Source of the DNA: an uncultured Bacteroidota bacterium
GTDB taxonomy: Bacteria; Bacteroidota; Bacteroidia; Bacteroidales; GCA-2748055
Assembly: GCA_963783435.1 (NCBI GenBank)
Contig: CAWANQ010000004.1
Location: 148,560 to 212,559, forward strand
Direction: 5' to 3'
DNA: 64,000 nt
Part shown: piece by piece, positions 1 through 64,000 of the stretch
How the letters are laid out: each line of letters begins with the position of its first letter
Position numbering within the stretch: position 1 is the first letter of the stretch
Notes under the pieces: model-generated
The model's input: the letters and a program-made list of their open reading frames with translations, nothing else
The model's database searches: none
Told to the model about the DNA's origin: nothing
Made by a program: the position numbers and the translations under genes

Positions 1-1
1 C

Positions 2-1294
2 ATTGGACATGTATTAAACTTCAAACACTACAAATGGAACAAATCCAATATGATATCCAATGTTTACCTTTCCGGTAACATCAAATCCTCCGAGCAAGTC
101 AGCGACTTAACCAGCTTAGCTAATTCATGGGTAAATGCTCCAGCACTCTCCATTCATTCTCCCGGTTATTCAGGGGGTAGCTATGTACAACATGAACGTG
201 GTTATGTATTTCAAAAGACAGAAGCCGGTAGTTCCTTAGATGTTACAATTGATGCAAGTGCAGACAATCCATTAATCAGACCCTCTTTTGTAGTTCAGAA
301 CTGGGGAACTTTGAATGTTCCAGAAGTTACAATGAATGGCAGCGCTTTGGTTGACGGCACTGATTTTAAACATGGTATGGAGGGTGCTTACCTTGTGATA
401 TATCTAAATGTAGAAAGTACAAGTGCTGTGGAATTAAGCATAGAAGGGGGAGAAAATAAATACATGGCTCCCACCATCGAATTAACTGACCCAATGGATG
501 AAGCCTCTCATGTTTATGGAGATACACTTACTTTTTCTGCAACACCTTTTGATGAGGACGGTTCCATCACCAGTGTTTCATTTTTTATCAATGATGTACT
601 GGTAAAATCTATATCAGATAGCCCTTACACCTTCAATTGGATTGCAAGCGGAGATGGTGCACATACCATTTACGCAATTTCAACTGATAATGATGGTATT
701 GCCAGTGAGCATTCCGATACAGTGATAATTTCAATATCGGGTACGCCAGCTGCTCCCATTTGCAGCATAACATCCCCATCCAATGGAGCTGAGTTAAGTG
801 AAGTAGATATCATTACCATCAACGCTTCCGCGAGCTCAGATGAAAAAGGTTCAATCGCCAGTGTTATATTTTATATTAATGATGTTCCCTTAAACATTAA
901 AACAGAAAGCCCTTACGCTTTTGACTGGCGCCCCACAGCAGCCGGAGATTATACCATTCACACAGTAGCGACCGACAATTTTGGTGTGAGAAGCGAGCAT
1001 TCCAATTATGTGAAAATTAAAGTAAATAGTATTAATCCAACATCTGCCACGAACAGATCCATTGACTCAAATACCACCTTCAAGATTTACCCGAATCCAG
1101 CTTCTGATCATATCTTTCTGGATGTTGATGCAAAGCGCATTTCTATAGTAAATACCCTGGGGCAGAAAGTAAAAACCATAACAGAGTACAGAAGTGGACA
1201 AGCAATTGATGTAAATTCACTAAAAAAAGGAATCTATTTTCTTTCCGTTGAATCAAAGCAAAATACGCTAACCGACAAACTCATTTTAAAATAA
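2..1294 (+). CDS. Secreted protein, 5'-truncated by the window edge: C-terminal part of the recurrent unknown domain, two Ig-like repeats and a T9SS C-terminal sorting domain
   Basis: The frame of ORF 50..1294 stays open back to nt 2 (IGHVLNFKHYKWNKSN...), so the gene starts upstream of the window. The first ~150 aa align with the C-termini of ORFs 27995..29452 and 23532..25691 (GHVLNFKHYKWN vs GHTLNWWHYRRN; NPLIRPSFVVQNWG vs VNPAFVIENWG). Two ~90-aa repeats follow (DGSITSVSFFINDV..SPYTFNW / KGSIASVIFYINDV..SPYAFDW). The end IYPNPASDHIFLDV...GIYFLSVES..LILK is a typical T9SS CTD. Confidence 0.75.
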   Translation: MGHVLNFKHYKWNKSNMISNVYLSGNIKSSEQVSDLTSLANSWVNAPALSIHSPGYSGGSYVQHERGYVFQKTEAGSSLDVTIDASADNPLIRPSFVVQNWGTLNVPEVTMNGSALVDGTDFKHGMEGAYLVIYLNVESTSAVELSIEGGENKYMAPTIELTDPMDEASHVYGDTLTFSATPFDEDGSITSVSFFINDVLVKSISDSPYTFNWIASGDGAHTIYAISTDNDGIASEHSDTVIISISGTPAAPICSITSPSNGAELSEVDIITINASASSDEKGSIASVIFYINDVPLNIKTESPYAFDWRPTAAGDYTIHTVATDNFGVRSEHSNYVKIKVNSINPTSATNRSIDSNTTFKIYPNPASDHIFLDVDAKRISIVNTLGQKVKTITEYRSGQAIDVNSLKKGIYFLSVESKQNTLTDKLILK

Positions 1295-1395
1295 TTTGAA
1301 TTCATCTGATTATAATTCAGCATACGCGGTTTGCATTAACAGGAAAAATGCCTGTCCAACGCTACCCTGGTCCCAATATTGTTATTGTGCTATAA

Positions 1396-2157
1396 TTATG
1401 CGCAGTATACGCCACCGTTAATATCAAGTGTTGCCCCTGTGATAAAACCATCATATTCCGATGCCAAATAGATAACTGCCCTGGCCACATCTTGCGGCTT
1501 CCCACCCCTTTGTAAAGGAATTCCTTCAATGGTTTTTTGGGCAGATTCTTTCGTAGTATGCGTATTATGAAATTTGGTGTCAAGAATTAATCCAGGAGCA
1601 ATAGCATTTACACGTATTCCTTTCTCTGCCAATTCAATTGACAAAGCCCTGCTCCAGGTAAGAACAGCTCCTTTGTTGCTTGCATAGGCTAAAGAACCCG
1701 GATGTCCTCCTTTTCTCCCTGCCAGAGAAGAAATATTTATAATGCTCGATTGACCTGCTTTTTCCAATGCCGGTATTGCTTCTCGGGTAACATACATCAT
1801 TGATGTAGTATTTAAATCAAACACAGTTTGCCAGAATTTTTGATCCAGTTCTTCTATCATTTTTCTTGCAACAAGTCCACCTGAATTATTAATCAGAATG
1901 TCCAGGCCATTCATATAATCGACAGCATCTTTCACACATTTAATTGCCTGCTGTTCATCGGTCAAATCAGCCTGATGAAACTTTATTTTACAATCATTAT
2001 TATGAGCAATTTCTTCTAATTCGTTTTTGCCCTCAGTAGTAGAGAAATAATGAATGTAAACATCGCATCCTGACTCCAACAATCCTTTCGATATTTCACG
2101 TCCAATTCCCTGGTTACCCCCAGTTACTAAAGCCTTTTTATTTTTTAATGAGCCCAT
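1396..2157 (-). CDS. SDR-family oxidoreductase (short-chain dehydrogenase/reductase)
   Basis: 253 aa. Rossmann motif TGGNQGIGREI, NNSG, and catalytic Y-x3-K (YASNKGAV). Last gene of the minus-strand gene string 6867->1396. Confidence 0.9.
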   Translation of the reverse strand: MGSLKNKKALVTGGNQGIGREISKGLLESGCDVYIHYFSTTEGKNELEEIAHNNDCKIKFHQADLTDEQQAIKCVKDAVDYMNGLDILINNSGGLVARKMIEELDQKFWQTVFDLNTTSMMYVTREAIPALEKAGQSSIINISSLAGRKGGHPGSLAYASNKGAVLTWSRALSIELAEKGIRVNAIAPGLILDTKFHNTHTTKESAQKTIEGIPLQRGGKPQDVARAVIYLASEYDGFITGATLDINGGVYCA

Positions 2158-2178
2158 AGTTGTCCATTAAGAGATTGA

Positions 2179-3600
2179 TTAGTTAGAGGTTCCAGCGTTA
2201 GAAATCAGGCCAATATTAGTATTGGACTCAGATTCTATATTCATCCATACGATTAAGTCATCTGAATCAAGAGACTTTCTGATAGAGAATTCATAATCTT
2301 TTCCCTGGACAAGTTCCTTATCATTTAGCATTACTTTTAAGGCACTGCTATTCCAATTTTTGATGATGAATACCGGATGAATCAAAGGCGAGCTTGCCGA
2401 AGCTGAAATGTTAATTCTTAATGTGCTTTCAGACGAATCCAATTTGGTTAACAGATATGCTCTTTCGTTACGGCTAAAACCTTCATAGGAATATGTATTG
2501 CTTGCTCGATTAAGTTTTGGAGTATTAATCCAATACTTAGCAAATGGAACAGTTTTTTCAATAGGATCATTTGATAAGCCCATTATAAAACGGCCTTCCC
2601 AGGCACCATCAATTTTCCTGGGTCTATTGAATGGAATTGCCGAAGTAATCGCTGAACTACTAATTCTATCCGCTGCAAGGATAAATCTTCCATCACTTGG
2701 AATTTGTGTTACGGGCCAATGATTACGCCAGTGGAATTTTGACAATCTGTAATCTACTTCCCGGTTACCTCCACCATAGGGTCCTATATACGAACCTGGC
2801 TCATAAATGTAAAATGGCTTAGCCGCGGATTTTATATTTATGAAGGTGATGATTTCATTCTCTATGGCACCAGCAAATCTACCATCACTGTCAGCTGGCC
2901 ATTTCTCATATGTATGATGACTGACTTCTCCTTTAAGATTAGCCAGGGAGACAGCTTGTAAATTGATGTTGTCTTCAGGTTTTTCTCCCGGATTACTTAA
3001 CATCGCTGGTTCAGTAATACTGTACTGGAGTTCTATATGATCTGATGCATCAAAATTTTGAATTTGTTCTCGGCTATATTCGCCTAATCCATGTACTAAA
3101 AAATGACGAATAGCAATTCCATCGGGGTAGATATAATAATATTCATCTGCCCAATCTCCCCAATTTGTTACAGGGTCTGTGTTTGCTATTTGGTATTTTA
3201 TATCCGTTAAAGCATATCGCCAATGCACAACTACCCGAGCGCTACTATTTTCAATTAATCTTATGTGGCTGTAACGGTTTTGTTTGTCAGACATATGTTC
3301 CATACATCCTAATTCTCCAAAGGTTTCAGCACTCTGGTCCGCCACCCACTTGCCATTTTCTGTCACCAGGTTCATATTGTAATTCGTGCCTTTCCAAAAG
3401 ACCATAGAATAGTCTTCATTGGGGAATGTTACCACGATATCAGGATATTGATCATCTCTCCATAAAACATCCCAATCTTCGTCATATTTTAATTTGGTGT
3501 AAAAGGCTCCGAATTCATTCTTATTTGTATTTATTGCAGGCAATTTACGCCAGATCAGCTTTGGCTCGTTGTCTGGTTTTAATTCATTATATGTTTCCAA
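2179..3600 (-). CDS. Uncharacterised conserved-domain protein (paralog P1 of the recurrent family)
   Basis: 473 aa with a TTG start in the track. Colinear with residues ~290-719 of ORF 23532..25691 and with ORF 27995..29452. Shared blocks: ARVVVHWRYA, GDWADEYYYIYPDG, HWRNHWPVTQIPSDGRF, HPVFIIKNWN, LNDKELVQGKDYEF. No signal peptide of its own; it overlaps the upstream LamG ORF by 22 nt. Confidence 0.8.
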   Translation of the reverse strand: METYNELKPDNEPKLIWRKLPAINTNKNEFGAFYTKLKYDEDWDVLWRDDQYPDIVVTFPNEDYSMVFWKGTNYNMNLVTENGKWVADQSAETFGELGCMEHMSDKQNRYSHIRLIENSSARVVVHWRYALTDIKYQIANTDPVTNWGDWADEYYYIYPDGIAIRHFLVHGLGEYSREQIQNFDASDHIELQYSITEPAMLSNPGEKPEDNINLQAVSLANLKGEVSHHTYEKWPADSDGRFAGAIENEIITFINIKSAAKPFYIYEPGSYIGPYGGGNREVDYRLSKFHWRNHWPVTQIPSDGRFILAADRISSSAITSAIPFNRPRKIDGAWEGRFIMGLSNDPIEKTVPFAKYWINTPKLNRASNTYSYEGFSRNERAYLLTKLDSSESTLRINISASASSPLIHPVFIIKNWNSSALKVMLNDKELVQGKDYEFSIRKSLDSDDLIVWMNIESESNTNIGLISNAGTSN

Positions 3601-4358
3601 TAACTCATCTGAGGTTTAATCTGACGTGTAATTATTAACTCATCAATAATTCCATCAAAAGAGTAAGAAGCAGGTTCTCTTACAAAACCAGCCCTGTTTA
3701 AGGACGAAGGCGGAGTTAATTCATGGTTCCTGGCTATTTGTAATTCAAAATACCTGTCATTTAATAGATCGCCAACAACATTAAGTTCACCAACTTGTTC
3801 CCCGTTAACAAATACGGCCATACCTTTATCAGGATCATATGTTGCCGCGATATAGGACCATTCCATAAAGGGGATTTTCTTTTCGCTGACACATTCTCTC
3901 CATTGACGTGCGATGGCTGCATGTAAACCTATTCTACCTTCTCCGTCAATACCAAAAAATATTCCTCTTTGATGATGGTATTCCTGGTTATAAATGGCGC
4001 ACCAGTTCCATGGATAAGCCTGTGGAGCAACCCATGCTTCTATGGTAAATGGTCCACTAATACATGGAGCTTCATAACCATCGCGTGAAATACGTGTTGA
4101 AAATCCATCGCATTTTAAAGCTTTACCCTTTATGCCTTCAACCAGTTTGTAGTTACCCTTAATGATATCAGAAAAACCAGTTACTTCTTCGGGGGTTCTG
4201 TTATTCTCAACTTCATCGAAATTCCATTGAACTATGAGCTGACCGTCCTGAGCGCTTAATTTCTTAACAGGTATTGAAAACACAAACAGAAAAAATATAG
4301 CTCTGATCATTGTAAGGTGATGTAGTCTCATACAGCGAGATACTAGTAAATTCTTCAT
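3579..4358 (-). CDS. LamG / concanavalin-A-like lectin domain protein (probably the N-terminal half of a split LamG + unknown-domain gene)
   Basis: 259 aa with a signal peptide (IFFLFVFSIPVKKLSAQ). Aligns with the N-terminal ~280 aa of ORF 23532..25691 (WNFDE/WTFDD; FTIEAWV/FTIETWV; VFVNGEQV/VYVNGELK; FDGIIDELII/IDGILDELKL). Confidence 0.75.
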   Translation of the reverse strand: MKNLLVSRCMRLHHLTMIRAIFFLFVFSIPVKKLSAQDGQLIVQWNFDEVENNRTPEEVTGFSDIIKGNYKLVEGIKGKALKCDGFSTRISRDGYEAPCISGPFTIEAWVAPQAYPWNWCAIYNQEYHHQRGIFFGIDGEGRIGLHAAIARQWRECVSEKKIPFMEWSYIAATYDPDKGMAVFVNGEQVGELNVVGDLLNDRYFELQIARNHELTPPSSLNRAGFVREPASYSFDGIIDELIITRQIKPQMSYWKHIMN

Positions 4359-4489
4359 ACTGGCAAGATTAATTACTTATTTTCTAAAAGTAAGAAAGCT
4401 TATTAATCCTTCCAAAGCAGAACGCTTGAAAATTTGTTGAATCAGAATAGTAAAAAAAAAATGAAATGAAAGAAAAATCAAGCAGAAAA

Positions 4490-4509
4490 CATCCTTAAAA
4501 AGAAGGATG
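4490..4509 (-). terminator. Candidate intrinsic terminator or attenuator hairpin between the beta-helix gene and the LamG gene
   Basis: CATCCTT-aaaaag-AAGGATG (7-bp stem). On the minus strand it is followed by TTTTCTGCTTGATTTTTC. It lies 37 nt downstream of the stop at 4546. Confidence 0.35.
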
Positions 4510-4545
4510 GATTATATACTGAATTTGTGTTTTATTGATTGATCG

Positions 4546-6867
4546 TTATCTGAATCTCTCAGGAAAATCATCCCTGAGTCCCGCATCCCTTACATCAATT
4601 GACTTTATTCCCATTTTTAGTGCTGGTGATTCAGGCTTCAACCTGAAATCCCCATTTTCCCAATCAACAAACATAGGATCGGCATACAGGCCATTTCTGT
4701 CATGTCCCTCTGCTCTTAATCCGCTCAACGGGATGTCTTTACTACCTGGCGCTTCAGCATTGAAATAGAGGTTTTGATCTACGGTGCATTTATCAAAGTA
4801 CTCGTATAATCCAGGGGTCTCATCTCCATGACCTTCCCGGAGCTCAAATACATAGAATTGTTGCTTCGCTCCCGGTTCGAAAAGTATGTTGCGTTCGATA
4901 CGGGTTCCATCGACATAACGTCGGCCAACAATCATATATTGATTGGGTGTAACATCCACGATAAAATTATTGATCCAATAATTCTCATGTTTTACAAGAA
5001 CTCCGCAAAAGGTATTGGTCCTGAATATTACATTCTCTTCAATTAGGGTTCCCCGCTGATAGTCGTCAATACGAATGGCACTATGCAACATTGGGTTGTA
5101 GATATCATGTAGATAATTGCGGCGGATGATGTTCCCTTCTCCTGCCCCGCTGATATTTAACGCAGATCCATCTCCCATAATTTCTCCAACCCTGTATATC
5201 TCGTTGTATTCAACAATGTTATTACGGGTATGCAAATAAGGAGTGATCTCGGGCCATTCCCACACATCTACTCTGCCCCAGGGCATGCTGGCAGCTCTCT
5301 CTGTACAGGCTGCAGAGTCTTCTATTTCATACCAGCGAATGGAAGGGGCATTTTCCCGGAAGGGGGGATGTGCATGTTTCAGGAATTCATCATCAGGATC
5401 AAAGAATTGAGGACGAACTCCTGTCACACAGATTGCTTTTCGTGGCATATTGTGAATGGTATTATGCGCCACATGGTTTTCGCCACTTTGCCACAAAACA
5501 ATACCATGCGAGTGCCAATAGATCTCTCCGTTATGATGAATATGATTATTCACCACTTCGTTCTTCTTATTCACATCTTTTATGCCCGGGCCATATCCGA
5601 TTAAGAGGATTCCCGCACCACCCAGGTGATTGATTTCATTGTTATAGATTCTGTTATTCTGACAGTGCAGATCCAGGCGGATCGCGGAACCCCCACTATT
5701 ATAAAATTTACAGGCTTCAACCACACAGTTTTCAGCTCCCCGAAAACGCAGAAGTGCATCTGCTTTATCGATCATCTCCCAATCGTGCTGTATGGACTTA
5801 TCATCGATTTTTACCTTCCCCCTGTCGGCCTGGGTAAAGCCCAGGTCCTTGAAAACAATCCCTCGCACCGGTTTATCTTCAGGGCCTTCGAAGTCTATGG
5901 TCCCTTCAACACGGATGAGTTCCGTAAGGCATGGTGCAAAAATGTTATCACCTGGTTGGTCATCATAAGGCCAGAGGTAAAGTTTGCCTTTTTTACTGTC
6001 TAAGACCCATTCTCCCGGGCAATCAAGTGCTTCGAGGGTGTTCTCAACCCAAACAGCTGGTTCGCCCTCGGAGATTGCCTGGGGCCTTTGGTTTGTAATG
6101 GTATGTAATTTCCCATAGTTATGGATATCCGTTCTGGCCACTAAATTCTCCTCGTCAACAGACTCAAGAGAAAGTATCGTGATTGTAAAGTGCAATCGGC
6201 GCACTATAATTTCAACATCTTTCAGATTTGACCAATTTTTAATGGTGCCTTCTTCAAATTTAAATTCCCTGTGAGGATTCTTGATGGATTTATGCTCATC
6301 ATCTACTACATAGGCCTGGGATTGTGATCTGGGCAGTCTTTTGTCATGATCATATAAAGTACGAAATGGGCCGAGCCCTTCAGGAACGTCCGCTACCCAA
6401 ACTTTTGCCTTGGCCATCTCTGGTAATTCACTCGTTGATTCCTGGTATAGCTTCCAACCTCTCTCACTATATTGCTCCCATCCTTCAATTTTTACACCTG
6501 AACTAAAGATTGGTTCCTCACCCGGATAAGCAGCATATGTAATTGTATGACCTAGTGCGGCAGCATCCTTCAGGCCAAAAACAACTGTCTCTTTTAAAAA
6601 GTACCTTCCGCCTCTTATTAAAACAGAAATATCCCCTTTGCCTTCATCTTGCTTGAGTTTTAGCACTTCATCCCTGGCTTTTTCTAAAGTGGCAAATGGA
6701 CCATCGGAATTATCCTTATTGGGACTCTCGAGCTTACCCGACCAGGTATCATTCCCGTTTGTTGCAACATAAAAATCTGCATTCACTTCACTGCCTTCAA
6801 CAGGAGTATTTGCTTTCAGACTGAATAGTAAAATGAAGCAAGTAGATACTATTATTGTGTTTTTCAT
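4546..6867 (-). CDS. Secreted right-handed parallel beta-helix protein (pectate-lyase fold; candidate polysaccharide lyase/hydrolase)
   Basis: 773 aa with a signal peptide. N-terminal FYVATNGNDTWSGK..GPFATLEKA is typical of beta-helix enzymes. Repeated PbH1-like turns are present (NNRIYNNEINHLGGAGILL, VVNNHIHHNG, RNNIVEYNEIY, IIRRNYLHDI). Confidence 0.85.
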   Translation of the reverse strand: MKNTIIVSTCFILLFSLKANTPVEGSEVNADFYVATNGNDTWSGKLESPNKDNSDGPFATLEKARDEVLKLKQDEGKGDISVLIRGGRYFLKETVVFGLKDAAALGHTITYAAYPGEEPIFSSGVKIEGWEQYSERGWKLYQESTSELPEMAKAKVWVADVPEGLGPFRTLYDHDKRLPRSQSQAYVVDDEHKSIKNPHREFKFEEGTIKNWSNLKDVEIIVRRLHFTITILSLESVDEENLVARTDIHNYGKLHTITNQRPQAISEGEPAVWVENTLEALDCPGEWVLDSKKGKLYLWPYDDQPGDNIFAPCLTELIRVEGTIDFEGPEDKPVRGIVFKDLGFTQADRGKVKIDDKSIQHDWEMIDKADALLRFRGAENCVVEACKFYNSGGSAIRLDLHCQNNRIYNNEINHLGGAGILLIGYGPGIKDVNKKNEVVNNHIHHNGEIYWHSHGIVLWQSGENHVAHNTIHNMPRKAICVTGVRPQFFDPDDEFLKHAHPPFRENAPSIRWYEIEDSAACTERAASMPWGRVDVWEWPEITPYLHTRNNIVEYNEIYRVGEIMGDGSALNISGAGEGNIIRRNYLHDIYNPMLHSAIRIDDYQRGTLIEENVIFRTNTFCGVLVKHENYWINNFIVDVTPNQYMIVGRRYVDGTRIERNILFEPGAKQQFYVFELREGHGDETPGLYEYFDKCTVDQNLYFNAEAPGSKDIPLSGLRAEGHDRNGLYADPMFVDWENGDFRLKPESPALKMGIKSIDVRDAGLRDDFPERFR

Positions 6868-6943
6868 AATATATTGTTAATAATTGTAAGAGCTAAGCTC
6901 TGAACAAATCTATCCCCAATTTCGCCTTTTCATAATGCAATAT

Positions 6944-6972
6944 CTTCCGGAAAAAAGGGAAAGTCTTCCGAA
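6944..6972 (-). promoter_or_regulatory. Phased direct-repeat operator, site 1 (CTTCCGGAA-N12-CTTCCGAA, 21-bp phase)
   Basis: TTCCGGAA at 6945 and TTCCGAA at 6966, exactly 21 bp apart, 78 nt upstream of the start at 6867. Same architecture and orientation as sites at 16499, 21958 and 22111. Confidence 0.55.
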
Positions 6973-7070
6973 TTTGCATGAAGCATACTTCATGCTCCTG
7001 GATTGATTTGTATTTTTGATGGAGCCATATACTCCTTCACCAATAGGAGTTTGATTAAAAGCAAATCGTT

Positions 7071-7571
7071 ATGACAAAAACAATTGGTCTCGGAATCGTT
7101 TTAATGCTCATTTTGAACGGATGTGGATCAAAAAGTGAACAACAAGTTGCCAGAAGCTTTCAAAATACAGACGTCTCTTTCACCACTGGGTATGCGGATT
7201 TACAGGAATTATTCGACTCAGCTGAAGTAAAGGTTGTAGAAAACATCATATCGTATAATGATGAGTTCAGATTCATGATTGAAGGTGCCGTGTACCCCTT
7301 TGTATTTCTGGAAACGCAGCCCATGGATGAAGAATACGAATACACACAGGTTATCGGTGATAAAATATATACCCTGCATCAAAAAGACAATGTTCTGTCC
7401 GGGAAAGTGAATGACAACATACTCTTTATATGTACCGCCGGAGCTAAAATAAAAACCGATTTAGATGGGTCGGTTATAGATTTGGTAGGCATCGACTCAG
7501 TTTCCAGGAATATTGATTTGAGCTTCGGAAACAATTCGTATAGTTTCACGGCATCTCCAAATAGGGCTTAG
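7071..7571 (+). CDS. Hypothetical lipoprotein
   Basis: 166 aa. Lipobox-like LILNGC followed by GSKSEQ. No recognisable catalytic motif. Coding status supported only by ORF length, the signal peptide and its intergenic position. Confidence 0.45.
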   Translation: MTKTIGLGIVLMLILNGCGSKSEQQVARSFQNTDVSFTTGYADLQELFDSAEVKVVENIISYNDEFRFMIEGAVYPFVFLETQPMDEEYEYTQVIGDKIYTLHQKDNVLSGKVNDNILFICTAGAKIKTDLDGSVIDLVGIDSVSRNIDLSFGNNSYSFTASPNRA

Positions 7572-7664
7572 GCTTTCGAAGAAGATGCAAGGGTTATTAA
7601 AGAAGTGCCATTTAACTATCCATATAGAGAGTAGAATTTCTTGTCTTACTATAAATCTAAAAAT

Positions 7665-10079
7665 ATGCTGCGATTACTTCTTATATTAACATTAGTTACT
7701 TCTGTTCTTTTGAGTTGTTCTGCTCAGAAATTTGAAATGGTTCAGGATGGTATCATAATAAAGCTTGATAAAACAATATCAGGAGGTGCCTCTTCGATGC
7801 GATTAAAATTCATTTCCGATGATATTGTTCAGGTATTGGTTTTCCCAGGCGATGACCGAAAAGAACCTTTGAGCCTCTGTGTTGAAAACAAAGAATGGTC
7901 GCCAATTAAATTTGAGGTCACCGAAAGCAACAACAATATTTTAGTTAACACCAAAGATCTTCAACTTGAAATTAGCATGCCGGAAGGCATAATTACTTAC
8001 CTCGATAAATCGGGGAAAGTATTGCTTCAGGAGAATGGCAGGACTTTACAAGCGGTAACATTAGCAAATGACTCAGGAGTAAAAATAAAGCAGAATCTCA
8101 AACTTCGTGCTGATGAAGCTATCTATGGCTGGGGACAGTACGAAGGTGGTATTATGAACTGGAGAGGTCATGTTGCCGAACTAAAGCAGGAGAATACCGG
8201 TACTGCTGTTCCGGTGTTTGTTTCAACCAGGGGATATGGAATGCTTTGGGATAATTACTCGTTTACCAAATTTGTAGACAAACAACAAACTTTTATCACA
8301 TCTGAATTGGGCGACGCACTAAACTATTATTTCTTTTACGGACCTACCATAGATGAAGTAATATCAGCTTACAGAGAAGTAACAGGACCTGCACCCATGT
8401 TTCCGAAATGGGCATACGGTTATACACAATCAAGAGAAAATTACGAAAGTCAGGAAGATGTATTGTATGCTGCCAGAGAATTACGTCGCAGAGAAATTCC
8501 ATTTGATGTAATTATTAAGGACTGGAACTACTGGGAACAGGGACAATGGGGCCAGAAGTCACTGAGAGAGGACCTGTTTCCCGATCCGAACGCCATGATC
8601 GATGAATTGAACAACAAACTTAATGCCCATACGCTTATTTCGATCTGGCCGAATTTAGAGAAGGGCAGCCCCGATTATAATGAGTTTATTGATAAAGAAG
8701 ATTTTCACTTCCCAATGGAATCCTTTGATCCGGATGAAAATGGGTTTATTATCTATAATGCTTTTAATGAAGCAGCAAGAAAATTATACTGGCAGCAGGT
8801 TGAAGAAGGAATCCTGGTACATGGCTTTGACGGTTTATGGTGCGACTCTTCGGAACCAGAACCCGGCTTCCTTGATAATGACAATGACAAAAATAAAACC
8901 AAGCTAAGTTCAAATTTCGGATCTGGTACGCGCTATTTTAATGCATACCCTTTAATGCATGCAAAAGGCATTTACGAGAACTGGATGAATTCCGGTCGTT
9001 CAGCAAGACTGGTTAATTTAACACGATCAGGCTATGCGGGACAACAAAAGTATGGAACTATCTGCTGGTCTGGGGATATATCGGCAACATGGAATGTATT
9101 TAAAACGCAGATAGCGGCTGGTTTGAATTTTTGTATGACTGGCATACCCTACTGGGGGAATGATATCGGTGCATTTTTTGTTAAACCTGAGGTTAACGGT
9201 TATCTCGGTGGCGGAGATTATGAGCATGGGCCTGAAGATGATGGGTATAAAGAGCTTTACGTCCGTTGGATTCAATACGGTGCATTCTGTCCTCAAATGC
9301 GCTCTCACGGTACGGATTTTCCAAGGGAACCATGGCGTTTTGGCGAAGACGGAACCTGGGCATACGATGCTATTGTAAAAATGATAAATCTTCGATACAG
9401 GTTTATGCCTTACATATATTCCGCAGCAAATAAAGTCACCACTGAACATTATACCATGATGCGTGGGATGGCCATGGACTTCCAGGATGATGTGATGGTT
9501 TATGACATTGATGATCAGTACATGTTTGGCCCTGCAATTATGGTTAGTCCGGTAGTTCAAGAGAAGGTTAACCACAGAAACATATACCTTCCTGAAGGAA
9601 GCGGTTGGTATAATTTCTGGGATGGAAACTACCTGACAGGCGGACAGACCATTGTAGAACAAACTCCCATCGATATTATTCCACTCTATGTAAAATCAGG
9701 TTCAATTTTACCCCTGGGTCCCGATGTGCAATATGCCACAGAAAAAACAGGCCCGATTGAAATTCGAATTTTTGAAGGTGCTGATGGAGAATTTGAACTA
9801 TATGAAGATGATAATGAGACCTACAATTACAAAAATGGTGAGTTCAGTAAAATCAAATTTACATGGGATGACACAAATAAGATCCTGACCATTCATGATA
9901 TAGAGGGAGAATATCCGGGGATGAATCCTGAGCATACATTTCGTATAGTTTTATACAAGAAAAGGTCAAAACTTCATACATGGACTGGACTTGGATTGGA
10001 AGCTGGTTTGGAATTATCTGAAAATCCTGATGAAGTAATAAAGTACACCGGTGAGAAAGTAGATGTCAGTTTAAACTAG
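7665..10079 (+). CDS. GH31 glycoside hydrolase (alpha-xylosidase/alpha-glucosidase type)
   Basis: GH31 blocks KDWNYW, GFDGLWCDSSEPE, RSGYAGQQKYGTICWSGDISATW, GIPYWGNDIGAFF. The track start at 7641 is TTG; the ATG at 7665 gives a clean signal peptide (MLRLLLILTLVTSVLLSCSAQ). Confidence 0.9.
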   Translation: MLRLLLILTLVTSVLLSCSAQKFEMVQDGIIIKLDKTISGGASSMRLKFISDDIVQVLVFPGDDRKEPLSLCVENKEWSPIKFEVTESNNNILVNTKDLQLEISMPEGIITYLDKSGKVLLQENGRTLQAVTLANDSGVKIKQNLKLRADEAIYGWGQYEGGIMNWRGHVAELKQENTGTAVPVFVSTRGYGMLWDNYSFTKFVDKQQTFITSELGDALNYYFFYGPTIDEVISAYREVTGPAPMFPKWAYGYTQSRENYESQEDVLYAARELRRREIPFDVIIKDWNYWEQGQWGQKSLREDLFPDPNAMIDELNNKLNAHTLISIWPNLEKGSPDYNEFIDKEDFHFPMESFDPDENGFIIYNAFNEAARKLYWQQVEEGILVHGFDGLWCDSSEPEPGFLDNDNDKNKTKLSSNFGSGTRYFNAYPLMHAKGIYENWMNSGRSARLVNLTRSGYAGQQKYGTICWSGDISATWNVFKTQIAAGLNFCMTGIPYWGNDIGAFFVKPEVNGYLGGGDYEHGPEDDGYKELYVRWIQYGAFCPQMRSHGTDFPREPWRFGEDGTWAYDAIVKMINLRYRFMPYIYSAANKVTTEHYTMMRGMAMDFQDDVMVYDIDDQYMFGPAIMVSPVVQEKVNHRNIYLPEGSGWYNFWDGNYLTGGQTIVEQTPIDIIPLYVKSGSILPLGPDVQYATEKTGPIEIRIFEGADGEFELYEDDNETYNYKNGEFSKIKFTWDDTNKILTIHDIEGEYPGMNPEHTFRIVLYKKRSKLHTWTGLGLEAGLELSENPDEVIKYTGEKVDVSLN

Positions 10080-10150
10080 AACATGTATTTGTTGGTGTAC
10101 CAATTTCACTCTATCCTAAAAAACAACAGAATAAATAAAAATACGACGCA

Positions 10151-11704
10151 ATGAAAAACATAGGATTACTTCTTATTGGGGCACTTGGCTTAAGTGTTTT
10201 ATTCCAAAGCTGCATATCTGAAAAACCGATAGAACAACCAAATATTCTGTTTTGCATTTCCGATGATCAAAGCTGGATACACACATCAAATATGGGTACT
10301 CCTCAGTTAAAAACTCCTGCTTTCGACAGAGTAGCAGCAGAAGGGGTCCTGTTTAACAATGCATACTGTTCTGCCCCGTCCTGTGCCCCATCAAGAGCCA
10401 GTATCTTGACCGGTCGTCATATATATGATCTTAAAGAAGGTGGTTTGCTATTTGGAGGTATACCCAGAGAAATGGTCTTATTCACCGATTTGCTTGAAAA
10501 GAATGGCTACAGTGTTGGATATACAGGTAAGGGTTATGGCCCTGGTAATATGAATGATGATCAATACTGGAACGAGGCAGAAATTTTAGGGACAGAATAC
10601 TGGGAAGAAGAAATGGATGTTCCGGTAGAAATCATGGAATTGGACTATACCAGGAGTTTTAAGGTATTCCTGGAAGAGAATAGGGAATCTGAAAAGCCTT
10701 TCTTCTTTTGGTATGGAGGATTAGAGCCTCACAGGCCTTTTTATGAGGGAATTGGTGCACAAAATGGTATTAACCCCGATAGTGTTATTGTACCAGCTTT
10801 CCTGCCTGATAATCTTGAAACAAGAACCGATGTAGCCGATTACCTTTTCGAAATTGAATGGTTCGACAGGCATTTGGCTGCCATGATGGCTCTGCTGGAA
10901 GAAAAAGGCGAACTGGAAAACACCATTGTCATCGTTACTTCCGATAACGGGATGGCTTTCCCCCGGGCAAAAGCAACATTATACGAATACGGAACCCATA
11001 TGCCATTGGCCATCATGTGGGGAGATAAAATAAAAGGGGGAAGAGTAGTGGAAGACTTTACAGTTGCTGCTGATTTTGCTCCCACCATTCTGGATCTGGT
11101 TGGAGCCGAAATACCTGAAGCAGTTACGGGGAAAAGCCTCAGGAAAATTCTTGAATCATCAAAAGAAGGGTTGATAGATCCTGAACGCGACAAGGTTGTA
11201 ACCGCTATTGAAAGGCATACTTATTGCCGTCCCGGAGGATTACCCTATCCATCAAGAGCCATCAGAAAAGGCAACTGGACCTATATCATGAATTTTGAAC
11301 CTGATCGATATCCTGCTGGTCACCCAAATTTTATTTCCATCACAGGTCAGGTATACGGAGATGTTGATGCAGGTCTCTCCCGGAAATTCATGCTTGATAA
11401 CAAAGATCTTCCAGACGTGAATAAACTCTTTGAACTTTCATTCGGCAAAAGGCCAGAGGAAGAATTATATGACATCTCAAAGGATCATTATCAAATGAAT
11501 AACCTGGCTGAAAATTCGGCATATGCCGATATAAAGGAGGAGTTAAGGAAGGAGTTGTTCGAATACCTAACAGAAACAAGAGATCCCAGAATGAAGAATG
11601 AATCTCCCTGGGATAACTACCCCTTCTTTGCAGACGGTTATGAGCACAGAGCGTTTTTACCAATTGAAAAGAGAGATACGATTATTAACGGTTTCATTCA
11701 ATAA
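10151..11704 (+). CDS. S1 sulfatase (Cys-type formylglycine)
   Basis: 517 aa with a signal peptide. NILFCISDDQS metal-binding start, FGly motif SCAPSRASILTGR, and TSDNGMAF. Confidence 0.92.
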   Translation: MKNIGLLLIGALGLSVLFQSCISEKPIEQPNILFCISDDQSWIHTSNMGTPQLKTPAFDRVAAEGVLFNNAYCSAPSCAPSRASILTGRHIYDLKEGGLLFGGIPREMVLFTDLLEKNGYSVGYTGKGYGPGNMNDDQYWNEAEILGTEYWEEEMDVPVEIMELDYTRSFKVFLEENRESEKPFFFWYGGLEPHRPFYEGIGAQNGINPDSVIVPAFLPDNLETRTDVADYLFEIEWFDRHLAAMMALLEEKGELENTIVIVTSDNGMAFPRAKATLYEYGTHMPLAIMWGDKIKGGRVVEDFTVAADFAPTILDLVGAEIPEAVTGKSLRKILESSKEGLIDPERDKVVTAIERHTYCRPGGLPYPSRAIRKGNWTYIMNFEPDRYPAGHPNFISITGQVYGDVDAGLSRKFMLDNKDLPDVNKLFELSFGKRPEEELYDISKDHYQMNNLAENSAYADIKEELRKELFEYLTETRDPRMKNESPWDNYPFFADGYEHRAFLPIEKRDTIINGFIQ

Positions 11705-11717
11705 GAATAATATCAGT

Positions 11718-13337
11718 TTACTCTTCATCTTCTTCCTCATATATTTCAATAAATTTCTGGTCAAGTGCATCTGAGTCTCCATATTTCTCTCTTAACTCCA
11801 GAAGACGCACTTTCAAATCGAGGACAGTTTTAGCATGTCCCGGATCATCATAAATATTTATCATCTCATGAGGATCATTCTCCCTGTCGTATAACTCCCA
11901 TTCGTCAATATCGTAATAAAAATGGGCCAGCTTGTATCTCTTTGTAACAATCCCGTAATGCCGTTTAACTTCATGTGCGCCAGGATACTCATAATAGTGG
12001 TAGTAGACCTCTTCCCGTGACCAGCTGGCTGTGTCACCTTTTAATAAAGGGACTATGCTCTCTCCTTGCATATCCCCGGGAAATTCAATTCCTGCTGCTT
12101 CCAGGAGTGTTTGCGCAAAGTCAAGGTTTTGAACCATTTCATCCGAGGTGCTTTCTTCCTTCACAACTCCAGGCCATCTGATTATCAAAGGTGTCTTAAA
12201 TGACTCCTCGTAGATAAACCGCTTATCAAACCAGCCGTGTTCACCCAGGAAGAAGCCCTGATCAGAGGTGTAAACTATGATTGTATTTTCGGCCAAGCCA
12301 TTTTTATCCAGATAATCCAGCAATCGGCCTACATTATCATCCACTGAAGAGATACAGGCCAGATAGTCCTGCATATACCGCTGGTATTTCCATTTCAGTT
12401 TCTCTTCATCGGTCATGAATGGCCAATTCTCCTTGAAGAACTGACTAATTGAATCGATCGTAGGTTTATACAGGCGTTTCTGCTCTTCAGTTACCCGGTC
12501 GGAAAAAGGTTCACTAAAGGAATCCCACCATTCCTCGATAAACGGAGTAACATCCTCCATCTCTTCCATCGTCTCAGGCCATATTTTGTGATCATGACGG
12601 TAAAACATGTCCCTGAAAATGGTCATCGTATTCGCCTTGGCTGCAGTACCTCTGTTTGCATAATCATCATAGAGGTTGGCAGGTTCAGGAAAGGATTTGC
12701 GGCTAAATTCCCTGAATTTATCATGCCTTGGCCACCAGGGTCGGTGGGGTGCTTTGTGCAGGTAAAACAGTAAAAAGGGTTTATCTTCTTCCCGCCTGTG
12801 ATTTAACCAGTCCAGCGACAGGTCTGTGATAATATCAGTAGCATATCCTGTTATCGTCGTATCACCCCTATTGGTGTTGAAATCAGGGTTAATATAAAAT
12901 CCTTGATCGGGTAGGATTTTAAATTCATCAATACCCTTCGGATTATTCCCAAAATGCAATTTCCCAAACATGGCCGTCTGGTATCCTGCTTCTTGAAAGA
13001 TCATGGGAAATGTTGTTTGACTTGTATCAAACAGGGTATGATCATTATCGATTTTTCCATGAACATGGGCATGCTTGCCGGTAAGTATGGTTGCCCGCGA
13101 AGGACCACATATGGAATTTGTAACGCAGGCATTGGTAAATAACATGCCCTCATGAGCAAGCCGATCAATATGCGGAGTTTGGATTAATCTGCTGCCATAT
13201 GCGCTAATCGCCTGGTAGGCATGATCATCGGTCATTATAAAAATAATGTTGGGCCGGTTAGGATCTTCAGGAATCCGGCTGTTGGTATGGCATGAAACCA
13301 TGAATAACCCGATCGTAAAAATGAAAATTGCTTTCAT
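11718..13337 (-). CDS. S1 sulfatase (Cys-type)
   Basis: NIIFIMTDDH, FGly motif ICGPSRATILTGK, YTSDQGFFLGEHG. The start is moved to the internal ATG (MKAIFIFTIGLFMVSC), which gives a lipoprotein signal and removes the overlap with the upstream gene. Confidence 0.9.
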   Translation of the reverse strand: MKAIFIFTIGLFMVSCHTNSRIPEDPNRPNIIFIMTDDHAYQAISAYGSRLIQTPHIDRLAHEGMLFTNACVTNSICGPSRATILTGKHAHVHGKIDNDHTLFDTSQTTFPMIFQEAGYQTAMFGKLHFGNNPKGIDEFKILPDQGFYINPDFNTNRGDTTITGYATDIITDLSLDWLNHRREEDKPFLLFYLHKAPHRPWWPRHDKFREFSRKSFPEPANLYDDYANRGTAAKANTMTIFRDMFYRHDHKIWPETMEEMEDVTPFIEEWWDSFSEPFSDRVTEEQKRLYKPTIDSISQFFKENWPFMTDEEKLKWKYQRYMQDYLACISSVDDNVGRLLDYLDKNGLAENTIIVYTSDQGFFLGEHGWFDKRFIYEESFKTPLIIRWPGVVKEESTSDEMVQNLDFAQTLLEAAGIEFPGDMQGESIVPLLKGDTASWSREEVYYHYYEYPGAHEVKRHYGIVTKRYKLAHFYYDIDEWELYDRENDPHEMINIYDDPGHAKTVLDLKVRLLELREKYGDSDALDQKFIEIYEEEDEE

Positions 13338-13374
13338 TATACTTACTTGTTTAATGATCGCCAAATCAGGCCTA

Positions 13375-16300
13375 CTAGCGTTTAACAACCTTTCTTTTGG
13401 CCGATTGCCCCCCGGTTTTTACTTCGACAATGTAAATACCATTCGGGAAATCACTCATACTTACCAAACCTGTCGGATTCTTATCGGTGAGCAGTAATTC
13501 ACCCACCATACTATAGATCCGGATCTTTTCAATCCCTTCGCTAGCTTCAACTCTGATTTGATCTGTTGCAGGATTAGGATAGATCAATACAGCGCTATTT
13601 CCTTTATTCTCTGAAACTGATGTGTAGTCGGGAATTGTGCCAACTGGTGCTAATTCTTCAGGCTCGAAACCAATTTTCTCAACGGTAATTACCGTTTTAT
13701 TAATACTGCTGATTTCATAACCTCCCGTTACCGGGTATGTAACCGAGTCTGAGCCGAAAGTGCCCTGAATGTAGTATTCAAAGTCATATCCGGGATCTGC
13801 CAATGAAGCCGTCATAACGTAGCTGCTGTTATTTACAGGAGTAAGTGATATTGAAGAAAATGGGCCTGATGCACCTATTTTACGATAGTACATAGTTGGA
13901 TTTGCGACGGTCCCATTACCCATAAAGATTACTTTCTGCACAAAGTTTTCATTCTCATTTATCTGGGTAATTTCAGGGTAAGCCCGTACTGCATTATCTG
14001 CTTCAAATGTCACATCACGTTCTGTAATATCATACTCTCCTTTAAATAATCTGTCCCAGGTAGACTGTTGTAATTGGGCAATAACACCAAGCTCTGAGAC
14101 ATTTCTTACGCGATTTATTTCATGTTCCATTACCTTGGCCCAGGTTTTTATTATACTATCTTTTCTGGCAGGTGTGCGATCTTCCGCTCTATAAAAATAT
14201 TCATGAACTACTAATTTACTTAACTCAAGCTGAGCTTGAAAAAAATGATACCAATACAGGTATCGATCTATATTTCCCGTTCCAACAATATCGTCTTTGT
14301 ATGAACAAAACTGGGTATATACATACATGGCGTCAATAAAGGTCGGGTCTGTATAGTCTACAATATCACCGTCGTCCAACCAAAATTCAGTAATTGAACT
14401 TGGAAGCCATCTCGCCACCTTTGGAATACCCCCTTTTAATCCTCTCCGTATTTGATGAGATTCTCCTAATCTGTCGGCCATGGCCAGAAGCGACCCTATC
14501 TCATCTGATCTCTCAGGACCAAAATTAGCCTTTGCCCAGTCCTGATAATGTTTAGTAATCCAATTTACAAAACTGGGATCCTGACTCTCCAGCGGAGCAT
14601 CCCACTTATCAAAAAAACGGTATTTTTCAGCTCCCTCTGCAATACTAAGTAAATCACCATCCACGGTAGCCTTGTTATCCCAGGATAATTTTGCGTGGGC
14701 CAAAGAGGCTGGGGCAATAGAATTAACACGCCAATGTTTGGCAACCAGTGCCTGTGTTCCGCCAGCTCTCAAACCGGCCCCTACTTCAAACCAAGCATCC
14801 ATAGCTCTTAACTGAGGTTGTACAAGTCCCCAGTCCTCTTCGTACCAAACAGAAGACCACCCTTCACGACCAGCATCGATAACCGGCTTAATTCCCTGAG
14901 CATCATCCCATAATGTTCCAAATGGAACATCTAAGGGCAAATCGTCGTGAAATTCCAGTGAAGACCCGTATCCGACACTTCCAACCCTCCAGCCAAAGGT
15001 GGCCATTTTGATTGGCGTTTCCATTTTAGTCATAACTTCATTACAGTACCTGTAATCATCCGCAACAGCCTCAATCGCTTCATCATTTGTTCGATCACCC
15101 CCATAGGTCATCGTTTCGAAAGTCCAAAGCCAGAAGTAGTCCAACGGATGGGTACGCGCAATTCGGGTAAACAGCCCTTCATACATTCTTTTTGCAAACA
15201 CTTCGTTGGTATATCCTCTTGAGGTAGGCAAGGTTAATCCATGCACCTCTTGTGCCCGGTTTTGCACATCAACAGGTGTATAGTGAACTCTGTCTTGATA
15301 AACCTCTCTGTTATGTTTTGGAAGAAAACCCATTGGAGCAGTACTGCCCAATGCTGTTTTTACACCCAGTTGTTTGGCATGTGTGAACGATTCTCTTAAT
15401 AATTCCCCCACTTTATTGAAATTTGCCGCTTTCTCAGCTGGAGTAAGCGGTAGTTTAAAACCAATAGCCTCAGATGCTGCCTCATCATATGGAAACAGTC
15501 TATCCGCTCCATTGGTGAAATCGCTTGTTTTTATGGGTTCATTACTCCATGAATGATTCGCCCGGAATGTACTGGCCCAATAAGATTCATAAGCCGCCTC
15601 TGGCTTTACAGTTCCATCACTATTGACATCATCTCTATGACCAACCCATAAATGTGGTTCCGGCCCTTCCTTTGAATAATTTATAAATTCACCGTCACCG
15701 TCTACTCCAAGCGGCCCATATTGGTCATATTCACCATATACATGTAATCCGAAGAAGTTAAAACCCATTTTGGCTTGCTGTGAAATAAATGATTTATAAT
15801 CATTTGTCTCCCAAAGATCCGGACCAGCTAGAAAATTATGAAAAGGAAGACAACCACGCAATTCAAACCAGGGTTGGGCTTTTTCATCGAAATTGCCAAT
15901 ATCCAGCGGGAAGGTCAATTTCTGATCAGGAATAACATCTCCTGCTAGATTAAAATGACAACCAATAAGTTCGGCAAACCGGTATGCTGCATTCAAGGTA
16001 GTCAGCGTATCAGCACCGACGAGTACCAGTACATTTCTACCGTCTTTATTAATTGATTTAATTATATACCCATTGCGCTTATCAGAAGCTGGAGCATCCA
16101 CATTCCCATAATCCTGTTTTAGCTCAGTAATAATCTCGCGGCTGTTTCCAGAAACTACGATAACATCTCCCTCTGGTAAACTATTATATGTGTCTGCAGT
16201 AGCGATATCCGGAGCTGTTCCGGTACGAAGAAAGATATACCTCCTTAGCTCTTTGGCAGCCTGTAATTCAGTCTTTGATCCATCGCCCGGATAAACAATT

Positions 16301-16395
16301 GTTTGGGCTCCTAATTGAGAGGCAGAGAAGAGAATGATCATAACCAGCGAAAACTGTAATGCATGTATGGTCGGGAGGTGATGGTTCTTTTTCAT
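13375..16395 (-). CDS. Large secreted glycoside-hydrolase-like protein of unrecognised family, with a T9SS CTD
   Basis: 1006 aa with a signal peptide. The N-terminal module (LNAAYRFAELIGCHFNLAGDVIPDQ) resembles N-terminal domains of GH20/GH67/GH115-type enzymes. The central region has a TIM-barrel-like character (MGFNFFGLHVYGEYD, DYFWLWTFE, WYEEDWG). The C-terminus LIYPNPATDQIRVE..GIYIVEVK is a T9SS CTD. Confidence 0.8.
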   Translation of the reverse strand: MKKNHHLPTIHALQFSLVMIILFSASQLGAQTIVYPGDGSKTELQAAKELRRYIFLRTGTAPDIATADTYNSLPEGDVIVVSGNSREIITELKQDYGNVDAPASDKRNGYIIKSINKDGRNVLVLVGADTLTTLNAAYRFAELIGCHFNLAGDVIPDQKLTFPLDIGNFDEKAQPWFELRGCLPFHNFLAGPDLWETNDYKSFISQQAKMGFNFFGLHVYGEYDQYGPLGVDGDGEFINYSKEGPEPHLWVGHRDDVNSDGTVKPEAAYESYWASTFRANHSWSNEPIKTSDFTNGADRLFPYDEAASEAIGFKLPLTPAEKAANFNKVGELLRESFTHAKQLGVKTALGSTAPMGFLPKHNREVYQDRVHYTPVDVQNRAQEVHGLTLPTSRGYTNEVFAKRMYEGLFTRIARTHPLDYFWLWTFETMTYGGDRTNDEAIEAVADDYRYCNEVMTKMETPIKMATFGWRVGSVGYGSSLEFHDDLPLDVPFGTLWDDAQGIKPVIDAGREGWSSVWYEEDWGLVQPQLRAMDAWFEVGAGLRAGGTQALVAKHWRVNSIAPASLAHAKLSWDNKATVDGDLLSIAEGAEKYRFFDKWDAPLESQDPSFVNWITKHYQDWAKANFGPERSDEIGSLLAMADRLGESHQIRRGLKGGIPKVARWLPSSITEFWLDDGDIVDYTDPTFIDAMYVYTQFCSYKDDIVGTGNIDRYLYWYHFFQAQLELSKLVVHEYFYRAEDRTPARKDSIIKTWAKVMEHEINRVRNVSELGVIAQLQQSTWDRLFKGEYDITERDVTFEADNAVRAYPEITQINENENFVQKVIFMGNGTVANPTMYYRKIGASGPFSSISLTPVNNSSYVMTASLADPGYDFEYYIQGTFGSDSVTYPVTGGYEISSINKTVITVEKIGFEPEELAPVGTIPDYTSVSENKGNSAVLIYPNPATDQIRVEASEGIEKIRIYSMVGELLLTDKNPTGLVSMSDFPNGIYIVEVKTGGQSAKRKVVKR

Positions 16396-16498
16396 ATTGC
16401 CTTAATTTAGATAAGAAAAATTAAATCAGCTACGTGGACTTTTTGATTTATACCACACCATAAATTTAATTTTGATCCCTTGCTAATTGCTGAACTAT

Positions 16499-16527
16499 TT
16501 TCCGGAATAACAGGAAATCCTTCCGAA
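16499..16527 (-). promoter_or_regulatory. Phased direct-repeat operator, site 2
   Basis: TTCCGGAA at 16500 and TTCCGAA at 16521 (21-bp phase), 105 nt upstream of the start at 16395. Confidence 0.55.
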
Positions 16528-16610
16528 TTATCAGGAGCTGAATATCCAGCCACCAACTCCAACAATTTGTGAGCTTGCAGGGATAGATTAGATATTGACT
16601 CCCTTCACTG

Positions 16611-16689
16611 TAATACATAACCGGATTTGTTATATTGCCATTACCCAGGAATATTACATTTTGTTCAAAGGACTCATCTTCATAGATCT
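16611..16689. repeat. 79-bp perfect direct repeat, left copy
   Basis: Identical base-for-base to 19345..19423 (TAATACATAACCGGATTTG...CTTCATAGATCT). It overlaps the GH3 stop codon by 2 nt. Confidence 0.95.
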
Positions 16690-19114
16690 ACTTATTCTCT
16701 TCTATAAATTTTGCGGTTAACAATTTGTTTGTGTCTACAGAAATTTTTCTTGGATTATTGCTTCCATTTAGATCTCCACTCCAACTATCAAATTTCCATC
16801 CTTCTTCTGGAATAGCAACAATTGTTATGTCAGTTCCTGCGGTAAAGCTGCTAAGTGATTTATTAATAGTAATGCTGCCTTGTCCAATTGTATTGGTTGA
16901 TATATTATATGTTATAGTATTACTTGAAGACAGCTCTATAGAAGCTGTTTTTTTTATATCAGCTGATGAGGCTCCTAGCTGAATTTGGAAAGTGCCATCT
17001 TCTACTTTCCAGCTTGAGCTAACAGTATCCCAATGTGTAAAATCATCTCTGCTTAATGTAAAATCTACGGATTTGGTCTCACCAGCTTCAAGGTTTATGC
17101 GTTTAAAAGCTCTAAGTTTTTTCGAAGGTTTTATCAGATCTGAAGTAGGACTTTTGACATAAAGCTGAACGATTTCATCACCTCCTCGATCACCTGTATT
17201 GGTTACTTGAATAGATACAGATAGCTTTTCTGAAAAGTTGGCTGCATTTAAACTTGTTGATGTTAAATTCAGGTTATCGTAGCTAAAGCTTGTATAACTC
17301 AATCCGTATCCAAATGGGAATTGCGGTTCTTCTTTAAGAAACCAATAGGTTCTTCCTTTAGAAATATCGTAATCGTTCATAGGGAAAAGCTGTTTAGTTG
17401 ATGCATAAGCTGTTTGTGAAAGTTTTCCGCCCGGATTGTAATCGCCAAATATAACATCAGCAAGCGCTTCACCTATTCCTTGACCACCATAGCTTAGAAA
17501 GAGTAATGAGTGCACGTTTGATGGCACAGGAGGCACATGAGAGCTTATTAAAAGAACAACTGTATTAGGGTTGGTGATATTTTTCAATAATTTGACATAT
17601 GTAGCAGGCATCTCTATTTTTTTCAAGTCACTACCTTCTCCTGCACCTTCGTCAGAAATAACTATAATAGCTGCATCTGCACTATTTGCTGCCTTAACAG
17701 CTGTTTGATAATCGTCTGCTTTTCTATTTTCCCATTCTGTATACCCATTGTAATGAGAAACCATTGTTTCAGGGCCAACTTTATTTTTTATCCCATCATA
17801 TACTGTTATAACATTATTTTCATCGGGCATACCATAGTAGCCTCCATATAGATTTTCTTTAGCAAAAGGACCAAGCACAACAATATTTTTTAAAGCGCTT
17901 TTATCAAGTGGTAACACCTTGTTTTTTAATAGTACAGTTCCTTCTTTGGCAATTGTGTTAGATATTTCATGGTGTTTTTTAGAATTTAATAGGGAATCAG
18001 GAATATTGTCATATGGTGTACTATCATCAAACTCTCCAAGGAGGTAACGAACAGTAAATAAACGGATAACAGCTTTGTCGATATCTTCCGGGGTAATGCC
18101 TAGAATCCCTTTTTGCACAGCACTTTCCAAGTAGGTGTTATAAGCCAAACCCTGCTCTGAGCCCTGAGCTTCTGCACATGACAAATCCAATCCAGCCATA
18201 GCAGCTAGAGCAACAGCTTCTTCGGGGTCCATACCATGCTCATAAATTAAATCTTCAGTGGCTCCGCAGTCAGAAACCACAAGACCTTTAAAATCCCATT
18301 CCGTACGTAATACATCTGTTAAAAGAAATTTGCTGGCAGAACAATGGTCACCATTTAAACCGCTATACGCACTCATAATTCCAAATGTTGGACCTTCTTC
18401 AACAGAAGTTTTGTATGCCGGGAAATAATACTCTCTTAACCACCTTTCAGGTACTATTGAATTACCTTTAGGAAATTTTGTTTGACGAACTGATTCATAA
18501 TTGTTGGCCACAAAATGTTTATGGTTGGTTACTGTTTTCAAATAGTTTGTATTACCTGCATCCTGCATACCCAGACAAAAAGCTAATGACATTTGTCCCA
18601 TTAAATAAGGGTCTTCGCTGTAGCCCTCATCGTTACGTCCCCAACGAGGATCTCTAAGTATATTAATGGTTGGAGAAAAATAGTTGAGTTTTTTTCCATA
18701 TTGGTTATGAAGTATTCTTGCTTCTGTAGAAATAGCATCTGCCATGGTCTGAATTAATTCGGGATTCCAGGTGCAGCCCATTGCAAGCGGCGCAGGAAAG
18801 ACAGTAGCTGCACGATCTTTTTCAACCACTCCATGCAATGCTTCGTTCCACCAGCCGTCCGATTCTTCAAAACCATCTGAATCTTGATATTCCAGAACTG
18901 GTGGTTCAGTTGAGACAATTGCAGGAGCCCGATGAGACATTTGGGAGACTTTTTGAGCAAGTGTCATTTGTGAAACAAGTTTTGTTGCTTTTATCCTTGC
19001 AGCTTCAATCGCTTCTGGTGATATGCTTGTCCCGGTTTGGGCTTTTACTGGTGTTATTATATTCAGTAAAGCAATTAGTAAAAAGCCTAATATGAATAAT
19101 TTTCTTGTTTTCAT
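16688..19114 (-). CDS. GH3 beta-glycosidase (beta-glucosidase/xylosidase type) with a C-terminal repeat domain
   Basis: 808 aa with a signal peptide. GH3 blocks RDPRWGRNDEGYSEDP, KHFVANNYE, and GLVVSDCGA (nucleophile Asp region). The C-terminal ~70 aa (GWKFDSWSGDLNGSNNP) looks like a bacterial repeat/InlB-B-like module. Confidence 0.92.
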   Translation of the reverse strand: MKTRKLFILGFLLIALLNIITPVKAQTGTSISPEAIEAARIKATKLVSQMTLAQKVSQMSHRAPAIVSTEPPVLEYQDSDGFEESDGWWNEALHGVVEKDRAATVFPAPLAMGCTWNPELIQTMADAISTEARILHNQYGKKLNYFSPTINILRDPRWGRNDEGYSEDPYLMGQMSLAFCLGMQDAGNTNYLKTVTNHKHFVANNYESVRQTKFPKGNSIVPERWLREYYFPAYKTSVEEGPTFGIMSAYSGLNGDHCSASKFLLTDVLRTEWDFKGLVVSDCGATEDLIYEHGMDPEEAVALAAMAGLDLSCAEAQGSEQGLAYNTYLESAVQKGILGITPEDIDKAVIRLFTVRYLLGEFDDSTPYDNIPDSLLNSKKHHEISNTIAKEGTVLLKNKVLPLDKSALKNIVVLGPFAKENLYGGYYGMPDENNVITVYDGIKNKVGPETMVSHYNGYTEWENRKADDYQTAVKAANSADAAIIVISDEGAGEGSDLKKIEMPATYVKLLKNITNPNTVVLLISSHVPPVPSNVHSLLFLSYGGQGIGEALADVIFGDYNPGGKLSQTAYASTKQLFPMNDYDISKGRTYWFLKEEPQFPFGYGLSYTSFSYDNLNLTSTSLNAANFSEKLSVSIQVTNTGDRGGDEIVQLYVKSPTSDLIKPSKKLRAFKRINLEAGETKSVDFTLSRDDFTHWDTVSSSWKVEDGTFQIQLGASSADIKKTASIELSSSNTITYNISTNTIGQGSITINKSLSSFTAGTDITIVAIPEEGWKFDSWSGDLNGSNNPRKISVDTNKLLTAKFIEENK

Positions 19115-19119
19115 AAGGA

Positions 19120-21855
19120 TCAGAAGTCGACATTCTCAACAGTAATGACGGTTTTATTAATGTTATCGCTATCATTTCCACCCGTTACCGGATAGCTTAC
19201 CGTTTCTCCGTCTATAGAACCTTGTATGTAATATTCAAAATCATAACCCGGATTATCCAGATTGGATTTTCATGACATGCAGTACTGCTTTCAACAGAAG
19301 TAAGCGCTGAGCTTGAGAACGAGCCGTCAGTTCCAATCTCCCGATAATACATAACCGGATTTGTTATATTGCCATTACCCAGGAATATTACATTTTGTTC
19401 AAAGGACTCATCTTCATAGATCTGCGATATTTCAGGCATGGCTCTAACTGCACTTTCCCCCTCATAGGAAGTATTCAAATCAGTAATTCCATAGCGATCT
19501 CTGCATATATTATCCCATGTAGCCTGCTGTAATTGAAGGATTACTCCTAATTCTGATATATTTCTTACGCGTTGTATTTCATGTTTCATAATTCTCCCCC
19601 AACAAGCTATCAGGCTGTCTTTCTCTACGCTGGTCATCCCATCTTTCTGCAGCTGCGCACGATGACAGGCGAATCTGCCCATTTCTATTTGTGATTGAAA
19701 AAAATGATACCAATACATATAGCGGTCTTTGTTCCCGGTACCCACAATGTCATTCTTATAGGAGCAGAACTGATTATATATATCAAAAGCTTCAGCAAAC
19801 TTGCCCGTAAATGTCGTTGGTTCACCTCTGTCCGGATCGCTTGCTCTTATTACACTTGGTGCGGGTTCCCATGTTGAGATTGTTGGTATGGCATTTGGTA
19901 CTCCTGCCATAGGAGGTTTTGGCTCTCCAGCTCTATCCATTGAAGCTAATAGGTTTCCAATCTCAACGGACTTTTCCGGTCCAAAATTAGTTTTTGCCCA
20001 ATTCTGATAAAATTCCGTTATCCATTTTACATACACTGAGTCTTGTTCCTCGGTATTTCTCTGGAAGATATCTACTTCTGGAAAATGCTTGTTCTTCATC
20101 GCAATTCATTTGAAACAATCTCCCTGTTTTCCCAAACTAATTGTGCATGAGCTGCAGATGCAGGTGCTACTGAGTTAATACGCCAATGTTTGGCTATCAG
20201 AGCCTGCACACCTCCGATATCTAATCCAGCTCCTACTTCATTCCAGATTGTTGTAACTCTAAACTGAGGTTGGATCATACCCCAATCTTCTTCATACCAG
20301 CACGAAGACCATGCCTCACGACCCGCATCAATAACCGGCTTCAATCCTTCAGCCCTGTCCCAGAGTGTGCCAAATGGAACATCCAAAGGTAAATCATCAT
20401 GAAACTCTAATGGGCCCTTTCCTTTTGGTTGTTTAGTTCCCACAGTTCCCACTCTCCATCCAAATGTGGCTAATTTGAAGGGAGTATTCATCTCATTCAT
20501 TACTTCATTGCAATATCTGTAATCATCTGCAACGGCTTCAATTTGCTGTTTTGAGAGTCTGTGACCGAGATAGGTCCAGGTTTCGTAGGTCCAAAGCCAG
20601 AAATAATCCAGAGGGTGAGTCTTCATTATACGTGTAAATACTCCCTCATATAGTGCCTTTGTGAAAGCCTCGTTTACTGAACCTCTTTCTGTTGGTAAGG
20701 TAAAGCCATGAACATCTCTCATTCTGCTTTGTACATCCGGTGGGCAAGAGTGGATCCAGTCTGTTTCAACTAAGTGCTCTGGAATTACCTGGCTCAAAGC
20801 CCATCGGAGCTTCTGTCCCAATGGCCGTTTTAACACCCAGCTGGCGGGCATGTGAAAACGCATCCTTAAACATAAATCCCACATTGTTGAAGTTTGCTGC
20901 TTTTTCTGAAGGAGTTTCGGGCTCTTTTGAACCTATTGCTTCGGAAGCAACATAATCATTGACAAATAGTTTGTCGGCCCCACTGGTAAATTCCTTTGTT
21001 GTTACAGGAGCATACCCCCATATGCCTTCATTAGGATTACCCGCATAGAAATCACCCTTACGAAAAGAACTTGCCCAGTATGATTTATAAGCAGCCTCTT
21101 CTTTAACCGTGCCATCATCATTCAAATCATTTTTATGACCTATCCAGATGGAGGGTTCCGGTCCTTCCTGTGAGCCTTTAAATCCATTCTGGTTGTAATA
21201 ATGGAGACCAAAGAAATTAAAACCCATCTTCGCCTGTTGCGTAATAAATGATTTATAATCTTCAGTATTCCACAAATCAGGTCCGGTTGGAAAATCATGA
21301 AAGGGCAGACTACCTCGCAATTCAAACAAGGGTTGTGATTTCTCATCATACCCGCTCAAGGGAATTGGATAGCTTAACTTTTGATCAGGAATAACATCTC
21401 CTGCCAGATTAAAATGACAGCCTAATAATTCTGCAAATCTATAGGCCGCATTCAGGGTGGTTATTGTATCCGCTCCTGTAATGACCAGAATATCTCTTCC
21501 ATCATTTTTATTCACCGATTTTATCAGATAGCCCTTCCTGTTATCACTATCCGGAGCATCTACATTTCCGTATTCCTGCTTAAGTTCTGTAATAATATCC
21601 CGACTATCTTCCGAAACGATGATTACATCACCTTCAGGTAAACTGGCATATTGGTCTAGCAGTAGCGATCTCCGGAGCAGTGCCTGTGCGGAGGAAAATG
21701 TATCTTCTTACTTCTTTTGCTGCCTGGATTTCGGTGATCGATCCATCGCCAGGATAAAGCACCGTTTGGGCATTTAAATCACATGCTGAGATGAAAATAA
21801 ATACCAGAAACAACTTTATTCCATTAAATGCTGAGATCCGGTTGCTTGTTTTCAT
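19120..21855 (-). pseudogene. Pseudogenised tandem paralog of the 1006-aa hydrolase-like gene
   Basis: ORF fragments 21634..21942, 20766..21515, 20096..20884 and 19212..20099, plus an unannotated tail, are colinear with ORF 13375..16395. Examples: AQTVLYPGDGS../AQTIVYPGDGS..; TTLNAAYRFAELLGCHFNLAGDVIPDQKL; THPLDYFWLWTYE; VRNISELGVILQLQQATWD. They sit in at least 4 different frames. The first shift is an extra A at ~21655-21660 (GCT-A-GAC). The gene ends VITVENVDF* at 19120 and lacks the CTD. Confidence 0.85.
19345..19423. repeat. 79-bp perfect direct repeat, right copy (inside the pseudogene)
   Basis: Identical to 16611..16689. Here it encodes IYEDESFEQNVIFLGNGNITNPVMYY of the pseudogene. 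Confidence 0.95.
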
Positions 21856-21957
21856 TGCTTTGGTCTTTACCTTTGTTAAAGCACTTTCAATTTTAAAAGA
21901 TTGGCTTGTAGCTGTATATAAAAATAGACCCAATTTCTTCAATAAGACTGAATTATC

Positions 21958-21986
21958 TTCCGGATTAATAGGAAATACTTCCAGAA
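21958..21986 (-). promoter_or_regulatory. Phased direct-repeat operator, site 3
   Basis: TTCCGGAT at 21958 and TTCCAGAA at 21979 (21-bp phase), ~103 nt upstream of the pseudogene start at 21855. Confidence 0.5.
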
Positions 21987-22110
21987 TTGCAGTTTGTGAA
22001 ATTCCAATCCTTAGGCCCTGATTCTATTCTTAACGGGAGACAATCAAGCTCATTACCAAATTGGTTTTTATTGATTTCTACCCATTAGGAATGCTATAAT
22101 AACTCCATTA

Positions 22111-22138
22111 TCCGGAAGCTTCTCCCCTTTTTACGGAA
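22111..22138 (+). promoter_or_regulatory. Phased direct-repeat operator, site 4
   Basis: TCCGGAAG at 22111 and TACGGAAG at 22132 (21-bp phase), ending 51 nt upstream of the ATG at 22189. The orientation relative to its gene is the same as for sites 1-3. Confidence 0.5.
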
Positions 22139-22188
22139 GATAATTCTGTGCTAAGGAAGGATTAAGATTTATATTTACCTGTATTAAT

Positions 22189-23499
22189 ATGCTGATACTG
22201 AAAAACAACAAGACACTTCTTATTTCTGTAGTGACAATTCAGGCTTTTCTAACACTTGCCTGCACCAGGGCAAATCCAGGCATCGAATTGGATCCCCTGG
22301 TAATTGAGGGGCTCAAAGAACTCGGTTCCATTGAAGGATTTAAACCCTATGGGGCTAATCCGGTCTTGGCCACCGGACCCGAAGGATCTTTCGATGCAGG
22401 AGCACTGGGTTCTATGACTGTAGTTCTCGTTGACAGTGTTTTTCATCTATACTACGAAACCTGGGGAGTGCGGTCCGATGCCGAATGGGATGCGGATGAA
22501 TATGAATCTTTGACCGTGGGACATGCAATATCCCACGATGCTATAAACTGGAACAAAGATCCCGAAAATCCTGTTCTTGAAAGCGGTGGAGAAGCAGACT
22601 TTGACTACACGGGCGTATGGGATCCCTACGTCTTGTATGAGGATGGGGTCTTTAAAATGTGGTATGGGGGAGGCGGTGGCAGCCAGCCTAATCTGGGATG
22701 GGCCTATGCCACCTCTACCGATGGTACACATTTCGATAAACAGGGATTGATAGGGATCGGGAATCCCACCGGAGTGGAAGATTGTCATGTGGTTTTCGAT
22801 ACTGAATCGGGCCTTTATTATATGTACTACTGGTATGGATGGGATGAACCGGAAGGGCTCTATCTGGTCACTTCACCCACCGAGACAGGATTCAATTTCA
22901 ATGAAAAAATCCCTGTCAGGATCAAGGGAGACGATTCCTACATGAAAAAATTCGGACATGTGTTACGTGACAAAATGGGTTGGCACATGTTCTACTCCAA
23001 TTTTGTTCAACCCCATTGCCCGAACAGCATCACCCGCTATGCATATTCAACAGACGGGATCCACTGGGAGGCAAAGAATAAAAGATTGGTAAAGGGGCAT
23101 GATTCGGAAGTTTTAAAAGTCAGGGATGACCTCTTCCTGATGTTCTCCAGTCCCCGGAATGGCTTCGACAGGGTGGACTGTGACATTCGCCTTGCCATTT
23201 ATAGTGGAACACTGGAAGACCTTGCCAATAAAGCACCATTCTTTGAACTGCCTCAGGAAAGCAGCTTGTCAGGAAAAAAAATCACGATCAAAATACGGGA
23301 TGAGGAAGCCCTTGCTTTTCACTTCAAAGATGAGGGAGAAGTGGTTCTCTCGGAGGATACCAACAAAGAGGATCCATATACTTTTAACGCGCTATTTATT
23401 CATAAGGGGGAGCAGGTAATAATTAGCGGAGAAGGGATCAATCTGTCCGGGACCTATAATGGTAAAACACTTATACTGCGCGACAATGATACTGATTAA
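22189..23499 (+). CDS. Beta-propeller-fold glycoside-hydrolase-like lipoprotein (GH43/GH117/GH130-like clan)
   Basis: 436 aa with a lipobox (LTLAC). Repeated blade-like motifs FHLYYETWG, VWDPYVLYEDGVFKMWYGG, WAYATSTDGTHF, YYMYYWYGW, YAYSTDGIHW. Family assignment is uncertain. Confidence 0.6.
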   Translation: MLILKNNKTLLISVVTIQAFLTLACTRANPGIELDPLVIEGLKELGSIEGFKPYGANPVLATGPEGSFDAGALGSMTVVLVDSVFHLYYETWGVRSDAEWDADEYESLTVGHAISHDAINWNKDPENPVLESGGEADFDYTGVWDPYVLYEDGVFKMWYGGGGGSQPNLGWAYATSTDGTHFDKQGLIGIGNPTGVEDCHVVFDTESGLYYMYYWYGWDEPEGLYLVTSPTETGFNFNEKIPVRIKGDDSYMKKFGHVLRDKMGWHMFYSNFVQPHCPNSITRYAYSTDGIHWEAKNKRLVKGHDSEVLKVRDDLFLMFSSPRNGFDRVDCDIRLAIYSGTLEDLANKAPFFELPQESSLSGKKITIKIRDEEALAFHFKDEGEVVLSEDTNKEDPYTFNALFIHKGEQVIISGEGINLSGTYNGKTLILRDNDTD

Positions 23500-23531
23500 C
23501 CATAGAATTTAATCCAAACTTTAATCGGAAA

Positions 23532-25691
23532 ATGAAAAAACTAAGTTTTGTATTGCTGGCCTGTTTGACAGGGATAAGTACGGTTTTTGCACAGAAACCT
23601 TTAGCTCACTGGACCTTTGATGATATTAGAGTAGAGCGGAAAACTGTTGAAATGGTCCGGGGAGAAACCTATGTGCCCAAAGAAGTATTTGCCTACGTAA
23701 AGGAATCCGTCTCCGGAAAGGAAAATGAACTGCATGGTGTATACTATAAGGCAGTGCCTGGTGTGGTTGGAAATGCAGCCCTGCTGGATGGATATACAGC
23801 CTACCTTGAATTACAGATGGGCCAGGGTAAAAACGATCAATCATCGGGGGACCACATACCCCACATTACAGAAGATTTCACCATTGAAACATGGGTCGCA
23901 CTGGGAGCCTACCCGAAAAATATATGTCCGATCCTTGATAACCGAAGAGATGAAGCAGACGGGTACTACAATGGTTACAGCATGGAAATGGATGCCATGG
24001 GGCGCCTTGTACTGAAGGTTGCCACTGAAGGCAAATATGAAATAGCCATGTCGCATGAGACCATCCCTTTGAACGAGTGGACGCATCTGGCTGCCAGCTA
24101 CTCAAAAGAAAAGGGGCGCCTGGCAGTCTATGTAAATGGAGAACTAAAGGATGAAACCTTTGCAAGAGAGGCTTTCAAGCCAACTGCACGAGACTGGCAT
24201 TTTACATCTTTGCTCATCGGCAAGAGCAGGGCAGCCATGCGGCCCTACGGAACCATCAGGCCCGAAGGTACAGAGACGTCCTTCACTTTTATTGACGGCA
24301 TCCTGGATGAACTGAAACTTTATGAAGCAGCACTTGGTGATAAGCAGGTTGCTGAGATTTACAAGAGTCAGCGAATAACTGACGAACCTGAACTTCCCAA
24401 ACGTATTCTCCCATCGGGGCCCCAGTCACCAGGAACATTCCGGGCGGTGAATACACGCCTGAAGTATTACGAAGGGTGGGATGCCCCCTGGGCGATCCAT
24501 GACAATGCAGATATCGTTGTACAATTTGATGAAACAGACTGCAAATTCGTATTCTGGCATGGAACAAGCTATATTCCCTCCTGGGTGACGGAGAATAATA
24601 TCTGGTTCAACAATGGATTTAATGAGGGCTGGAACGAACATGGAAGCTGTGAGCCCATGTCTGATAAAAAGGCGAAATATTCCAGTGTAAAGATCGTTGA
24701 AAGCAATGAGGCACGCGTGGTGGTCCAGTGGCGTTACGCGCTGGTGGATGTAACAGGTATATTCGCTTTTGAAGATCCGGTTACCGGATGGGGTGACTGG
24801 ACCAACGAGACTTTTACTATTTACCCGGATATGGTTGGAGTGCGTGAAGACCTCCTGCTGAGCAATGCGCCCAATGCAGCCCATGAATGGCAGGAGAGCA
24901 TGATGGTCCTTGCCCCGGGTCAACGCCCCTCCGAGGTTTTGAACTTTGAGGCACTTTCCCTGGCAAATATCAAGGGTGAATCAAAGACCTATTCCTGGGA
25001 GCATGAAATACCGCCCCATCTCCCGCCCTATCCTGAAGAGCCGGTGGTGCAGGTGGTCAATACAAAATCGGAATACCATCCTTTCTCAGCGCTTAGACCG
25101 CAGGATGATCCTGGGATCGATATTTACAGCGGAGAGATCCGCAGAGATGTAGATGTTTTTCCCTGGTGGAACCACTGGCCCGTGGCCCCTCGGCCAACCG
25201 ATGGACGCTATGCAATGTTCGAGGACCGTGCAGCGCATGCATCGGTGTCACATTGGCTCTGGGACCCGTACAAGGTAACGGACCGGTCCATGACGAAATT
25301 GATGCTGAACGGAATGACCAATAAACCGGTTGAAGAACTCATTCCTGTAGTAAAAGCCTGGTCAAATCCTGCCGATATCATCCTGGTTGAGAAAAGTCAC
25401 AGTGCAAGCTATACACCCGAAGAAAAGGCCTATACCATCAATCTTTCCGGTGAAGTATCCAGCCTGGATTTCACACTAAAGGGCAGCGAAGATTCACCAA
25501 TCGTGAATCCGGCCTTCGTAATTGAAAACTGGGGCAATGCAGGCCTTGAAATCATGGTGAATGGAGAAAAAATAGAGCGGGGAAAGAATTTCAGATATGG
25601 ATTGCGGGAGTCGCTCGACAATCGTGACCTGATCGTTTGGCTGCGCATGGAGTCAGAAGAGGAAGGCAAATTCTCATTGCAGAAGAAATAG
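23532..25691 (+). CDS. LamG domain fused to the recurrent uncharacterised domain (paralog P2, the fused archetype)
   Basis: 719 aa with a signal peptide. Residues ~20-280 are LamG-like (FTIETWV, VYVNGELK, IDGILDELKLY). Residues ~290-719 carry the family blocks ARVVVQWRYA, GDWTNETFTIYPD, PWWNHWPVAPRPTDGRY, NPAFVIENWG, VNGEKIERGKNFRYG. Confidence 0.85.
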   Translation: MKKLSFVLLACLTGISTVFAQKPLAHWTFDDIRVERKTVEMVRGETYVPKEVFAYVKESVSGKENELHGVYYKAVPGVVGNAALLDGYTAYLELQMGQGKNDQSSGDHIPHITEDFTIETWVALGAYPKNICPILDNRRDEADGYYNGYSMEMDAMGRLVLKVATEGKYEIAMSHETIPLNEWTHLAASYSKEKGRLAVYVNGELKDETFAREAFKPTARDWHFTSLLIGKSRAAMRPYGTIRPEGTETSFTFIDGILDELKLYEAALGDKQVAEIYKSQRITDEPELPKRILPSGPQSPGTFRAVNTRLKYYEGWDAPWAIHDNADIVVQFDETDCKFVFWHGTSYIPSWVTENNIWFNNGFNEGWNEHGSCEPMSDKKAKYSSVKIVESNEARVVVQWRYALVDVTGIFAFEDPVTGWGDWTNETFTIYPDMVGVREDLLLSNAPNAAHEWQESMMVLAPGQRPSEVLNFEALSLANIKGESKTYSWEHEIPPHLPPYPEEPVVQVVNTKSEYHPFSALRPQDDPGIDIYSGEIRRDVDVFPWWNHWPVAPRPTDGRYAMFEDRAAHASVSHWLWDPYKVTDRSMTKLMLNGMTNKPVEELIPVVKAWSNPADIILVEKSHSASYTPEEKAYTINLSGEVSSLDFTLKGSEDSPIVNPAFVIENWGNAGLEIMVNGEKIERGKNFRYGLRESLDNRDLIVWLRMESEEEGKFSLQKK

Positions 25692-25710
25692 CAAGAAGGA
25701 GTATAAAACA

Positions 25711-26400
25711 ATGATAAAGAAGATTTTTATTGCAGCACTTATGTTTGTGTTAGTAGGCAATGCAAATGCCCAAAACGATCTAAGAGATTCTCGTGATGGC
25801 AATATCTATGGTGTAGTAAAAATTGGCGAACAGGTATGGATGGCGGAAAACCTGAAATATCTACCAGGGGTAGCAGGTCCCGGAACGGGTTCAGAAACAA
25901 AACCGTATTATTATGTGTATGGCTATAACGGAACAAGTGTAAGTGACGCCAAAGCCAATGCAAATTATGCAACCTACGGCGTATTGTACAATTGGCCTGC
26001 AGCTATGAATGAAACTGCAAGCAGCACAGCCAACCCAAGCCCTGTACAGGGGGTATGTCCGAGCGGCTGGCATTTACCAAGCGATGCAGAATGGACAGCG
26101 CTTACAGATCATTTAGGCAGGCGTGTTGCCGGTGGTAAACTAAAAGAAACAGGCACGAATCACTGGGACAGCCCCAATAAAGGAGCAAGCAACAAAACCG
26201 GCTTTACAGCCCTTCCGGGTGGCTACCGTAATGAGGATGGTACTTTCGTCAGTATGGGTGAAGACTTTGACTGCTGGAGTGCTTCTGAGTACAATACCAA
26301 TAACGCCTGGTTCCGGAATATACACTTCAATGACAATGATGTGGGCAGGAACAATTACAATAAGGCAACAGGCTTTTATATTCGCTGTGTGAGGGATTAA
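25711..26400 (+). CDS. Fibrobacter-succinogenes-major-paralogous-domain (FISUMP-type) secreted protein
   Basis: 229 aa with a signal peptide. Hallmark string DSRDGNIYGVVKIGEQVWMAENLKY...YGVLYNW..CPSGWHLPSDAEWTAL...GGKLKETGTNHWDSPN..GFTALPGGYR...IRCVRD. Confidence 0.85.
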   Translation: MIKKIFIAALMFVLVGNANAQNDLRDSRDGNIYGVVKIGEQVWMAENLKYLPGVAGPGTGSETKPYYYVYGYNGTSVSDAKANANYATYGVLYNWPAAMNETASSTANPSPVQGVCPSGWHLPSDAEWTALTDHLGRRVAGGKLKETGTNHWDSPNKGASNKTGFTALPGGYRNEDGTFVSMGEDFDCWSASEYNTNNAWFRNIHFNDNDVGRNNYNKATGFYIRCVRD

Positions 26401-26422
26401 TTAAAAACCAACAAGGACTGTC

Positions 26423-27964
26423 ATGAAAAAGTTTTTTTATCTATTGATTCTGGTGATCCTGGTGGTGAATTGCACCACCAAAACCGGAGAAAAACCAGCA
26501 TATCTCGATGGGGCTTACGAACCCGAATGGAGCTCACTTGCGAACCACGAAACACCCCAGTGGTTCGAAGATGCGGTACTGGGATTTTATTGGCACTGGG
26601 GCCCGTATTCCGTGCCCGCTTTTGGTTGCTGGGGAGGAAGGAACATGTACATGCCCGATGGGGGAACTTCAGAGAATTGGGGACACATAGAAGATCAATA
26701 CGCAAATACCTACGACTATGTGAAGAAGGTATACGGTGATCCCGGCCTGGAATGGGGATACAAAGACTTTATCCCCATGTTCAAAGCCGAGAATTGGGAT
26801 CCTGACGCCTGGGCAGAATTGTTTAAAATGGCCGGGGCAGATTTTGCAGGTCCGGTGGCCATTCATCATGATGGTTTTGCCATGTGGGCCAGCGAGCACC
26901 ACGAATACAATTCTGGCGATATGGGCCCTAAGCGGGATATCACCGGGGAGATTCTTGAGGCCGTCCGTAAACAGGACATGAAAACCTTTGCATCCTTTCA
27001 TTATTACACAAATTGGTTCTACTTCAATCCCGGACGCATGCTCTGTCCGTTCAAAACCGATGTGAATGATCCGAAGTATTCAGGATTGTACGGGCCGGTG
27101 AGGGATATTAAAGATCCATGGCAAAACGAACCCATTTCTGAAGCATTCCAGGAGGAATGGTACAAATGTGTAGCAGAAGTCATCGACAAATACAGTCCCG
27201 ATCAGCTCTGGTTTGAGATCGGCTTCAGCGATCCGGATGCCATTGGCGAGAACTATGTCCAAGCAAGCCTTGCACACTACTTCAATACGGCTGAGGCACA
27301 AAACAAGGAAGTGGTGGTTACGCGCAAAGATGATGACCTTCCGCTGAATTGTTCGGTCCTGGATATTGAAGCTGGTGAACTCGATTCACCCCGCGAAGTA
27401 GTCTGGCAAACCGATATCGCCCTGGGCCATAATCACTCCTGGGCCTATTCACCCGATGCCATTTGCCGACCCGTGAACATGATCATAGATGAAATCGTGG
27501 AGAGAAAGAGTAAGAATGGAGTAACCCTATATAGCCTGGCACCACTCGCTGACGGAACCCTCCCACCCTCCCAGGTTGAAGGACTAAAGGAACTGGGAAA
27601 GTGGATGGCCATCAATAAGGAGGCATTGCATGGCGCTAAACCCCCTGTTTTTACTGATGGTGCACCCGATATTTGGAAATCTGGTACAATCCGATTCCTC
27701 GCGAAAGGGGATTTTATTTATGCTATAGAATTGGGCAATGAGATCATGGAAGTGGAAGATGCTAAGCTTTATAGAGAAAGTATCGAACCAAAAGCGCCTT
27801 TTAAGATTCCCGGGCTCAAACCTTCTGAAGGATCAGAGATTGTAATGCTGGGTAGCCAAGAGGCACTTCCCTGGCACATGGAGGAAGAGCTCCTGGTCAT
27901 CGAGAACATACCCGATCCGCTGCCCTGTGAGCACGCCTGGAGCTTCAGGGTGCGCTACAAGTAA
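26423..27964 (+). CDS. GH29 alpha-L-fucosidase
   Basis: 513 aa with a signal peptide. GH29 blocks FYWHWGPYSVPAFG, WAELFKMAGADFAGPVAIHHDGFAMWAS, GPKRDI, SPDQLWFE. Confidence 0.9.
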   Translation: MKKFFYLLILVILVVNCTTKTGEKPAYLDGAYEPEWSSLANHETPQWFEDAVLGFYWHWGPYSVPAFGCWGGRNMYMPDGGTSENWGHIEDQYANTYDYVKKVYGDPGLEWGYKDFIPMFKAENWDPDAWAELFKMAGADFAGPVAIHHDGFAMWASEHHEYNSGDMGPKRDITGEILEAVRKQDMKTFASFHYYTNWFYFNPGRMLCPFKTDVNDPKYSGLYGPVRDIKDPWQNEPISEAFQEEWYKCVAEVIDKYSPDQLWFEIGFSDPDAIGENYVQASLAHYFNTAEAQNKEVVVTRKDDDLPLNCSVLDIEAGELDSPREVVWQTDIALGHNHSWAYSPDAICRPVNMIIDEIVERKSKNGVTLYSLAPLADGTLPPSQVEGLKELGKWMAINKEALHGAKPPVFTDGAPDIWKSGTIRFLAKGDFIYAIELGNEIMEVEDAKLYRESIEPKAPFKIPGLKPSEGSEIVMLGSQEALPWHMEEELLVIENIPDPLPCEHAWSFRVRYK

Positions 27965-27994
27965 GCCCGAATACATTAGATCAAGCAAGAGGAT

Positions 27995-29452
27995 ATGAAA
28001 ACAAATCTGCGTTTACTACTTCACCCCTTATTGATATGCATTTTGCTGGCATCGTGCAGTAGAAATAAGGGGGAAGAGGCCAGGGTAACTGAAACCTTGC
28101 TGCATCCTGCAGACTCATTCTATGCAGTCGGGCTTACAGATACTCTGGTTCAGTACATGGAACCTGGCTTTAAGGTCCCGCGCGAAGTGAGTAAGATAGC
28201 CTGTGAAGTGTATTTCGACCTGGTCCCTACAAAAATGCGATTCAGCATGCCCTGCTATCCCTGCATGGTCACAGAGAACAACATTCACTATTCCAGCGGT
28301 TGGACCGAAACCTATGATCCAAAAGCCTCCAGTTCCTGTGAGATTCTATGGGATAATGAGGCCCGGACAGCCAGGATGTGGATCGAAAGTCAGAACCCCG
28401 CACGGGTTGTTGTGCGCTTCAGGGCAGCTATAGCCGATCCGGACGGGTATATCGGACATTCTTACATTCCCAGCGGATCACCCTATGGAATGGGCGACTG
28501 GACAGACGAATGGTACTATATATACCCGGACGGTATGCACACCCGCCACGTAAGGATCTATACAGGTCTGGCCGGGCAGAGCCTGACAGTAACCGATGAA
28601 CAATTCGAAAGGATGGGACCCATCAGGGAAATTCCTCCAACGGTAGTGCATGAATTCCATGAAGAATTCATCTTCGGCCAGGATGGACATATCCCGGGAG
28701 ACGATATTGACCTTGAAGCCCTGACATTTATAAAAATGGACGGCAGCACACGGACCTTTTCATTTGATCCCTACCCCAGTGATTTTGGAGATTTCACCAT
28801 GGCCAATATCATGGTGGTTAATACCCGATCGGACTACAAACCCTACACGATCTTCATCCCCTATGGCCTGGAGAATCAGCCCTACCCTCTTGAAGGCAAA
28901 GCGCCTCATGTTTTCCAGACCTGGCCCAGCGATCCAGGAGATAAGGGATACTCCGTTTCACTCGGGCATACCCTGAACTGGTGGCATTACAGGCGCAATG
29001 ACACAATCCTGGAACAGGTATACCTTTCAGGCATGATACACGCTGAAGATCCGGGAAAGGAATTGCTGCCACTGGCAAAGTCCTGGCTGAACTATCCCAG
29101 GCTACTCATGGAAGGTCATGAAGTATCGTATACCCAGGCATCCTATGACCAGGCACAGCGGGCATATATTATTCCGGGAGAAGAAAATGGTCCACGGAAG
29201 ATAGCTCTGCAACTGGGGTTCCCGGAAAAATTCGAAGAGGAAGTATTAATCCCGGTCAATATCGTGAATCCAGCCTTCATTGTTCCCGATTGGGGAAGGT
29301 CTGACCTGGCAATTAAGGTCAATGGCAGGGAACTCAAGCAGGGCAAAGAATACCGTAAAGGCTACGAAGAAGGAAAAATGGGTACAGACCTTGTCATCTG
29401 GCTGAATTACAAAGCAAATAGGAAAACCTCGATCGAAATAATACCCATGTAA
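27995..29452 (+). CDS. Uncharacterised conserved-domain lipoprotein (paralog P3 of the recurrent family, no LamG)
   Basis: 485 aa with a lipobox (LLASC). Family blocks ARVVVRFRAA, GDWTDEWYYIYPDGMHTRH, NPAFIVPDWG, VNGRELKQGKEYRKGY. Confidence 0.8.
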   Translation: MKTNLRLLLHPLLICILLASCSRNKGEEARVTETLLHPADSFYAVGLTDTLVQYMEPGFKVPREVSKIACEVYFDLVPTKMRFSMPCYPCMVTENNIHYSSGWTETYDPKASSSCEILWDNEARTARMWIESQNPARVVVRFRAAIADPDGYIGHSYIPSGSPYGMGDWTDEWYYIYPDGMHTRHVRIYTGLAGQSLTVTDEQFERMGPIREIPPTVVHEFHEEFIFGQDGHIPGDDIDLEALTFIKMDGSTRTFSFDPYPSDFGDFTMANIMVVNTRSDYKPYTIFIPYGLENQPYPLEGKAPHVFQTWPSDPGDKGYSVSLGHTLNWWHYRRNDTILEQVYLSGMIHAEDPGKELLPLAKSWLNYPRLLMEGHEVSYTQASYDQAQRAYIIPGEENGPRKIALQLGFPEKFEEEVLIPVNIVNPAFIVPDWGRSDLAIKVNGRELKQGKEYRKGYEEGKMGTDLVIWLNYKANRKTSIEIIPM

Positions 29453-29500
29453 AATCGAATAATTATCCTTTCACTTTCACAGTGCAGGAATCCCCGCATC

Positions 29501-30739
29501 CTAGCGAAGTTCGAAATTAAGTACCTTATTAAGTATCAACGAAAAGGCTCCCATTATCGCGGCATTTAATCCAAATTCCACAGGCAGAATTTGAACCTGT
29601 CGAGCGGTGGGGTGCATACTGTTTTTCTGAACTGTAGCACGGATATTATCAAAAAAGATATCCCCGGCCATGGATACACCGCCACCGATCACGATCAGGT
29701 CGGGATTGAATATCCCGATCAGGTTGGATATTCCCAAGCCGATATATTCCATAGCCCTAGTAAAAACGTTCAGGGCCATTTCATCTCCCTGTTTTGCCGC
29801 ATCCGCGACCATTTTGGCCGTTACCTTGCTGTAATCACCGCCACACATCTCCTGAAGAATGCTTTCCTGTCCCCGTGCCAGGCGGCTCTGTGCTGTAAAC
29901 GAAATGGCCTTTCCGGATGCCAATGCTTCCAGGCAGCCGTATTTTTTACAGCTGCACTGGATATCGCTGTCTTTGTCTATCGTAATATGCCCGAATTCCC
30001 CGGCGAATCCGTCCGTTCCGGTGAGAAGTTTTCCATTTGCAATAATACCGGAACCGATCCCGTACCCGACATTGATACAAATAAAGTTCTGCAGCGTTTG
30101 CCCTTTCCCAAAACACATGCCTCCAAGTGCCATCAGCCGGGTCACATTGTCAAAGATAATAGGGAAATCCACCCTGCTTTCAAGAGCTTTCAGGATGTCC
30201 ACCCTGTTCCAGTCAAAGACCGGGGAGTATTCAACGATCTTCTTATTGAGGTCAACCAGTCCTGCCACAGCAATTCCCACCCCGTATATCCGCTCTTTCT
30301 TCACATTGCTCTTACTTTCAGACAACTGCTTGATCAGTTTGGCAACATCCGATATCACCGCATCAAACCCCTCGTCAAGCCGTGTGGGAAACTCGATCTC
30401 GGTAATGAATTTGCCATCAAGGTCTGAAAGGACTCCGCGTGTAGTAGTAGCCCCCAGGTCTATACCAATTACATAAGTCCTTTTACCGTCAAATTTCAAA
30501 AGCACAGGAGGTCTTCCGCCGCTCGAGGTGCCCTTACCAAGGGATACGACTAGCTTTTCTTGACGTATCAGGCTGTCAACGATGCGGGTGACTGTAGGTG
30601 CGCTCAGCCCGGATTTCTTTACCAGATCAGCCCTGGAAAGAATCCCGTGATCTCGTATTAAACCCAGTACACTAATCTTATTTAAACGATTGATATAGAT
30701 CGCATTACCCTTGGGCATATCATTTTCCACGTAAGTCAT
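29501..30739 (-). CDS. ROK-family transcriptional regulator (wHTH + ROK sugar-binding domain)
   Basis: 412 aa. N-terminal wHTH (SRADLVKKSGLSAPTVTRIVDSL). ROK core (IGIDLGATTTRG, GFAGEFGH) with a Cys-rich zinc motif CSCKKYGCLEA. Confidence 0.88.
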   Translation of the reverse strand: MTYVENDMPKGNAIYINRLNKISVLGLIRDHGILSRADLVKKSGLSAPTVTRIVDSLIRQEKLVVSLGKGTSSGGRPPVLLKFDGKRTYVIGIDLGATTTRGVLSDLDGKFITEIEFPTRLDEGFDAVISDVAKLIKQLSESKSNVKKERIYGVGIAVAGLVDLNKKIVEYSPVFDWNRVDILKALESRVDFPIIFDNVTRLMALGGMCFGKGQTLQNFICINVGYGIGSGIIANGKLLTGTDGFAGEFGHITIDKDSDIQCSCKKYGCLEALASGKAISFTAQSRLARGQESILQEMCGGDYSKVTAKMVADAAKQGDEMALNVFTRAMEYIGLGISNLIGIFNPDLIVIGGGVSMAGDIFFDNIRATVQKNSMHPTARQVQILPVEFGLNAAIMGAFSLILNKVLNFELR

Positions 30740-30756
30740 TTTTTAAATATTGCAAA

Positions 30757-30779
30757 AACTTTCTAAACTTATGAAAGTT
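30757..30779. promoter_or_regulatory. Candidate ROK-regulator operator (23-bp palindrome)
   Basis: AACTTTC-taaacttat-GAAAGTT lies in the 95-bp divergent region between the ROK regulator (start 30739) and the GH29 gene (start 30841). Confidence 0.4.
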
Positions 30780-30840
30780 ATCATATATTTGCTAAAATAA
30801 GAATTAAATCCTTTAAAAGAAGCTATTAATCCCATTGATT

Positions 30841-32658
30841 ATGAAAGCCTTTAGAAAGTTCATGTTTTTGCCGGTACTTGTTTTACTATTCTCGTGTACG
30901 GGGGACAATACAAAGCCAGGTTCACAAGAAAGATACGAGCCCACGTGGGAATCGGTAAGGCAGAATCCGACTCCGAAATGGCTAAGGGATGGAAAATTTG
31001 GCATATACACGCACTGGGGGCCCTATGCAGTTCATGCCTATGGCGAGAACACCACATGGTATTCTTACCAGTTGTATAAAAACGAGGACGGGGAAGAACG
31101 AAAGCACTTCGAGGAGAACTTCGGGAAACTAACCCCTGAATTCGGATACAAGGACCTCATCCCCCTGTTCACCGCGGAAAACTTTGATGCGGATGAATGG
31201 GCCGAGCTTTTTCAGAAAGCCGGTGCACGCTGGGCCGGTCCGGTAGCAGAACATCATGACGGTTTCGCCATGTGGGACACAAAATGGTCGGAGTGGAATG
31301 CAGCTAAGATGGGACCGAAACGGGATGTTGTGGCAGAACTTGAACAGGCTGTAAAAAAGCGTGGAATGAAATATGTGACCGCTTTTCACCACGCGGCCAA
31401 CTGGTTCTTCTTTCCGGTCTGGGATAAACGTTATGATACCGGTGATCCTGCAAACTCAGGATTGTACGGGCAATTCCACCTCGAAGGAGAAAAGCGGAAC
31501 CAGGATTTCCTGGATGAATGGTACGGAAAAATCATCGAAGTGATCGATAATTACAGTCCGGATTTTATCTGGTTCGACTTTGCATTGGATGAAATACCTG
31601 AAGGATATGTCAAAGATTTCCTGGCCTACTACTATAATCATGCACTGGATCACAACAAAGAGGTTGTCGTTACTTATAAAGGACACGACCTTGTTCCCTT
31701 TTCTGGTGTTCGTGACCTTGAGCTGGGACAGGAACCCAGACTAACCTATAACGAATGGATAACCGACAATTCGGTGGATGACCGGGGAGCCTGGGGATGG
31801 GCCAAGGACTTAACATTTAAAACTCCCAACCGACTGATTGATAACCTGGTCGACAGGGTTAGCAAGAACGGATACCTCCTGCTAAATGTGGGCCCAAAGC
31901 CGGACGGAAGCATCCCCGAAGGCGCCAGGGAAGTACTGCTCGCAATGGGTGAATGGCTTGAGATAAACGGCGAGGCAATCTATGAAACAACTCCCTGGAT
32001 CATCGCGGGTGAGGGTCCGGTGAACCTGGGCGAAGCCTCAGACATTGGCTTTAATGAATCTGGTGTCGAATATACTGCCAGGGATATACGTTTTACCATG
32101 AAAGGCGACAATCTTTATGCAACGCTGCTGGACTGGCCAGGAAAAATGGTCCTGATCACTACCCTGAGAGGAGTCCGGGAGGCAGCGGAAGTCGATGAAG
32201 AAGAGGACCAACTGCTGGTAGAACTGACAGCTGAAGACAGGAAAGTAGAAGGTAAAACCATTTCGGCAGAATTGGAAGGGGATGTATATACCTTTACATT
32301 CAAGGCTGAGGGTGAGGGATTTGTCTGCGGAGGCATTGCAGGAGAAGGTATAATCTTTGAATATGAGCAGGAAGGAACAGAGATCTGGATCGGCATCGAA
32401 GATGATGACTTCGAGGCCTACTATGACGGGGTGAATTTTGAAATAGAAGCCGATGCCGGTGTACAAAGTTATCCCGGATTTTATAAGGAGGAGATCAAAC
32501 GGATAACAATGCTTGGCGATGGCAGGGAACTGGAATGGGAACTCACGCCCAAAGGCCTTAGGGTGGTGTTACCCGAAGAGAAACCCTGCGATCACGCCTG
32601 GGTATTGAAGATTGAGAGATACCATCACCCCAAACTGTCAGAAATGAAAACAGATTAA
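30841..32658 (+). CDS. GH29 alpha-L-fucosidase with a C-terminal extension
   Basis: GH29 blocks IYTHWGPYAVHAYG, WAELFQKAGARWAGPVAEHHDGFAMWDT, GPKRDV, SPDFIWFD. The extra ~170-aa C-terminal region includes an acidic stretch (EVDEEEDQ). The track start at 30835 is TTG; the ATG at 30841 gives MKAFRKFMFLPVLVLLFSC. Confidence 0.9.
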   Translation: MKAFRKFMFLPVLVLLFSCTGDNTKPGSQERYEPTWESVRQNPTPKWLRDGKFGIYTHWGPYAVHAYGENTTWYSYQLYKNEDGEERKHFEENFGKLTPEFGYKDLIPLFTAENFDADEWAELFQKAGARWAGPVAEHHDGFAMWDTKWSEWNAAKMGPKRDVVAELEQAVKKRGMKYVTAFHHAANWFFFPVWDKRYDTGDPANSGLYGQFHLEGEKRNQDFLDEWYGKIIEVIDNYSPDFIWFDFALDEIPEGYVKDFLAYYYNHALDHNKEVVVTYKGHDLVPFSGVRDLELGQEPRLTYNEWITDNSVDDRGAWGWAKDLTFKTPNRLIDNLVDRVSKNGYLLLNVGPKPDGSIPEGAREVLLAMGEWLEINGEAIYETTPWIIAGEGPVNLGEASDIGFNESGVEYTARDIRFTMKGDNLYATLLDWPGKMVLITTLRGVREAAEVDEEEDQLLVELTAEDRKVEGKTISAELEGDVYTFTFKAEGEGFVCGGIAGEGIIFEYEQEGTEIWIGIEDDDFEAYYDGVNFEIEADAGVQSYPGFYKEEIKRITMLGDGRELEWELTPKGLRVVLPEEKPCDHAWVLKIERYHHPKLSEMKTD

Positions 32659-32703
32659 TTCCAAGCTATTGCCCTTGAGAAAACAATAGTGTAGTTTGAA
32701 TAA

Positions 32704-33029
32704 GGCGGGGCGGCAGCCCCCCCCGAACACCTGCCGCCCCGCCTGCCCAGCGCCGCAGGGCGCAAAAAGGCTTCAACTTCCAGGGAACTCGCTCTAATTC
32801 TGGGCACTTCTCTTTGAAGATCAGGCTGAAGCCTCCAAAAAACCAATCCGATCAACCTTTTTCGAGAGAGAAGAAGGTTGATCCGGATGGTTACAGGGCG
32901 GTTTCGGCCGGAACTTCCTTGAAATTGGTTTGGATCCCGGGAAAGATTCCTTTCAAAAAAATAACGACAAGAGCATTCCGCGCTTGCCCAGACACCTCAA
33001 GCACCCCGTAAATTTCCTGATTTCCTGCG
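32704..33029 (-). repeat. GC-rich structured interspersed repeat, copy A (full length, hairpin-terminated)
   Basis: ~85% identical (by eye) to the reverse complement of 61511..61750; its hairpin end matches the reverse complement of 62240..62375. It ends in a 13-bp GC hairpin GGCGGGGCGGCAG-N14-CTGCCGCCCCGCC (32704..32743), followed on the minus strand by TTATTCAAA. It carries a 65-nt extra hairpin (~32840..32900) that copy B lacks. Confidence 0.8.
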
Positions 33030-33130
33030 CGCGGGCAGAAGTTTCAAAGCCTGAGTTTGCTCTTTTCAGAAAGAAGAGTGCCCAAAGGGCGCGTTGTTTG
33101 AAATGGGCAAACCTGGCGGAGGAACTTTTA

Positions 33131-34600
33131 TTACTTTATAGCATCTTCTAATAAGTCCTGTTTATTAGCTGGCAATTGTTTAAAGACAGTGGCAGGTGGA
33201 ATGTTTTCATTAAACCATGTAGCTACATTATAAGGTAGAATCCTTTGTCCTTTCCATGGAATCATGTCTTCTTGAACATCCATCCTCCGGTTATTAACAA
33301 GCTGTTTCATCATTTCAAGGGCTTCTTTATTTTCATCTACCAAATTTTTTGTTTCATTAGGGTCATCAATAAGATTATAAAGTTCATAAGTCTTTATTTT
33401 ACGAGTCTTTAGGTAAGCTTGAAATGATGTTCCGGGCGTATAATCTTCAAAATAAGCATACACTTTCCAATCTCCATGACGAATAGCCATATGTTTTACA
33501 GCCATCCAAACAGGAGGTTTTTCACGATTCAGCTTTTCTCCCTCAATTGCAGGAAGCATACTTACACCATCAAGTGGGTCCTGGCTCATAGGCTCCATCC
33601 CAAAAAGGTTGTAGAAAGTAGGTACAAAATCAAAAAAGACTAAGGGTTCATTTATGGTTTTACCTCCTTCAAGTTTTCCTTTCCAATACATAACAGAAGG
33701 AACCCTATATCCTCCTTCATATAATTGACCTTTTCTTCCTCTTAGTCCATTAGTAGAACGACCTTCTAAATTCTTTGGACCATTGTCAGAGGTAAAGGTT
33801 ATCCATGAATTATTAGCTAGTTTGTTTTCATTTAAATAATTCATAAATCTACCTATCTGGAAATCCATATGATCTATGTTGGCATAGTACTCACCTGCTA
33901 TTTCGCCATATTTTTCATATTTCTTTGTAAAAGATTTTGGTTGAGCTAATACACGATGTGGTTCATGAAACCATAGTACCAGAAAAAAAGGTGTTGATTT
34001 ATCCTTTCTACTAGTTAACCATTCCATGGCATTATCAATAACAATCTGTGAACTGTACCCTTCTATTTTGCCTTCTGACTTACCATTTCTATAAAAATTT
34101 GTCGGATTTTTATGCGAAGGTTTTGCATTATTATGTGTAGCTAACCAATAATCAAAGCCTTGATCGTTAGGAAATGGCTGTGACTTATCCTCCATATCAC
34201 CTATTAGCCCCCATTTACCAAAAAAAGCAGTTTCATAACCTTGTTTTTTGCATATTTCAGCCAGTGTTACCTGCTCATCCCTCAAATGAACACATGAATT
34301 ATCGGGAATAAACGTACAGATGTTATTTCGAAAAGGAGTACGACCTGTCATCATACCTGCCCTGCTTGGCGAACAAGTAGGATGACCTGAATAAAATTGA
34401 GTAAATTTAACTCCATTGGAAGCTAATTGGTCAATGTTTGGAGTCTCGATTATTTTATTACCAAAACAGCCCACATCTCCATACCCTAGATCATCTGCCA
34501 TCATAATAATGATGTTAGGTTTCTCCTGACCTGTGATTTTATTACACGCAAGACAGATAGCACATATCACTATCATAAGAAGGATTTTGCGGATTTTCAT
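33131..34600 (-). CDS. S1 sulfatase (Cys-type)
   Basis: 489 aa with a signal peptide. NIIIMMADDLGYGD, FGly motif TCSPSRAGMMTGR, FTSDNGP. Confidence 0.92.
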   Translation of the reverse strand: MKIRKILLMIVICAICLACNKITGQEKPNIIIMMADDLGYGDVGCFGNKIIETPNIDQLASNGVKFTQFYSGHPTCSPSRAGMMTGRTPFRNNICTFIPDNSCVHLRDEQVTLAEICKKQGYETAFFGKWGLIGDMEDKSQPFPNDQGFDYWLATHNNAKPSHKNPTNFYRNGKSEGKIEGYSSQIVIDNAMEWLTSRKDKSTPFFLVLWFHEPHRVLAQPKSFTKKYEKYGEIAGEYYANIDHMDFQIGRFMNYLNENKLANNSWITFTSDNGPKNLEGRSTNGLRGRKGQLYEGGYRVPSVMYWKGKLEGGKTINEPLVFFDFVPTFYNLFGMEPMSQDPLDGVSMLPAIEGEKLNREKPPVWMAVKHMAIRHGDWKVYAYFEDYTPGTSFQAYLKTRKIKTYELYNLIDDPNETKNLVDENKEALEMMKQLVNNRRMDVQEDMIPWKGQRILPYNVATWFNENIPPATVFKQLPANKQDLLEDAIK

Positions 34601-34746
34601 AATTATTAATTTTGTTTCAAAAGTGCATATTTTCTTTTGTTAGAATTAATGCTTTTAAATCTATTGATTTGTTAATTTCAGACACATTGAAAGTAAGCTT
34701 GTTAATCCCTTCTGAAAATGAATAGTAATTACTTCATCATCTGGTT

Positions 34747-36087
34747 CTATTTTTGCCACGGAATTGTACCGGCTTTCCTAATGTGTTCCTGCAACTGGAT
34801 TCGTAGCTTTTTATACACCTCTTCACCCGAAGTATTCAAAGCGCTTTTTTCAAATTCATCATTTTTTATATTAAAATATTGAATAGGCTCAAAGGGTGTA
34901 TTTTGCAATATTTTGAAATCCTGATAGCGAGCTGAATAATAGGCTTGTCCTCCATAATAAATTCCTCCATCTCTGCGAACCCAAAACACATATCGATCGC
35001 TGGTAACTTGTTCCTTCCCCAGTAAAGTTGGTAAAATACTGATTCCATCAATTTCATTTAACTTTTCAACGTTTGCCACTTCACAAAATGTGGGAAATAA
35101 ATCCATTAGCATTGCAAAATTATTGCTTGCAGTACCCGGCTCAATTCTGTTTTTCCAGTAAAAGAAAGCTGGCACCCGAATTCCACCTTCATACATATCC
35201 TGTTTTCCACCCCTTAACAAACCATTGCTTTGAGCGTAGGCAAGTGCACCGCCATTATCAGAAGTAAATACCACTAAGGTATTTTCTTCCAATTTGTTTT
35301 CTTTAAGTGCTTGCATCACCCGACCTATATTAAAATCCAGGTGCTCAATCAAGGCTACATTTTTAGCTCTCTTTTCAGTGATATCAGTTTCCCGATCCCT
35401 TACCTTATTTAACCATTCCTGGGGTGGTTGTATTGGGAAATGAGGGGCATTGTAAGCGAGGTACAGAAAAAACGGCTTGTCTTCATTCTCTCGTTTATTT
35501 AAATAGTTAATTGCCCAATCAGTAAAGATATCCGTGGCATGGCCTTTCGGATTAATTTCTTTGTCATTATATCTCATCCAGTTAACACCACCCCTTAGAT
35601 GAGTCCAGTAATCATCCATCATATCTCCAAGGAATCCCTTAAAAAGATCGAATCCTTTTCCATTAGGAGTATTCGGGCTTTCAAACCCTAAATGCCATTT
35701 TCCAATCATTGCTGTATGATACCCCCCGGCTTTCAACACCGTTGGAATAAAAGTCACATCTTCCAATAAGTGTCCCCAGTTATTATTATTATTCTGCCTG
35801 ATAACTCCAGGAACACCTACCATATCAGGATATCGTCCTGATAAAAGAGATGCCCTGCTTGGTGAACAAACCGTACTATTTGCATAAAAATGTGTAAAAG
35901 TGATTCCTTCCTTGGCCAGATTATCAATATTCGGGGTTTGCATATCGGTGGCACCTTGTATTGATAGGTCTCCATAACCAAGGTCATCTACTAAAATACA
36001 TATGATATTGGGCTTTTCTGATTTCTGTGCATGACAAAGCCCTGATAATTGTAAACCCGTTAAAATCAATAAAACAAGATTCTTCAT
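34747..36087 (-). CDS. S1 sulfatase (Cys-type)
   Basis: 446 aa with a signal peptide. NIICILVDDLGYGD, VCSPSRASLLSGR, FTSDNGG. Confidence 0.92.
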   Translation of the reverse strand: MKNLVLLILTGLQLSGLCHAQKSEKPNIICILVDDLGYGDLSIQGATDMQTPNIDNLAKEGITFTHFYANSTVCSPSRASLLSGRYPDMVGVPGVIRQNNNNNWGHLLEDVTFIPTVLKAGGYHTAMIGKWHLGFESPNTPNGKGFDLFKGFLGDMMDDYWTHLRGGVNWMRYNDKEINPKGHATDIFTDWAINYLNKRENEDKPFFLYLAYNAPHFPIQPPQEWLNKVRDRETDITEKRAKNVALIEHLDFNIGRVMQALKENKLEENTLVVFTSDNGGALAYAQSNGLLRGGKQDMYEGGIRVPAFFYWKNRIEPGTASNNFAMLMDLFPTFCEVANVEKLNEIDGISILPTLLGKEQVTSDRYVFWVRRDGGIYYGGQAYYSARYQDFKILQNTPFEPIQYFNIKNDEFEKSALNTSGEEVYKKLRIQLQEHIRKAGTIPWQK

Positions 36088-36121
36088 TTGTTTATTTTCA
36101 AGTTAAAACTCAAATGGAGTC

Positions 36122-37450
36122 TTATGGAATTAATTGTTTTTTACTGCGATCCGAATATATAGTCAGTGCTTTTTCTAATGACCTGTATGCTTGTTTTTCT
36201 TCCTTGCTAAGGTTTTCAATAACGAGCGATTTTTTTTTATAAAAATCATCTTTCACATTATAAAATTCACCTGTAGAGTATAGTTTATATTCTGTATTCC
36301 TGGCAAATTCTATTAACTCCTCTGTTCTACCATGAGGGGAATACCAACTATAAATCCATTCTCTGGGATTTCCCGTCTTTCCAAGAAGTTGAGGGAAGAA
36401 ACTAATTCCATCAACATGAAGATTAGATGGAATCTCAATTTTAGCTGCATCACATATTGTTGGTAAAAAATCACTAAAATCAACAAAATCGAAGCATTCT
36501 ATATTGGCATCAACAGTACCATCCCACCTCACTATTAAAGGTACGTGAGTGCCATTATCAGTAGTGTATTTTTTGCCTCCCGGATACTTGTTGCCCCTAA
36601 GCATCGAAACTATGGGCTGGTCGGTTCCATTATCACCAGTAAAAATAATAAGTGTGTTTTCACCAAGCCCTAATTCATCAATTTTTGAAACAACCTTCCC
36701 AACCAGCTTATCCATATAGGAAACCATGTCAGGAAAATAAACTGGCTTTCCCTTGTAATCCGTTGCGCCCTTGCTTTGTGAATCCCAATCTTTCGAGTTG
36801 GGTGTTGGACTGAAAGGGCAATGTGTAAGCATCATTGGATAGTATGCGAAAAAAGATTGATTTTTGTTTTTTTCAATGAAATCACAAATGAAATCACTTG
36901 CAATATCGGGACCATATTCGCCATCTTTAAAGTGTTTTACTTCACCTTTAAATTCCAAAATTGGATTTGAGAATCGGGTATCATGACCAGCAGTATCAGT
37001 TCTTGGAAATGATTGCTGCCAAAGGCATGACTCCTCAAAGCCAAAATGTTGGGGAGAATCCTTTTCTTTACCTAACTGCCATTTGCCAGCTATAACAGTT
37101 CTGTAACCTGCATTTTTAAAAAGATTTCCAAAACTTATCTGACTTCTATCAAGTTCGCCAAATTGCGTGTAATTTCTATCATTGTATATACCTGTCATGA
37201 TCTGTACCCTTGAAGGAGTGCATACTGGTTGTGCATGGCAATTCTCAAACCTCATACCTTGCAATGCAAGTTTGTCTATATTTGGTGTTTGATAAGATGT
37301 ACCTCCGTTTGCGGTTATACACTCGAATCCCAAATCATCTGCCAATATCAGCACAATATTCAGGCACTTATCCTGAGCTTCGACATTTGAGCTAAAAACC
37401 AGACATAAAGTCGTCGTAATAATAGATTGTGTAATACGTTTCACATTCAT
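36122..37450 (-). CDS. S1 sulfatase (Cys-type)
   Basis: 442 aa with a signal peptide. NIVLILADDLG, VCTPSRVQIMTG, FTGDNGT. Confidence 0.9.
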   Translation of the reverse strand: MNVKRITQSIITTTLCLVFSSNVEAQDKCLNIVLILADDLGFECITANGGTSYQTPNIDKLALQGMRFENCHAQPVCTPSRVQIMTGIYNDRNYTQFGELDRSQISFGNLFKNAGYRTVIAGKWQLGKEKDSPQHFGFEESCLWQQSFPRTDTAGHDTRFSNPILEFKGEVKHFKDGEYGPDIASDFICDFIEKNKNQSFFAYYPMMLTHCPFSPTPNSKDWDSQSKGATDYKGKPVYFPDMVSYMDKLVGKVVSKIDELGLGENTLIIFTGDNGTDQPIVSMLRGNKYPGGKKYTTDNGTHVPLIVRWDGTVDANIECFDFVDFSDFLPTICDAAKIEIPSNLHVDGISFFPQLLGKTGNPREWIYSWYSPHGRTEELIEFARNTEYKLYSTGEFYNVKDDFYKKKSLVIENLSKEEKQAYRSLEKALTIYSDRSKKQLIP

Positions 37451-37561
37451 ATCTTATTATTATTTACTCGTTTAGCTAATGTCGATTGTTTAATGTCCTA
37501 CAACTCTGTTAAAAGTTCTGTAAAATCAAACGATCAAACTCTGAATTATGAATTATTCAAA

Positions 37562-37597
37562 GTAGCCCGAGAGAAAGAGTGAACATACTCGAGCTAC
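37562..37597 (-). terminator. Weak candidate terminator hairpin downstream of sulfatase 37605..39032
   Basis: GTAGCcCGAG-N16-CTCGaGCTAC (one mismatch). On the minus strand it is followed by TTTGAATAATT. Confidence 0.3.
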
Positions 37598-37604
37598 AAT
37601 TTTC

Positions 37605-39032
37605 TTAATACCTCTTACCCACATATGTCTTTTCCACCGGGTCAGCATTTACTAAAGGAAGGTGTTTTTTAAACTCATCTTTGACAGTCTGATATTTTGG
37701 ATCATTTGCCAGATTAGTCCATTCCAAAGGATCGACGTCGTGATCGTACAGTTCCTCCTGTCCATCCTGATAACGTATGTAACGCCATTTTTTACTACGT
37801 AAGCTATGACGGTTAAAACCCATGGTAGTCAATGATGGAATCTCCCAATTCGTATTTACATCTTCCAAAAGAGGAACAATACTATTTCCTTCATTTTCAG
37901 GATTTATAGGAATTCCGCACAATTCAGAAAGCGTAGGATACAGGTCTAATAAATTAACAGGACTTGAGCAACGTGAGCCTGCTTGTGTAAGTCCCGGCAC
38001 TTTTATAATCAATGGCATTTTACAACTTTCCTCCCACAATGTCCATTTCTTATAACGCATCTTTTCTCCCAGATGCCAGCCATGATCACCCCATAATACT
38101 ACAATGGTATTATCGGCGTATTTACTTTTTGCCAGTCCATCAAGTACAACTCCCACGCAAGAATCGGCGTAATTAATACAAGCCAGATACGCCTGAACAG
38201 CAGCCTGCTGCTTCTTATATTTTTTGGCTGCATAATAGTTTTTTGACGGTCTTACAGCTGAGCTTGGTATATCATCGTGGTCGTTTTCATTTATTTCGGG
38301 AATAAGCATTTCCTCTTCCTTAAATTTATCGAAAAACTCTTTTGGAACGTGCCATCTTAAATGAGGGCGATAAATGCCACATGCCAAAAAAAATGGTTTA
38401 TCGTAGTCTTTTTGAAGTTGATCCGCAGCCCATTTGGCATTGAGGTAGTCGGGAGTCTCTTCAAATACCCCATCGGTTGGCCCCCATTCGAAATTATCAT
38501 CGGCTTCGCCTTCAGGTATTCCATTGGCCATAAAGCCTGGCTCTTTTTTTACATTTCCATAATTTCCGATTTGTTTTACCCACTTGTCCCATGAAATTGT
38601 GTCAGCCTGTGGACCGTTTGCAGTATGAAATATTTTTCCGCGGGCAGTAGAAAAATATCCATGTTTTGAAAACCACTGCGGAATAGTCAGAGCTTCTTTT
38701 AAAACCGGCGAATCACGTAATTCATTGGCATTTCCGTAAATCCCTGAAGTTGATGGGCGATAACCACTCATTAATGCAGATCGCGAGGGATTACATAATG
38801 AAGCAGCACAATTGGCAATTTCAAAAACAACACCCTGCTGTGCAAGCTTGTCCATAGAGGGCGTTAGTGTTTGCGGATGTCCTCCTGCAAATCCGGTCCA
38901 GTCGTTTAGATCGTCGATGGCTATGAAAAGTACGTTGTAGGGTTGTTCTTTCTGCTCTTTTGTATTCGTGCTATTCGGGTTGCAAGATGTAATGAATGCA
39001 ACTACGGCTAAAACCAGAAAAGTAATTTTCAT
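37605..39032 (-). CDS. S1 sulfatase (Cys-type, iduronate-2-sulfatase-like)
   Basis: NVLFIAIDDLNDW, LCNPSRSALMSG, LWGDHGWHLGE. The track start at 39059 is TTG; the ATG at 39032 gives MKITFLVLAVVAFITSC. Confidence 0.9.
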   Translation of the reverse strand: MKITFLVLAVVAFITSCNPNSTNTKEQKEQPYNVLFIAIDDLNDWTGFAGGHPQTLTPSMDKLAQQGVVFEIANCAASLCNPSRSALMSGYRPSTSGIYGNANELRDSPVLKEALTIPQWFSKHGYFSTARGKIFHTANGPQADTISWDKWVKQIGNYGNVKKEPGFMANGIPEGEADDNFEWGPTDGVFEETPDYLNAKWAADQLQKDYDKPFFLACGIYRPHLRWHVPKEFFDKFKEEEMLIPEINENDHDDIPSSAVRPSKNYYAAKKYKKQQAAVQAYLACINYADSCVGVVLDGLAKSKYADNTIVVLWGDHGWHLGEKMRYKKWTLWEESCKMPLIIKVPGLTQAGSRCSSPVNLLDLYPTLSELCGIPINPENEGNSIVPLLEDVNTNWEIPSLTTMGFNRHSLRSKKWRYIRYQDGQEELYDHDVDPLEWTNLANDPKYQTVKDEFKKHLPLVNADPVEKTYVGKRY

Positions 39033-39062
39033 GTTAGGGAGTATATATTTAATATTCAAATG

Positions 39063-41363
39063 CTACCTTAAATCCTTTAACCACGTTTTATACCTTTCAT
39101 ACTTCATAGGAGGCGTATATGCTACATAGTGGTTACTGTAAGTTTGGCCATCAACTTTATATTCAATCATCCATAGTTCGTTTTTCGCAACTTTTGGCAA
39201 TTCATCCACTTTTAATTTTCCGTTGGTGTCCACCTCCACAGTCTTTGACAGAATTGTCCTTCCTGAATCTTTGTCCTTAATGGTGATTTCCACTTTCTGT
39301 TTGCTTCTGGTGTCATTAACTACTATCACAGGGTGACCGGTGTTTCCTTCACGAATATCACCTACCATAACGCACACATCAGTCTGTACATTTTTGATGT
39401 AGTCGTATGCCAGCTTTTTACCACCGTAGTAATCTACAATAGCATCAGAAACAATGGGCCAGCCATCACGCAGGTTCCACCAAAGGATGCCATTTCGTTG
39501 TCCCTTATTCATGCGCCAGAATTCAATAAAATATTTTTTAGCTTCGGCCTGTACAATTTGAGAAGCGGTAACAAAATCTTCCAATTCCATTGGGCACTCG
39601 CCAAAAACTTCACGTATCTGATTAACCATTAGAAAATTACGCTCTTTATTCGTTTGTGAATTAGCATTTGACCTGGTTGCTTTACATTGCCATTCCTCAT
39701 TCCAAACTAACTGTTCAGCCTTTTTAACTTCGCCAATTACTGTGACTACATCTTCTGTTTCTGCCTTTGCACCTTTTACCCATGGATAAACATTTTCCTT
39801 GGTCATCATTTTCTTTAGACTTTCCACATTCGGCGCACCATGATACCCAATTTCACTTACAAAGCGTGCGTTATTTTCGGTATAGAATGGCGCTTTATAA
39901 AAGCCACGTGGCCCCCATAGGTGCATTTCAGGAGACAATTCCGGACTAATTTTATTATGAACCTTAAATACTTCTTCACTAATAAATGGTGAGCTAGGCA
40001 GGTATGGAGTTTTGGGATCCCATTCGCGAACTGCAAGTGGTAAAACCTGACGGCTTATTACATCGGTATTGGGATTAATATGTGATTGGTCACCACCCCA
40101 TTGGAGCGAGACATCATTTTCATTGTTTCCGGCCCACAGAACAATTGAGGCATGATTCCTTAATCTTCTGATCACTTTATCTGCCTCAATTTTCACTTTC
40201 TTTTTGAACGCATCATTCTGTGGATATGTGGTACATCCAAAGGTGAAATCATGCCAAACCATGATCCCATTTTCATCACATAAGTTATAGAAGCGGTCAC
40301 TTTCGTAAACATTTCCACCCCACATACGAATCATGTTGCAATTTAAATCGGCCAACATGCCAACAGCTTCATCCACATGTTGAATATCGCGGCTGTGCAA
40401 TGCATCAAGTGGTACCCAGTTGGTTCCTTTTACGAAGATGTATTCGCCATTCACTTCAAAATGAAAGTCACCGGGTTCTTCCTCCGTATTGATGGGGGTT
40501 AAGATCAATTGTGCATTGCGAATTCCTATTTTTTGATTATTCTCACAAAGGACATTCCCATCGGCATCTTTCAGTTGTAATCGCGCATTGTACAGCGCCT
40601 GCTCACCAAAACCCCGGGGCCACCACAGATCCACTTCTTCCAATCCCCACAATCGCTCACGGGCAATTGTTGTAATAACAGGAAGCTCCCTCTTTAAAAT
40701 ATATTTTCCATTACGTTCCAGCTCGAACGAAATGGTCAGGTCATCAATATAAAGCCTGTCGGTATGAAATTGCCAATCGACATACATATTGGCTTTCTTA
40801 ACGTCAGGGTAAACCTCTTTCGTAACCCAGTATACCGAACTAAAATAAGATGCCGGAATAATTTCTAACTTCACATCTTTCCAGATTCCCGCACTCATCA
40901 AACGAGGCATGATATCCCAACCAAACATGTGAGGTGCTTTTCTTACACTTGATGCTTCACCGAGTTGGTCGTAGCGCACCCCAAAATTATTACGGAGGTA
41001 TTTGCGCGCTTCCAACTCTGTTGACTTAATATGCACATTTAGCGTATTTTCCTCTTTTAATAAATCGCTTACATCGTAGTGATGTTCAACAAACATATCT
41101 TCAACCGAAGCTATCATTTGGTTGTTTAACCAAATATCCGCAATGCAGTCGATACCCTCGAAAGCCAGTTCAACACGCTCGCCGGATTTCAGCTGCGGGG
41201 CATCAAATTCCCTGACATACCACCAATCATAAGCTTCAAATTTTCTTAAATCGTAAACGTTGGTTCCAAGCATTGGATCCTTAATAATACCTTCTCTTTC
41301 GAGATCAATTTCAACATTACCCGGAACAGTCGCCGAAATGTTTTTAAATTCAGATTGCAACAA
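39063..41363 (-). CDS. GH2 glycoside hydrolase (beta-mannosidase-like), separated from its signal peptide by a frameshift
   Basis: GH2 blocks WWYVREF, GIDCIADIWLNNQ, NMIRMWGGNVYE, WAGNNEN (acid/base region), FVSEIGYHG (nucleophile region). The reading frame stays open upstream of the TTG start (..EIISLNSTKSSEWTLYYGVQDKNAPQTPDELLQSEF) but contains no ATG. Confidence 0.85.
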   Translation of the reverse strand: MLQSEFKNISATVPGNVEIDLEREGIIKDPMLGTNVYDLRKFEAYDWWYVREFDAPQLKSGERVELAFEGIDCIADIWLNNQMIASVEDMFVEHHYDVSDLLKEENTLNVHIKSTELEARKYLRNNFGVRYDQLGEASSVRKAPHMFGWDIMPRLMSAGIWKDVKLEIIPASYFSSVYWVTKEVYPDVKKANMYVDWQFHTDRLYIDDLTISFELERNGKYILKRELPVITTIARERLWGLEEVDLWWPRGFGEQALYNARLQLKDADGNVLCENNQKIGIRNAQLILTPINTEEEPGDFHFEVNGEYIFVKGTNWVPLDALHSRDIQHVDEAVGMLADLNCNMIRMWGGNVYESDRFYNLCDENGIMVWHDFTFGCTTYPQNDAFKKKVKIEADKVIRRLRNHASIVLWAGNNENDVSLQWGGDQSHINPNTDVISRQVLPLAVREWDPKTPYLPSSPFISEEVFKVHNKISPELSPEMHLWGPRGFYKAPFYTENNARFVSEIGYHGAPNVESLKKMMTKENVYPWVKGAKAETEDVVTVIGEVKKAEQLVWNEEWQCKATRSNANSQTNKERNFLMVNQIREVFGECPMELEDFVTASQIVQAEAKKYFIEFWRMNKGQRNGILWWNLRDGWPIVSDAIVDYYGGKKLAYDYIKNVQTDVCVMVGDIREGNTGHPVIVVNDTRSKQKVEITIKDKDSGRTILSKTVEVDTNGKLKVDELPKVAKNELWMIEYKVDGQTYSNHYVAYTPPMKYERYKTWLKDLR

Positions 41364-41367
41364 TTCG

Positions 41368-41553
41368 TCAGGAGTTTGCGGAGCATTTTTGTCCTGTACA
41401 CCATAATACAGTGTCCACTCTGACGATTTCGTAGAATTTAATGATATGATCTCTTTGGTAGATAGGTTTGCTATTCACCTCTTTTAGCGTCTGCGCATGA
41501 ATGGAAAAGACACTAAACATTCCAATAATCATACAGTATAATAATCGTTTCAT
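41368..41553 (-). other. Orphan signal-peptide ORF: the displaced 5' end of the GH2 gene
   Basis: MKRLLYCMIIGMFSVFSIHAQ.. is a signal peptide. The ORF runs into the +1 frame of the GH2 N-terminus. The homologous leader of the next gene is 1 nt shorter in the stretch 41454..41468. Confidence 0.7.
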
Positions 41554-41575
41554 TCTGATATAGTTTTTATTGTTG
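41434..41575 (-). repeat. Duplicated 5' cassette (5' UTR + signal peptide + linker), GH2 copy
   Basis: ~75% identical (by eye) to 43294..43434, including TATATCAGA-ATGAAACGA, AGTGTCTTTTC.A.TCATGCGCA and CATATCATTAAATTC. Confidence 0.75.
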
Positions 41576-41576
41576 C

Positions 41577-43412
41577 TTATTTCGTTAGAATTATAGCTTT
41601 CATATCTATTGAACTCCCATTTGTGATATCCGATACATGAACAGTAATCTTGTTGGTCCCCTCAGAAACTTTCAGTTTGCCAATAGCTATCGTATTAAAC
41701 TTTTTATAACTGAATGCGTTGGGCTCAGATTTGCCCCTGTTAGGCACATTAAGGTATCCTTCGTCATAAGCTTGATTCATTGTAAATGAAAGCTTATCAT
41801 TTTCAGACTTCACATTAATTTTGCATCCAATATTGTCCTCAGTACATGCATATTTTAGCAATACCGTGTATGTGTTGGTATTCTTAACATCTAAATCCCA
41901 CCAAATTAAATCTTCACTACTGCTAATGTTGGTTAACCAGTCTGGATTAAATCCCTTTAAACCTGCAAATTTTACATTCCCGGAAAAATGAGCCTCATCT
42001 GCATATAATTCGTGTATTTTTGCTTCTTTGTCTCCGATTGGGCATAATGGTTTTTGAAAATCTGTTTTATTGATCTCGGACAAACACTTTTCTGTTTTGC
42101 CTCTCAATTCATTTGTTATTTCAGGATATTTCAATGCAATATCAATGGATTGGTTATGGTCATTTACCATATCATACAGCTCAATCTGATTTTTTCGTTT
42201 AACTAATCTATATTTATCCGTCCTGAGAGAATATTCCATTTCGTCGGATGGTGTGTTTTTATTGATTTGTCTGGCCGTAAAAATCTCTCTTTCAATAGAT
42301 TTTTTTTGTTGTGTTATATAAGGCAGAACATTAATTCCATCCACATCAACCCCCTTAGGAATATCACTGTTTGTTATGGAAGCCAAGGTTGGCAAAAGGT
42401 CGATATGGGCGGCCAGCATATTTAATTTCGAACCCGGCAAAATCTGTCCTTTCCAATAAATATATGCAGGTACCCTGGTCCCACCTTCGTCAACTGAGCC
42501 TTTACGGCCCCGCATACCACCATTGTAGCGATCCAGTATTCCCGGACCATTATCTGAAAGAAAAATGAGCAATGTGTTATCTGACAAGCTGTTTTGTTCC
42601 ATAAAATCGAATATTCTGCCAAGATTATCATCAAGGTTTTCCACCATGCCATAAATACTTGCTAAGGCAGGAGTGCATCCTTTGTCTGCGTAATAGTCAT
42701 AGTATTTGTCAGGGACCTGGAAGGGTGAGTGTGGAGCATTATAAGGGATATAGCAAAAAAAAGGTTTGTCTATATTTCTTTTCATAAAGCTAATTGCCTC
42801 GTCAGTAAGCACATCGGTAATGTAACCTTTTGTTGGATAATTGCGGTTATCGTTACGTTCAAGTGTTTCATCAAAATAATTAACAAGGTTTCCACCCCTA
42901 AACCCTACAAACTCATCAAATCCCTGACGAAGCGGATGCTGGTCATAATGTCTGCCAGTGTGCCACTTTCCAAAACAACCGGTAGTATAGCCATTTTCCT
43001 TTAAAATTTCAGCTATTGTAATTTCCGCGGTGGGTAAATTTTCATATCCTTGAGAAACTCCATGTACGCCTACTTTATGAGAATATTTACCTGTAAGCAG
43101 TGCACCTCGCGTAGGTGCACAGGAGGGATTGACATAAAAATGGTTGCAGGTGGCACCATTTGCTGCAAGAAGATCTATATGGGGAGTACAAATAATGCTG
43201 TTTCCGTTTGAAGTCACATCGCCCCATCCCTGATCATCGCTAAGGATTAGTATGATATTAGGTCTATCAGTATTAATATTTGATTTTTCAGCTGAATTTA
43301 ATGATATGGCCTCTTTTGCTGAAGATTTGCTAATTGACTCACTCATCTTTTGCGCATGAGTAGAAAAGACACTAACTATTACAATAATTACAAAATATAC
43401 CATTCGTTTCAT
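41577..43412 (-). CDS. S1 sulfatase (Cys-type) with a C-terminal beta-sandwich/CBM-like domain
   Basis: 611 aa with a signal peptide. NIILILSDDQGWGD, SCAPTRGALLTGK, FLSDNGP. The extra ~170 aa at the C-terminus (..LIWWDLDVKNTNTYTVLLKYA..KITVHVSD) is non-catalytic. Confidence 0.9.
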   Translation of the reverse strand: MKRMVYFVIIVIVSVFSTHAQKMSESISKSSAKEAISLNSAEKSNINTDRPNIILILSDDQGWGDVTSNGNSIICTPHIDLLAANGATCNHFYVNPSCAPTRGALLTGKYSHKVGVHGVSQGYENLPTAEITIAEILKENGYTTGCFGKWHTGRHYDQHPLRQGFDEFVGFRGGNLVNYFDETLERNDNRNYPTKGYITDVLTDEAISFMKRNIDKPFFCYIPYNAPHSPFQVPDKYYDYYADKGCTPALASIYGMVENLDDNLGRIFDFMEQNSLSDNTLLIFLSDNGPGILDRYNGGMRGRKGSVDEGGTRVPAYIYWKGQILPGSKLNMLAAHIDLLPTLASITNSDIPKGVDVDGINVLPYITQQKKSIEREIFTARQINKNTPSDEMEYSLRTDKYRLVKRKNQIELYDMVNDHNQSIDIALKYPEITNELRGKTEKCLSEINKTDFQKPLCPIGDKEAKIHELYADEAHFSGNVKFAGLKGFNPDWLTNISSSEDLIWWDLDVKNTNTYTVLLKYACTEDNIGCKINVKSENDKLSFTMNQAYDEGYLNVPNRGKSEPNAFSYKKFNTIAIGKLKVSEGTNKITVHVSDITNGSSIDMKAIILTK

Positions 43413-43434
43413 TCTGATATAACGTTAGTTTTTG
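43294..43434 (-). repeat. Duplicated 5' cassette, sulfatase copy
   Basis: See 41434..41575. This copy is in frame (119 nt versus 120 nt in the GH2 copy). Confidence 0.75.
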
Positions 43435-43464
43435 CCAATTTCTATTTTTTGCCACCTAACTTAT

Positions 43465-45441
43465 TTACTTAAAGGTTAATGATTCCAAAACCAGAGAACC
43501 TTTATACGCTTCCTGCGGATTAACACAAAAAACAAATTGAGTGATATATTCCATCGGCTCATACGCTTTTTGATATTGCTCCATTGCTTCAGATAAGTCA
43601 ATGGACAGCTCTTTTATTTCTCCATGGGTAGCCGGTAATTCTGTTGTTGACCATTCCGTCCAATTACCATTTGAAATAGCAATAAAACCAAATGACATCG
43701 GGGTACTATCCATTGTCTTATAATTCAATATCAGTTGTGAATTCTCATGCGCTCTGACATTTAAACCCTTGATATTAACCTTTTGCCAGTAATTAGCGGG
43801 ATGTTCAATGTCAATGTAAAGCAATTCATTATTTACAGATAATTGATAACCATCTGCTTGTTCCCACTTTTCATCCAAATCTCCGGTGGTAAATGATAGG
43901 GTTTCTTCTTCATTTGGTTTTGCCCGTCCCTTCTCATTTACATAACCAACATGAGGTGGTGCAACAGAATTATTTGAATTATTTACAACTCCTTTGGGTA
44001 ATGCATCTTTCCAGCCCGCATTTATTCTTTGGGATAATTCCTTAATAAGGGATTCATTCTCTTTTTTGTAAGCAATATTTATACTCTCAATGGCATCCTT
44101 CCTGTGATCGTATAGTTCAATAGAATCGATCTTCCCGTCTGAGAATCTCCATTCTGTATAGCGATAATCAGCAGTTCGTATACTATAGCCTTCCATCTTT
44201 CTTCCCCGGGGGAACTGGCTAAACACAGCAGTTTTCCATTCTCTATCCGGATTCTCCAACAAAGGTTTGAAACTGGTGCCCTCTGTGTATTCCGGAATTT
44301 CAATATCTGCCAGGTCGCAAAGAGTAGCATATAGATCAACATACTCTACAAGTTGAGTTGAGCGTTTCCCTTTCTTATAACCTGGAGCTGAAACAATAAG
44401 AGGAGCTCGTGTTGAATTCTCAAAATTAGTCGTTTTTCCCCACTTTTGCTGATGTCCCAGATGCCAGCCATGATCGGAAATAAATACAATAATGGTATTA
44501 TCATATTTGCCTGTCTCTTTAAGGCTTTCAATCAACTTACCTACCTGGGCATCAACAAAAGAAATACAGGCGGCATAAGCATGAATTAATTTGCGCTGGT
44601 AATCGTCCGGCAATACATGATCAGGAGAATTATAATAATTCAAACCAGCATAATTCGCAAGAGAGTTATGCGTAGTCGAATAAGAAGGAGAGTTCTCAGG
44701 ATGATATTGGTTTGGTGCCAGAGGCATTTCACTTTGCTCGTACAAATCCCAATATTTCTTTGGCGCAGTAAATGGCAAATGCGGTTTTTTGAATCCAACA
44801 GCTAAGAAAAAGGGCTTATCATTTTCCATCTGTTGCGATATAATTTTAACAGCCTCTTTGGCAATCAATCCGTCACGATAAGCTTCATCCGGCACATCAG
44901 CACATTCATAAGGAGGAGTTTCTTTTCCTCGCCCTCTCGTTCCTCCTTTCTCAATGTTTTCAGGAAGTGCATAATACTTTCCGGTATTCAGGCCTGTCTT
45001 AGGCATATAATGTTCTGTTTTGAGCATGTCAGGTGGTCCATGGTGTATTTTCCCAAAGGTGTGTGTGTAGTAACCATTTTGTTCAAAATATTCAGCTAAC
45101 ATGGGATGAGCAGGCCAAAATTCATTCATAAAATATTTGCTATACGGATAATCCACACCTGTAGTATTGGGGCGACATCCACTCAGGAAACTGGCTCTGG
45201 AAGCAGAACAAACAGCTTGTTGTACATGGGCATTATCAAATAGCACTCCATTCTTTGCCAAATTATCAATATTGGGAGAATGAATATATTCAGCACCATA
45301 ACAATTGAGTTCTGTGCGCATATCATCTGCAATAATGAGCAATATATTGGGCTTCTCATTGGGTTTTTCATGTGTACAGGAGAACATGAAAAAAGCTATA
45401 AAAAACAAAAATATTTTAGCTCTCATTTGCTTCATATTCAT
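43465..45441 (-). CDS. S1 sulfatase (Cys-type, C-S-A-S-R variant) with a C-terminal extra domain
   Basis: 658 aa with a lipoprotein signal (FFMFSC). NILLIIADDM, VCSASRASFLSG, FISDHGWHLG. The ~180-aa C-terminal domain is non-catalytic. Confidence 0.9.
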   Translation of the reverse strand: MNMKQMRAKIFLFFIAFFMFSCTHEKPNEKPNILLIIADDMRTELNCYGAEYIHSPNIDNLAKNGVLFDNAHVQQAVCSASRASFLSGCRPNTTGVDYPYSKYFMNEFWPAHPMLAEYFEQNGYYTHTFGKIHHGPPDMLKTEHYMPKTGLNTGKYYALPENIEKGGTRGRGKETPPYECADVPDEAYRDGLIAKEAVKIISQQMENDKPFFLAVGFKKPHLPFTAPKKYWDLYEQSEMPLAPNQYHPENSPSYSTTHNSLANYAGLNYYNSPDHVLPDDYQRKLIHAYAACISFVDAQVGKLIESLKETGKYDNTIIVFISDHGWHLGHQQKWGKTTNFENSTRAPLIVSAPGYKKGKRSTQLVEYVDLYATLCDLADIEIPEYTEGTSFKPLLENPDREWKTAVFSQFPRGRKMEGYSIRTADYRYTEWRFSDGKIDSIELYDHRKDAIESINIAYKKENESLIKELSQRINAGWKDALPKGVVNNSNNSVAPPHVGYVNEKGRAKPNEEETLSFTTGDLDEKWEQADGYQLSVNNELLYIDIEHPANYWQKVNIKGLNVRAHENSQLILNYKTMDSTPMSFGFIAISNGNWTEWSTTELPATHGEIKELSIDLSEAMEQYQKAYEPMEYITQFVFCVNPQEAYKGSLVLESLTFK

Positions 45442-45447
45442 GGTGTT

Positions 45448-46893
45448 TTAATTTTTGTTAATTTCTGAGAGTTTGTTTTGCAACTCAATTTTCATCCTTT
45501 CAAGCTGTTGCTTATAAGCCGGATTTTTATATAAGTTAAACTCTTCACCCGGATCATTCTTCAGGTCATACAATTCATTCATTTCATCGGTATCCAGGCC
45601 AACATATTTGACATATTTCCAATCCTTCGTTCTCACAGCTTGCCACGATGGTGTGTTTCGTGCTACTTTTTCGTGAAAATATTCTGCGTAAAAAGACGTT
45701 CTCCATTCGACCTCTTCTGACTTAAACAGCGGCAAAAATGATTTTCCATGTACAGGAATCAATGGTTCTACACCTACAACATCATATACAGTTGGTGCCC
45801 AATCAATATTTGACACCATTTCATCTATTTTACTTCCTGCTTCAATTATTTTTGGATATCGAATGAAAAATGGTACGCGCAATACATTGTCGTAAGCCCA
45901 CCGCTTTGTATGGAATCTATTATGTTCTCCCATAAGCATTCCATTATCGCTGGTATAAACAATAATTGTATGGTCCAGCTGCCCTTTTTCTTCAAGTACT
46001 TTTAATATTTCCCCAACACCTTCATCAACACTCAACAAACAGCGCATCTGGTCTGCAACTATGCTTGTTCTGTCGTTACCTCTTCCTCGTCTTGGCTCAC
46101 CCGGCTCAGGAACAATGCTCTCATATTCATAACTGGGTTTCCATGGCACATCCCTTTTTAATACAGGCTTACTCTCGATATTACCTTCGTTGACAAGCGG
46201 TGATTCGTACGCATAATCAGCATAGTAAGCATCATGTCTCTCAGCCGGTATTATGGGGGCATGAACCGCTTTATGTGAAAGAATCATCGCGAAGGGTTGA
46301 TTTTTGCTATTCTTCTTTAGAAATTCCACAGCCTGCTCATTAAGGTAATCGGTCATATTACCATCAATTTGTTTGATAGTCCCTTCATCATTAACTACGC
46401 CATTGACAAAAATTCCCTGTCCTTTGAAACTTAACCAACGATCAAATCCGGGACGACGAGAATCATCAAGCCCCATGTGCCATTTACCAATAAATGCAGT
46501 TTTATAACCGTTCTCGCGTAATTGCCGTGGCCATGTCATTAAGGTATGGCTGATTACATCGAGGCCTACGCGGTCGTTGTTTGTTACCTGATGTTGTTGC
46601 GCATACTGTCCGGTAAGAAAAGTGGCTCTACTTGGTGAACATAGCGGTGTAGCTACAAAGAATTTTTCAAATGTCGCCCCCTCTGCCGCAATTCTGTCAA
46701 TATTTGGAGTTTTTGAAACTGGATTTCCTTCAATACCAGTTAATCCACATTGTTGATCATCGGTGATAATGAAAATAATGTTAGGCAGATCAGAAGAACT
46801 CTGGCTCCCATTTGTACACGAAAGAAAAGAGGTCGCTATCATTAAAAATGCTAAGGATTTCAGACTAATTATATTTGCAGGCCTCATATTCAT
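45448..46893 (-). CDS. S1 sulfatase (Cys-type)
   Basis: 481 aa with a lipoprotein signal (SFLSC). NIIFIITDDQ, LCSPSRATFLTG, YTSDNGMLMGEH. Confidence 0.92.
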   Translation of the reverse strand: MNMRPANIISLKSLAFLMIATSFLSCTNGSQSSSDLPNIIFIITDDQQCGLTGIEGNPVSKTPNIDRIAAEGATFEKFFVATPLCSPSRATFLTGQYAQQHQVTNNDRVGLDVISHTLMTWPRQLRENGYKTAFIGKWHMGLDDSRRPGFDRWLSFKGQGIFVNGVVNDEGTIKQIDGNMTDYLNEQAVEFLKKNSKNQPFAMILSHKAVHAPIIPAERHDAYYADYAYESPLVNEGNIESKPVLKRDVPWKPSYEYESIVPEPGEPRRGRGNDRTSIVADQMRCLLSVDEGVGEILKVLEEKGQLDHTIIVYTSDNGMLMGEHNRFHTKRWAYDNVLRVPFFIRYPKIIEAGSKIDEMVSNIDWAPTVYDVVGVEPLIPVHGKSFLPLFKSEEVEWRTSFYAEYFHEKVARNTPSWQAVRTKDWKYVKYVGLDTDEMNELYDLKNDPGEEFNLYKNPAYKQQLERMKIELQNKLSEINKN

Positions 46894-46915
46894 ACTAAAT
46901 TAGAGAGGTGAAAAC

Positions 46916-48390
46916 TCACCGTTTTTTATAATCAGGATTAAGTCTTAGTTCTTTTGCCTCTACATCGGTTTTCCACTTGTGGAGTTTGCCTAAAAGCTCT
47001 TCCGCTTTTTGTGGCTCGGTACCCACCAGGTTATTTTCCTCTCCTATATCATCGGCCAGGTTATACAATTCGATATGTCCATCCTCAAGGTATTCCAGTA
47101 ATTTCCAGTTGCCATCACGTATTGCGCTGACCGGCCTCGTTTCATAATAGTTATGTGGAAAATGCCAGAACAAAGCCCTGTCTTCAAGAGTTTTCGCCTC
47201 TTTCCCTTCCAGTAAAGGCAAGAAGCTCTTCCCTTCAATATTCTCCAAATGATCAGGTATGCCTGCAATATCCAACACTGTGGGTAAATAATCGATTGTA
47301 CTAATTGGAATATCAATTTGTTGTCCCTTACCCGGATTCCTGGGATAATAAATCATGGTTGGTATGCGAATCCCTCCCTCATACAAAGAGCCTTTTCCCT
47401 CCCTTAGCGGGAAGTTATCGGTAACAACCTTGCCCTTATATTTCTGAATGACTCCTCCGTTGTCTGATGTAAACACTATTATTGTATTTTCTGAAATACC
47501 TAGTTCATCCAACTTATGGAGTAAGCGACCCACATTGTCGTCCACATTTTTCACCATAGCCGCATAGACTTCGTTTTGATGATGATACTCCGGTGAGAGC
47601 TTATTTTTAAAGTAGTCAATGTCTTCGGCTTTTGCCTCTAGTGGTACATGCACATTATAGTAAGATAAATTAAGAAAAAACGGGCGAGAACCGGCATCTT
47701 CAATCATTTTCATAGCTTCGTTCGTCAACCTGTCTGTGAGGTATTCACCTTCTCTATTGGTGAAATATTTTCCATTGGCACCCATCCCTAAATCGCCAAC
47801 GAAGCGAAATTCGTCATAAACAATACCCGTATAAGGGTAGAAGAAAGTGGGCGGAGCACCTCGTTGACTTGAGGCTACGCTTACATCAAAACCCTGTGTA
47901 TTAGGAAAGTGCATGTAATCTCCAATATGCCATTTACCCACATGAGCAGTCAGGTAATTTTTTTGGCGAAGTATCTCGGCAACAGTTGTCTCTTCAAGGG
48001 GCAGGTTTTCAAGGGTTAAGGGTGGAAGGTATTGAGATGTCTCTTTTCTCTTTCCTTCTGCGTTTGCCGTTGCCGCTTCGCTCCATACGGTATAGTTTAG
48101 CTTTGCCGGGGTTTTGCCTGTCATTATCGATGCCCGGGTTGGCGAGCATACAGGGCCTGCCGCATAGCTGCTGGTAAAAACCATGCTTTTCTCTGCAAGC
48201 CGATCGATATTGGGGAGTTTCGTGAAGTTCTGCACCATAGCAGCCCAGGTCAGCCCAGCCTAAATCATCGGTCACAATAAATAGAATATTGGGCTCAGTC
48301 ACCTGCTTGTATGGAGTTCTGTGTTTTATTGCAAGCGGATAGGATAATACTTACCAGCAAAATGATTAATAATATATTTTTCTTTTTCAT
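46916..48390 (-). pseudogene. S1 sulfatase interrupted by two frameshifts near the 5' end
   Basis: Three frames are involved. The signal peptide MKKKNILLIILLVSIILSAC runs from the ATG at 48390. TEPNILFIVTDDLGWADLGCYGAELHETP is in ORF 48009..48302. NIDRLAEKSMVF..VCSPTRASIMTGK.. is in ORF 46916..48238. The second shift is at a run of 4 C (plus-strand GGGG 48212..48215); removing one C restores ELHETPNIDRLA. Confidence 0.85.
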
Positions 48391-48430
48391 GTAACTAACC
48401 CATTAATACGTTCTTACTATTATGATTTAA

Positions 48431-50425
48431 TTATTTTATTGTCTCTGAGCAGAACGAAGCCGCCGGAAGCCCTTCTTCATTAAACAAATTTGGGATCGCG
48501 GTATCCGTCCATCCAAAACGTACATTTTTCGGAGACTTAACCTCAGGACTGTGGACAATTATATTATTCTTGTCAATTTCAGCAATAGCTTGATGGTACT
48601 TTCCATCCTCGCCGGCTATCTCAAAAAATGTTAGTCCCTTGTCTGGCGAGTATAAACCACTACCTACATTGTCAAAGCTAACTCTTATGCTGTTTCCTTC
48701 AACACACATACTTTTATAGAGAGGACCTGAGTAGACGATATCACTTTTGCCATAAGTCTTGTTCAATGCCCATAATGCTAATCGCTTGCCTACATCTTGC
48801 TTATTAGCTGGATGAATGGTCTGTAAACTTCCTATATCAGAAGTTACGACCATTCCTGTATTAGGTAACTTTAAGGCTAAGCGCTGTGCTTCTCTTAAAA
48901 TTGGCGCTTTTCCTGAACCGTAATTGTGAGGAGCTATCTGCACATAGTAAAATGGGAAATCGCCTTGAGACCAATTGCTGCGCCAAGCTTCTATCATAAG
49001 GGGGAATGATTTGGCGTATTCCTCGGCTTTCGCTACATTATTTTCACCCTGATACCATATAACGCCTTTTATTTTATATGGTATAAGTGGGGCAATCATT
49101 GCATTGTAAAGTACGGTTGGACTTTTTTGACTTAACAATAATTTTGGTCTGTTTTCTAAATTTAAAATAGTATTAAAAAGTCGAAAGGTTGATGGATTTT
49201 CAAAGCATCCCAACATTTTGTATTTCCAATCGCCTTTCAACGAAACAATCAGCTTATTTCCATTTCTGATGCTCGATTCTTCTTTGTAAATGCCTCCACC
49301 ACCTGCATTATCCATTACCCGAACAGCCACAACATTTCGACCATTTTTTAACAATCCTGCAGGAATTGTATAAACTCTATCAGTTTGCCAACCTTCCTTT
49401 CCTCCAATCTTGACTCCATTTAAGAAGGTGGCATCCAAATCATCTATTGGACCTAAAAATAATTTGTATTCTTCTCTTGAGATATCACCATTAAATATGA
49501 ATTCTTTACGGTACCAGACTATTGCATCAATGTCGCCAAATTGAGCCTCAAATCCATTTGGAATTTCGTGCTGTTCCCAATCTGCATCATCTTCATCTAA
49601 ACCATTGAATACTGGTAAAATTGAATCCATCAAGTCATTCATCTGACTGTATGACCGGTTTGAGAAATCGTATTTCTCCATTCCCTGTATCCAGTGCTGA
49701 TAACTAATTTTGCTTTGTTCATCAGTGCTAATGTCGTTACGAATATTGGTGAAGCGTTCAATTTTTTCTGCAAAGTCAACAGGCATCCAGCTTTCAACCG
49801 GAGTTCCTCCCCATGTAGATTGGATCAATCCAATGGGAACATCTAATTCCTGAGTTAAATTTTTGGCAAAAAAGTAGGCAACTGCAGAAAATTCACCTGC
49901 ATTTTCGGGTGTACATATCTTCCATGAGCCATCACATTCTTCTTGAGCAGACAGTGCCATTTCACGTTGTGTTTTAAACAATCGAATATTCTGAAAATTA
50001 GCCTTAGAAATTTCTTTTAAGGAATTGGCAATTGAGTCTTTTGGTAAAAAGCCTTTCAATGGCATTGCCATATTTGACTGACCCGAGCACAGCCAAACTT
50101 CACCAAGCATAACATTCTTAATAATAATGTTATTGGCAGATGAAATTTCGATCTGAAATGGACCCCCGGCAGATGTTGTTGCAATATATGCAGTAAACCT
50201 CCCGGTATTATCTGTTATTACAGCGATAGATTTATCATTCCAGGAGGTATGGATCTTTATTTTGGAATCAGGATTTGCCCATCCCCATAAAGGGACATTG
50301 CTTTGCTGTTGAAGCACCATATTATCCTGAAATAATGGCGCTAAAGAAATGTCAGATTTTTTTGTGCATGAGACAAAAAATCCTAAGCAAAAAACAATTA
50401 TTAACAGGATTGATCTTGTTCCCAT
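48431..50425 (-). CDS. SASA-family carbohydrate O-acetylesterase (sialate-O-acetylesterase-like)
   Basis: 664 aa with a lipoprotein signal (FFVSC). SGNH-like GQSNM motif (LCSGQSNMAMPL). WYQGENN. Confidence 0.85.
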   Translation of the reverse strand: MGTRSILLIIVFCLGFFVSCTKKSDISLAPLFQDNMVLQQQSNVPLWGWANPDSKIKIHTSWNDKSIAVITDNTGRFTAYIATTSAGGPFQIEISSANNIIIKNVMLGEVWLCSGQSNMAMPLKGFLPKDSIANSLKEISKANFQNIRLFKTQREMALSAQEECDGSWKICTPENAGEFSAVAYFFAKNLTQELDVPIGLIQSTWGGTPVESWMPVDFAEKIERFTNIRNDISTDEQSKISYQHWIQGMEKYDFSNRSYSQMNDLMDSILPVFNGLDEDDADWEQHEIPNGFEAQFGDIDAIVWYRKEFIFNGDISREEYKLFLGPIDDLDATFLNGVKIGGKEGWQTDRVYTIPAGLLKNGRNVVAVRVMDNAGGGGIYKEESSIRNGNKLIVSLKGDWKYKMLGCFENPSTFRLFNTILNLENRPKLLLSQKSPTVLYNAMIAPLIPYKIKGVIWYQGENNVAKAEEYAKSFPLMIEAWRSNWSQGDFPFYYVQIAPHNYGSGKAPILREAQRLALKLPNTGMVVTSDIGSLQTIHPANKQDVGKRLALWALNKTYGKSDIVYSGPLYKSMCVEGNSIRVSFDNVGSGLYSPDKGLTFFEIAGEDGKYHQAIAEIDKNNIIVHSPEVKSPKNVRFGWTDTAIPNLFNEEGLPAASFCSETIK

Positions 50426-50486
50426 AGTTTCTTAATTCTGACAATCAATGAAATATACCTTATAGCTACATAAAAAATTAGTTTAA

Positions 50487-51125
50487 TTACGCAAAAAAGT
50501 GATATTCCAGCATTTCGCAAAGCGTGTGATATACAGGCAGATGAAGTTCCTGTATCTGGGGAGTTGAGTTTCCACCCACATTAATCAATACGTCACAATA
50601 CGTATTAAATTCACCACCATCGCGCCCAACAAGCCCAATTACTTTCATTCCTTTCGCCCTGGCAACAAGCATTGCTGCAATAACATTTCTTGCCTTACCT
50701 GACGTAGATATTCCAAGTAAGACATCTTCTTTATTGCCATAACCAACAACCTGCTGTGCATAAATCAATTCTGCATCTACATCATTGGCAAAGGCTGAGC
50801 TTAAAGCACTATGGCCATTTAGCGAAATTGCAGGTAAGGCTCCTTCCAGGTTCTTAGCTAAATATTCACCCCGTTCGCCGAATTCTTTGACCAAATAACT
50901 TTGAACAGAGTCAGGGATTGACCTGTCTCTTGAAAACTGCTTCATGAGTTCACCTACAATATGGTCGGCATCTGCAGCACTACCCCCGTTCCCGCACACC
51001 AGAAGTTTCCCCCCCTTTTCATAGGAAGATCGTATTATTTCATATCCGCTGGCAATATCCGTAGCAGCCAGGGATAACTCCGGGTGGCGGTTAAAAAGGT
51101 CTTGTAATAATTCTTCCGTCCTCAT
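50487..51125 (-). CDS. SIS-domain sugar-phosphate isomerase (GmhA-like)
   Basis: 212 aa. GKLLVCGNGGSAADADH and ISTSGKARNV are the SIS/phosphoheptose-isomerase-type motifs. It overlaps the upstream kinase gene by 35 nt. Confidence 0.8.
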   Translation of the reverse strand: MRTEELLQDLFNRHPELSLAATDIASGYEIIRSSYEKGGKLLVCGNGGSAADADHIVGELMKQFSRDRSIPDSVQSYLVKEFGERGEYLAKNLEGALPAISLNGHSALSSAFANDVDAELIYAQQVVGYGNKEDVLLGISTSGKARNVIAAMLVARAKGMKVIGLVGRDGGEFNTYCDVLINVGGNSTPQIQELHLPVYHTLCEMLEYHFFA

Positions 51126-52113
51126 TGACTAATGTATTTATGTGGGAATATCCATCAATTGCTACGCTGAGAGCGGCATAATCGCCCACATTATCACCCA
51201 ATTCTGCAGGGACAATTTTGCACACATTCCATGCACCTGTTAAGGCTTCTTTTTCAATTACTTTTGTTGTCAAGTCATCAAATAATTGTGGATTTCTGGC
51301 GTAAACACTGCCAATAACAATCCGTTCAGGATTTATTATATCGATGATAATTGAAAGGCCTTCTCCAAGTTTCTCAGCCGATATTCTGAACAATTCCAGT
51401 GCATCTTCATCGCCCTCGTTGGCCATCTTTGCCAGTTTTGCTGTAGTAATGCTGTTCAAATCATCATGCGATTGGCAATACGAGGTTTTCTCACCGCTGG
51501 TTAGTTTTTCTTCGGCCTTTATCTGTGCCAGTTTGGTGATTCCGGAACCACTGCAGAATCCTTCAAATGAACCAGCCTTGTTATAACCGACAGGTCCATC
51601 TTCCTCAAGGCGTATATGCCCCACCTCTCCCGCATTATCGTTTGTTCCGGTATACAGCTGACCATTGAGGATTAAACCTGCTCCCAATCCTGTCCCAAAG
51701 GTTAAAAACACCATATTCTCGACCCCCTTCCCTGCACCGAATTTCCATTCGGCCAATGCACAGGCATTTGCATCATTCTGTATAAAAGCTGGTATTCCTG
51801 TTTTTTCTTTGATTATCTCTACGATGGCGATATTGTCCCATCCGGGTAGGTTTGGAGGTGAATATATGATGCCGGTTTTACTGCTCAAGGGTCCTCCGCA
51901 ACTAATTCCAATCGCTTTAAGGTTCCGCGATTTAAATATTTTTTGTAATTCAGCAATTCCTTCTACTATTTTTGAAATGGCATAATCGGGTCCTTTTTCT
52001 GTATGGGTAGCAAATTGAATCCGGTGCAAAATTTCCATTTCTTCGGTTCCGGCAAGAACCGTACATTTTGTTCCTCCTATATCAATTCCCAAATAATAGC
52101 TATCTATTTTCAT
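51091..52113 (-). CDS. ROK-family sugar kinase (no DNA-binding domain)
   Basis: 340 aa. YLGIDIGGTK ATP-binding start, ISCGGPL, NDANACALAE, AGEVGHIRL. No N-terminal wHTH. Confidence 0.85.
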   Translation of the reverse strand: MKIDSYYLGIDIGGTKCTVLAGTEEMEILHRIQFATHTEKGPDYAISKIVEGIAELQKIFKSRNLKAIGISCGGPLSSKTGIIYSPPNLPGWDNIAIVEIIKEKTGIPAFIQNDANACALAEWKFGAGKGVENMVFLTFGTGLGAGLILNGQLYTGTNDNAGEVGHIRLEEDGPVGYNKAGSFEGFCSGSGITKLAQIKAEEKLTSGEKTSYCQSHDDLNSITTAKLAKMANEGDEDALELFRISAEKLGEGLSIIIDIINPERIVIGSVYARNPQLFDDLTTKVIEKEALTGAWNVCKIVPAELGDNVGDYAALSVAIDGYSHINTLVNEDGRIITRPF

Positions 52114-53290
52114 CTGAATTACTTTTGCGTTTGTCTCCTGATTTTGATTTCATATACAAGCTTATGATCAGCAGATATAAAATCACGATTAACAGTACAA
52201 TGAAGCTTTGCACTACTCCAAATTTTGAACTTACAAATCCCATTAATGGCGGGATGAATGCACCGCCGGCCACCGCCATAATCATCAGTCCTGAGATTTC
52301 ATTCACACGATCCGGAAGTTTTTCGACTGCAAGAGAAAAAATCATTGGGAATATGTTGGCCGCTCCCAATCCAACTCCGAAAATTGCGATGCGTGCTATC
52401 CAGACACTGGGTGCAAACAGCAATAAAACAATACCTCCGGTTGCTAAAATTGCCGATAGTATGAAGAAATTCTTTGTTTTGATAAATCGTAAGAAAATCG
52501 CTCCAATAAACCGGCCAATCATTTCTGCGGTAAAAAAAAGGGTAATTCCCAAAGAGGCATTATCAAGGGTTAAATGAAACCTATTTTGCAGATAATTGGC
52601 AATATTTGAATTCATTCCCACCTCAGCTCCGACAATCATGAATATGCCGATTACCAGGAGTAAAATTGTCCGGTTTCCCAACAAGGAGAAACAGGAGCGA
52701 AAAGTCGCCGGTTTTTGTTTCAGTTTTGCTTCGGAAATTGGAGTCAGGAATAACCACAAAGTAGTTAAGAATGAAACACCCGCATAAACGGCAAAAACCA
52801 ATTTCCAGTTTCCAAACCGCACCGCCATAAAAGCGGCGATGACGGGCCCAAGCAATGAGCTGCTTGCTTTAACAAACTGGCTTAGACTCATGTAGCTGGA
52901 ATACTTATCTTTCGCTACCACATCATGTAGCAGAGGATTTGCTGCAACCTGCACGATCGTATTTCCAATACCAAGAACAACAAAGGCACCTAACATTGTC
53001 GCAAATGAATAATGCACAAAAGGCACTATCATCGACAATCCGGTCAATAGCATACCGATATTGGTTAGATTCTTCTTGCCGAAACGTTCAATCAATAAAC
53101 CGGCCGGAACGGAAAAGAGGAAAAACCAGATAAGCGCCATTGAAGGCAGAAACTGGGCCACATTATCTTCCAATCCAAAATCATTCTTAATATATCCGGT
53201 GGAAACCCCAACGATGTCGATGAAACCCATAACAATGTATACCATGAAAACAGGCATAACCTTAACGGAATTGCTTTTTAATTGCGACAT
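52100..53290 (-). CDS. MFS sugar:H+ symporter (FucP / glucose-galactose transporter type)
   Basis: 396 aa, ~12 hydrophobic segments. The N-terminal region GFIDIVGVSTGYIKNDF and ERFGKK loop resemble FucP/GluP transporters. Confidence 0.8.
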   Translation of the reverse strand: MSQLKSNSVKVMPVFMVYIVMGFIDIVGVSTGYIKNDFGLEDNVAQFLPSMALIWFFLFSVPAGLLIERFGKKNLTNIGMLLTGLSMIVPFVHYSFATMLGAFVVLGIGNTIVQVAANPLLHDVVAKDKYSSYMSLSQFVKASSSLLGPVIAAFMAVRFGNWKLVFAVYAGVSFLTTLWLFLTPISEAKLKQKPATFRSCFSLLGNRTILLLVIGIFMIVGAEVGMNSNIANYLQNRFHLTLDNASLGITLFFTAEMIGRFIGAIFLRFIKTKNFFILSAILATGGIVLLLFAPSVWIARIAIFGVGLGAANIFPMIFSLAVEKLPDRVNEISGLMIMAVAGGAFIPPLMGFVSSKFGVVQSFIVLLIVILYLLIISLYMKSKSGDKRKSNSDENR

Positions 53291-53370
53291 AGACTATTGT
53301 TTATTCGTTTTTTCAATGGGTAATGCACTCAGCACGATTCCCTGTATGGTCCTTTAAAACCAGAGAAAAA

Positions 53371-53398
53371 GGAGCCATGACTAAATAGCCATGGCTCC
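53371..53398 (-). terminator. Intrinsic terminator downstream of the tandem beta-helix gene
   Basis: GGAGCCATG-N10-CATGGCTCC (9-bp GC-rich stem). On the minus strand it is followed directly by TTTTTCTCTGGTTTT. It lies between the stop at 53447 and the MFS start at 53290. Confidence 0.6.
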
Positions 53399-53446
53399 CA
53401 GATTTTCATGTACCAGACTATCAAAAATGATTCTTTCGCTTCTGAT

Positions 53447-56400
53447 TTATTTTGTCAGGATCATTTTTGAAGTGCTGATCTGGCCTTCATTCATAAAGCT
53501 ACAATAGTAGATTCCGGCAGGCATATGGCTTGCATCCCAGATTACTGTATGCAATCCTTCACTTCGTTCCTCGTCTACCAATACCTGAACAAGGCTCCCG
53601 ATTGAGTTATAAACCTCTAGCGTTACATGTGAATGATTTTCCATCGAGAACTCAATCTGGACTGCAGATTTAAATGGATTCGGATAAGTCTTTAATCCGG
53701 GATTTCCGGAGGCTGTCAGGTTTGCATCTTTATTTGAAACTTCCGTTTCATAGGCCTGAAGAATGGCACTCAATGAAGCTTCAGAATCAAAACCATCAAT
53801 TTCACTGGTCCAGTGCAATGCTCCGATCGAATATCCATCGCTCTCTGACTTAAAGCTTGCTCCGATAGAAAAATCTTCTATCATGTCTGAGAATAGGGTA
53901 ATCCCATCGCCATCTTCCGTTTCTACACCCGGTATGGTGGTCGGATCAAAATCGCCAAAATAATAGCCGCTGAAATCCGGAGTTCCTGTTTCTTCCGCAA
54001 CTTCATACATTTTACGCATCCAGATAGCAAGTTGTTCGGCTGCAGCTTCTGAGATCCCCTCTGTTGCCAGCTGTGGATCCTGGCCAAGAATGTTATTCTC
54101 TTCCTTGATTCCGCTGTAGTTGGCAAAAAAGGCATTTTCTCTTTCTGCCATCCAGTTTGCGGGCACATTTACGGTATGAGGGCCGGCTGTTCCAAACCAG
54201 TTAATGTATGATACAGGATTGTCGGCTATGGCATTATATTCTCCATTGTAATACTTATCCAATGTGGACTCATTGAAATAGATATTGTCGGCCACATACG
54301 TTTTATAGTTGTTTATATCATTATATGGAGCTAACAGGGCCGTTGAATCGGCATTCATGGCATATCCGGGAAGAGCTTTCGTCCCTATCTTGATATCAAG
54401 GGTATCAAAAGGTATAATAGGTGTAGATACTTTATCCGGAGCCGCCTGAATAATGTTAAAATCTTCGCCGATCATGTTGCAGTTATAAAACACATTGTTG
54501 GTAATATATGACTCGTAATTATAATGGTTCAGCGTTAAAAATGTACTTGTATTGATAAATGTGTTATGGTTAATGAGGGCATATTTCACAAATTGCTGTT
54601 GTAAGAGCAACACGCATTGTCCGTTGGATACTGTATTATTTTCAAATACCAGTTTTTCTACAGGGACATACTTGGCATCTATGACATTCCCGGCCCACAA
54701 TTGACCTCCATTAAAGAAGTCCCTGAAATAATTGTTCCTCATTTCTATTTCAAGGCCCTGAGGCACATCCTGCAGTTTGAAACCTCTCTGTGCAAATTCG
54801 ATCAGGCAATCCTCAACAGTCAGCTTCCTGTCATTCCCTATTAATATAAACAAGTAGTTTTTCCAATAGCCGCCTTCGTCATTCCGGCCTTGTATATGGA
54901 GATTTTTTAACTCCAGGCTGGAAGTTATCCTGTTTTGCCCCGGTTCAACACCATTATCTACCACAGGAATAATAACGGGTTTCTTGCCCCCTTCAGCTCC
55001 CACTATTTTTATGGTGCCGCCATCGTTTTGTACATTAATGGCTGACTTGACAAAGTGAAAGCCTTCCTCTAATTTGTAAACCCTGTCAGGATGAATACGG
55101 TTACCGTCTCCATCCTTGTCTCCGTTAATGGTAGTCTCCAGAAGCCCTGCATTTTCCGGGCCGCTAGCAATAACGATGGTGTCCTCCTGGCTTGCCTGGG
55201 TGCTGTAGGCCAGAAGAATCGCATTCAATGAAGTTTCAGAATCAAAACCATCAATTTCACTGGTCCAGTGCAATGCACCGATCGAGAATCCGTCGCTCTC
55301 TGACTTAAAGCTTGCTCCGATGGAAAAATCTTCGATCAGGTCTGAGAATTGGGTAATCCCGTCGCCATCTTCCGTTTCTACGCCCGGTATGGTGGTCGGA
55401 TCAAAATCGCCAAAATAGTAGCCACTGAAATCCGGAGTCCCTGTTTCTTCCGCAACTTCGTACATTTTACGCATCCAGATAGCAAGTTGTTCGGCTGCAG
55501 CTTCTGAGATCCCCTCTGTTGCCAGCTGTGGATCCTGGCCAAGAATGTTATTCTCTTCCTTGATTCCGCTGTAGTTGGCAAAAAAGGCATTTTCTCTTTC
55601 TGCCATCCAGTTTGCGGGCACATTTACGGTATGAGGGCCGGCTGTTCCAAACCAGTTAATGTATGATACAGGATTGTCGGCTATGGCATTATATTCTCCA
55701 TTGTAATACTTATCCAATGTGGACTCATTGAAATAGATATTGTCGGCCACATACGTTTTATAGTTGTTTATATCATTATATGGAGCTAACAGGGCCGTTG
55801 AATCGGCATTCATGGCATATCCGGGAAGAGCTTTCGTCCCTATCTTGATATCAAGGGTATCAAAAGGTATAATAGGTGTAGATACTTTATCCGGAGCCGC
55901 CTGAATAATGTTAAAATCTTCGCCGATCATGTTGCAGTTATAAAACACATTATTGGTAATATATGACTCGTAATTATAATGGTTCAGCGTTAAAAATGTA
56001 CTTGTATTGATAAATGTGTTATGGTTAATGAGGGCATATTTCACAAATTGCTGTTGTAAGAGCAACACGCATTGTCCGTTGGATACTGTATTATTTTCAA
56101 ATACCAGTTTTTCTACAGGGACATACTTGGCATCTATGACATTCCCGGCCCACAGTTGACCTCCATTAAAGAAGTCCCTGAAATAATTGTTCCTCATTTC
56201 TATTTCAAGGCCCTGAGGCACATCCTGCAGTTTGAAACCTCTCTGTGCAAATTCGATCAGGCAATCCTCAACAGTCAGCTTCCTGTCATTCCCTATTAAT
56301 ATAAACAAGTAGTTTTTCCAATAGCCGCCTTCGTCATTCCGGCCTTGTATATGGAGATTTTTTAACTCCAGGCTGGAAGTTATCCTGTTTTGCCCCGGTT

Positions 56401-56725
56401 CAACACCATTATCTACCACAGGAATAATAACGGGTTTCTTGCCCCCTTCAGCTCCCACTATTTTTATGGTGCCGCCATCGTTTTGTACATTAATGGCTGA
56501 CTTGACAAAGTGAAAGCCTTCCTCTAATTTGTAAACCCTGTCAGGATGAATACGGTTACCGTCTCCATCCTTGTCTCCGTTAATGGTAGTCTCCAGAAGC
56601 CCTGCATTTTCCGGGCCGCTGGCAATAACGATGGTGTCCTGGTCTGCTGGCACTTGCGCGTAAGTTATTGTGGTTGTTATCGCCACAATAAAAGCCACAA
56701 TCAAAAGTAAAGTTCTCTTTTTCAT
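53447..56725 (-). CDS. T9SS-secreted protein made of two near-identical ~485-aa beta-helix-like modules
   Basis: 1092 aa with a signal peptide. Each module carries beta-helix-like turns (NLHIQGRND, VEDCLIEF, IEMRNNYFRD, VFENNTVSNG, LINHNTFINT, ITNNVFYNC). The C-terminus KTYPNPFKSAVQIEF..GIYYCSF..ILTK is a T9SS CTD. Confidence 0.88.
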   Translation of the reverse strand: MKKRTLLLIVAFIVAITTTITYAQVPADQDTIVIASGPENAGLLETTINGDKDGDGNRIHPDRVYKLEEGFHFVKSAINVQNDGGTIKIVGAEGGKKPVIIPVVDNGVEPGQNRITSSLELKNLHIQGRNDEGGYWKNYLFILIGNDRKLTVEDCLIEFAQRGFKLQDVPQGLEIEMRNNYFRDFFNGGQLWAGNVIDAKYVPVEKLVFENNTVSNGQCVLLLQQQFVKYALINHNTFINTSTFLTLNHYNYESYITNNVFYNCNMIGEDFNIIQAAPDKVSTPIIPFDTLDIKIGTKALPGYAMNADSTALLAPYNDINNYKTYVADNIYFNESTLDKYYNGEYNAIADNPVSYINWFGTAGPHTVNVPANWMAERENAFFANYSGIKEENNILGQDPQLATEGISEAAAEQLAIWMRKMYEVAEETGTPDFSGYYFGDFDPTTIPGVETEDGDGITQFSDLIEDFSIGASFKSESDGFSIGALHWTSEIDGFDSETSLNAILLAYSTQASQEDTIVIASGPENAGLLETTINGDKDGDGNRIHPDRVYKLEEGFHFVKSAINVQNDGGTIKIVGAEGGKKPVIIPVVDNGVEPGQNRITSSLELKNLHIQGRNDEGGYWKNYLFILIGNDRKLTVEDCLIEFAQRGFKLQDVPQGLEIEMRNNYFRDFFNGGQLWAGNVIDAKYVPVEKLVFENNTVSNGQCVLLLQQQFVKYALINHNTFINTSTFLTLNHYNYESYITNNVFYNCNMIGEDFNIIQAAPDKVSTPIIPFDTLDIKIGTKALPGYAMNADSTALLAPYNDINNYKTYVADNIYFNESTLDKYYNGEYNAIADNPVSYINWFGTAGPHTVNVPANWMAERENAFFANYSGIKEENNILGQDPQLATEGISEAAAEQLAIWMRKMYEVAEETGTPDFSGYYFGDFDPTTIPGVETEDGDGITLFSDMIEDFSIGASFKSESDGYSIGALHWTSEIDGFDSEASLSAILQAYETEVSNKDANLTASGNPGLKTYPNPFKSAVQIEFSMENHSHVTLEVYNSIGSLVQVLVDEERSEGLHTVIWDASHMPAGIYYCSFMNEGQISTSKMILTK
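53746..56655 (-). repeat. In-frame tandem duplication, 2 x 1455 bp
   Basis: Period 1455 bp; track ORFs 54617..54844 and 56072..56299 encode identical peptides, and 53923..54168 and 55378..55623 near-identical ones. I compared the two copies line by line. There are only 3 differences (all synonymous) across 54006..55185 vs 55461..56640, but ~18 differences across the 255 bp 53751..54005 vs 55206..55460. Confidence 0.95.
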
Positions 56726-56808
56726 AATGTTTTATTTAAATTAAACATGAGAAGGGATGAATAAAAGTTGGCAGCCCTTCTTTTGCTGCTGCTTTATGGT
56801 ATTTTAAG

Positions 56809-59800
56809 TTAAAACCGATAACCCGCTCCCAATTGAAATCTGCTGCCGTAATATTGACTGCTTACCGGCAACCGCACATCTCCATAATAAATTTTATAGT
56901 CTTCGTCAATATGATTGGTCAGGTTGGTCGCATTAAAATATATGTACAGACCTTTGTAAACCCGCATTTTCAAACTAATATCCAGCAACTGGAATTTGTC
57001 CGCATAATTATCTGCAAAAGAGTATTTAGCATCCAGTCCGCTGAGTGTTTTTCCTTGAAAACGGTAAGACACCCTGGCACTAAATCCTTTGTAATCCCAT
57101 CCCAGTATAACATTCGTAATAAAGCTGGGCTGAGATACCATCTTCCCTTCCCTGGTATTGTACTGATACCCGATGATATCTTTTGGCAGGAAACCAGAAC
57201 TGTCAACGCCTACCACTACATTTTCAAAATATGGGTACTTCGTTCTGGAATTAATAAATGTTAGATTCACATCTAATACAAACCCCCTTAGCCATTCATT
57301 ACCCAGACTCCAAAGATTCCTTTGATAGGACAACTCCACTCCATAGTATTCTGCTTTTTCAGGATTGTTAATGGGTATTCCTGTACTGCTCGAGTTCGTC
57401 AAATCATCTACAGGGTAGAAATCAGTTCCTGGCAGTGATCCTACAAATCCATCCGGGGCCTCCACAATTCTATCGTTTCGAAGCGGAAAATAGTTGGGAA
57501 GATGAGATATAAAATGATCTATTTGCTTATAAAAAGGATTGACAGTCAAAAGTCCAAATTTACTGTTGTACACCTCTAAAGAGATGTCATAATTCCAGGC
57601 AGTGGATGGTTCCAGAAAAGGATTGGCTGATGTAAATACGGTTTTAGCCTGATCCGAATCGATAATGGTTTTAGGAGATAACTGGAGAAAGCCCGGGCGG
57701 GAAACACTCTTGTAAACAGCTCCCCTCAAAGCGACAGATTCACCAAATTGATATTTTGCGTTTACAGATGGGAAAAATAAAAGATTATCACGTTCTACCG
57801 ATACCGAATCAGGAACCCCGGAAAGTCCATTTGCGTTCACACTATTCGTTACTATGGCAAAGGCATCATATTGGGTATTGACTTTTTCCATGCGTATTCC
57901 AGGCACCAACAGCAGCTTCCCAATATTTAATTCAGCCATGATATAGGCTGCTATTTGTTCTTCCCTATTGTTATAGTCGTTCGTATAACTTTCGAAGCCC
58001 CTGGCATTATATAAAAGAGGGTAACTGGCATAGAGCTGGGATTGCATATCTTTCATCAAACCTATATCCGGCGACCAATTCAGGGCATATTTCCCATCGA
58101 GAAATTCCCCCGGATCATAATCCGGATCAACAAAGTTTGTTGCAGTTATCCCGGTTTGATCCCCGTCAGGCCAATCTACCCAGGGGAATAGAGATAGATA
58201 TGTGGATTTTGCTCCCTGTCCCTTGCCAGCACGGTAATCCACATAAATAGCATCTGAATTGCTAACTCTTTCCAATAAATGGTATTTCCCTCCCACTGAT
58301 AAAACGCCATCTGTTCTTAGTTTTACAAGATTAAAGGGAATGCGCCATTCTAAATCCAGATCATAGTTCTTATCTGTCAATTCTGAATTGTTGAGATCAT
58401 CTGTTTGAAGTTTGTTAGCAGGAATGCTGGTTTCTCCATAGAGGTCCAGCACCTCTTCCGGCTCCCTGAATATTAACCAGTCCTGATCTATATCCTCCCC
58501 TGTTGTACTGACTTCTCTGAAAGGAAAAAGATGAGTAATGCCATCCGTGTTGACATGGGTATAAGACAGACTCAAGTTCAGTTCCGTACCTAGAAATCGC
58601 AATTTGTTCTCTAATAAATGGGTGGAATTTATGCGCTCATTTTCCCCGGATGAAGCATTCAGTCTGAATGGATATGTTGGATCTGAAAAGTTATGGTTCT
58701 CCTGTCTGTTAATAACATCATCTGTACTTCTATTGATAAGATTCAGGAAAGCCACATCATAAAAATCACTCTTAAAATCCAGCACCATGCTTACACCAAT
58801 ACGCTCACGGTTGGTGTTTACCAGGGATAAGCTTGCGCTTTGTGTCCTTGATATAAAAGATTCTTCACCTGTTAAATTGCCTGTGGAATCCAGCTCCTGC
58901 TGTATAATGGGACCTGAATACCCGGCTCCGAAACGTTGGGAAGAAAGCTGTTTCCTCTCATAAGTTGCCTGGGCTTTAATCCCGAATCTGTTCTGAAGAA
59001 AACGCGTACTCCCTCCAAGTGATGTCTTGGAATCGCCAATATTTGAGAACAAATTGCTATATCCGACTTCTGTCATAGCGTTTAAACCAGGTTTATTGTT
59101 CGCTGTTGCCAACCTCAGGTCAACCGTTCCTCCAATAGCACCTGCATCCATATCCGCGCGCAGTGTTTTAGAAACCTCTACACCAGATAGCATCTCACTT
59201 TGTATCATGCTCAAGTCGGCACTTCTATCTCCAGCATTTGTGGAGGCCATTTTTACTCCCGCAATGGTTACATTATTCTGAGCAGACGACACCCCCCTGA
59301 TTACGATCTTATTTGCTTCACCAGAAGATCTTTGCAGAGAAATACCCGGGAGTCTACCGATTGCCTCTGCAGCGTTTGCATCTGGTAATTCCTCCATTTT
59401 TTCTGCAGATACCACATTGACAATTTTATTGGAGGCCACCTGTTCCCTGATCGCCGAATTCTGCCCCAAAACCTGTACAGTTACAGTAACCTCCTCAAGT
59501 ACTTCGCCAACAATCAGTTCAAAGTTCAGAGTTACCGTTTGATTGCTATTGACCACAACCTGCTTCTCCAGGGAGTTATACCCGATAAAGGAGGCAACCA
59601 GGGTATATGTTCCAGGTCTCACGCTGATCTCATACTTCCCTTCCAGATCGGTGGAGGTCCCAATGGTGGTGCCCGGAATAGAGACATTGGCAAACTGCAG
59701 GGGCAGTTTCGTTGAAGCATCCGATACCTTGCCGATAATTGCTCCATTTGACTGGGCCCATCCGGTGGCGGCAAAGTACAAAACGAATATGGCCATCACA

Positions 59801-59880
59801 GCCAGTGATTTTAATACTTCTGCTCCTTTTGTCCGGGACTTTTCTTTAAGCTGATAGTCCTTTTTCGTGAATCCAGTCAT
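56809..59880 (-). CDS. TonB-dependent outer-membrane receptor with a carboxypeptidase-regulatory-like N-terminal domain; no adjacent SusD-like gene
   Basis: 1023 aa with a signal peptide. N-terminal IIGKVSDASTKLPLQFANVSIPGT..GKYEISVRPGTYTLVASFIGY. Plug region (IGRLPGISLQRSSGE..IVIRG). Long beta-barrel ending ..QLGAGYRF. Confidence 0.9.
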   Translation of the reverse strand: MTGFTKKDYQLKEKSRTKGAEVLKSLAVMAIFVLYFAATGWAQSNGAIIGKVSDASTKLPLQFANVSIPGTTIGTSTDLEGKYEISVRPGTYTLVASFIGYNSLEKQVVVNSNQTVTLNFELIVGEVLEEVTVTVQVLGQNSAIREQVASNKIVNVVSAEKMEELPDANAAEAIGRLPGISLQRSSGEANKIVIRGVSSAQNNVTIAGVKMASTNAGDRSADLSMIQSEMLSGVEVSKTLRADMDAGAIGGTVDLRLATANNKPGLNAMTEVGYSNLFSNIGDSKTSLGGSTRFLQNRFGIKAQATYERKQLSSQRFGAGYSGPIIQQELDSTGNLTGEESFISRTQSASLSLVNTNRERIGVSMVLDFKSDFYDVAFLNLINRSTDDVINRQENHNFSDPTYPFRLNASSGENERINSTHLLENKLRFLGTELNLSLSYTHVNTDGITHLFPFREVSTTGEDIDQDWLIFREPEEVLDLYGETSIPANKLQTDDLNNSELTDKNYDLDLEWRIPFNLVKLRTDGVLSVGGKYHLLERVSNSDAIYVDYRAGKGQGAKSTYLSLFPWVDWPDGDQTGITATNFVDPDYDPGEFLDGKYALNWSPDIGLMKDMQSQLYASYPLLYNARGFESYTNDYNNREEQIAAYIMAELNIGKLLLVPGIRMEKVNTQYDAFAIVTNSVNANGLSGVPDSVSVERDNLLFFPSVNAKYQFGESVALRGAVYKSVSRPGFLQLSPKTIIDSDQAKTVFTSANPFLEPSTAWNYDISLEVYNSKFGLLTVNPFYKQIDHFISHLPNYFPLRNDRIVEAPDGFVGSLPGTDFYPVDDLTNSSSTGIPINNPEKAEYYGVELSYQRNLWSLGNEWLRGFVLDVNLTFINSRTKYPYFENVVVGVDSSGFLPKDIIGYQYNTREGKMVSQPSFITNVILGWDYKGFSARVSYRFQGKTLSGLDAKYSFADNYADKFQLLDISLKMRVYKGLYIYFNATNLTNHIDEDYKIYYGDVRLPVSSQYYGSRFQLGAGYRF

Positions 59881-59885
59881 TATTA

Positions 59886-59901
59886 GCTAAATGGTTTTAG
59901 C
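59886..59901. promoter_or_regulatory. Candidate LacI-family operator O1 (GCTAAA-TGGT-TTTAGC)
   Basis: A 16-bp palindrome with perfect 6-bp arms, 6 nt upstream of the TBDR start codon. Confidence 0.5.
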
Positions 59902-59961
59902 AATATTGGCAAATAAAAATTCCTTAGTGGATCAACTTTTTCATTTTTCTTTGACACAAGC

Positions 59962-59977
59962 GCTAAATTGTTTTAGC
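59962..59977. promoter_or_regulatory. Candidate LacI-family operator O2 (GCTAAA-TTGT-TTTAGC)
   Basis: Same palindrome as O1, 76 bp away, between the LacI stop and the TBDR start. Confidence 0.5.
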
Positions 59978-59997
59978 AAATTAATGACAAAAAAAAA

Positions 59998-61014
59998 TTA
60001 AACGCAAGAATTTCTTGAAATATAATCAACTTTTAATTGGATTCTTTCTGGTTCGCGGTCTGGTTTGTCATCCTTTATCATTGAAAATAGTATTCTAATG
60101 GCCTCTTTGCTCATTTTTTCGAGCGGCTGTTTTATGGCAGAAATTGTTGTGGAGGATATCCGGTAAGCATCTGTATCGTCAAAACTGATAACAGCCAGGT
60201 CTTCAGGAATAGAGAGTCCAAGCTCCCTGATACATTCAATACCGGTGATCCCCAATTTATTCGTCGTAAAAAGAATTGCATCTGCTTTTTGTTCCACGAT
60301 TCCCTTAATGGCCCTCATGATGGGACTTTTTTCGTGACTGAATTTCAAATTTTTAATGATGGACGGATCGGGAATAATTCCATGCTGTACCAGGGCATCG
60401 GCATATCCTTCTGCTCTTTGTTGCATAGATACCAATTGTCTGTTTGTATTGAGAAGTGCAATCCGTTTTCTGTTGTAATTAATGAGTCTAACGGTTGCAT
60501 CATAAGCGGCGGTGTGATTATTGATATTTACCGAGGAAGCCTTGACCTCTGGAAAAAGCCTGTCAAGAATCACATACGGTATTCCATCTCTTATTAAACC
60601 CGAAAGCAGTTTTTCACTTCCAATCGGCGGGGTGATAATCAATCCTTCCACATGCCTCTCTTTTAGTATATTCAGCTGGACAGTAAATTTTGTTTTATTC
60701 TCATCCGAACTGCTGAATACTACCATGTAATCGTGCTTAAAAGCCTCTATCTCAATAAACCTGGCAAGGCTGGCAAAGAAGGGATTGGAAATATCGGCAA
60801 GAATTACACCGATGGTTCTGGACTTACCGGTCCTCAGGCTCTTTGCAAGATAATTGGGCCGGTAATTCATGCTTTCTGCCATCTCAAGTACCTTTGCCGT
60901 CATCTCCTTACTGATCCGCATCTCCTTGCTTTTTCCATTGAGCACGAAAGAAACCAGTGTAACGGACACACCAAGTTTATTGGCGATATCGGTAATTGTT
61001 TTTCGTCTGGACAT
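59998..61014 (-). CDS. LacI-family transcriptional regulator
   Basis: 338 aa. N-terminal HTH TITDIANKLGVSVTLVSFVLNGK followed by a periplasmic-binding-protein-like sugar-binding core. Confidence 0.9.
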   Translation of the reverse strand: MSRRKTITDIANKLGVSVTLVSFVLNGKSKEMRISKEMTAKVLEMAESMNYRPNYLAKSLRTGKSRTIGVILADISNPFFASLARFIEIEAFKHDYMVVFSSSDENKTKFTVQLNILKERHVEGLIITPPIGSEKLLSGLIRDGIPYVILDRLFPEVKASSVNINNHTAAYDATVRLINYNRKRIALLNTNRQLVSMQQRAEGYADALVQHGIIPDPSIIKNLKFSHEKSPIMRAIKGIVEQKADAILFTTNKLGITGIECIRELGLSIPEDLAVISFDDTDAYRISSTTISAIKQPLEKMSKEAIRILFSMIKDDKPDREPERIQLKVDYISRNSCV

Positions 61015-61077
61015 CAGATACTTCGAATTAAGCCGGAAACGTTCCAGCCAAACAAATATATTCGATTAATTTGATTA

Positions 61078-61093
61078 GCAAAAACGTTTTAGT
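61078..61093. promoter_or_regulatory. Candidate LacI-family operator O3 (GCAAAA-ACGT-TTTAGT), upstream of the LacI gene
   Basis: One mismatch per arm relative to O1/O2. The central AAAACGTTTT is a perfect palindrome. It lies 64 nt upstream of the LacI start. Confidence 0.4.
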
Positions 61094-61510
61094 TATTAAT
61101 ATTATTTGTTGATGATGAACCGACAGTGTTGGAGCAGGAAGTGTTTTCCTTCAGGTATCTTGTACGTGTGCTTGTTAACAAATATAGGCTGGTGGTTCTT
61201 TCCACAGATATACAGACCGGTATAATAATCATCACTGAGCGTCTTTTTATCAAGGTCGATTTCAAATGATTTTAAGAAAGAATTTCAATCTACTCGTTTC
61301 AACGACTTCGCCAAATAGACCCTGATACAGGTATTAACATCGACCACAAGCTTCTAAATAACAATCTTAGTAAGATATTTCAATAATGAATTTTAGCCTA
61401 AAAAGTAAGAACCACTTACGAGTATTATAGGTACTGAGTAGGGCTTTACTTTTTGCTTGCTCGGGTACTATGCATGCAAAATGTAAAGCTGGGGTGGAAA
61501 AAAAGCGGTG

Positions 61511-61750
61511 GCGAAGAAATCAAGAAATTTACGGAGTGCTTTGAGGTGCCTGGATAAGCCCGGAATACTCTTGTTGTTCTATTTTTTGAAAGGGATCTTT
61601 CCCGGGATCCAAACCATTTTCCAGGAAGATACGGCCGAAATAGGCATCAGTCTGATCTTCAAAGAGAAGCGCCCGGAATTAGAGCGAGTTCCCTGGAAGT
61701 TGAAGCCTTTCTGCGCCCTGCGGTGCAGGACGTGCGGGGCGGCAGCCCCC
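61511..61750 (+). repeat. GC-rich structured repeat, copy B (3'-truncated within the terminal hairpin; lacks the 65-nt insert)
   Basis: Reverse-complement match to 32760..33029 (GAAATCAAGAAATTTACGGAGTGC.., GGGATCCAAACC, CTTCAAAGAGAAGCGCCCGGAATTAGAGCGAGTTCCCTGGAAGTTGAAGCC). It stops after the left arm GCGGGGCGGCAGCCCCC. Confidence 0.8.
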
Positions 61751-61904
61751 AGGACCACCTGACGATGGAGCAAACTACCGGGGAAATGAAATTAAAAGGC
61801 TTGCGGCCATATGCACCAAGGCCGGACCAATCCACAGAAATTGACAGTATTAACAGAATTGGGCAGAAACAGCAAAAAATCAGCCTGGGCACCCATTTTC
61901 TTTC

Positions 61905-62211
61905 TCGAAGTAGGTTCGAACTTCGTTCAGAAGTTCCCGACAATGAAACCAAAGCCCGGCAAAATTGCCAGGCTTGATTTTCAGTGTCGGGGTAGAGATT
62001 ATTCGCTCACAAAGTTCGCTCATGATCATTTGGGGGGTGTCCTAAAAGAGAAACAGACCATAGCACTACGTGCTGTTTTTCCGTTTCTTGCCCCTTACAG
62101 ATGCAAGCATCTGACGGGCCATGAAACGAAAAAACCACCAATCGCTTTCGCGTTTGGTGGTCTGTTTCTCTTTTGTCGGGGACTACTAGACGAAGTTCGA
62201 ACTCACTTCGA
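61905..62211. repeat. 307-bp MITE-like element / structured-RNA candidate with 39-bp imperfect terminal inverted repeats
   Basis: TIR-L 61905..61943 (TCGAAGTAGGTTCGAACTTCGTTCAGAAGTTCCCGACAA) versus the reverse complement of TIR-R 62173..62211 (TCGAAGTGAGTTCGAACTTCGTCTAGTAGTCCCCGACAA): 33/39 identical. The interior holds a 17-bp long-range stem (62044..62060 with 62158..62174) and at least 4 hairpins. No credible ORF. Confidence 0.65.
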
Positions 62212-62239
62212 AGGAGGAATTGGGTACCCATTCTAATTT

Positions 62240-62375
62240 GGAGTTGGTTTTGGCCGGATATTCAAAGAGAATCGCCCGATTCGGTCGCGATCCTCTTGAA
62301 GTTGAAGCTTTTTTGCGCCCTGCTCCGCAGGGCGGGCGGGGCGGCAGGTGTTCGGGGGGGGGCTGCCGCCCCGCC
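62240..62375 (+). repeat. GC-rich structured repeat, copy C (5'-truncated, intact terminal hairpin)
   Basis: TTCAAAGAGAATCGCCCG..CTTGAAGTTGAAGC..GCGCCCTGC..GCAGGGCG, then the hairpin GGCGGGGCGGCAG-N15-CTGCCGCCCCGCC (62335..62375), followed by TCTAATGCTTTATTT. It is the reverse complement of the copy A end. Confidence 0.8.
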
Positions 62376-62530
62376 TCTAATGCTTTATTTACTCCTGATA
62401 TTCGATGCAGAACGCACACCGTGATCTACTTGCCGGTTGTTCTTTACCCCGCTCCGCAGGCATTTACCGCCTTTGGCAGATTAATAGGACCTCTTTTTGA
62501 TGGGTCTTCCAAAGCTTAAATATCTTTTGC

Positions 62531-63994
62531 TCATTTGTCGTCGCCTTTCATCTTCTTTTCAATATCCTTCAGAAAAGGAAAGGAGAAGCTGAAGATGAAG
62601 CGCCAGCGGCTCCACCTTATCTCTGTGTCATCATCAGAGTCAAAAATTCCTTCATCGTCTTCTCCCTCATCGGGAAAATCAATGGGCCGCGGAATTAATT
62701 CACGGGCCCAGGCATGGGTGGCACCCAGTGTAATATCAGCTCTGTTCATTTTCAGGATAACGCCCATACCGACATGATTGAAATCCGCCCTGAAATTGGA
62801 ATTTGCTGCTTCCTCATCTAAATCGGTATACCTTGAAACATCAGAAGGTACATAAGATCTGTCCATGGCATAACTAAGATAGGATGACCACATCTTGCCT
62901 GTAATAATCTCGATTCCCGCCCCATAATTGAATACTGGTTCATGCTGATCATATAGCGCAAAACTGATTTCCTCACCTGTACTTTGGCCAATAAAAGAAG
63001 TGGGCTGCATTAAAGTGTATTTCGGAATCTTGTTGTACCATTCTCCACTCAGGTGGAGCAGGTGTTTATTGAATAGCTTGAAGCTCATCCCTCCCCCGAT
63101 GGCAAATGGGGATTTGCTCCTGGCCGCAAGCTCGCTCTGAATGCTCGACTTAAAATACGGGATCCTCACGGTATCAGGCAGTCCGGAAAGAAAATCCTCG
63201 TAAACAAAATCGCCGGAACCTGCCAGGTGTATCTTGGGTGTGGTAAGCGTGAGGCCCAGGTCCATCCATGGAAGGCTTCAGGTCATTCCAAATTTCCATA
63301 GCAATCCGTGATCATTAAAACTGATCGTACGGGTCCCGACCATCTGTACCACTTCGCTCTTATTATCATACAACAGCTGCAGCATCATTTCAATATTGCG
63401 TTTGGAACTTGATGCTACATAAGCTGTGGTAATCCCAATGCTAAGGTTTTCCTTCAGCGGATAAGACCAGGTAAGGCTTGTCCATTCATCTTTGTAACGG
63501 CTTGCAAGATTGAGGCGCCCGGTAAAGACATCCTCACCTGAAATTTCTTGGAAATGATCACCCTCTTTCTCGGCGCGTGTCGAAAAATCATAATCCATGT
63601 TCTGCCGGGTGAGCAGCGCATATGCAAAATGATGCCTGGGCATAAATCCTATCTTGAATGTCCCCGCCACCAGTCCGGGCACTTCCCCGAATTTTCTTTT
63701 CTGAAGGTCGTTTTCCTCGTCCAGGGCATTCAGGAAGGTTAACCTCTCTAGCTGGTAAAGCTTGGCGCTCAGCATGAAGGCAGGATTCTCAATCTGGGCA
63801 AGGCACCCTGGATTGTATAAGACCGCTCCCAGGTCTTCCACCCCTCCGATCACCGAGCCGCTCATCAGAATGGATCGGGTTCCCTATTGTTCGGTCCAGT
63901 AGTGTCCGTCCTGAGTAAATGCCTCCTGTTTTGTAGTCAAGCAAAATATCAGTTTGGTACCATTCAGATAAAATATCCATCTGCGTTTTTTCAT
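62531..63994 (-). pseudogene. Outer-membrane beta-barrel (FadL/porin-like) gene interrupted by two in-frame stop codons
   Basis: The ATG at 63994 (MKKRRWIFYL..), ORF 63278..63865 and ORF 62531..63265 are all in one frame. They are separated by TAG at 63884..63886 and TGA at 63278..63280. The sequence reads through sensibly (..HYWTEQ*GTRSILMSGSVIGGVEDLGAVLYNPG..; ..LLWKFGMT*SLPWMDLGLTLTT..). There is an alternating beta-strand pattern and an aromatic-rich end RWRFIFSFSF. Confidence 0.75.
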
Positions 63995-64000
63995 GACTTA

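Follow-up and report, generated by a model that had tools for sequence, protein, structure and literature searches.

A SusD-less locus in a marine Bacteroidota genome combining a LacI-family repressor, a TonB-dependent receptor and a secreted protein with predicted beta-helix modules

Organization of the locus

The window analyzed was the whole 64-kb stretch of DNA from an uncultured Bacteroidota bacterium. ORF calls and Pfam searches showed that genes for a LacI-family repressor, a TonB-dependent receptor (TBDR) and a T9SS cargo protein were followed by a terminator hairpin and then by genes for an MFS transporter, a ROK kinase, an SIS isomerase, a SASA esterase, sulfatases and a GH2 enzyme, all on the minus strand (Table 1). 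The gene order and coordinates of a first-pass annotation, made from the sequence alone, were borne out.

Table 1. Genes, domains and sequence elements of the locus, with their positions in the window.
Feature	Position	Strand	Basis or remark
Weak candidate third operator	61078..61093	.	2 mismatches; 64-79 nt upstream of lacI start
LacI-family repressor, 338 aa	59998..61014	-	PF00356, PF13377, PF00532 above cutoffs
Operator-like palindrome O1	59962..59977	.	GCTAAAACAATTTAGC read on minus strand; exact GCTAAA-N4-TTTAGC
Operator-like palindrome O2	59886..59901	.	GCTAAAACCATTTAGC; 5 nt upstream of called TBDR start codon
TBDR, 1023 aa	56809..59880	-	Pfam, TIGR01782
Conserved intercistronic element	56750..56792	-	In 83-nt TBDR-to-beta-helix spacer
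T9SS type A cargo protein, 1092 aa	53447..56725	-	Signal peptide, two tandem (predicted) beta-helix modules, sorting domain
Module 1, aa 28-512	55190..56644	-	AlphaFold2 pLDDT 83.8, pTM 0.86
Module 2, aa 513-997	53735..55189	-	In-frame tandem near-identical copy of module 1
T9SS type A C-terminal sorting domain, aa 1014-1089	53459..53686	-	PF18962, TIGR04183
Intrinsic-terminator-like hairpin	53370..53399	-	13-bp stem, 7 G-C pairs, T run
MFS sugar transporter, gluP-like (inner membrane, inferred)	52100..53290	-	PF07690, 134 bits
ROK-family sugar kinase (cytoplasmic, inferred)	51091..52113	-	PF00480, 196.8 bits
SIS-domain, GmhA-like sugar-phosphate isomerase	50487..51125	-	PF13580
SASA-type carbohydrate O-acetylesterase, lipoprotein signal	48431..50425	-	PF03629, 80.7 bits
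Four S1 sulfatases	41577..48430	-	Pfam
GH2 beta-mannosidase homologue	39063..41553	-	709 bits vs PDB 9nfe, CapGH2b

The LacI protein was a generic family member that fell under all NCBIfam equivalog cutoffs. The top NCBIfam match of the MFS protein, also below cutoff, was the glucose/galactose MFS family; its gene overlapped the ROK gene by 14 nt. The closest PDB relatives of the SIS protein were phosphoheptose isomerases, and the N-terminus of the SASA esterase carried a Cys lipobox. CapGH2b, the match of the GH2 protein, is a characterized beta-mannosidase of subfamily GH2_13 (PMC12770490). Orthologues of this GH2 gene occurred in the same cassette in related loci (L001, L014, and others). 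The glycan genes of the window included about 12 sulfatases, two GH29 fucosidases, a GH141 and a GH31.

The signal peptide of GH2 was not in frame with its body (frameshift), and for the first S1 sulfatase (46916-48238) the signal peptide and N-terminal motif lay upstream in other reading frames. These frameshifts in the assembly, in GH2 and one sulfatase, were counted against the main reading given below.

Receptor class and absence of SusD

The TBDR consisted of a CarboxypepD_reg domain (aa 48-133), a TonB-box-like motif (EEVTVTV), a plug (aa 151-252), and a Xanth-Caul-type barrel. It matched NCBIfam TIGR01782 (TonB-Xanth-Caul) at full length (aa 128-1023) with 372.7 bits (cutoff 310). Its assignment to SusC/RagA was rejected, with 73.7 bits against TIGR04056 (cutoff 368) and a match confined to the N-terminal extension and plug. 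The classification check suggested by the first-pass annotation thus placed the receptor in the TonB-Xanth-Caul family and not among typical SusC proteins. The partner receptors of four related loci (L001, L004, L035, and L036) all passed TIGR01782 (331-364 bits) and all failed SusC.

A search of PDB sequences with the TBDR revealed 9gbc (E = 2e-14; N-terminal part only, aa 26-275), the source paper of which is entitled 'Structural basis of iron piracy by human gut Bacteroides', and besides it just two very weak matches to the colicin I receptor. An independent short-read contig (L039) encoded the identical TBDR protein.

The claim that no SusD-like gene occurs in the 64 kb held for the ORFs scanned with Pfam (at least 150 aa, covering all ORFs of at least 400 aa), among which neither the SusD families PF07980, PF14322, PF12741 and PF12771 nor a second TBDR was matched. 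ORFs of 556 and 1006 aa (11718-16395), SusD/SusC-like in size, were rejected as candidates and were actually a sulfatase and a T9SS protein. In ten related loci with precomputed Pfam calls, the records showed no SusD up to 10 kb away from the pair in either direction.

Beta-helix protein and its duplicated module

The sorting domain of the T9SS protein scored 41.1 bits against PF18962 (cutoff 27) and 32 bits against TIGR04183 (cutoff 23). No relatives of the protein family were found by sequence in Pfam or PDB, and a single module scored 25.0 bits against PF13229, under the cutoff of 25.9; the basis of the beta-helix assignment is the AlphaFold model together with Foldseek. In the AlphaFold2 prediction, module 1 forms a right-handed beta-helix (about aa 30-265), beyond which lies a mixed alpha/beta region. 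With the caveat of the PF13229 score, this model of the module supported the earlier description of a secreted beta-helix protein.

Foldseek analysis of the model gave weak matches (best E-value 4.6e-4; TM-score 0.25-0.35), mostly to carbohydrate-active enzymes (PL6, PL1, AlgE epimerase, RbmB, and GH87) or to phage tailspikes and depolymerases. The sequence showed no recognizable catalytic motif from any known family. Across 69 sequences (21-66% identity), a stripe of polar residues with a spacing of roughly 25 residues (E/D158, R183, E210, and H235) was conserved along with N-terminal D51, R63 and Y65. Distant paralogues had CBM35 modules attached.

The T9SS protein was built from a 485-aa module that occurs twice in tandem (DNA period, 1455 nt). 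The copies differed at 22 positions in 1431 nt and shared 98.5% amino-acid identity; the first ~1150 nt were 99.7% identical, and the differences clustered at the 3' end. The whole module was duplicated in frame and recently, and the protein is "double" in a stronger sense than the earlier reader could see.

An assembly artefact, with a true gene of one module, could be imagined from three observations: all of the 120 homologues listed were single-module (about 605 aa), the exact 1092-aa product was not on record elsewhere, and the frameshifts in the window suggest long-read indel errors. It was judged very improbable, as the reading frame was intact, the 22 differences were clustered at the 3' end, and two-module ORFs were present in two other assemblies (copies 94.7% and 100% identical), representing separate module duplications in two other lineages. 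Moreover, the short-read contig with the identical receptor stopped at nt 135 of the gene, 30 nt after the last copy difference (nt 105), which is the point at which a k=31 graph should split if the repeat is real. Such repeats tend to be collapsed by short-read assemblers, so the single-module calls may undercount the two-module form.

Conservation of the gene pair

In 24 of 28 genome loci, the beta-helix gene had a homologue of the TBDR (27-68% identical) next to it; the other four had the beta-helix gene without a receptor. Where present, the TBDR gene was directly upstream of the beta-helix gene in all but two loci, which had the reverse order, and was upstream in every contig from an exact look-up. 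A TBDR gene was likewise upstream in distant paralogue loci (L035-L038, and L040 of Melioribacter roseus), whose paralogues were only 23-29% identical. The identities of both proteins to the window pair co-varied (r = 0.97, 29 pairs).

The pair was seen across Bacteroidota, Ignavibacteriota and loci labelled Neomarinimicrobiota, although MAG taxonomy labels are unreliable; the conservation check raised by the first-pass annotation showed that the pair is kept far beyond close relatives. Members of the paralogous subfamily occurred in Balneolota and KSB1 (presence only; gene context not covered). Literature searches, which also covered a review on glycoside transporters from September 2026, found no prior description of the pairing, in line with its earlier designation as undescribed.

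The company of the pair varied: a hybrid two-component regulator, GH26 and SSF in Neolewinella antarctica; SSF, GH130, epimerase and GH9 in L035 and L036; epimerase, GH9, GH5 and GH26 in M. roseus. Beta-mannan genes (GH2 beta-mannosidase, GH26, GH130, and 2-epimerase) recurred near the pair, with beta-mannan degradation genes beside it in almost every case, and GH27, GH5 and acetylesterases likewise recurred in related loci.

Operator-like palindromes and boundaries of the unit

O1 and O2 were the sole exact GCTAAA-N4-TTTAGC sites in the 64 kb, and both lay within the 117-bp LacI-TBDR spacer; with one mismatch allowed, the chance expectation in 64 kb was 0.16. L014 and L017 likewise had this motif ahead of their TBDR genes. 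At the position equivalent to O2, L001, L004, L010, L012 and L013 had a perfect palindrome with the core CTAACACGTGTTAG, and L011 had a one-mismatch version of this core palindrome (CTAACACGAGTTAG). In 13 related loci, the relaxed motif CTAA-N6-TTAG was found solely between the LacI and TBDR genes. The palindrome variant differed between loci with a LacI 59-79% identical and loci with a LacI 45-53% identical.

LacI control, proposed earlier, was supported by two palindromes restricted to the LacI-TBDR spacer and, in other loci, by a variant at the same place where LacI was more diverged. The candidate third operator was not significant alone (4 matches vs 3.2 expected), and its position was merely suggestive. 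No operator was found upstream of the MFS gene, which counts against the main reading given below as far as control of the downstream genes is concerned.

The intercistronic element comprised a stem (GCAGC..GCTGC) and a loop, AAAAGAAGGG, able to pair with a downstream CCCTTCT. Comparison by eye of the spacers of 8 loci showed compensatory changes in both stems; RNAalifold recovered the second stem alone, and weakly. No terminator was found in the 83-nt spacer between the TBDR and beta-helix genes. The terminator hairpin (-24.8 kcal/mol), between the beta-helix stop and the MFS start, was the single strong one in 52900-61600. Comparable hairpins with T-rich sequence, differing in sequence from that of the window, followed the beta-helix stop in L001, L004, L010, L011, L013, L014, L023 and L035.

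Proposed function of the locus

We interpret the locus as a LacI-repressed, SusD-independent glycan-uptake system whose invariant core is a two-gene unit and whose beta-helix protein is likely an endo-acting depolymerase (probability roughly 0.6). The observed core comprised the operators, a TIGR01782-type TBDR with a CarboxypepD_reg extension, the T9SS beta-helix protein, and the terminator.

The beta-helix protein would be exported by the T9SS and would act extracellularly on a beta-mannoside-rich glycan, inferred to be probably an O-acetylated beta-mannan or glucomannan, sulfated too in this genome. It would most likely be endo-acting, although data on activity or binding are lacking for the entire family. 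The receptor would import the resulting oligosaccharides, which may be trimmed by the esterase (inferred to be periplasmic or a lipoprotein), the sulfatases and the GH2 beta-mannosidase, all in inferred compartments. The monosaccharide would be taken up via the MFS transporter, and the ROK kinase and GmhA-like SIS isomerase may route it to glycolysis. A putative sugar effector would make LacI leave the two palindromes that precede the receptor gene.

That the beta-helix protein is catalytic is inferred, as are its cleaving or capturing role and its physical contact with the receptor. The core cassette of L001, without any other candidate endo-enzyme, speaks for an enzyme, as do the mostly enzymatic Foldseek neighbours, the CBM35 modules of distant paralogues and the conserved polar stripe; against it, the structural matches are weak, a known catalytic motif is missing, and we know of no beta-mannanase with a beta-helix fold. 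Since GH26 or GH5 endo-mannanases occur in several related loci, the protein need not be a depolymerase, and the many sulfatases together with GH29, GH141 and GH31 mean that the substrate may be a more complex sulfated glycan.

The protein could instead be non-catalytic, a T9SS-anchored analogue of SusD or surface glycan-binding proteins that docks on or near the receptor and passes on oligosaccharides from other enzymes. We hold this possible but doubtful. Its fixed place beside the receptor through very deep divergence would fit, since fixed adjacency is typical of SusC/SusD pairs and PUL enzymes shuffle. The loci of N. antarctica, M. roseus, L037 and L006 already have endo-enzymes (GH26 or GH5), the acidic residues conserved superfamily-wide are few, and recurrent whole-module duplication would increase avidity. 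However, E/D158 and E210 are conserved on one helix face, the closest folds are mostly enzymes, CBM35 appended to paralogues is more typical of enzymes, and the core cassette would be left with no endo-enzyme.

Unlikely in our judgement, and more so than a binding role, is that the adjacency is mere inherited operon structure, the protein being a freely released enzyme without special relation to the receptor and the locus a SusD-less carbohydrate-enzyme cluster of an already reported kind. Non-canonical PULs without SusC/D are known (PMC9122927; PMC13543919), half of the TBDRs of Gramella forsetii have no adjacent SusD (PMC4069401), and the four receptor-less loci are compatible with it. Against this, the pair persists in Bacteroidota, Ignavibacteriota and loci labelled Neomarinimicrobiota even though regulators, transporters and enzymes around it are all exchanged, has its own operator and terminator boundaries, and consists of two proteins that diverge in parallel.

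Comparison with known systems

The beta-helix protein shares its fold class with PL6 chondroitinase B and alginate lyases, PL1 pectate lyases, AlgE mannuronan epimerases, RbmB and GH87, but the low TM-scores, the lack of any sequence relationship and the missing catalytic motif set it apart. No uronate-pathway genes were found in the conserved cassette.

BtuB-BtuG (B12) and XusA-XusB (xenosiderophores) are Bacteroidota pairs of a TonB-dependent transporter and a surface lipoprotein with non-glycan cargo. They resemble the window pair in joining a non-SusC TBDR to a downstream extracellular partner; however, their partners are lipoproteins of other folds.

ChiA of Flavobacterium johnsoniae is a T9SS-secreted PUL enzyme of a known GH family that works with SusC/D pairs. 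Like ChiA, the window protein has a T9SS sorting domain and is encoded within a glycan-uptake locus, but it stands where SusD would be expected and cannot be placed in any known family. PMC13543919 cites the chitin PUL. The carrageenan regulon of Zobellia galactanivorans is non-canonical, without a local SusC/D pair (cited in PMC13543919 and PMC9122927). It too is a carbohydrate-enzyme cluster without SusC/D in a marine flavobacterium-like genome; the window locus differs in that a receptor of another class and a dedicated partner are encoded within the locus itself.

CUT loci are carbohydrate utilization loci with TBDRs in Xanthomonas campestris and Caulobacter crescentus; Blanvillain et al. 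(2007, PMC1790865) reported that the Xanthomonas TBDRs had no significant similarity to any characterized TBDR of Bacteroidetes. The suggested CUT-like layout was confirmed in all four components (TBDR, carbohydrate enzymes, inner-membrane transporter, and sugar regulator), the shared features being a LacI-type repressor, a TIGR01782 receptor, an MFS transporter, carbohydrate enzymes and no SusD. In contrast to CUT loci, the host is a marine Bacteroidota, the receptor has a Bacteroidota-type CarboxypepD_reg extension, and an obligatory-looking T9SS cargo gene follows the receptor gene. To our knowledge, Proteobacteria cannot have such a gene.

As in Sus-like PULs, the gene directly after the TBDR gene encodes a cell-surface or secreted protein, the pair is co-transmitted and diverges in parallel amid changing enzymes and regulators, a hybrid two-component regulator stands at the N. 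antarctica locus, and the N-terminal extension and plug of the receptor resemble SusC. The barrel, however, is not SusC/RagA (74 bits vs cutoff 368), and the partner is a predicted beta-helix with a T9SS sorting domain instead of a TPR-like lipoprotein. SusC/D-based PUL predictors and a marine beta-mannan PUL screen (PMC9860051) would overlook loci of this type.

Gene Organization of the Locus

The locus began with the genes of a LacI-family regulator, a TonB-dependent receptor (TBDR) and a protein whose C-terminus carries a T9SS sorting domain (hereafter the beta-helix protein). The genes 3' of the T9SS gene encoded MFS, a ROK kinase, a SIS isomerase, a SASA esterase, a run of sulfatases and GH2. 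The hairpin 3' of the T9SS gene was the sole strong terminator-like site of the region. No SusD family was matched in the Pfam-scanned window ORFs of at least 150 aa, which included all ORFs of at least 400 aa, and a second TBDR was not found among the Pfam-scanned ORFs of at least 150 aa. The first-pass annotation had described this gene order with a terminator and without a SusD-like gene in 64 kb; ORF, Pfam and hairpin scans bore the description out, and it is regarded as accurate because the gene order, the hairpin and the lack of SusD and of a second TBDR were all as found here. A candidate for a hidden SusD/SusC pair at 11.7–16.4 kb (ORFs of 556 and 1006 aa) was rejected; the ORFs encoded a sulfatase and a T9SS protein.

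The canonical Bacteroidota PUL is defined in PULDB by tandem susC-like and susD-like genes (PMC13543919), and the locus did not meet this criterion. A SusD gene directly 3' of the receptor was also missing, and the T9SS beta-helix gene stood in its place. For the 43 unassigned ORFs of 28 related genome loci, no SusD family was matched by two or more ORFs among the best 25 of 72 families; a single weak SusD is not excluded.

The whole window was a sulfated-glycan island with about 12 sulfatases, two GH29 fucosidases, and GH141-like, GH31, GH3 and GH2 proteins. Besides the beta-helix gene, its T9SS-related genes were two further cargo genes, and no gene of the T9SS machinery was among them. The G+C content of one block was 0.45–0.49, versus 0.37–0.43 around it. 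This block contained the two GH29 fucosidases, a Fib_succ_major protein, a Laminin_G_3 protein, three ORFs without a Pfam match and a divergent ROK/MarR-type regulator, and it may have been acquired separately.

Features of the window and of related loci (handles beginning with L) from other genomes
Feature	Position	Strand	Remarks
LacI-family regulator	59998-61014	-	First gene of the locus
Operator-like palindromes (two, 16 bp)	117-bp LacI-TBDR spacer		GCTAAAACAATTTAGC and GCTAAAACCATTTAGC; upstream of TBDR; no binding data
TonB-dependent receptor	56809-59880	-	Second gene; 1023 aa
Conserved RNA-like element	56750-56792	-	In the 83-nt receptor/beta-helix spacer; equivalents in L001, L004, L007, L009, L010, L011 and L013
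Protein with T9SS sorting domain	53447-56725	-	Third gene; 1092 aa
Terminator-like hairpin	53399-53370	-	13-bp stem and T run, between T9SS gene and MFS gene
Signal peptide of first sulfatase	48239-48430		With conserved N-terminal motif; out of frame with body
Signal peptide of GH2 beta-mannosidase homologue	41364-41576		In other frame than gene body
Block of higher G+C	~22000-32700	+	
ROK/MarR-type regulator	29501-30739		Inside the block of higher G+C
T9SS cargo	13375-16395	-	1006 aa; sorting domain only; 14-nt overlap with sulfatase gene
Second beta-helix protein	4546-6867	-	GH141-like (PF13229 and GH141 insertion domain); other domain matches; no T9SS tail
T9SS cargo	50-1294	+	Big_7 protein
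Two-module single ORF	L007:4386-7703		
Two-module single ORF	L011:9956-13273		
Two separate tandem paralogue genes	L028:8102-11770		
Most divergent core-family member	L034:6708-15088		29% identity; paralogous receptor on each side
Recombinase, transposase or integrase genes	L001:422-5463		Border cassette upstream of LacI
Recombinase, transposase or integrase genes	L004:239-2827		Border cassette upstream of LacI

Classification of the Receptor

The receptor scored 372.7 bits against TIGR01782 (TonB-Xanth-Caul, NCBIfam; curated cutoff 310), and its residues 128–1023 corresponded to positions 1–868 of the 868 in the model. Against TIGR04056 (SusC/RagA) it scored 73.7 bits, below the cutoff of 368.25, and this match was limited to residues 49–227 (model 4–171), which cover the CarboxypepD_reg extension and the first part of the plug. 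The N-terminal extension, a SusC-like trait, matched PF13715 (residues 49–133, 74.8 bits), and a Plug domain was located at residues 151–252. Sequence relatives of the receptor in the PDB aligned with nothing beyond its N-terminal extension and plug region. Four partner receptors from related loci also passed TIGR01782 and failed the SusC model. Because the TIGR01782 match was full length and the TIGR04056 match was confined to the N-terminus, the receptor is classed as a Xanthomonas/Caulobacter-type barrel with a Bacteroidota-style N-terminal extension, and not a typical SusC.

In a CUT locus, the genes that neighbour a TBDR gene encode a sugar-related regulator, an inner-membrane transporter and enzymes for carbohydrate degradation (PMC1790865). 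This gene content was met here by LacI, TBDR, MFS, the SASA esterase, the sulfatases and GH2. By the published definition the locus is a CUT locus in gene content; substrate-specific TBDR induction, toward which operator-like sites were the sole pointer, and TBDR-dependent sugar uptake are inferred only. The gene content and the TIGR01782 membership of the receptor both agreed with the earlier proposal that the layout was CUT-like rather than Sus-like.

Conservation of the Receptor and Beta-Helix Gene Pair

Related loci were collected by a genome scan with two peptide patterns only, and many of them are MAG contigs of uncertain taxonomy. A receptor homologue (27–68% identical to that of the window) flanked the beta-helix gene in 24 of the 28 genome loci. 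It was directly upstream except in L018 and L020, where the order was reversed; the four loci without a receptor were extra paralogues in two MAGs. In the contigs found by exact look-up, the receptor was directly upstream in all cases.

When 1.84 billion representative proteins were searched with the profile, a wider superfamily emerged that has only the N-terminal beta-helix in common. All members examined had a T9SS sorting domain, and some had CBM35, Big_2 or fn3 modules. Profile-profile comparison of the two subfamilies gave a probability of 100% (E = 8e-52, 25% identity, 288 columns). Paralogues only 23–29% identical were encoded in loci L035–L038 and in L040 of Melioribacter roseus P3M-2 (Ignavibacteriota), and every one of them had a full-length receptor relative directly upstream. 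For 29 distinct pairs, identity of the receptor to that of the window correlated with identity of the beta-helix protein to its window counterpart (r = 0.97). A strong hairpin lay 3' of the beta-helix stop not only in the window but also in 8 other loci, with hairpin sequences that differed. Because adjacency was kept across this divergence, the identities correlated and a hairpin followed the beta-helix gene, the pair behaves as a self-contained unit.

Many marine MAGs encoded the pair, as did cultured members of Ignavibacteriota and Saprospiria. A pairing of a TIGR01782-type receptor with a T9SS beta-helix protein was not found described in the published literature, including a September 2026 glycoside-transporter review and the M. 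roseus genome paper. The first-pass annotation had suggested that such a pairing would be undescribed and had made its standing depend on conservation in other genomes; both points held in these searches.

The genes bordering the cassette in L001 and L004 hint that the whole cassette is mobile. Such mobility would be in keeping with the disagreement between the taxonomic labels of the MAGs and the similarity of the proteins.

Family, Fold, and Export Signals of the Beta-Helix Protein

The sorting domain was of type A (TIGR04183: 32 bits, cutoff 23; PF18962: 41.1 bits, cutoff 27, residues 1014–1089). A Sec signal peptide without a lipobox cysteine (MKKRTLLLIVAFIVAITTTITYA/Q) was read by eye from the sequence, with no predictor. 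By these two signals the protein meets the description of a putative T9SS type A cargo, its export and anchoring being inferred.

A single module (residues 1–508) used as the query gave 216 homologues. The 120 listed had a full length of about 605 aa, consisting of one module and the sorting domain; they carried no other domain and, if they had a name at all, were annotated as hypothetical or by the T9SS sorting domain only. Their sources were MAGs of marine Flavobacteriia, Saprospiria and the like. In one source the M. roseus protein was named "5'-nucleotidase domain-containing protein". At least 286 clusters at 50% identity were counted in the database at E <= 1e-30, some of them via the sorting domain only. 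Searched against PDB sequences, the family profile hit nothing apart from the sorting domain, Pfam at E <= 10 added no domain beyond it, and PF13229 scored 25.0 bits on one module, below its cutoff of 25.9. By sequence the protein falls into none of the described PL6/PL1/GH28-type families. Judged by these comparisons, the family is new; it is widespread and unannotated, and its genomic company supplies a concrete substrate candidate.

The AlphaFold2 model (30 sequences; pLDDT 83.8, pTM 0.86) had a right-handed beta-helix at about residues 30–265, with short repeating strands at residues 64–262, followed by a mixed alpha/beta region. The matches listed by Foldseek against the PDB were nearly all beta-helix proteins and mostly carbohydrate-active (PL6 chondroitinase B/alginate lyases, PL1 pectate lyases, AlgE epimerases, RbmB, and GH87), and phage tailspikes were also among them. 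These matches were weak (best E-value 4.6e-4, TM-scores 0.25–0.35). The beta-helix assignment, made on a predicted structure, is considered sound; together with the type A sorting domain and the two modules, it supported the initial reading of a T9SS-secreted double beta-helix protein. Foldseek with the model of the full-length M. roseus paralogue was dominated by CBM and beta-sandwich domains and did not sharpen the function.

Module Duplication

The beta-helix protein consisted of two tandem 485-aa modules, with a DNA period of 1455 nt and 22 mismatches over 1431 nt. Identity was 99.7% across the first ~1150 nt of the copies, and most differences were gathered at the 3' end. The repeat was measured with a script; Tandem Repeats Finder reported nothing because the period exceeds its limit. 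Exact look-up of the 1092-aa protein returned no record. A short-read contig from another data set, with an identical receptor, stopped at nt 135 of the beta-helix gene. This position is the last inter-copy difference (nt 105) plus 30, the expected break point of a k=31 graph at a true repeat. Because the contig breaks exactly there, the duplication in the window is judged to be genuine and not an assembly artefact.

Two-module single ORFs were also found in two related loci, L007 (period 1470 nt, copies 94.7% identical) and L011 (period 1455 nt, copies 100% identical). In the module tree each copy pair had its own single-module protein as sister, and the junctions differed by a few residues. 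The simplest reading is three separate, recent whole-module duplications. Alternatively, an old duplication may have been homogenised by gene conversion, the single-module calls then being collapsed assemblies. With separate duplications as the preferred reading, duplication of the module seems to recur, and it constitutes a small natural experiment in domain dosage.

Putative LacI Operators and Spacer Element

The regulator contained an N-terminal LacI helix-turn-helix and a periplasmic-binding-protein-like sugar domain, as expected of the LacI/GalR family. The two palindromes in the LacI-TBDR spacer were the sole GCTAAA-N4-TTTAGC sites in 64 kb (chance expectation 0.16), and allowing one mismatch added none. 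Within 13 related loci, each about 20 kb long, the relaxed motif CTAA-N6-TTAG was located solely between the LacI and TBDR genes. The GCTAAA-N4-TTTAGC form was kept in the related loci L014 and L017, whose LacI proteins were 59–79% identical to that of the window, and loci with LacI proteins 45–53% identical had the palindrome core CTAACACGTGTTAG, or a one-mismatch version, at the equivalent place. The confinement of the palindromes to this spacer, with a variant that tracks LacI identity, provides good comparative evidence, without binding data, that LacI controls the receptor unit, as had been proposed at the outset. An operator-like site upstream of the MFS gene was searched for and none was found. 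A third operator candidate upstream of lacI (2 mismatches) was not above chance.

In the RNA-like element of the receptor/beta-helix spacer, the stem GCAGC..GCTGC was replaced elsewhere by TAGTAG..CTACTA or GGTAG..CTACC, which are compensatory changes. The purine-rich loop AAAAGAAGGG can pair with a downstream CCCTTCT, and this pairing also covaries. A T-rich run lay 3' of the first stem. Support from RNAalifold on the spacer alignment was weak (-2.56 kcal/mol). The element could be a pseudoknot, an alternative hairpin pair, or a weak attenuator setting the receptor-to-partner expression ratio.

Genomic Context and Proposed Function

Many flavobacterial loci resembled that of the window, with LacI, MFS, ROK, SIS, SASA and GH2, and with sulfatases present or absent. 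The pair was surrounded by a hybrid two-component regulator, GH26 and SSF in Neolewinella antarctica; by SSF, GH130, a 2-epimerase-family protein and GH9 in L035 and L036; by GH5, GH27 and epimerase-family fragments in L037; and by an epimerase-family protein, GH9, GH5, GH88 and GH26 in M. roseus. From this genomic context, the theme common to the related loci is beta-mannan or glucomannan. The cassette GH2 matched CapGH2b at 709 bits; CapGH2b belongs to subfamily GH2_13, and its beta-mannosidase activity has been confirmed biochemically (PMC12770490). Beta-mannan is known from diatom blooms. The frameshifts in the GH2 and sulfatase genes of the window are either long-read indel errors or signs of recent pseudogenes.

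In the proposed mechanism, the beta-helix protein would act outside the cell as a partner that makes a mannan-type glycan ready for the receptor to import. The esterase, the sulfatases and the beta-mannosidase would then trim the imported product in the periplasm, after which the MFS transporter would take up the sugar, the ROK kinase would phosphorylate it and the SIS protein would isomerise it. The proposed compartments agreed with the signal peptides and lipoboxes. Docking of the beta-helix protein on the receptor is possible, and there are no interaction data.

Cleavage of the glycan by the beta-helix protein was placed slightly ahead of binding only, its activity being inferred from context and fold. 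The nearest folds are mostly enzymes, some paralogues bear CBM35 modules, and the core cassette is without another endo-enzyme; in addition, polar residues (D51, E/D158, R183, E210, H235, R63 and Y65) are kept in 69 sequences, and these could not be matched to any known catalytic set. Binding without cleavage would be consistent with the absence of a recognisable known catalytic motif, with the fixed place of the gene next to the receptor (directly 3' in all but two loci), and with the GH26 or GH5 endo-mannanases already encoded in several related loci. A lyase, to which the best structural matches (PL6 and PL1) would point, was ranked below a hydrolase or a binder because the conserved cassette is without uronate-pathway or unsaturated-glycuronidase genes.

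The function assignment rests wholly on context and fold, and within that limit the earlier interpretation of the protein as a surface glycan-capturing or -cleaving partner was supported, as the underlying observation was confirmed. A wider reading can be offered only tentatively, with a probability of about 0.3 for all its parts jointly. In it, the receptor of TIGR01782 type and the beta-helix protein delivered by the T9SS would form a physical outer-membrane complex, independent of SusC/SusD in origin, that couples surface capture or cleavage of beta-mannan-type glycans to TonB-dependent import and is common to FCB-group phyla (Bacteroidota, Ignavibacteriota, and probably others). The module would be a new carbohydrate-active family (a beta-helix mannan depolymerase), and its recurrent duplication would tune avidity or stoichiometry.

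Comparison with Known Systems

Glycan use by marine and gut Bacteroidota has been mapped almost wholly via SusC/SusD pairs. Such a pair is needed by PULDB, by the proxies that follow SusC/D expression during algal blooms and by the published survey of marine beta-mannan PULs, so a conserved receptor-partner unit without SusD would go unseen; the beta-mannan survey demanded a SusC/D pair and would therefore have overlooked loci of this kind (PMC9860051). Marine Bacteroidota are already known to have non-canonical PULs that lack SusC/D, as well as TBDRs that are independent of SusD (PMC4069401, PMC9122927, PMC13543919).

Blanvillain et al. (2007) found no significant TBDR similarity in the phylum of the Bacteroidota and argued for convergent evolution (PMC1790865). 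The receptor subfamily is common to their CUT loci and to the locus described here, which sits in Bacteroidota; a CUT-type receptor class is now placed in this phylum, where earlier work saw only convergence between Proteobacteria and Bacteroidetes. Unlike a canonical PUL, the locus is without tandem susC/susD; much like susC/susD, its receptor and beta-helix genes act as a self-contained unit. The locus is a variation on TBDR-based systems of glycan uptake that are already known, and the protein at its centre represents a new family.

Follow-up and report, generated by a model that had tools for sequence, protein, structure and literature searches.

The gene at 53447-56725 of the window (the whole 64-kb stretch of DNA analysed here) carries two in-frame modules of 1455 nt (485 residues) each, in which an almost identical core is joined to a tail that differs sharply between the copies. 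We consider it probable that this is an old in-frame duplication whose copies have recombined repeatedly, homogenising the core, with misaligned crossover changing the number of modules in a protein for which we propose a glycan-directed function. What carries this account in the sequences compared is the mosaic and its statistical significance, the junction held in common with relatives, cores that group by genome, sites at module edges that still group by module position, a single-module allele of recombinant make-up and variation in the number of modules. The process is a known one, well documented in this case, and no new mechanism is involved.

Architecture of the gene and divergence between its modules

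The gene, its parts and its neighbours are laid out as follows.

53447-56725, minus strand: whole gene, one ORF of 1092 aa (signal peptide, module 1, junction, module 2, linker, T9SS C-terminal sorting domain), from the ORF and Pfam and NCBIfam matches
56657-56725, minus strand: signal-peptide-like N-terminus, aa 1-23, MKKRTLLLIVAFIVAITTTITYA followed by Q, read from the translation
55461-56640, minus strand: module 1 core of 1180 nt, the predicted beta-helix body, sharing 99.75% identity with the core of module 2, from self-comparison and structure model
55205-55460, minus strand: module 1 tail (t1), predicted disordered loop and small C-terminal cap subdomain, 7.4% divergent from the module 2 tail (t2), from self-comparison and structure model
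55186-55204, minus strand: duplication junction, 19 nt, peptide AYSTQ-ASQED with the break after Q, no in-register homology to either flank
54006-55185, minus strand: module 2 core, 1180 nt, from self-comparison
53750-54005, minus strand: module 2 tail (t2), with mostly ancestral-type states (as in L003, L013 and L029)
53459-53686, minus strand: T9SS type A C-terminal sorting domain, aa 1014-1089 of 1092, from PF18962 and TIGR04183
53370-53399, minus strand: terminator-like hairpin, 48 nt past the stop codon, with a 13-bp stem and then a run of T, from a consensus scan only
56809-59880, minus strand: TonB-dependent receptor gene (TonB-Xanth-Caul subfamily), 83 nt upstream of the module gene, from Pfam and NCBIfam matches and synteny

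The sorting domain scored above the cut-offs of both Pfam (PF18962: E 2.2e-10, 41.1 bits, cut-off 27) and NCBIfam (TIGR04183: 32 bits, cut-off 23). With this domain at the extreme C-terminus and a signal-peptide-like N-terminus, both features of type A T9SS cargo are present, and on these sequence features the product is a predicted, exported T9SS cargo. An identical protein, P0193, is encoded on a public contig of 1,148,419 nt. The product has no separate N-terminal effector domain: the 485-aa repeat is the only large domain in its 1092 residues. A TonB-dependent receptor gene adjoins the gene of this beta-helix family in all loci with sufficient flank. Elsewhere in the window, a second T9SS-tailed protein is encoded at 13375-16395.

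Tandem Repeats Finder reported no repeat, its longest period (500) lying below the 1455-nt unit, and we used instead a self-comparison at a fixed offset of 1455 nt, without indels. This confirmed the in-frame 1455-bp duplication and two 485-aa modules described in the initial annotation. The homologous stretch spans 1436 nt (lower copy 53750-55185, upper copy 55205-56640) and holds 22 differences (98.5% identity), most of which fall in the tail: 53750-54005 differs at 19 of its 256 nt (7.4%), close to the ~18 differences in 255 bp (~7%, several non-synonymous) counted by eye. By Nei-Gojobori, 13 of these changes are synonymous and 6 non-synonymous, giving six amino-acid differences (Q/L459, L/M463, F/Y480, T/A498, N/S501 and L/Q505), and the tail peptides quoted at the outset (TQFSDLIEDF/DGFSIG versus TLFSDMIEDF/DGYSIG) are exact. 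A further difference, S/E508 (53747-53749), lies beyond the homologous stretch and is placed in the junction. The core (54006-55185) differs at only 3 of 1180 nt (0.25%), at 54497, 54700 and 55166, all synonymous, just as had been claimed for a core of ~1180 bp; the positions originally listed (54005, 54497, ~54700 and 55166) all exist and are all synonymous, yet 54005 fits the tail cluster better.

The computed profile bears out the claim of a sharp discontinuity as opposed to evenly spread differences. A change-point was found at 54005/54006, after module coordinate 1184, with a maximum chi-square of 71.6 that was reached in 1 of 20,000 permutations. A post hoc Fisher test of core versus tail differences (p = 3e-12) and a Sawyer-type run test on the window gene (p = 0.003) agree, and chance is ruled out as the cause of the clustering. 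The contrast is marked at synonymous sites, with a dS of 0.012 in the core and 0.278 in the tail, that is 23-fold lower in the core, and a tail dN/dS of ~0.11 indicates purifying selection. At two of the three core differences (54497 and 54700) module 2 has a state seen rarely or not at all in relatives, which fits new mutations arising after a recent homogenisation; 55166 could not be polarised.

Age of the duplication and traces of probable exchange between copies

The breakpoint, AY(S/D)T-x followed across the break by ASQ, is common to the window gene (WIN) and its relatives L003 and L001, and junction peptide and breakpoint recur in independently assembled relatives with 81-93% protein identity. 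The core DNA of L003 and L001 is 7-15% divergent from that of the window, and cores group strictly by genome, with p-distances of 0.002-0.006 within a genome and 0.072-0.167 between genomes. Since the junction is common despite this divergence, the duplication is old: judging from these sequences, it predates the coalescence of the cores and goes back to an ancestor common to relatives now up to ~15% diverged in DNA. The proposal that the core was homogenised on an older repeat thus gains support from the dS contrast, the common junction and the grouping of cores by genome.

The edges of the modules have kept some positional orthology. Between the tails of WIN and L001 we counted 52 genome-specific and 5 positional sites, with no cross sites; this positional signal is small, and 2 of its sites (the F/Y codon) are also found in the single-module relative L029. 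We had taken this codon (module coordinates 1358/1359) as a candidate for position-specific adaptation, and dropped it because L029 also has F. A separate two-module lineage, L002/L014, retains positional orthology at either edge of the module: of its 34 positional sites, 26 fall within 147 nt of a module end. It has 8 cross sites and 89 genome-specific sites, the latter mostly central. Run tests were significant for L001 (p < 1e-4), L014 (1e-4) and all L004 pairs, as they were for WIN. Tract boundaries vary by lineage (module coordinates ~1125, 1185, 1239, 1407 and 1430), as expected of stochastic tract ends, and we rejected on this ground a fixed, structure-defined conversion boundary. In WIN the 3' edge alone escaped conversion, which counts against a pure edge effect, as this would predict escape at both edges. 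The module 2 tail is also closer to the L003 tails (6/216 = 2.8%, coordinates 1185-1400) than the cores are (7-8%), suggesting that exchange between strains may have shaped the tails too.

Five junction types were found across the family. An apparent frameshift in L003, first suspected of marking a pseudogene, is due to a 10-N scaffold gap inside module 1, flanked by duplicated sequence. Scanning metagenomes for close relatives gave three loci, of which L031 ends inside the repeat and is uninformative; the best match in a scan of genomes was 65% identical, and the sole cultured match there, Portibacter lacus, has a single module.

These observations can be assembled into the following history. 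An ancestral in-frame tandem duplication would have copied the 485-residue unit, and homologous recombination would since then have repeatedly overwritten one copy with the other, by non-reciprocal gene conversion or, equivalently, by double unequal sister-strand exchange. The initial annotation had offered gene conversion or unequal re-duplication; homogenisation on an old repeat stands, but gene conversion and double unequal exchange leave the same sequence, so that these two variants are inseparable in the present data. In the window genome the last event probably covered module coordinates ~5-1184 and would be recent (dS 0.012). The last 256 nt of each module would have gone unconverted, and their divergence (dS 0.28) would go back about as far as the split from the closest relative with two modules. 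The pathway is presumably RecA-type recombination, with tracts ending short of the module ends perhaps through loss of flanking homology, followed by mismatch suppression.

Variation in module number and alternative explanations

A comparison of orthologues for module number, which had been proposed together with the prediction that this number varies between strains, returned forms with one, two and three modules, both in the family and inside single 90%-identity clusters. Six such clusters each hold one-module (~606 aa) and two-module (~1090 aa) members, and complete three-module proteins (1583 aa, cluster of P0001) are found on several contigs. One single-module allele, L032, has a core 4.7% divergent from WIN. 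Its proximal tail is closer to module 1 (8/216 differences) than to module 2 (18/216) and has five derived states in common with t1 only, while its distal tail is closer to module 2 (1/40 versus 4/40) and runs on into the sorting domain. This combination, a proximal tail of module 1 type and a distal tail of module 2 type, is what is expected from a deletion by unequal crossover. Crossover between misaligned copies would remove or add whole modules, giving the one-, two- and three-module alleles seen among close relatives.

One could object that the genome holds one module, or some other number, and that the second copy or the identity of the cores was made by the assembler. A 1.2-kb near-perfect repeat is hard for short reads, the scaffold gap of L003 and the end of L031 both fall inside the repeat, and copy number and the three core differences are known from assembled sequence alone. 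Against this, the junction recurs in independent assemblies of the diverged relatives, the tails are 7.4% apart with a pattern of purifying selection and an intact frame, the two-module contigs are long (1.15 Mb for the window, 633 kb for L015), the two-module gene of P0007 is identical in three independent assemblies and the P0009 protein is found on four contigs, and conversion-like tracts also interrupt the otherwise well-diverged copies of L014 and L004. An artefact is therefore very improbable for the window gene. The relatives carry a caveat of their own: short-read metagenome assemblies can collapse near-identical cores and then traverse them twice, so that the perfect cores in L001, L003 (with its 10-N gap) and L005-L011 may be overstated, and some of the "single-module" relatives could be collapsed two-module genes. 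Short-read metagenomes probably misreport the copy number of modules in this family.

The mosaic might also arise with no recombination at all, if strong constraint kept the core identical and relaxed or diversifying selection split the tail. The boundary does lie near a structural border, where the beta-helix body and a helix (385-398) end, before a low-confidence loop and the cap. But the contrast lies in synonymous sites, and the synonymous sites of the core diverge freely between orthologues (dS 0.26-0.63; 0.26-0.27 for WIN versus L003), so selection is not the cause of core identity, and an overlapping functional element, conserved across species and constraining these sites, is excluded by the same divergence; with the tail itself under purifying selection and the boundary moving between lineages, this explanation is barely credible. 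A closer competitor makes the duplication as young as the core, the divergent tail having entered one module through homologous recombination with the allele of another strain. The presence of the t1 haplotype in another lineage (L032) speaks for it, as does the proximity of the module 2 tail to those of L003, since tails seem to move or coalesce differently from cores. Yet the junction common to WIN, L003 and L001 places the duplication well before core coalescence, L032, which sits among two-module relatives and reads as a deletion product of t1 and t2, needs a two-module ancestor with both tails, and the contrast of core and edge recurs in lineages with different junctions. We regard import as decidedly unlikely, and favour an old duplication homogenised by recombination between its own copies.

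Fold, possible function and known systems

The beta-helix label given at first proved apt. Pfam Beta_helix matches the module (E 1.6e-8), and its AlphaFold2 model (pLDDT 87.6, pTM 0.91) consists of repeated short strands, so that the module is, by prediction, a right-handed parallel beta-helix with a small C-terminal cap. The full-length model is poor (pLDDT 52.8, pTM 0.34, from a 7-sequence alignment) and the packing of the modules is not readable from it. Right-handed parallel beta-helix enzymes include PL6 alginate lyase, chondroitinase B, PL1 pectate lyase and GH28-type enzymes. The window module resembles the PL6, PL1 and GH28-type enzymes in predicted fold and in asparagine-ladder-like conserved NN motifs on successive rungs, and its gene lies in a sulfatase- and glycosidase-rich locus by a carbohydrate-type TonB-dependent receptor. 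It differs in that the structural matches are weak and generic: the best Foldseek match was PL6 7dmk (E = 1.1e-3, TMq 0.33), all had a TM of at most 0.35 at 10-16% identity, and no enzyme family was assigned from them. A PDB profile search matched the sorting domain only, with no solved lyase found by sequence, and no paper specific to this family came out of a literature search on fucoidan and T9SS. In the two-domain PL6 enzymes BcAlyPL6 (7dmk) and AlyGC (5gkd) the two beta-helix domains are ancient and dissimilar, unlike the 98.5% identical pair described here. From fold and synteny we propose a secreted or surface module that binds or cleaves glycans together with the adjacent TonB-dependent receptor, the number of modules setting valency or reach.

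Repeats of nearly identical DNA whose number varies between close strains are known from Periscope Proteins, for which homologous recombination is the proposed driver (PMC8201768, PMC9704523). Their repeats are domains of ~50-165 residues that form a passive, rod-like stalk bearing a separate functional domain, in arrays that can pass 40 copies (PMC8201768, PMC9704523). Like them, the window protein is a single chain with a putative cell-surface targeting signal at its C-terminus, and it is predicted to be exported; its signal-peptide-like N-terminus and above-cut-off T9SS type A sorting domain would fit surface anchoring as well as release. Its repeats are similarly close in DNA (98.5%, core 99.75%) and differ in number among close relatives (1-3, some single-module contigs possibly being collapses). 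Unlike a stalk, the repeat is here a whole 485-residue beta-helix and the only recognisable functional domain, in one to three copies, and it comes from a Bacteroidota bacterium that presumably has a T9SS, as opposed to the wall-anchored Gram-positive system of Periscope Proteins.

Concerted evolution of tandem paralogues, with edge repeats less homogenised, occurs in rDNA, in spidroin and filaggrin repeats, and in bacterial tuf and rRNA genes. The window gene shares with these cases paralogues that are closer within a genome than orthologues are, though the duplication predates speciation, as well as mosaic identity tracts, homogenised synonymous sites and escape at the edges of homology blocks. 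It differs in that a single coding sequence holds no more than two or three units, each very long and in frame, and in an unusually legible history: the unconverted tail dates the duplication, the common junction points to a common origin, the core to recent homogenisation, and a relative keeps the deletion product. Intragenic recombination can here be seen shaping a large protein domain.

A more ambitious reading, tentative and on the whole doubtful, is that this is an undescribed glycan-capturing or glycan-cleaving unit with a SusD-less TonB-dependent receptor, in which a copy number of 1-3 acts as a fast, reversible recombination switch tuning the valency or reach of capture in marine Bacteroidota. 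If true, the Periscope principle would apply to the working domain as well as to passive stalks, and repeated independent duplication (five junction types) would speak for selection in favour of the switch. The family of beta-helix T9SS cargo is widespread and uncharacterised in marine Bacteroidota polysaccharide loci, and it offers a defined target in the search for new carbohydrate-active families, with a natural series of one, two and three modules for testing the multiplication of domains.

Two modules and their mosaic divergence

The duplicated region lies within a single beta-helix gene, which sits in the window as follows.

Features of the beta-helix gene and its surroundings (window positions)
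53447-56725, minus strand: ORF of 1092 aa containing the whole duplicated region
N-terminus of this ORF: signal-peptide-like segment
Inside this ORF: two modules of 485 aa each
55186-55204: junction between the copies, 19 nt
Between module 2 and the sorting domain: short linker
aa 1014-1089: T9SS type A sorting domain (PF18962, 41 bits, cut-off 27; TIGR04183, 32, cut-off 23)
3' of the stop codon: terminator-like hairpin
56809-59880: TonB-dependent receptor, TonB-Xanth-Caul type, upstream of the beta-helix gene (83 nt gap)
4546-6867: GH141-like beta-helix protein
13375-16395: second T9SS-tailed gene, 1006 aa

In a DNA self-comparison, a shift of exactly 1455 nt aligned 1436 homologous positions (53750-55185 with 55205-56640), free of indels and with 22 differences. 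Nineteen of these fall within the 256 nt coding for the C-terminal ~85 residues of each module (the tail: 53750-54005, 55205-55460), while the remaining 1180 nt (the core) hold three (54497, 54700 and 55166), all synonymous. A maximum chi-square scan placed the change-point after module coordinate 1184 (window 54005/54006), with a value of 71.6 reached in 1 of 20,000 permutations. The mosaic is therefore real: the coordinates, counts and peptides of the initial annotation were all correct, and the computed alignment bore out its near-identical core, divergent tail and uneven spread of differences. Core paralogues show a dS of 0.012 and a dN of 0 (Nei-Gojobori), against 0.278 and 0.030 in the tails, whose dN/dS of ~0.11 indicates purifying selection. 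Two 81-aa alternative-frame ORFs (53923-54168 and 55378-55623, minus strand) are duplicated images of one another within the modules, and nothing points to their being genes.

Origin of the core identity

Selection as the cause of core identity was ruled out, because the same codons diverge between species with a dS of 0.26-0.64 (0.26-0.27 against L003, the nearest two-module relative, 0.39-0.41 against L013 and 0.60-0.64 against L001); synonymous core sites evolve freely. That the two-module structure or the core identity was created in assembly is very improbable, since an identical protein (P0193) lies with its neighbouring genes on a 1,148,419-nt public contig, the junction recurs in independent assemblies, and module 2 holds states unique or rare among relatives at 54497 and 54700 (55166 is unpolarised), as new mutations arising after homogenisation would give. 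Short-read relatives may nonetheless overstate core identity or merge copies: the apparent frameshift in L003 module 1 is a 10-N scaffold gap with duplicated flanks, and the L031 contig stops within the repeat.

The divergence of the tail paralogues dates from about the time of the split between the window gene and L003, and the cores coalesce ~20 times more recently than the tails. Between lineages, synonymous divergence in the tail (module coordinates 1185-1440) also far exceeds that of the core (1.3-2.2 vs 0.6 against L001; 0.8-1.5 vs 0.4 against L013), possibly through small-sample saturation, different recombination histories or core exchange between lineages.

Homogenisation and copy number across the family

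Among 5.8 billion proteins searched, 173 relatives were found, nearly all of them T9SS proteins of ~605 aa with one module, from marine Bacteroidota under source names such as Mariniflexile, Sediminicola, Crocinitomicaceae and Cryomorphaceae. Nine clusters are multi-module, with two modules except for three in one, and their junction peptides sort into five types, which suggests several independent duplications.

Junction types
A: window gene, L003, L001; AY(S/D)T-x|ASQ
B: P0005, P0006, P0007, L015
C: P0004, L014
D: P0001
E: P0009

We compared the type A breakpoint at window 55186-55204, 56650-56665 and 53735-53750 and at the L001 equivalents. In L001 a CCA (Pro) codon occurs on both parental flanks (T-P-T after module 2), and the signal-peptide flank of the window gene carries one too (V-P-A before module 1). 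This codon at the parental flanks suggests that the founding duplication used 3-nt microhomology; type B may have used GA(T/A)GTTA.

Cores in multi-module genes are near-identical within a gene, with differences concentrated at module ends.

Differences between modules of the same gene
L001: core 0 over ~1120 nt; tail ~26
L009: core 0 over ~1127 nt; head 14, tail 19
L015 (633-kb contig): core 0 over 1379 nt; edge differences junction-proximal only
L014: core few; U-shaped profile, divergence at both edges
L002: differences throughout, core and edges

Sawyer-type run tests were significant for the window gene (0.003), L001 (<1e-4), L014 (1e-4) and all three pairs of L004 (<=0.002), and not for L002. 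Core p-distances are 0.002-0.006 within and 0.072-0.167 between genomes, so that modules group by genome, yet the window gene, L003 and L001 share one breakpoint; homogenisation of the core on an older repeat, as first proposed, is upheld. In the tails of the window gene and L001, 5 sites group by module position, 52 by genome and none in the cross pattern; in L003, sequence of module 2 type has replaced the module 1 tail (tails 2.0% apart). The signal is clearer in the independent L002/L014 quartet, where 26 of 34 positional sites lie within 147 nt of either module end and the 89 genome-specific sites are mostly central (8 cross sites), the pattern that marks an old duplication homogenised in its centre after speciation. 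Since tract boundaries vary by lineage (module coordinates ~1125, 1185, 1239, 1407, 1430), the ends of the tracts appear stochastic and not set by a fixed functional border.

The predicted variation in module number between strains was also found: clusters at 90% identity include both one-module (~606 aa) and two-module (~1090 aa) proteins, encoded on contigs tens of kilobases long, and the P0001 cluster has complete three-module proteins of 1583 aa on several contigs. In L004 (6001-10753) the three-module gene is split close to the end of module 3 by a frameshift, which probably reflects sequencing error or a recent pseudogene; P0163 and further members of its cluster are uninterrupted, at 1583 aa. 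The single-module allele L032 has a core 4.7% from that of the window gene. Its proximal tail (coordinates 1185-1400) differs at 8/216 positions from module 1 vs 18/216 from module 2, with 12 of 14 diagnostic sites of module-1 type and five derived states common only to these two; its distal tail, which runs into the sorting domain, is nearer module 2 (1/40 vs 4/40; Fisher p = 0.017). A crossover inside the tail between misaligned modules of a two-module ancestor would be expected to yield such a single module, and the mixed clusters and this allele together provide direct evidence of unequal crossover. The allele further shows that the module 1 tail haplotype predates the split of the window gene and L032.

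Module structure, setting and known systems

AlphaFold2 (47-sequence alignment) predicts one module as a right-handed beta-helix (pLDDT 87.6, pTM 0.91) closed by a helix at 385-398; the divergent tail corresponds to a low-confidence loop (~410-430) and a well-predicted C-terminal cap subdomain (430-487). Foldseek against the PDB gave weak, generic beta-helix matches, the best to PL6 alginate lyases (E = 1.1e-3, TM 0.33) and others to pectate lyases and chondroitinase B, and a sequence profile search found no solved relatives.

All loci with enough flank share the order LacI, MFS, TonB-dependent receptor, beta-helix gene, (MFS), ROK kinase, SIS isomerase, SASA-like esterase or sulfatases, GH2. 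Immediately upstream of the beta-helix T9SS gene there is in every case a receptor of TonB-Xanth-Caul and not of SusC type (including L002, L004 and L006-L013), and no SusD was noted among the annotated genes at these loci. The pairing spans source-named Flavobacteriaceae, Lewinellaceae, Saprospiraceae, Cyclobacteriaceae, Crocinitomicaceae and Schleiferiaceae, and appears to be a conserved pair of receptor and secreted partner.

Window 1-51000 forms one large polysaccharide-utilisation-type region with at least nine S1-type sulfatases, a GH29 fucosidase, the GH141-like beta-helix protein, GH31, GH3, GH2 and a SASA-like esterase; this gene content fits a sulfated, fucose-containing algal glycan as target. 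From the beta-helix fold with its weak lyase matches, the adjacent receptor and the sulfatase- and GH-rich window, we infer that the module could be a unit, secreted or at the surface, that binds or cleaves glycans and feeds that receptor.

Other repeats occur in the window. Blocks at 19212-21515 are 73-78% nucleotide-identical to the 1006-aa gene ~5455 nt away. The frame in these blocks is split between ORFs of 295, 262 and 249 aa, which suggests a paralogue in fragments beside the GH3 gene. An exact 79-nt repeat (16611-16689 = 19345-19423) has a 70% copy at 13886-13964. An intergenic element of ~104 nt, present once near 32.7 kb (32717-32834) and twice, as inverted copies 90-91% complementary to it, within the 61.0-62.5 kb gap (61642-61745, 62295-62361), may be a small repeated or mobile element.

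The closest named class is that of the Periscope Proteins (PMC8201768, PMC9704523), with which the beta-helix family has in common its predicted export, DNA repeats that are near-identical and a repeat number that varies between strains. Their repeats are 50-165-aa stalk domains bearing a separate functional domain (PMC8201768, PMC9704523), whereas in the beta-helix family it is the working domain, of 485 aa, that is repeated, in one to three copies, so that the family departs from the class definition in one of the features tested. The process at the window gene is classical concerted evolution, and the case is well supported and instructive, yet mechanistically expected.
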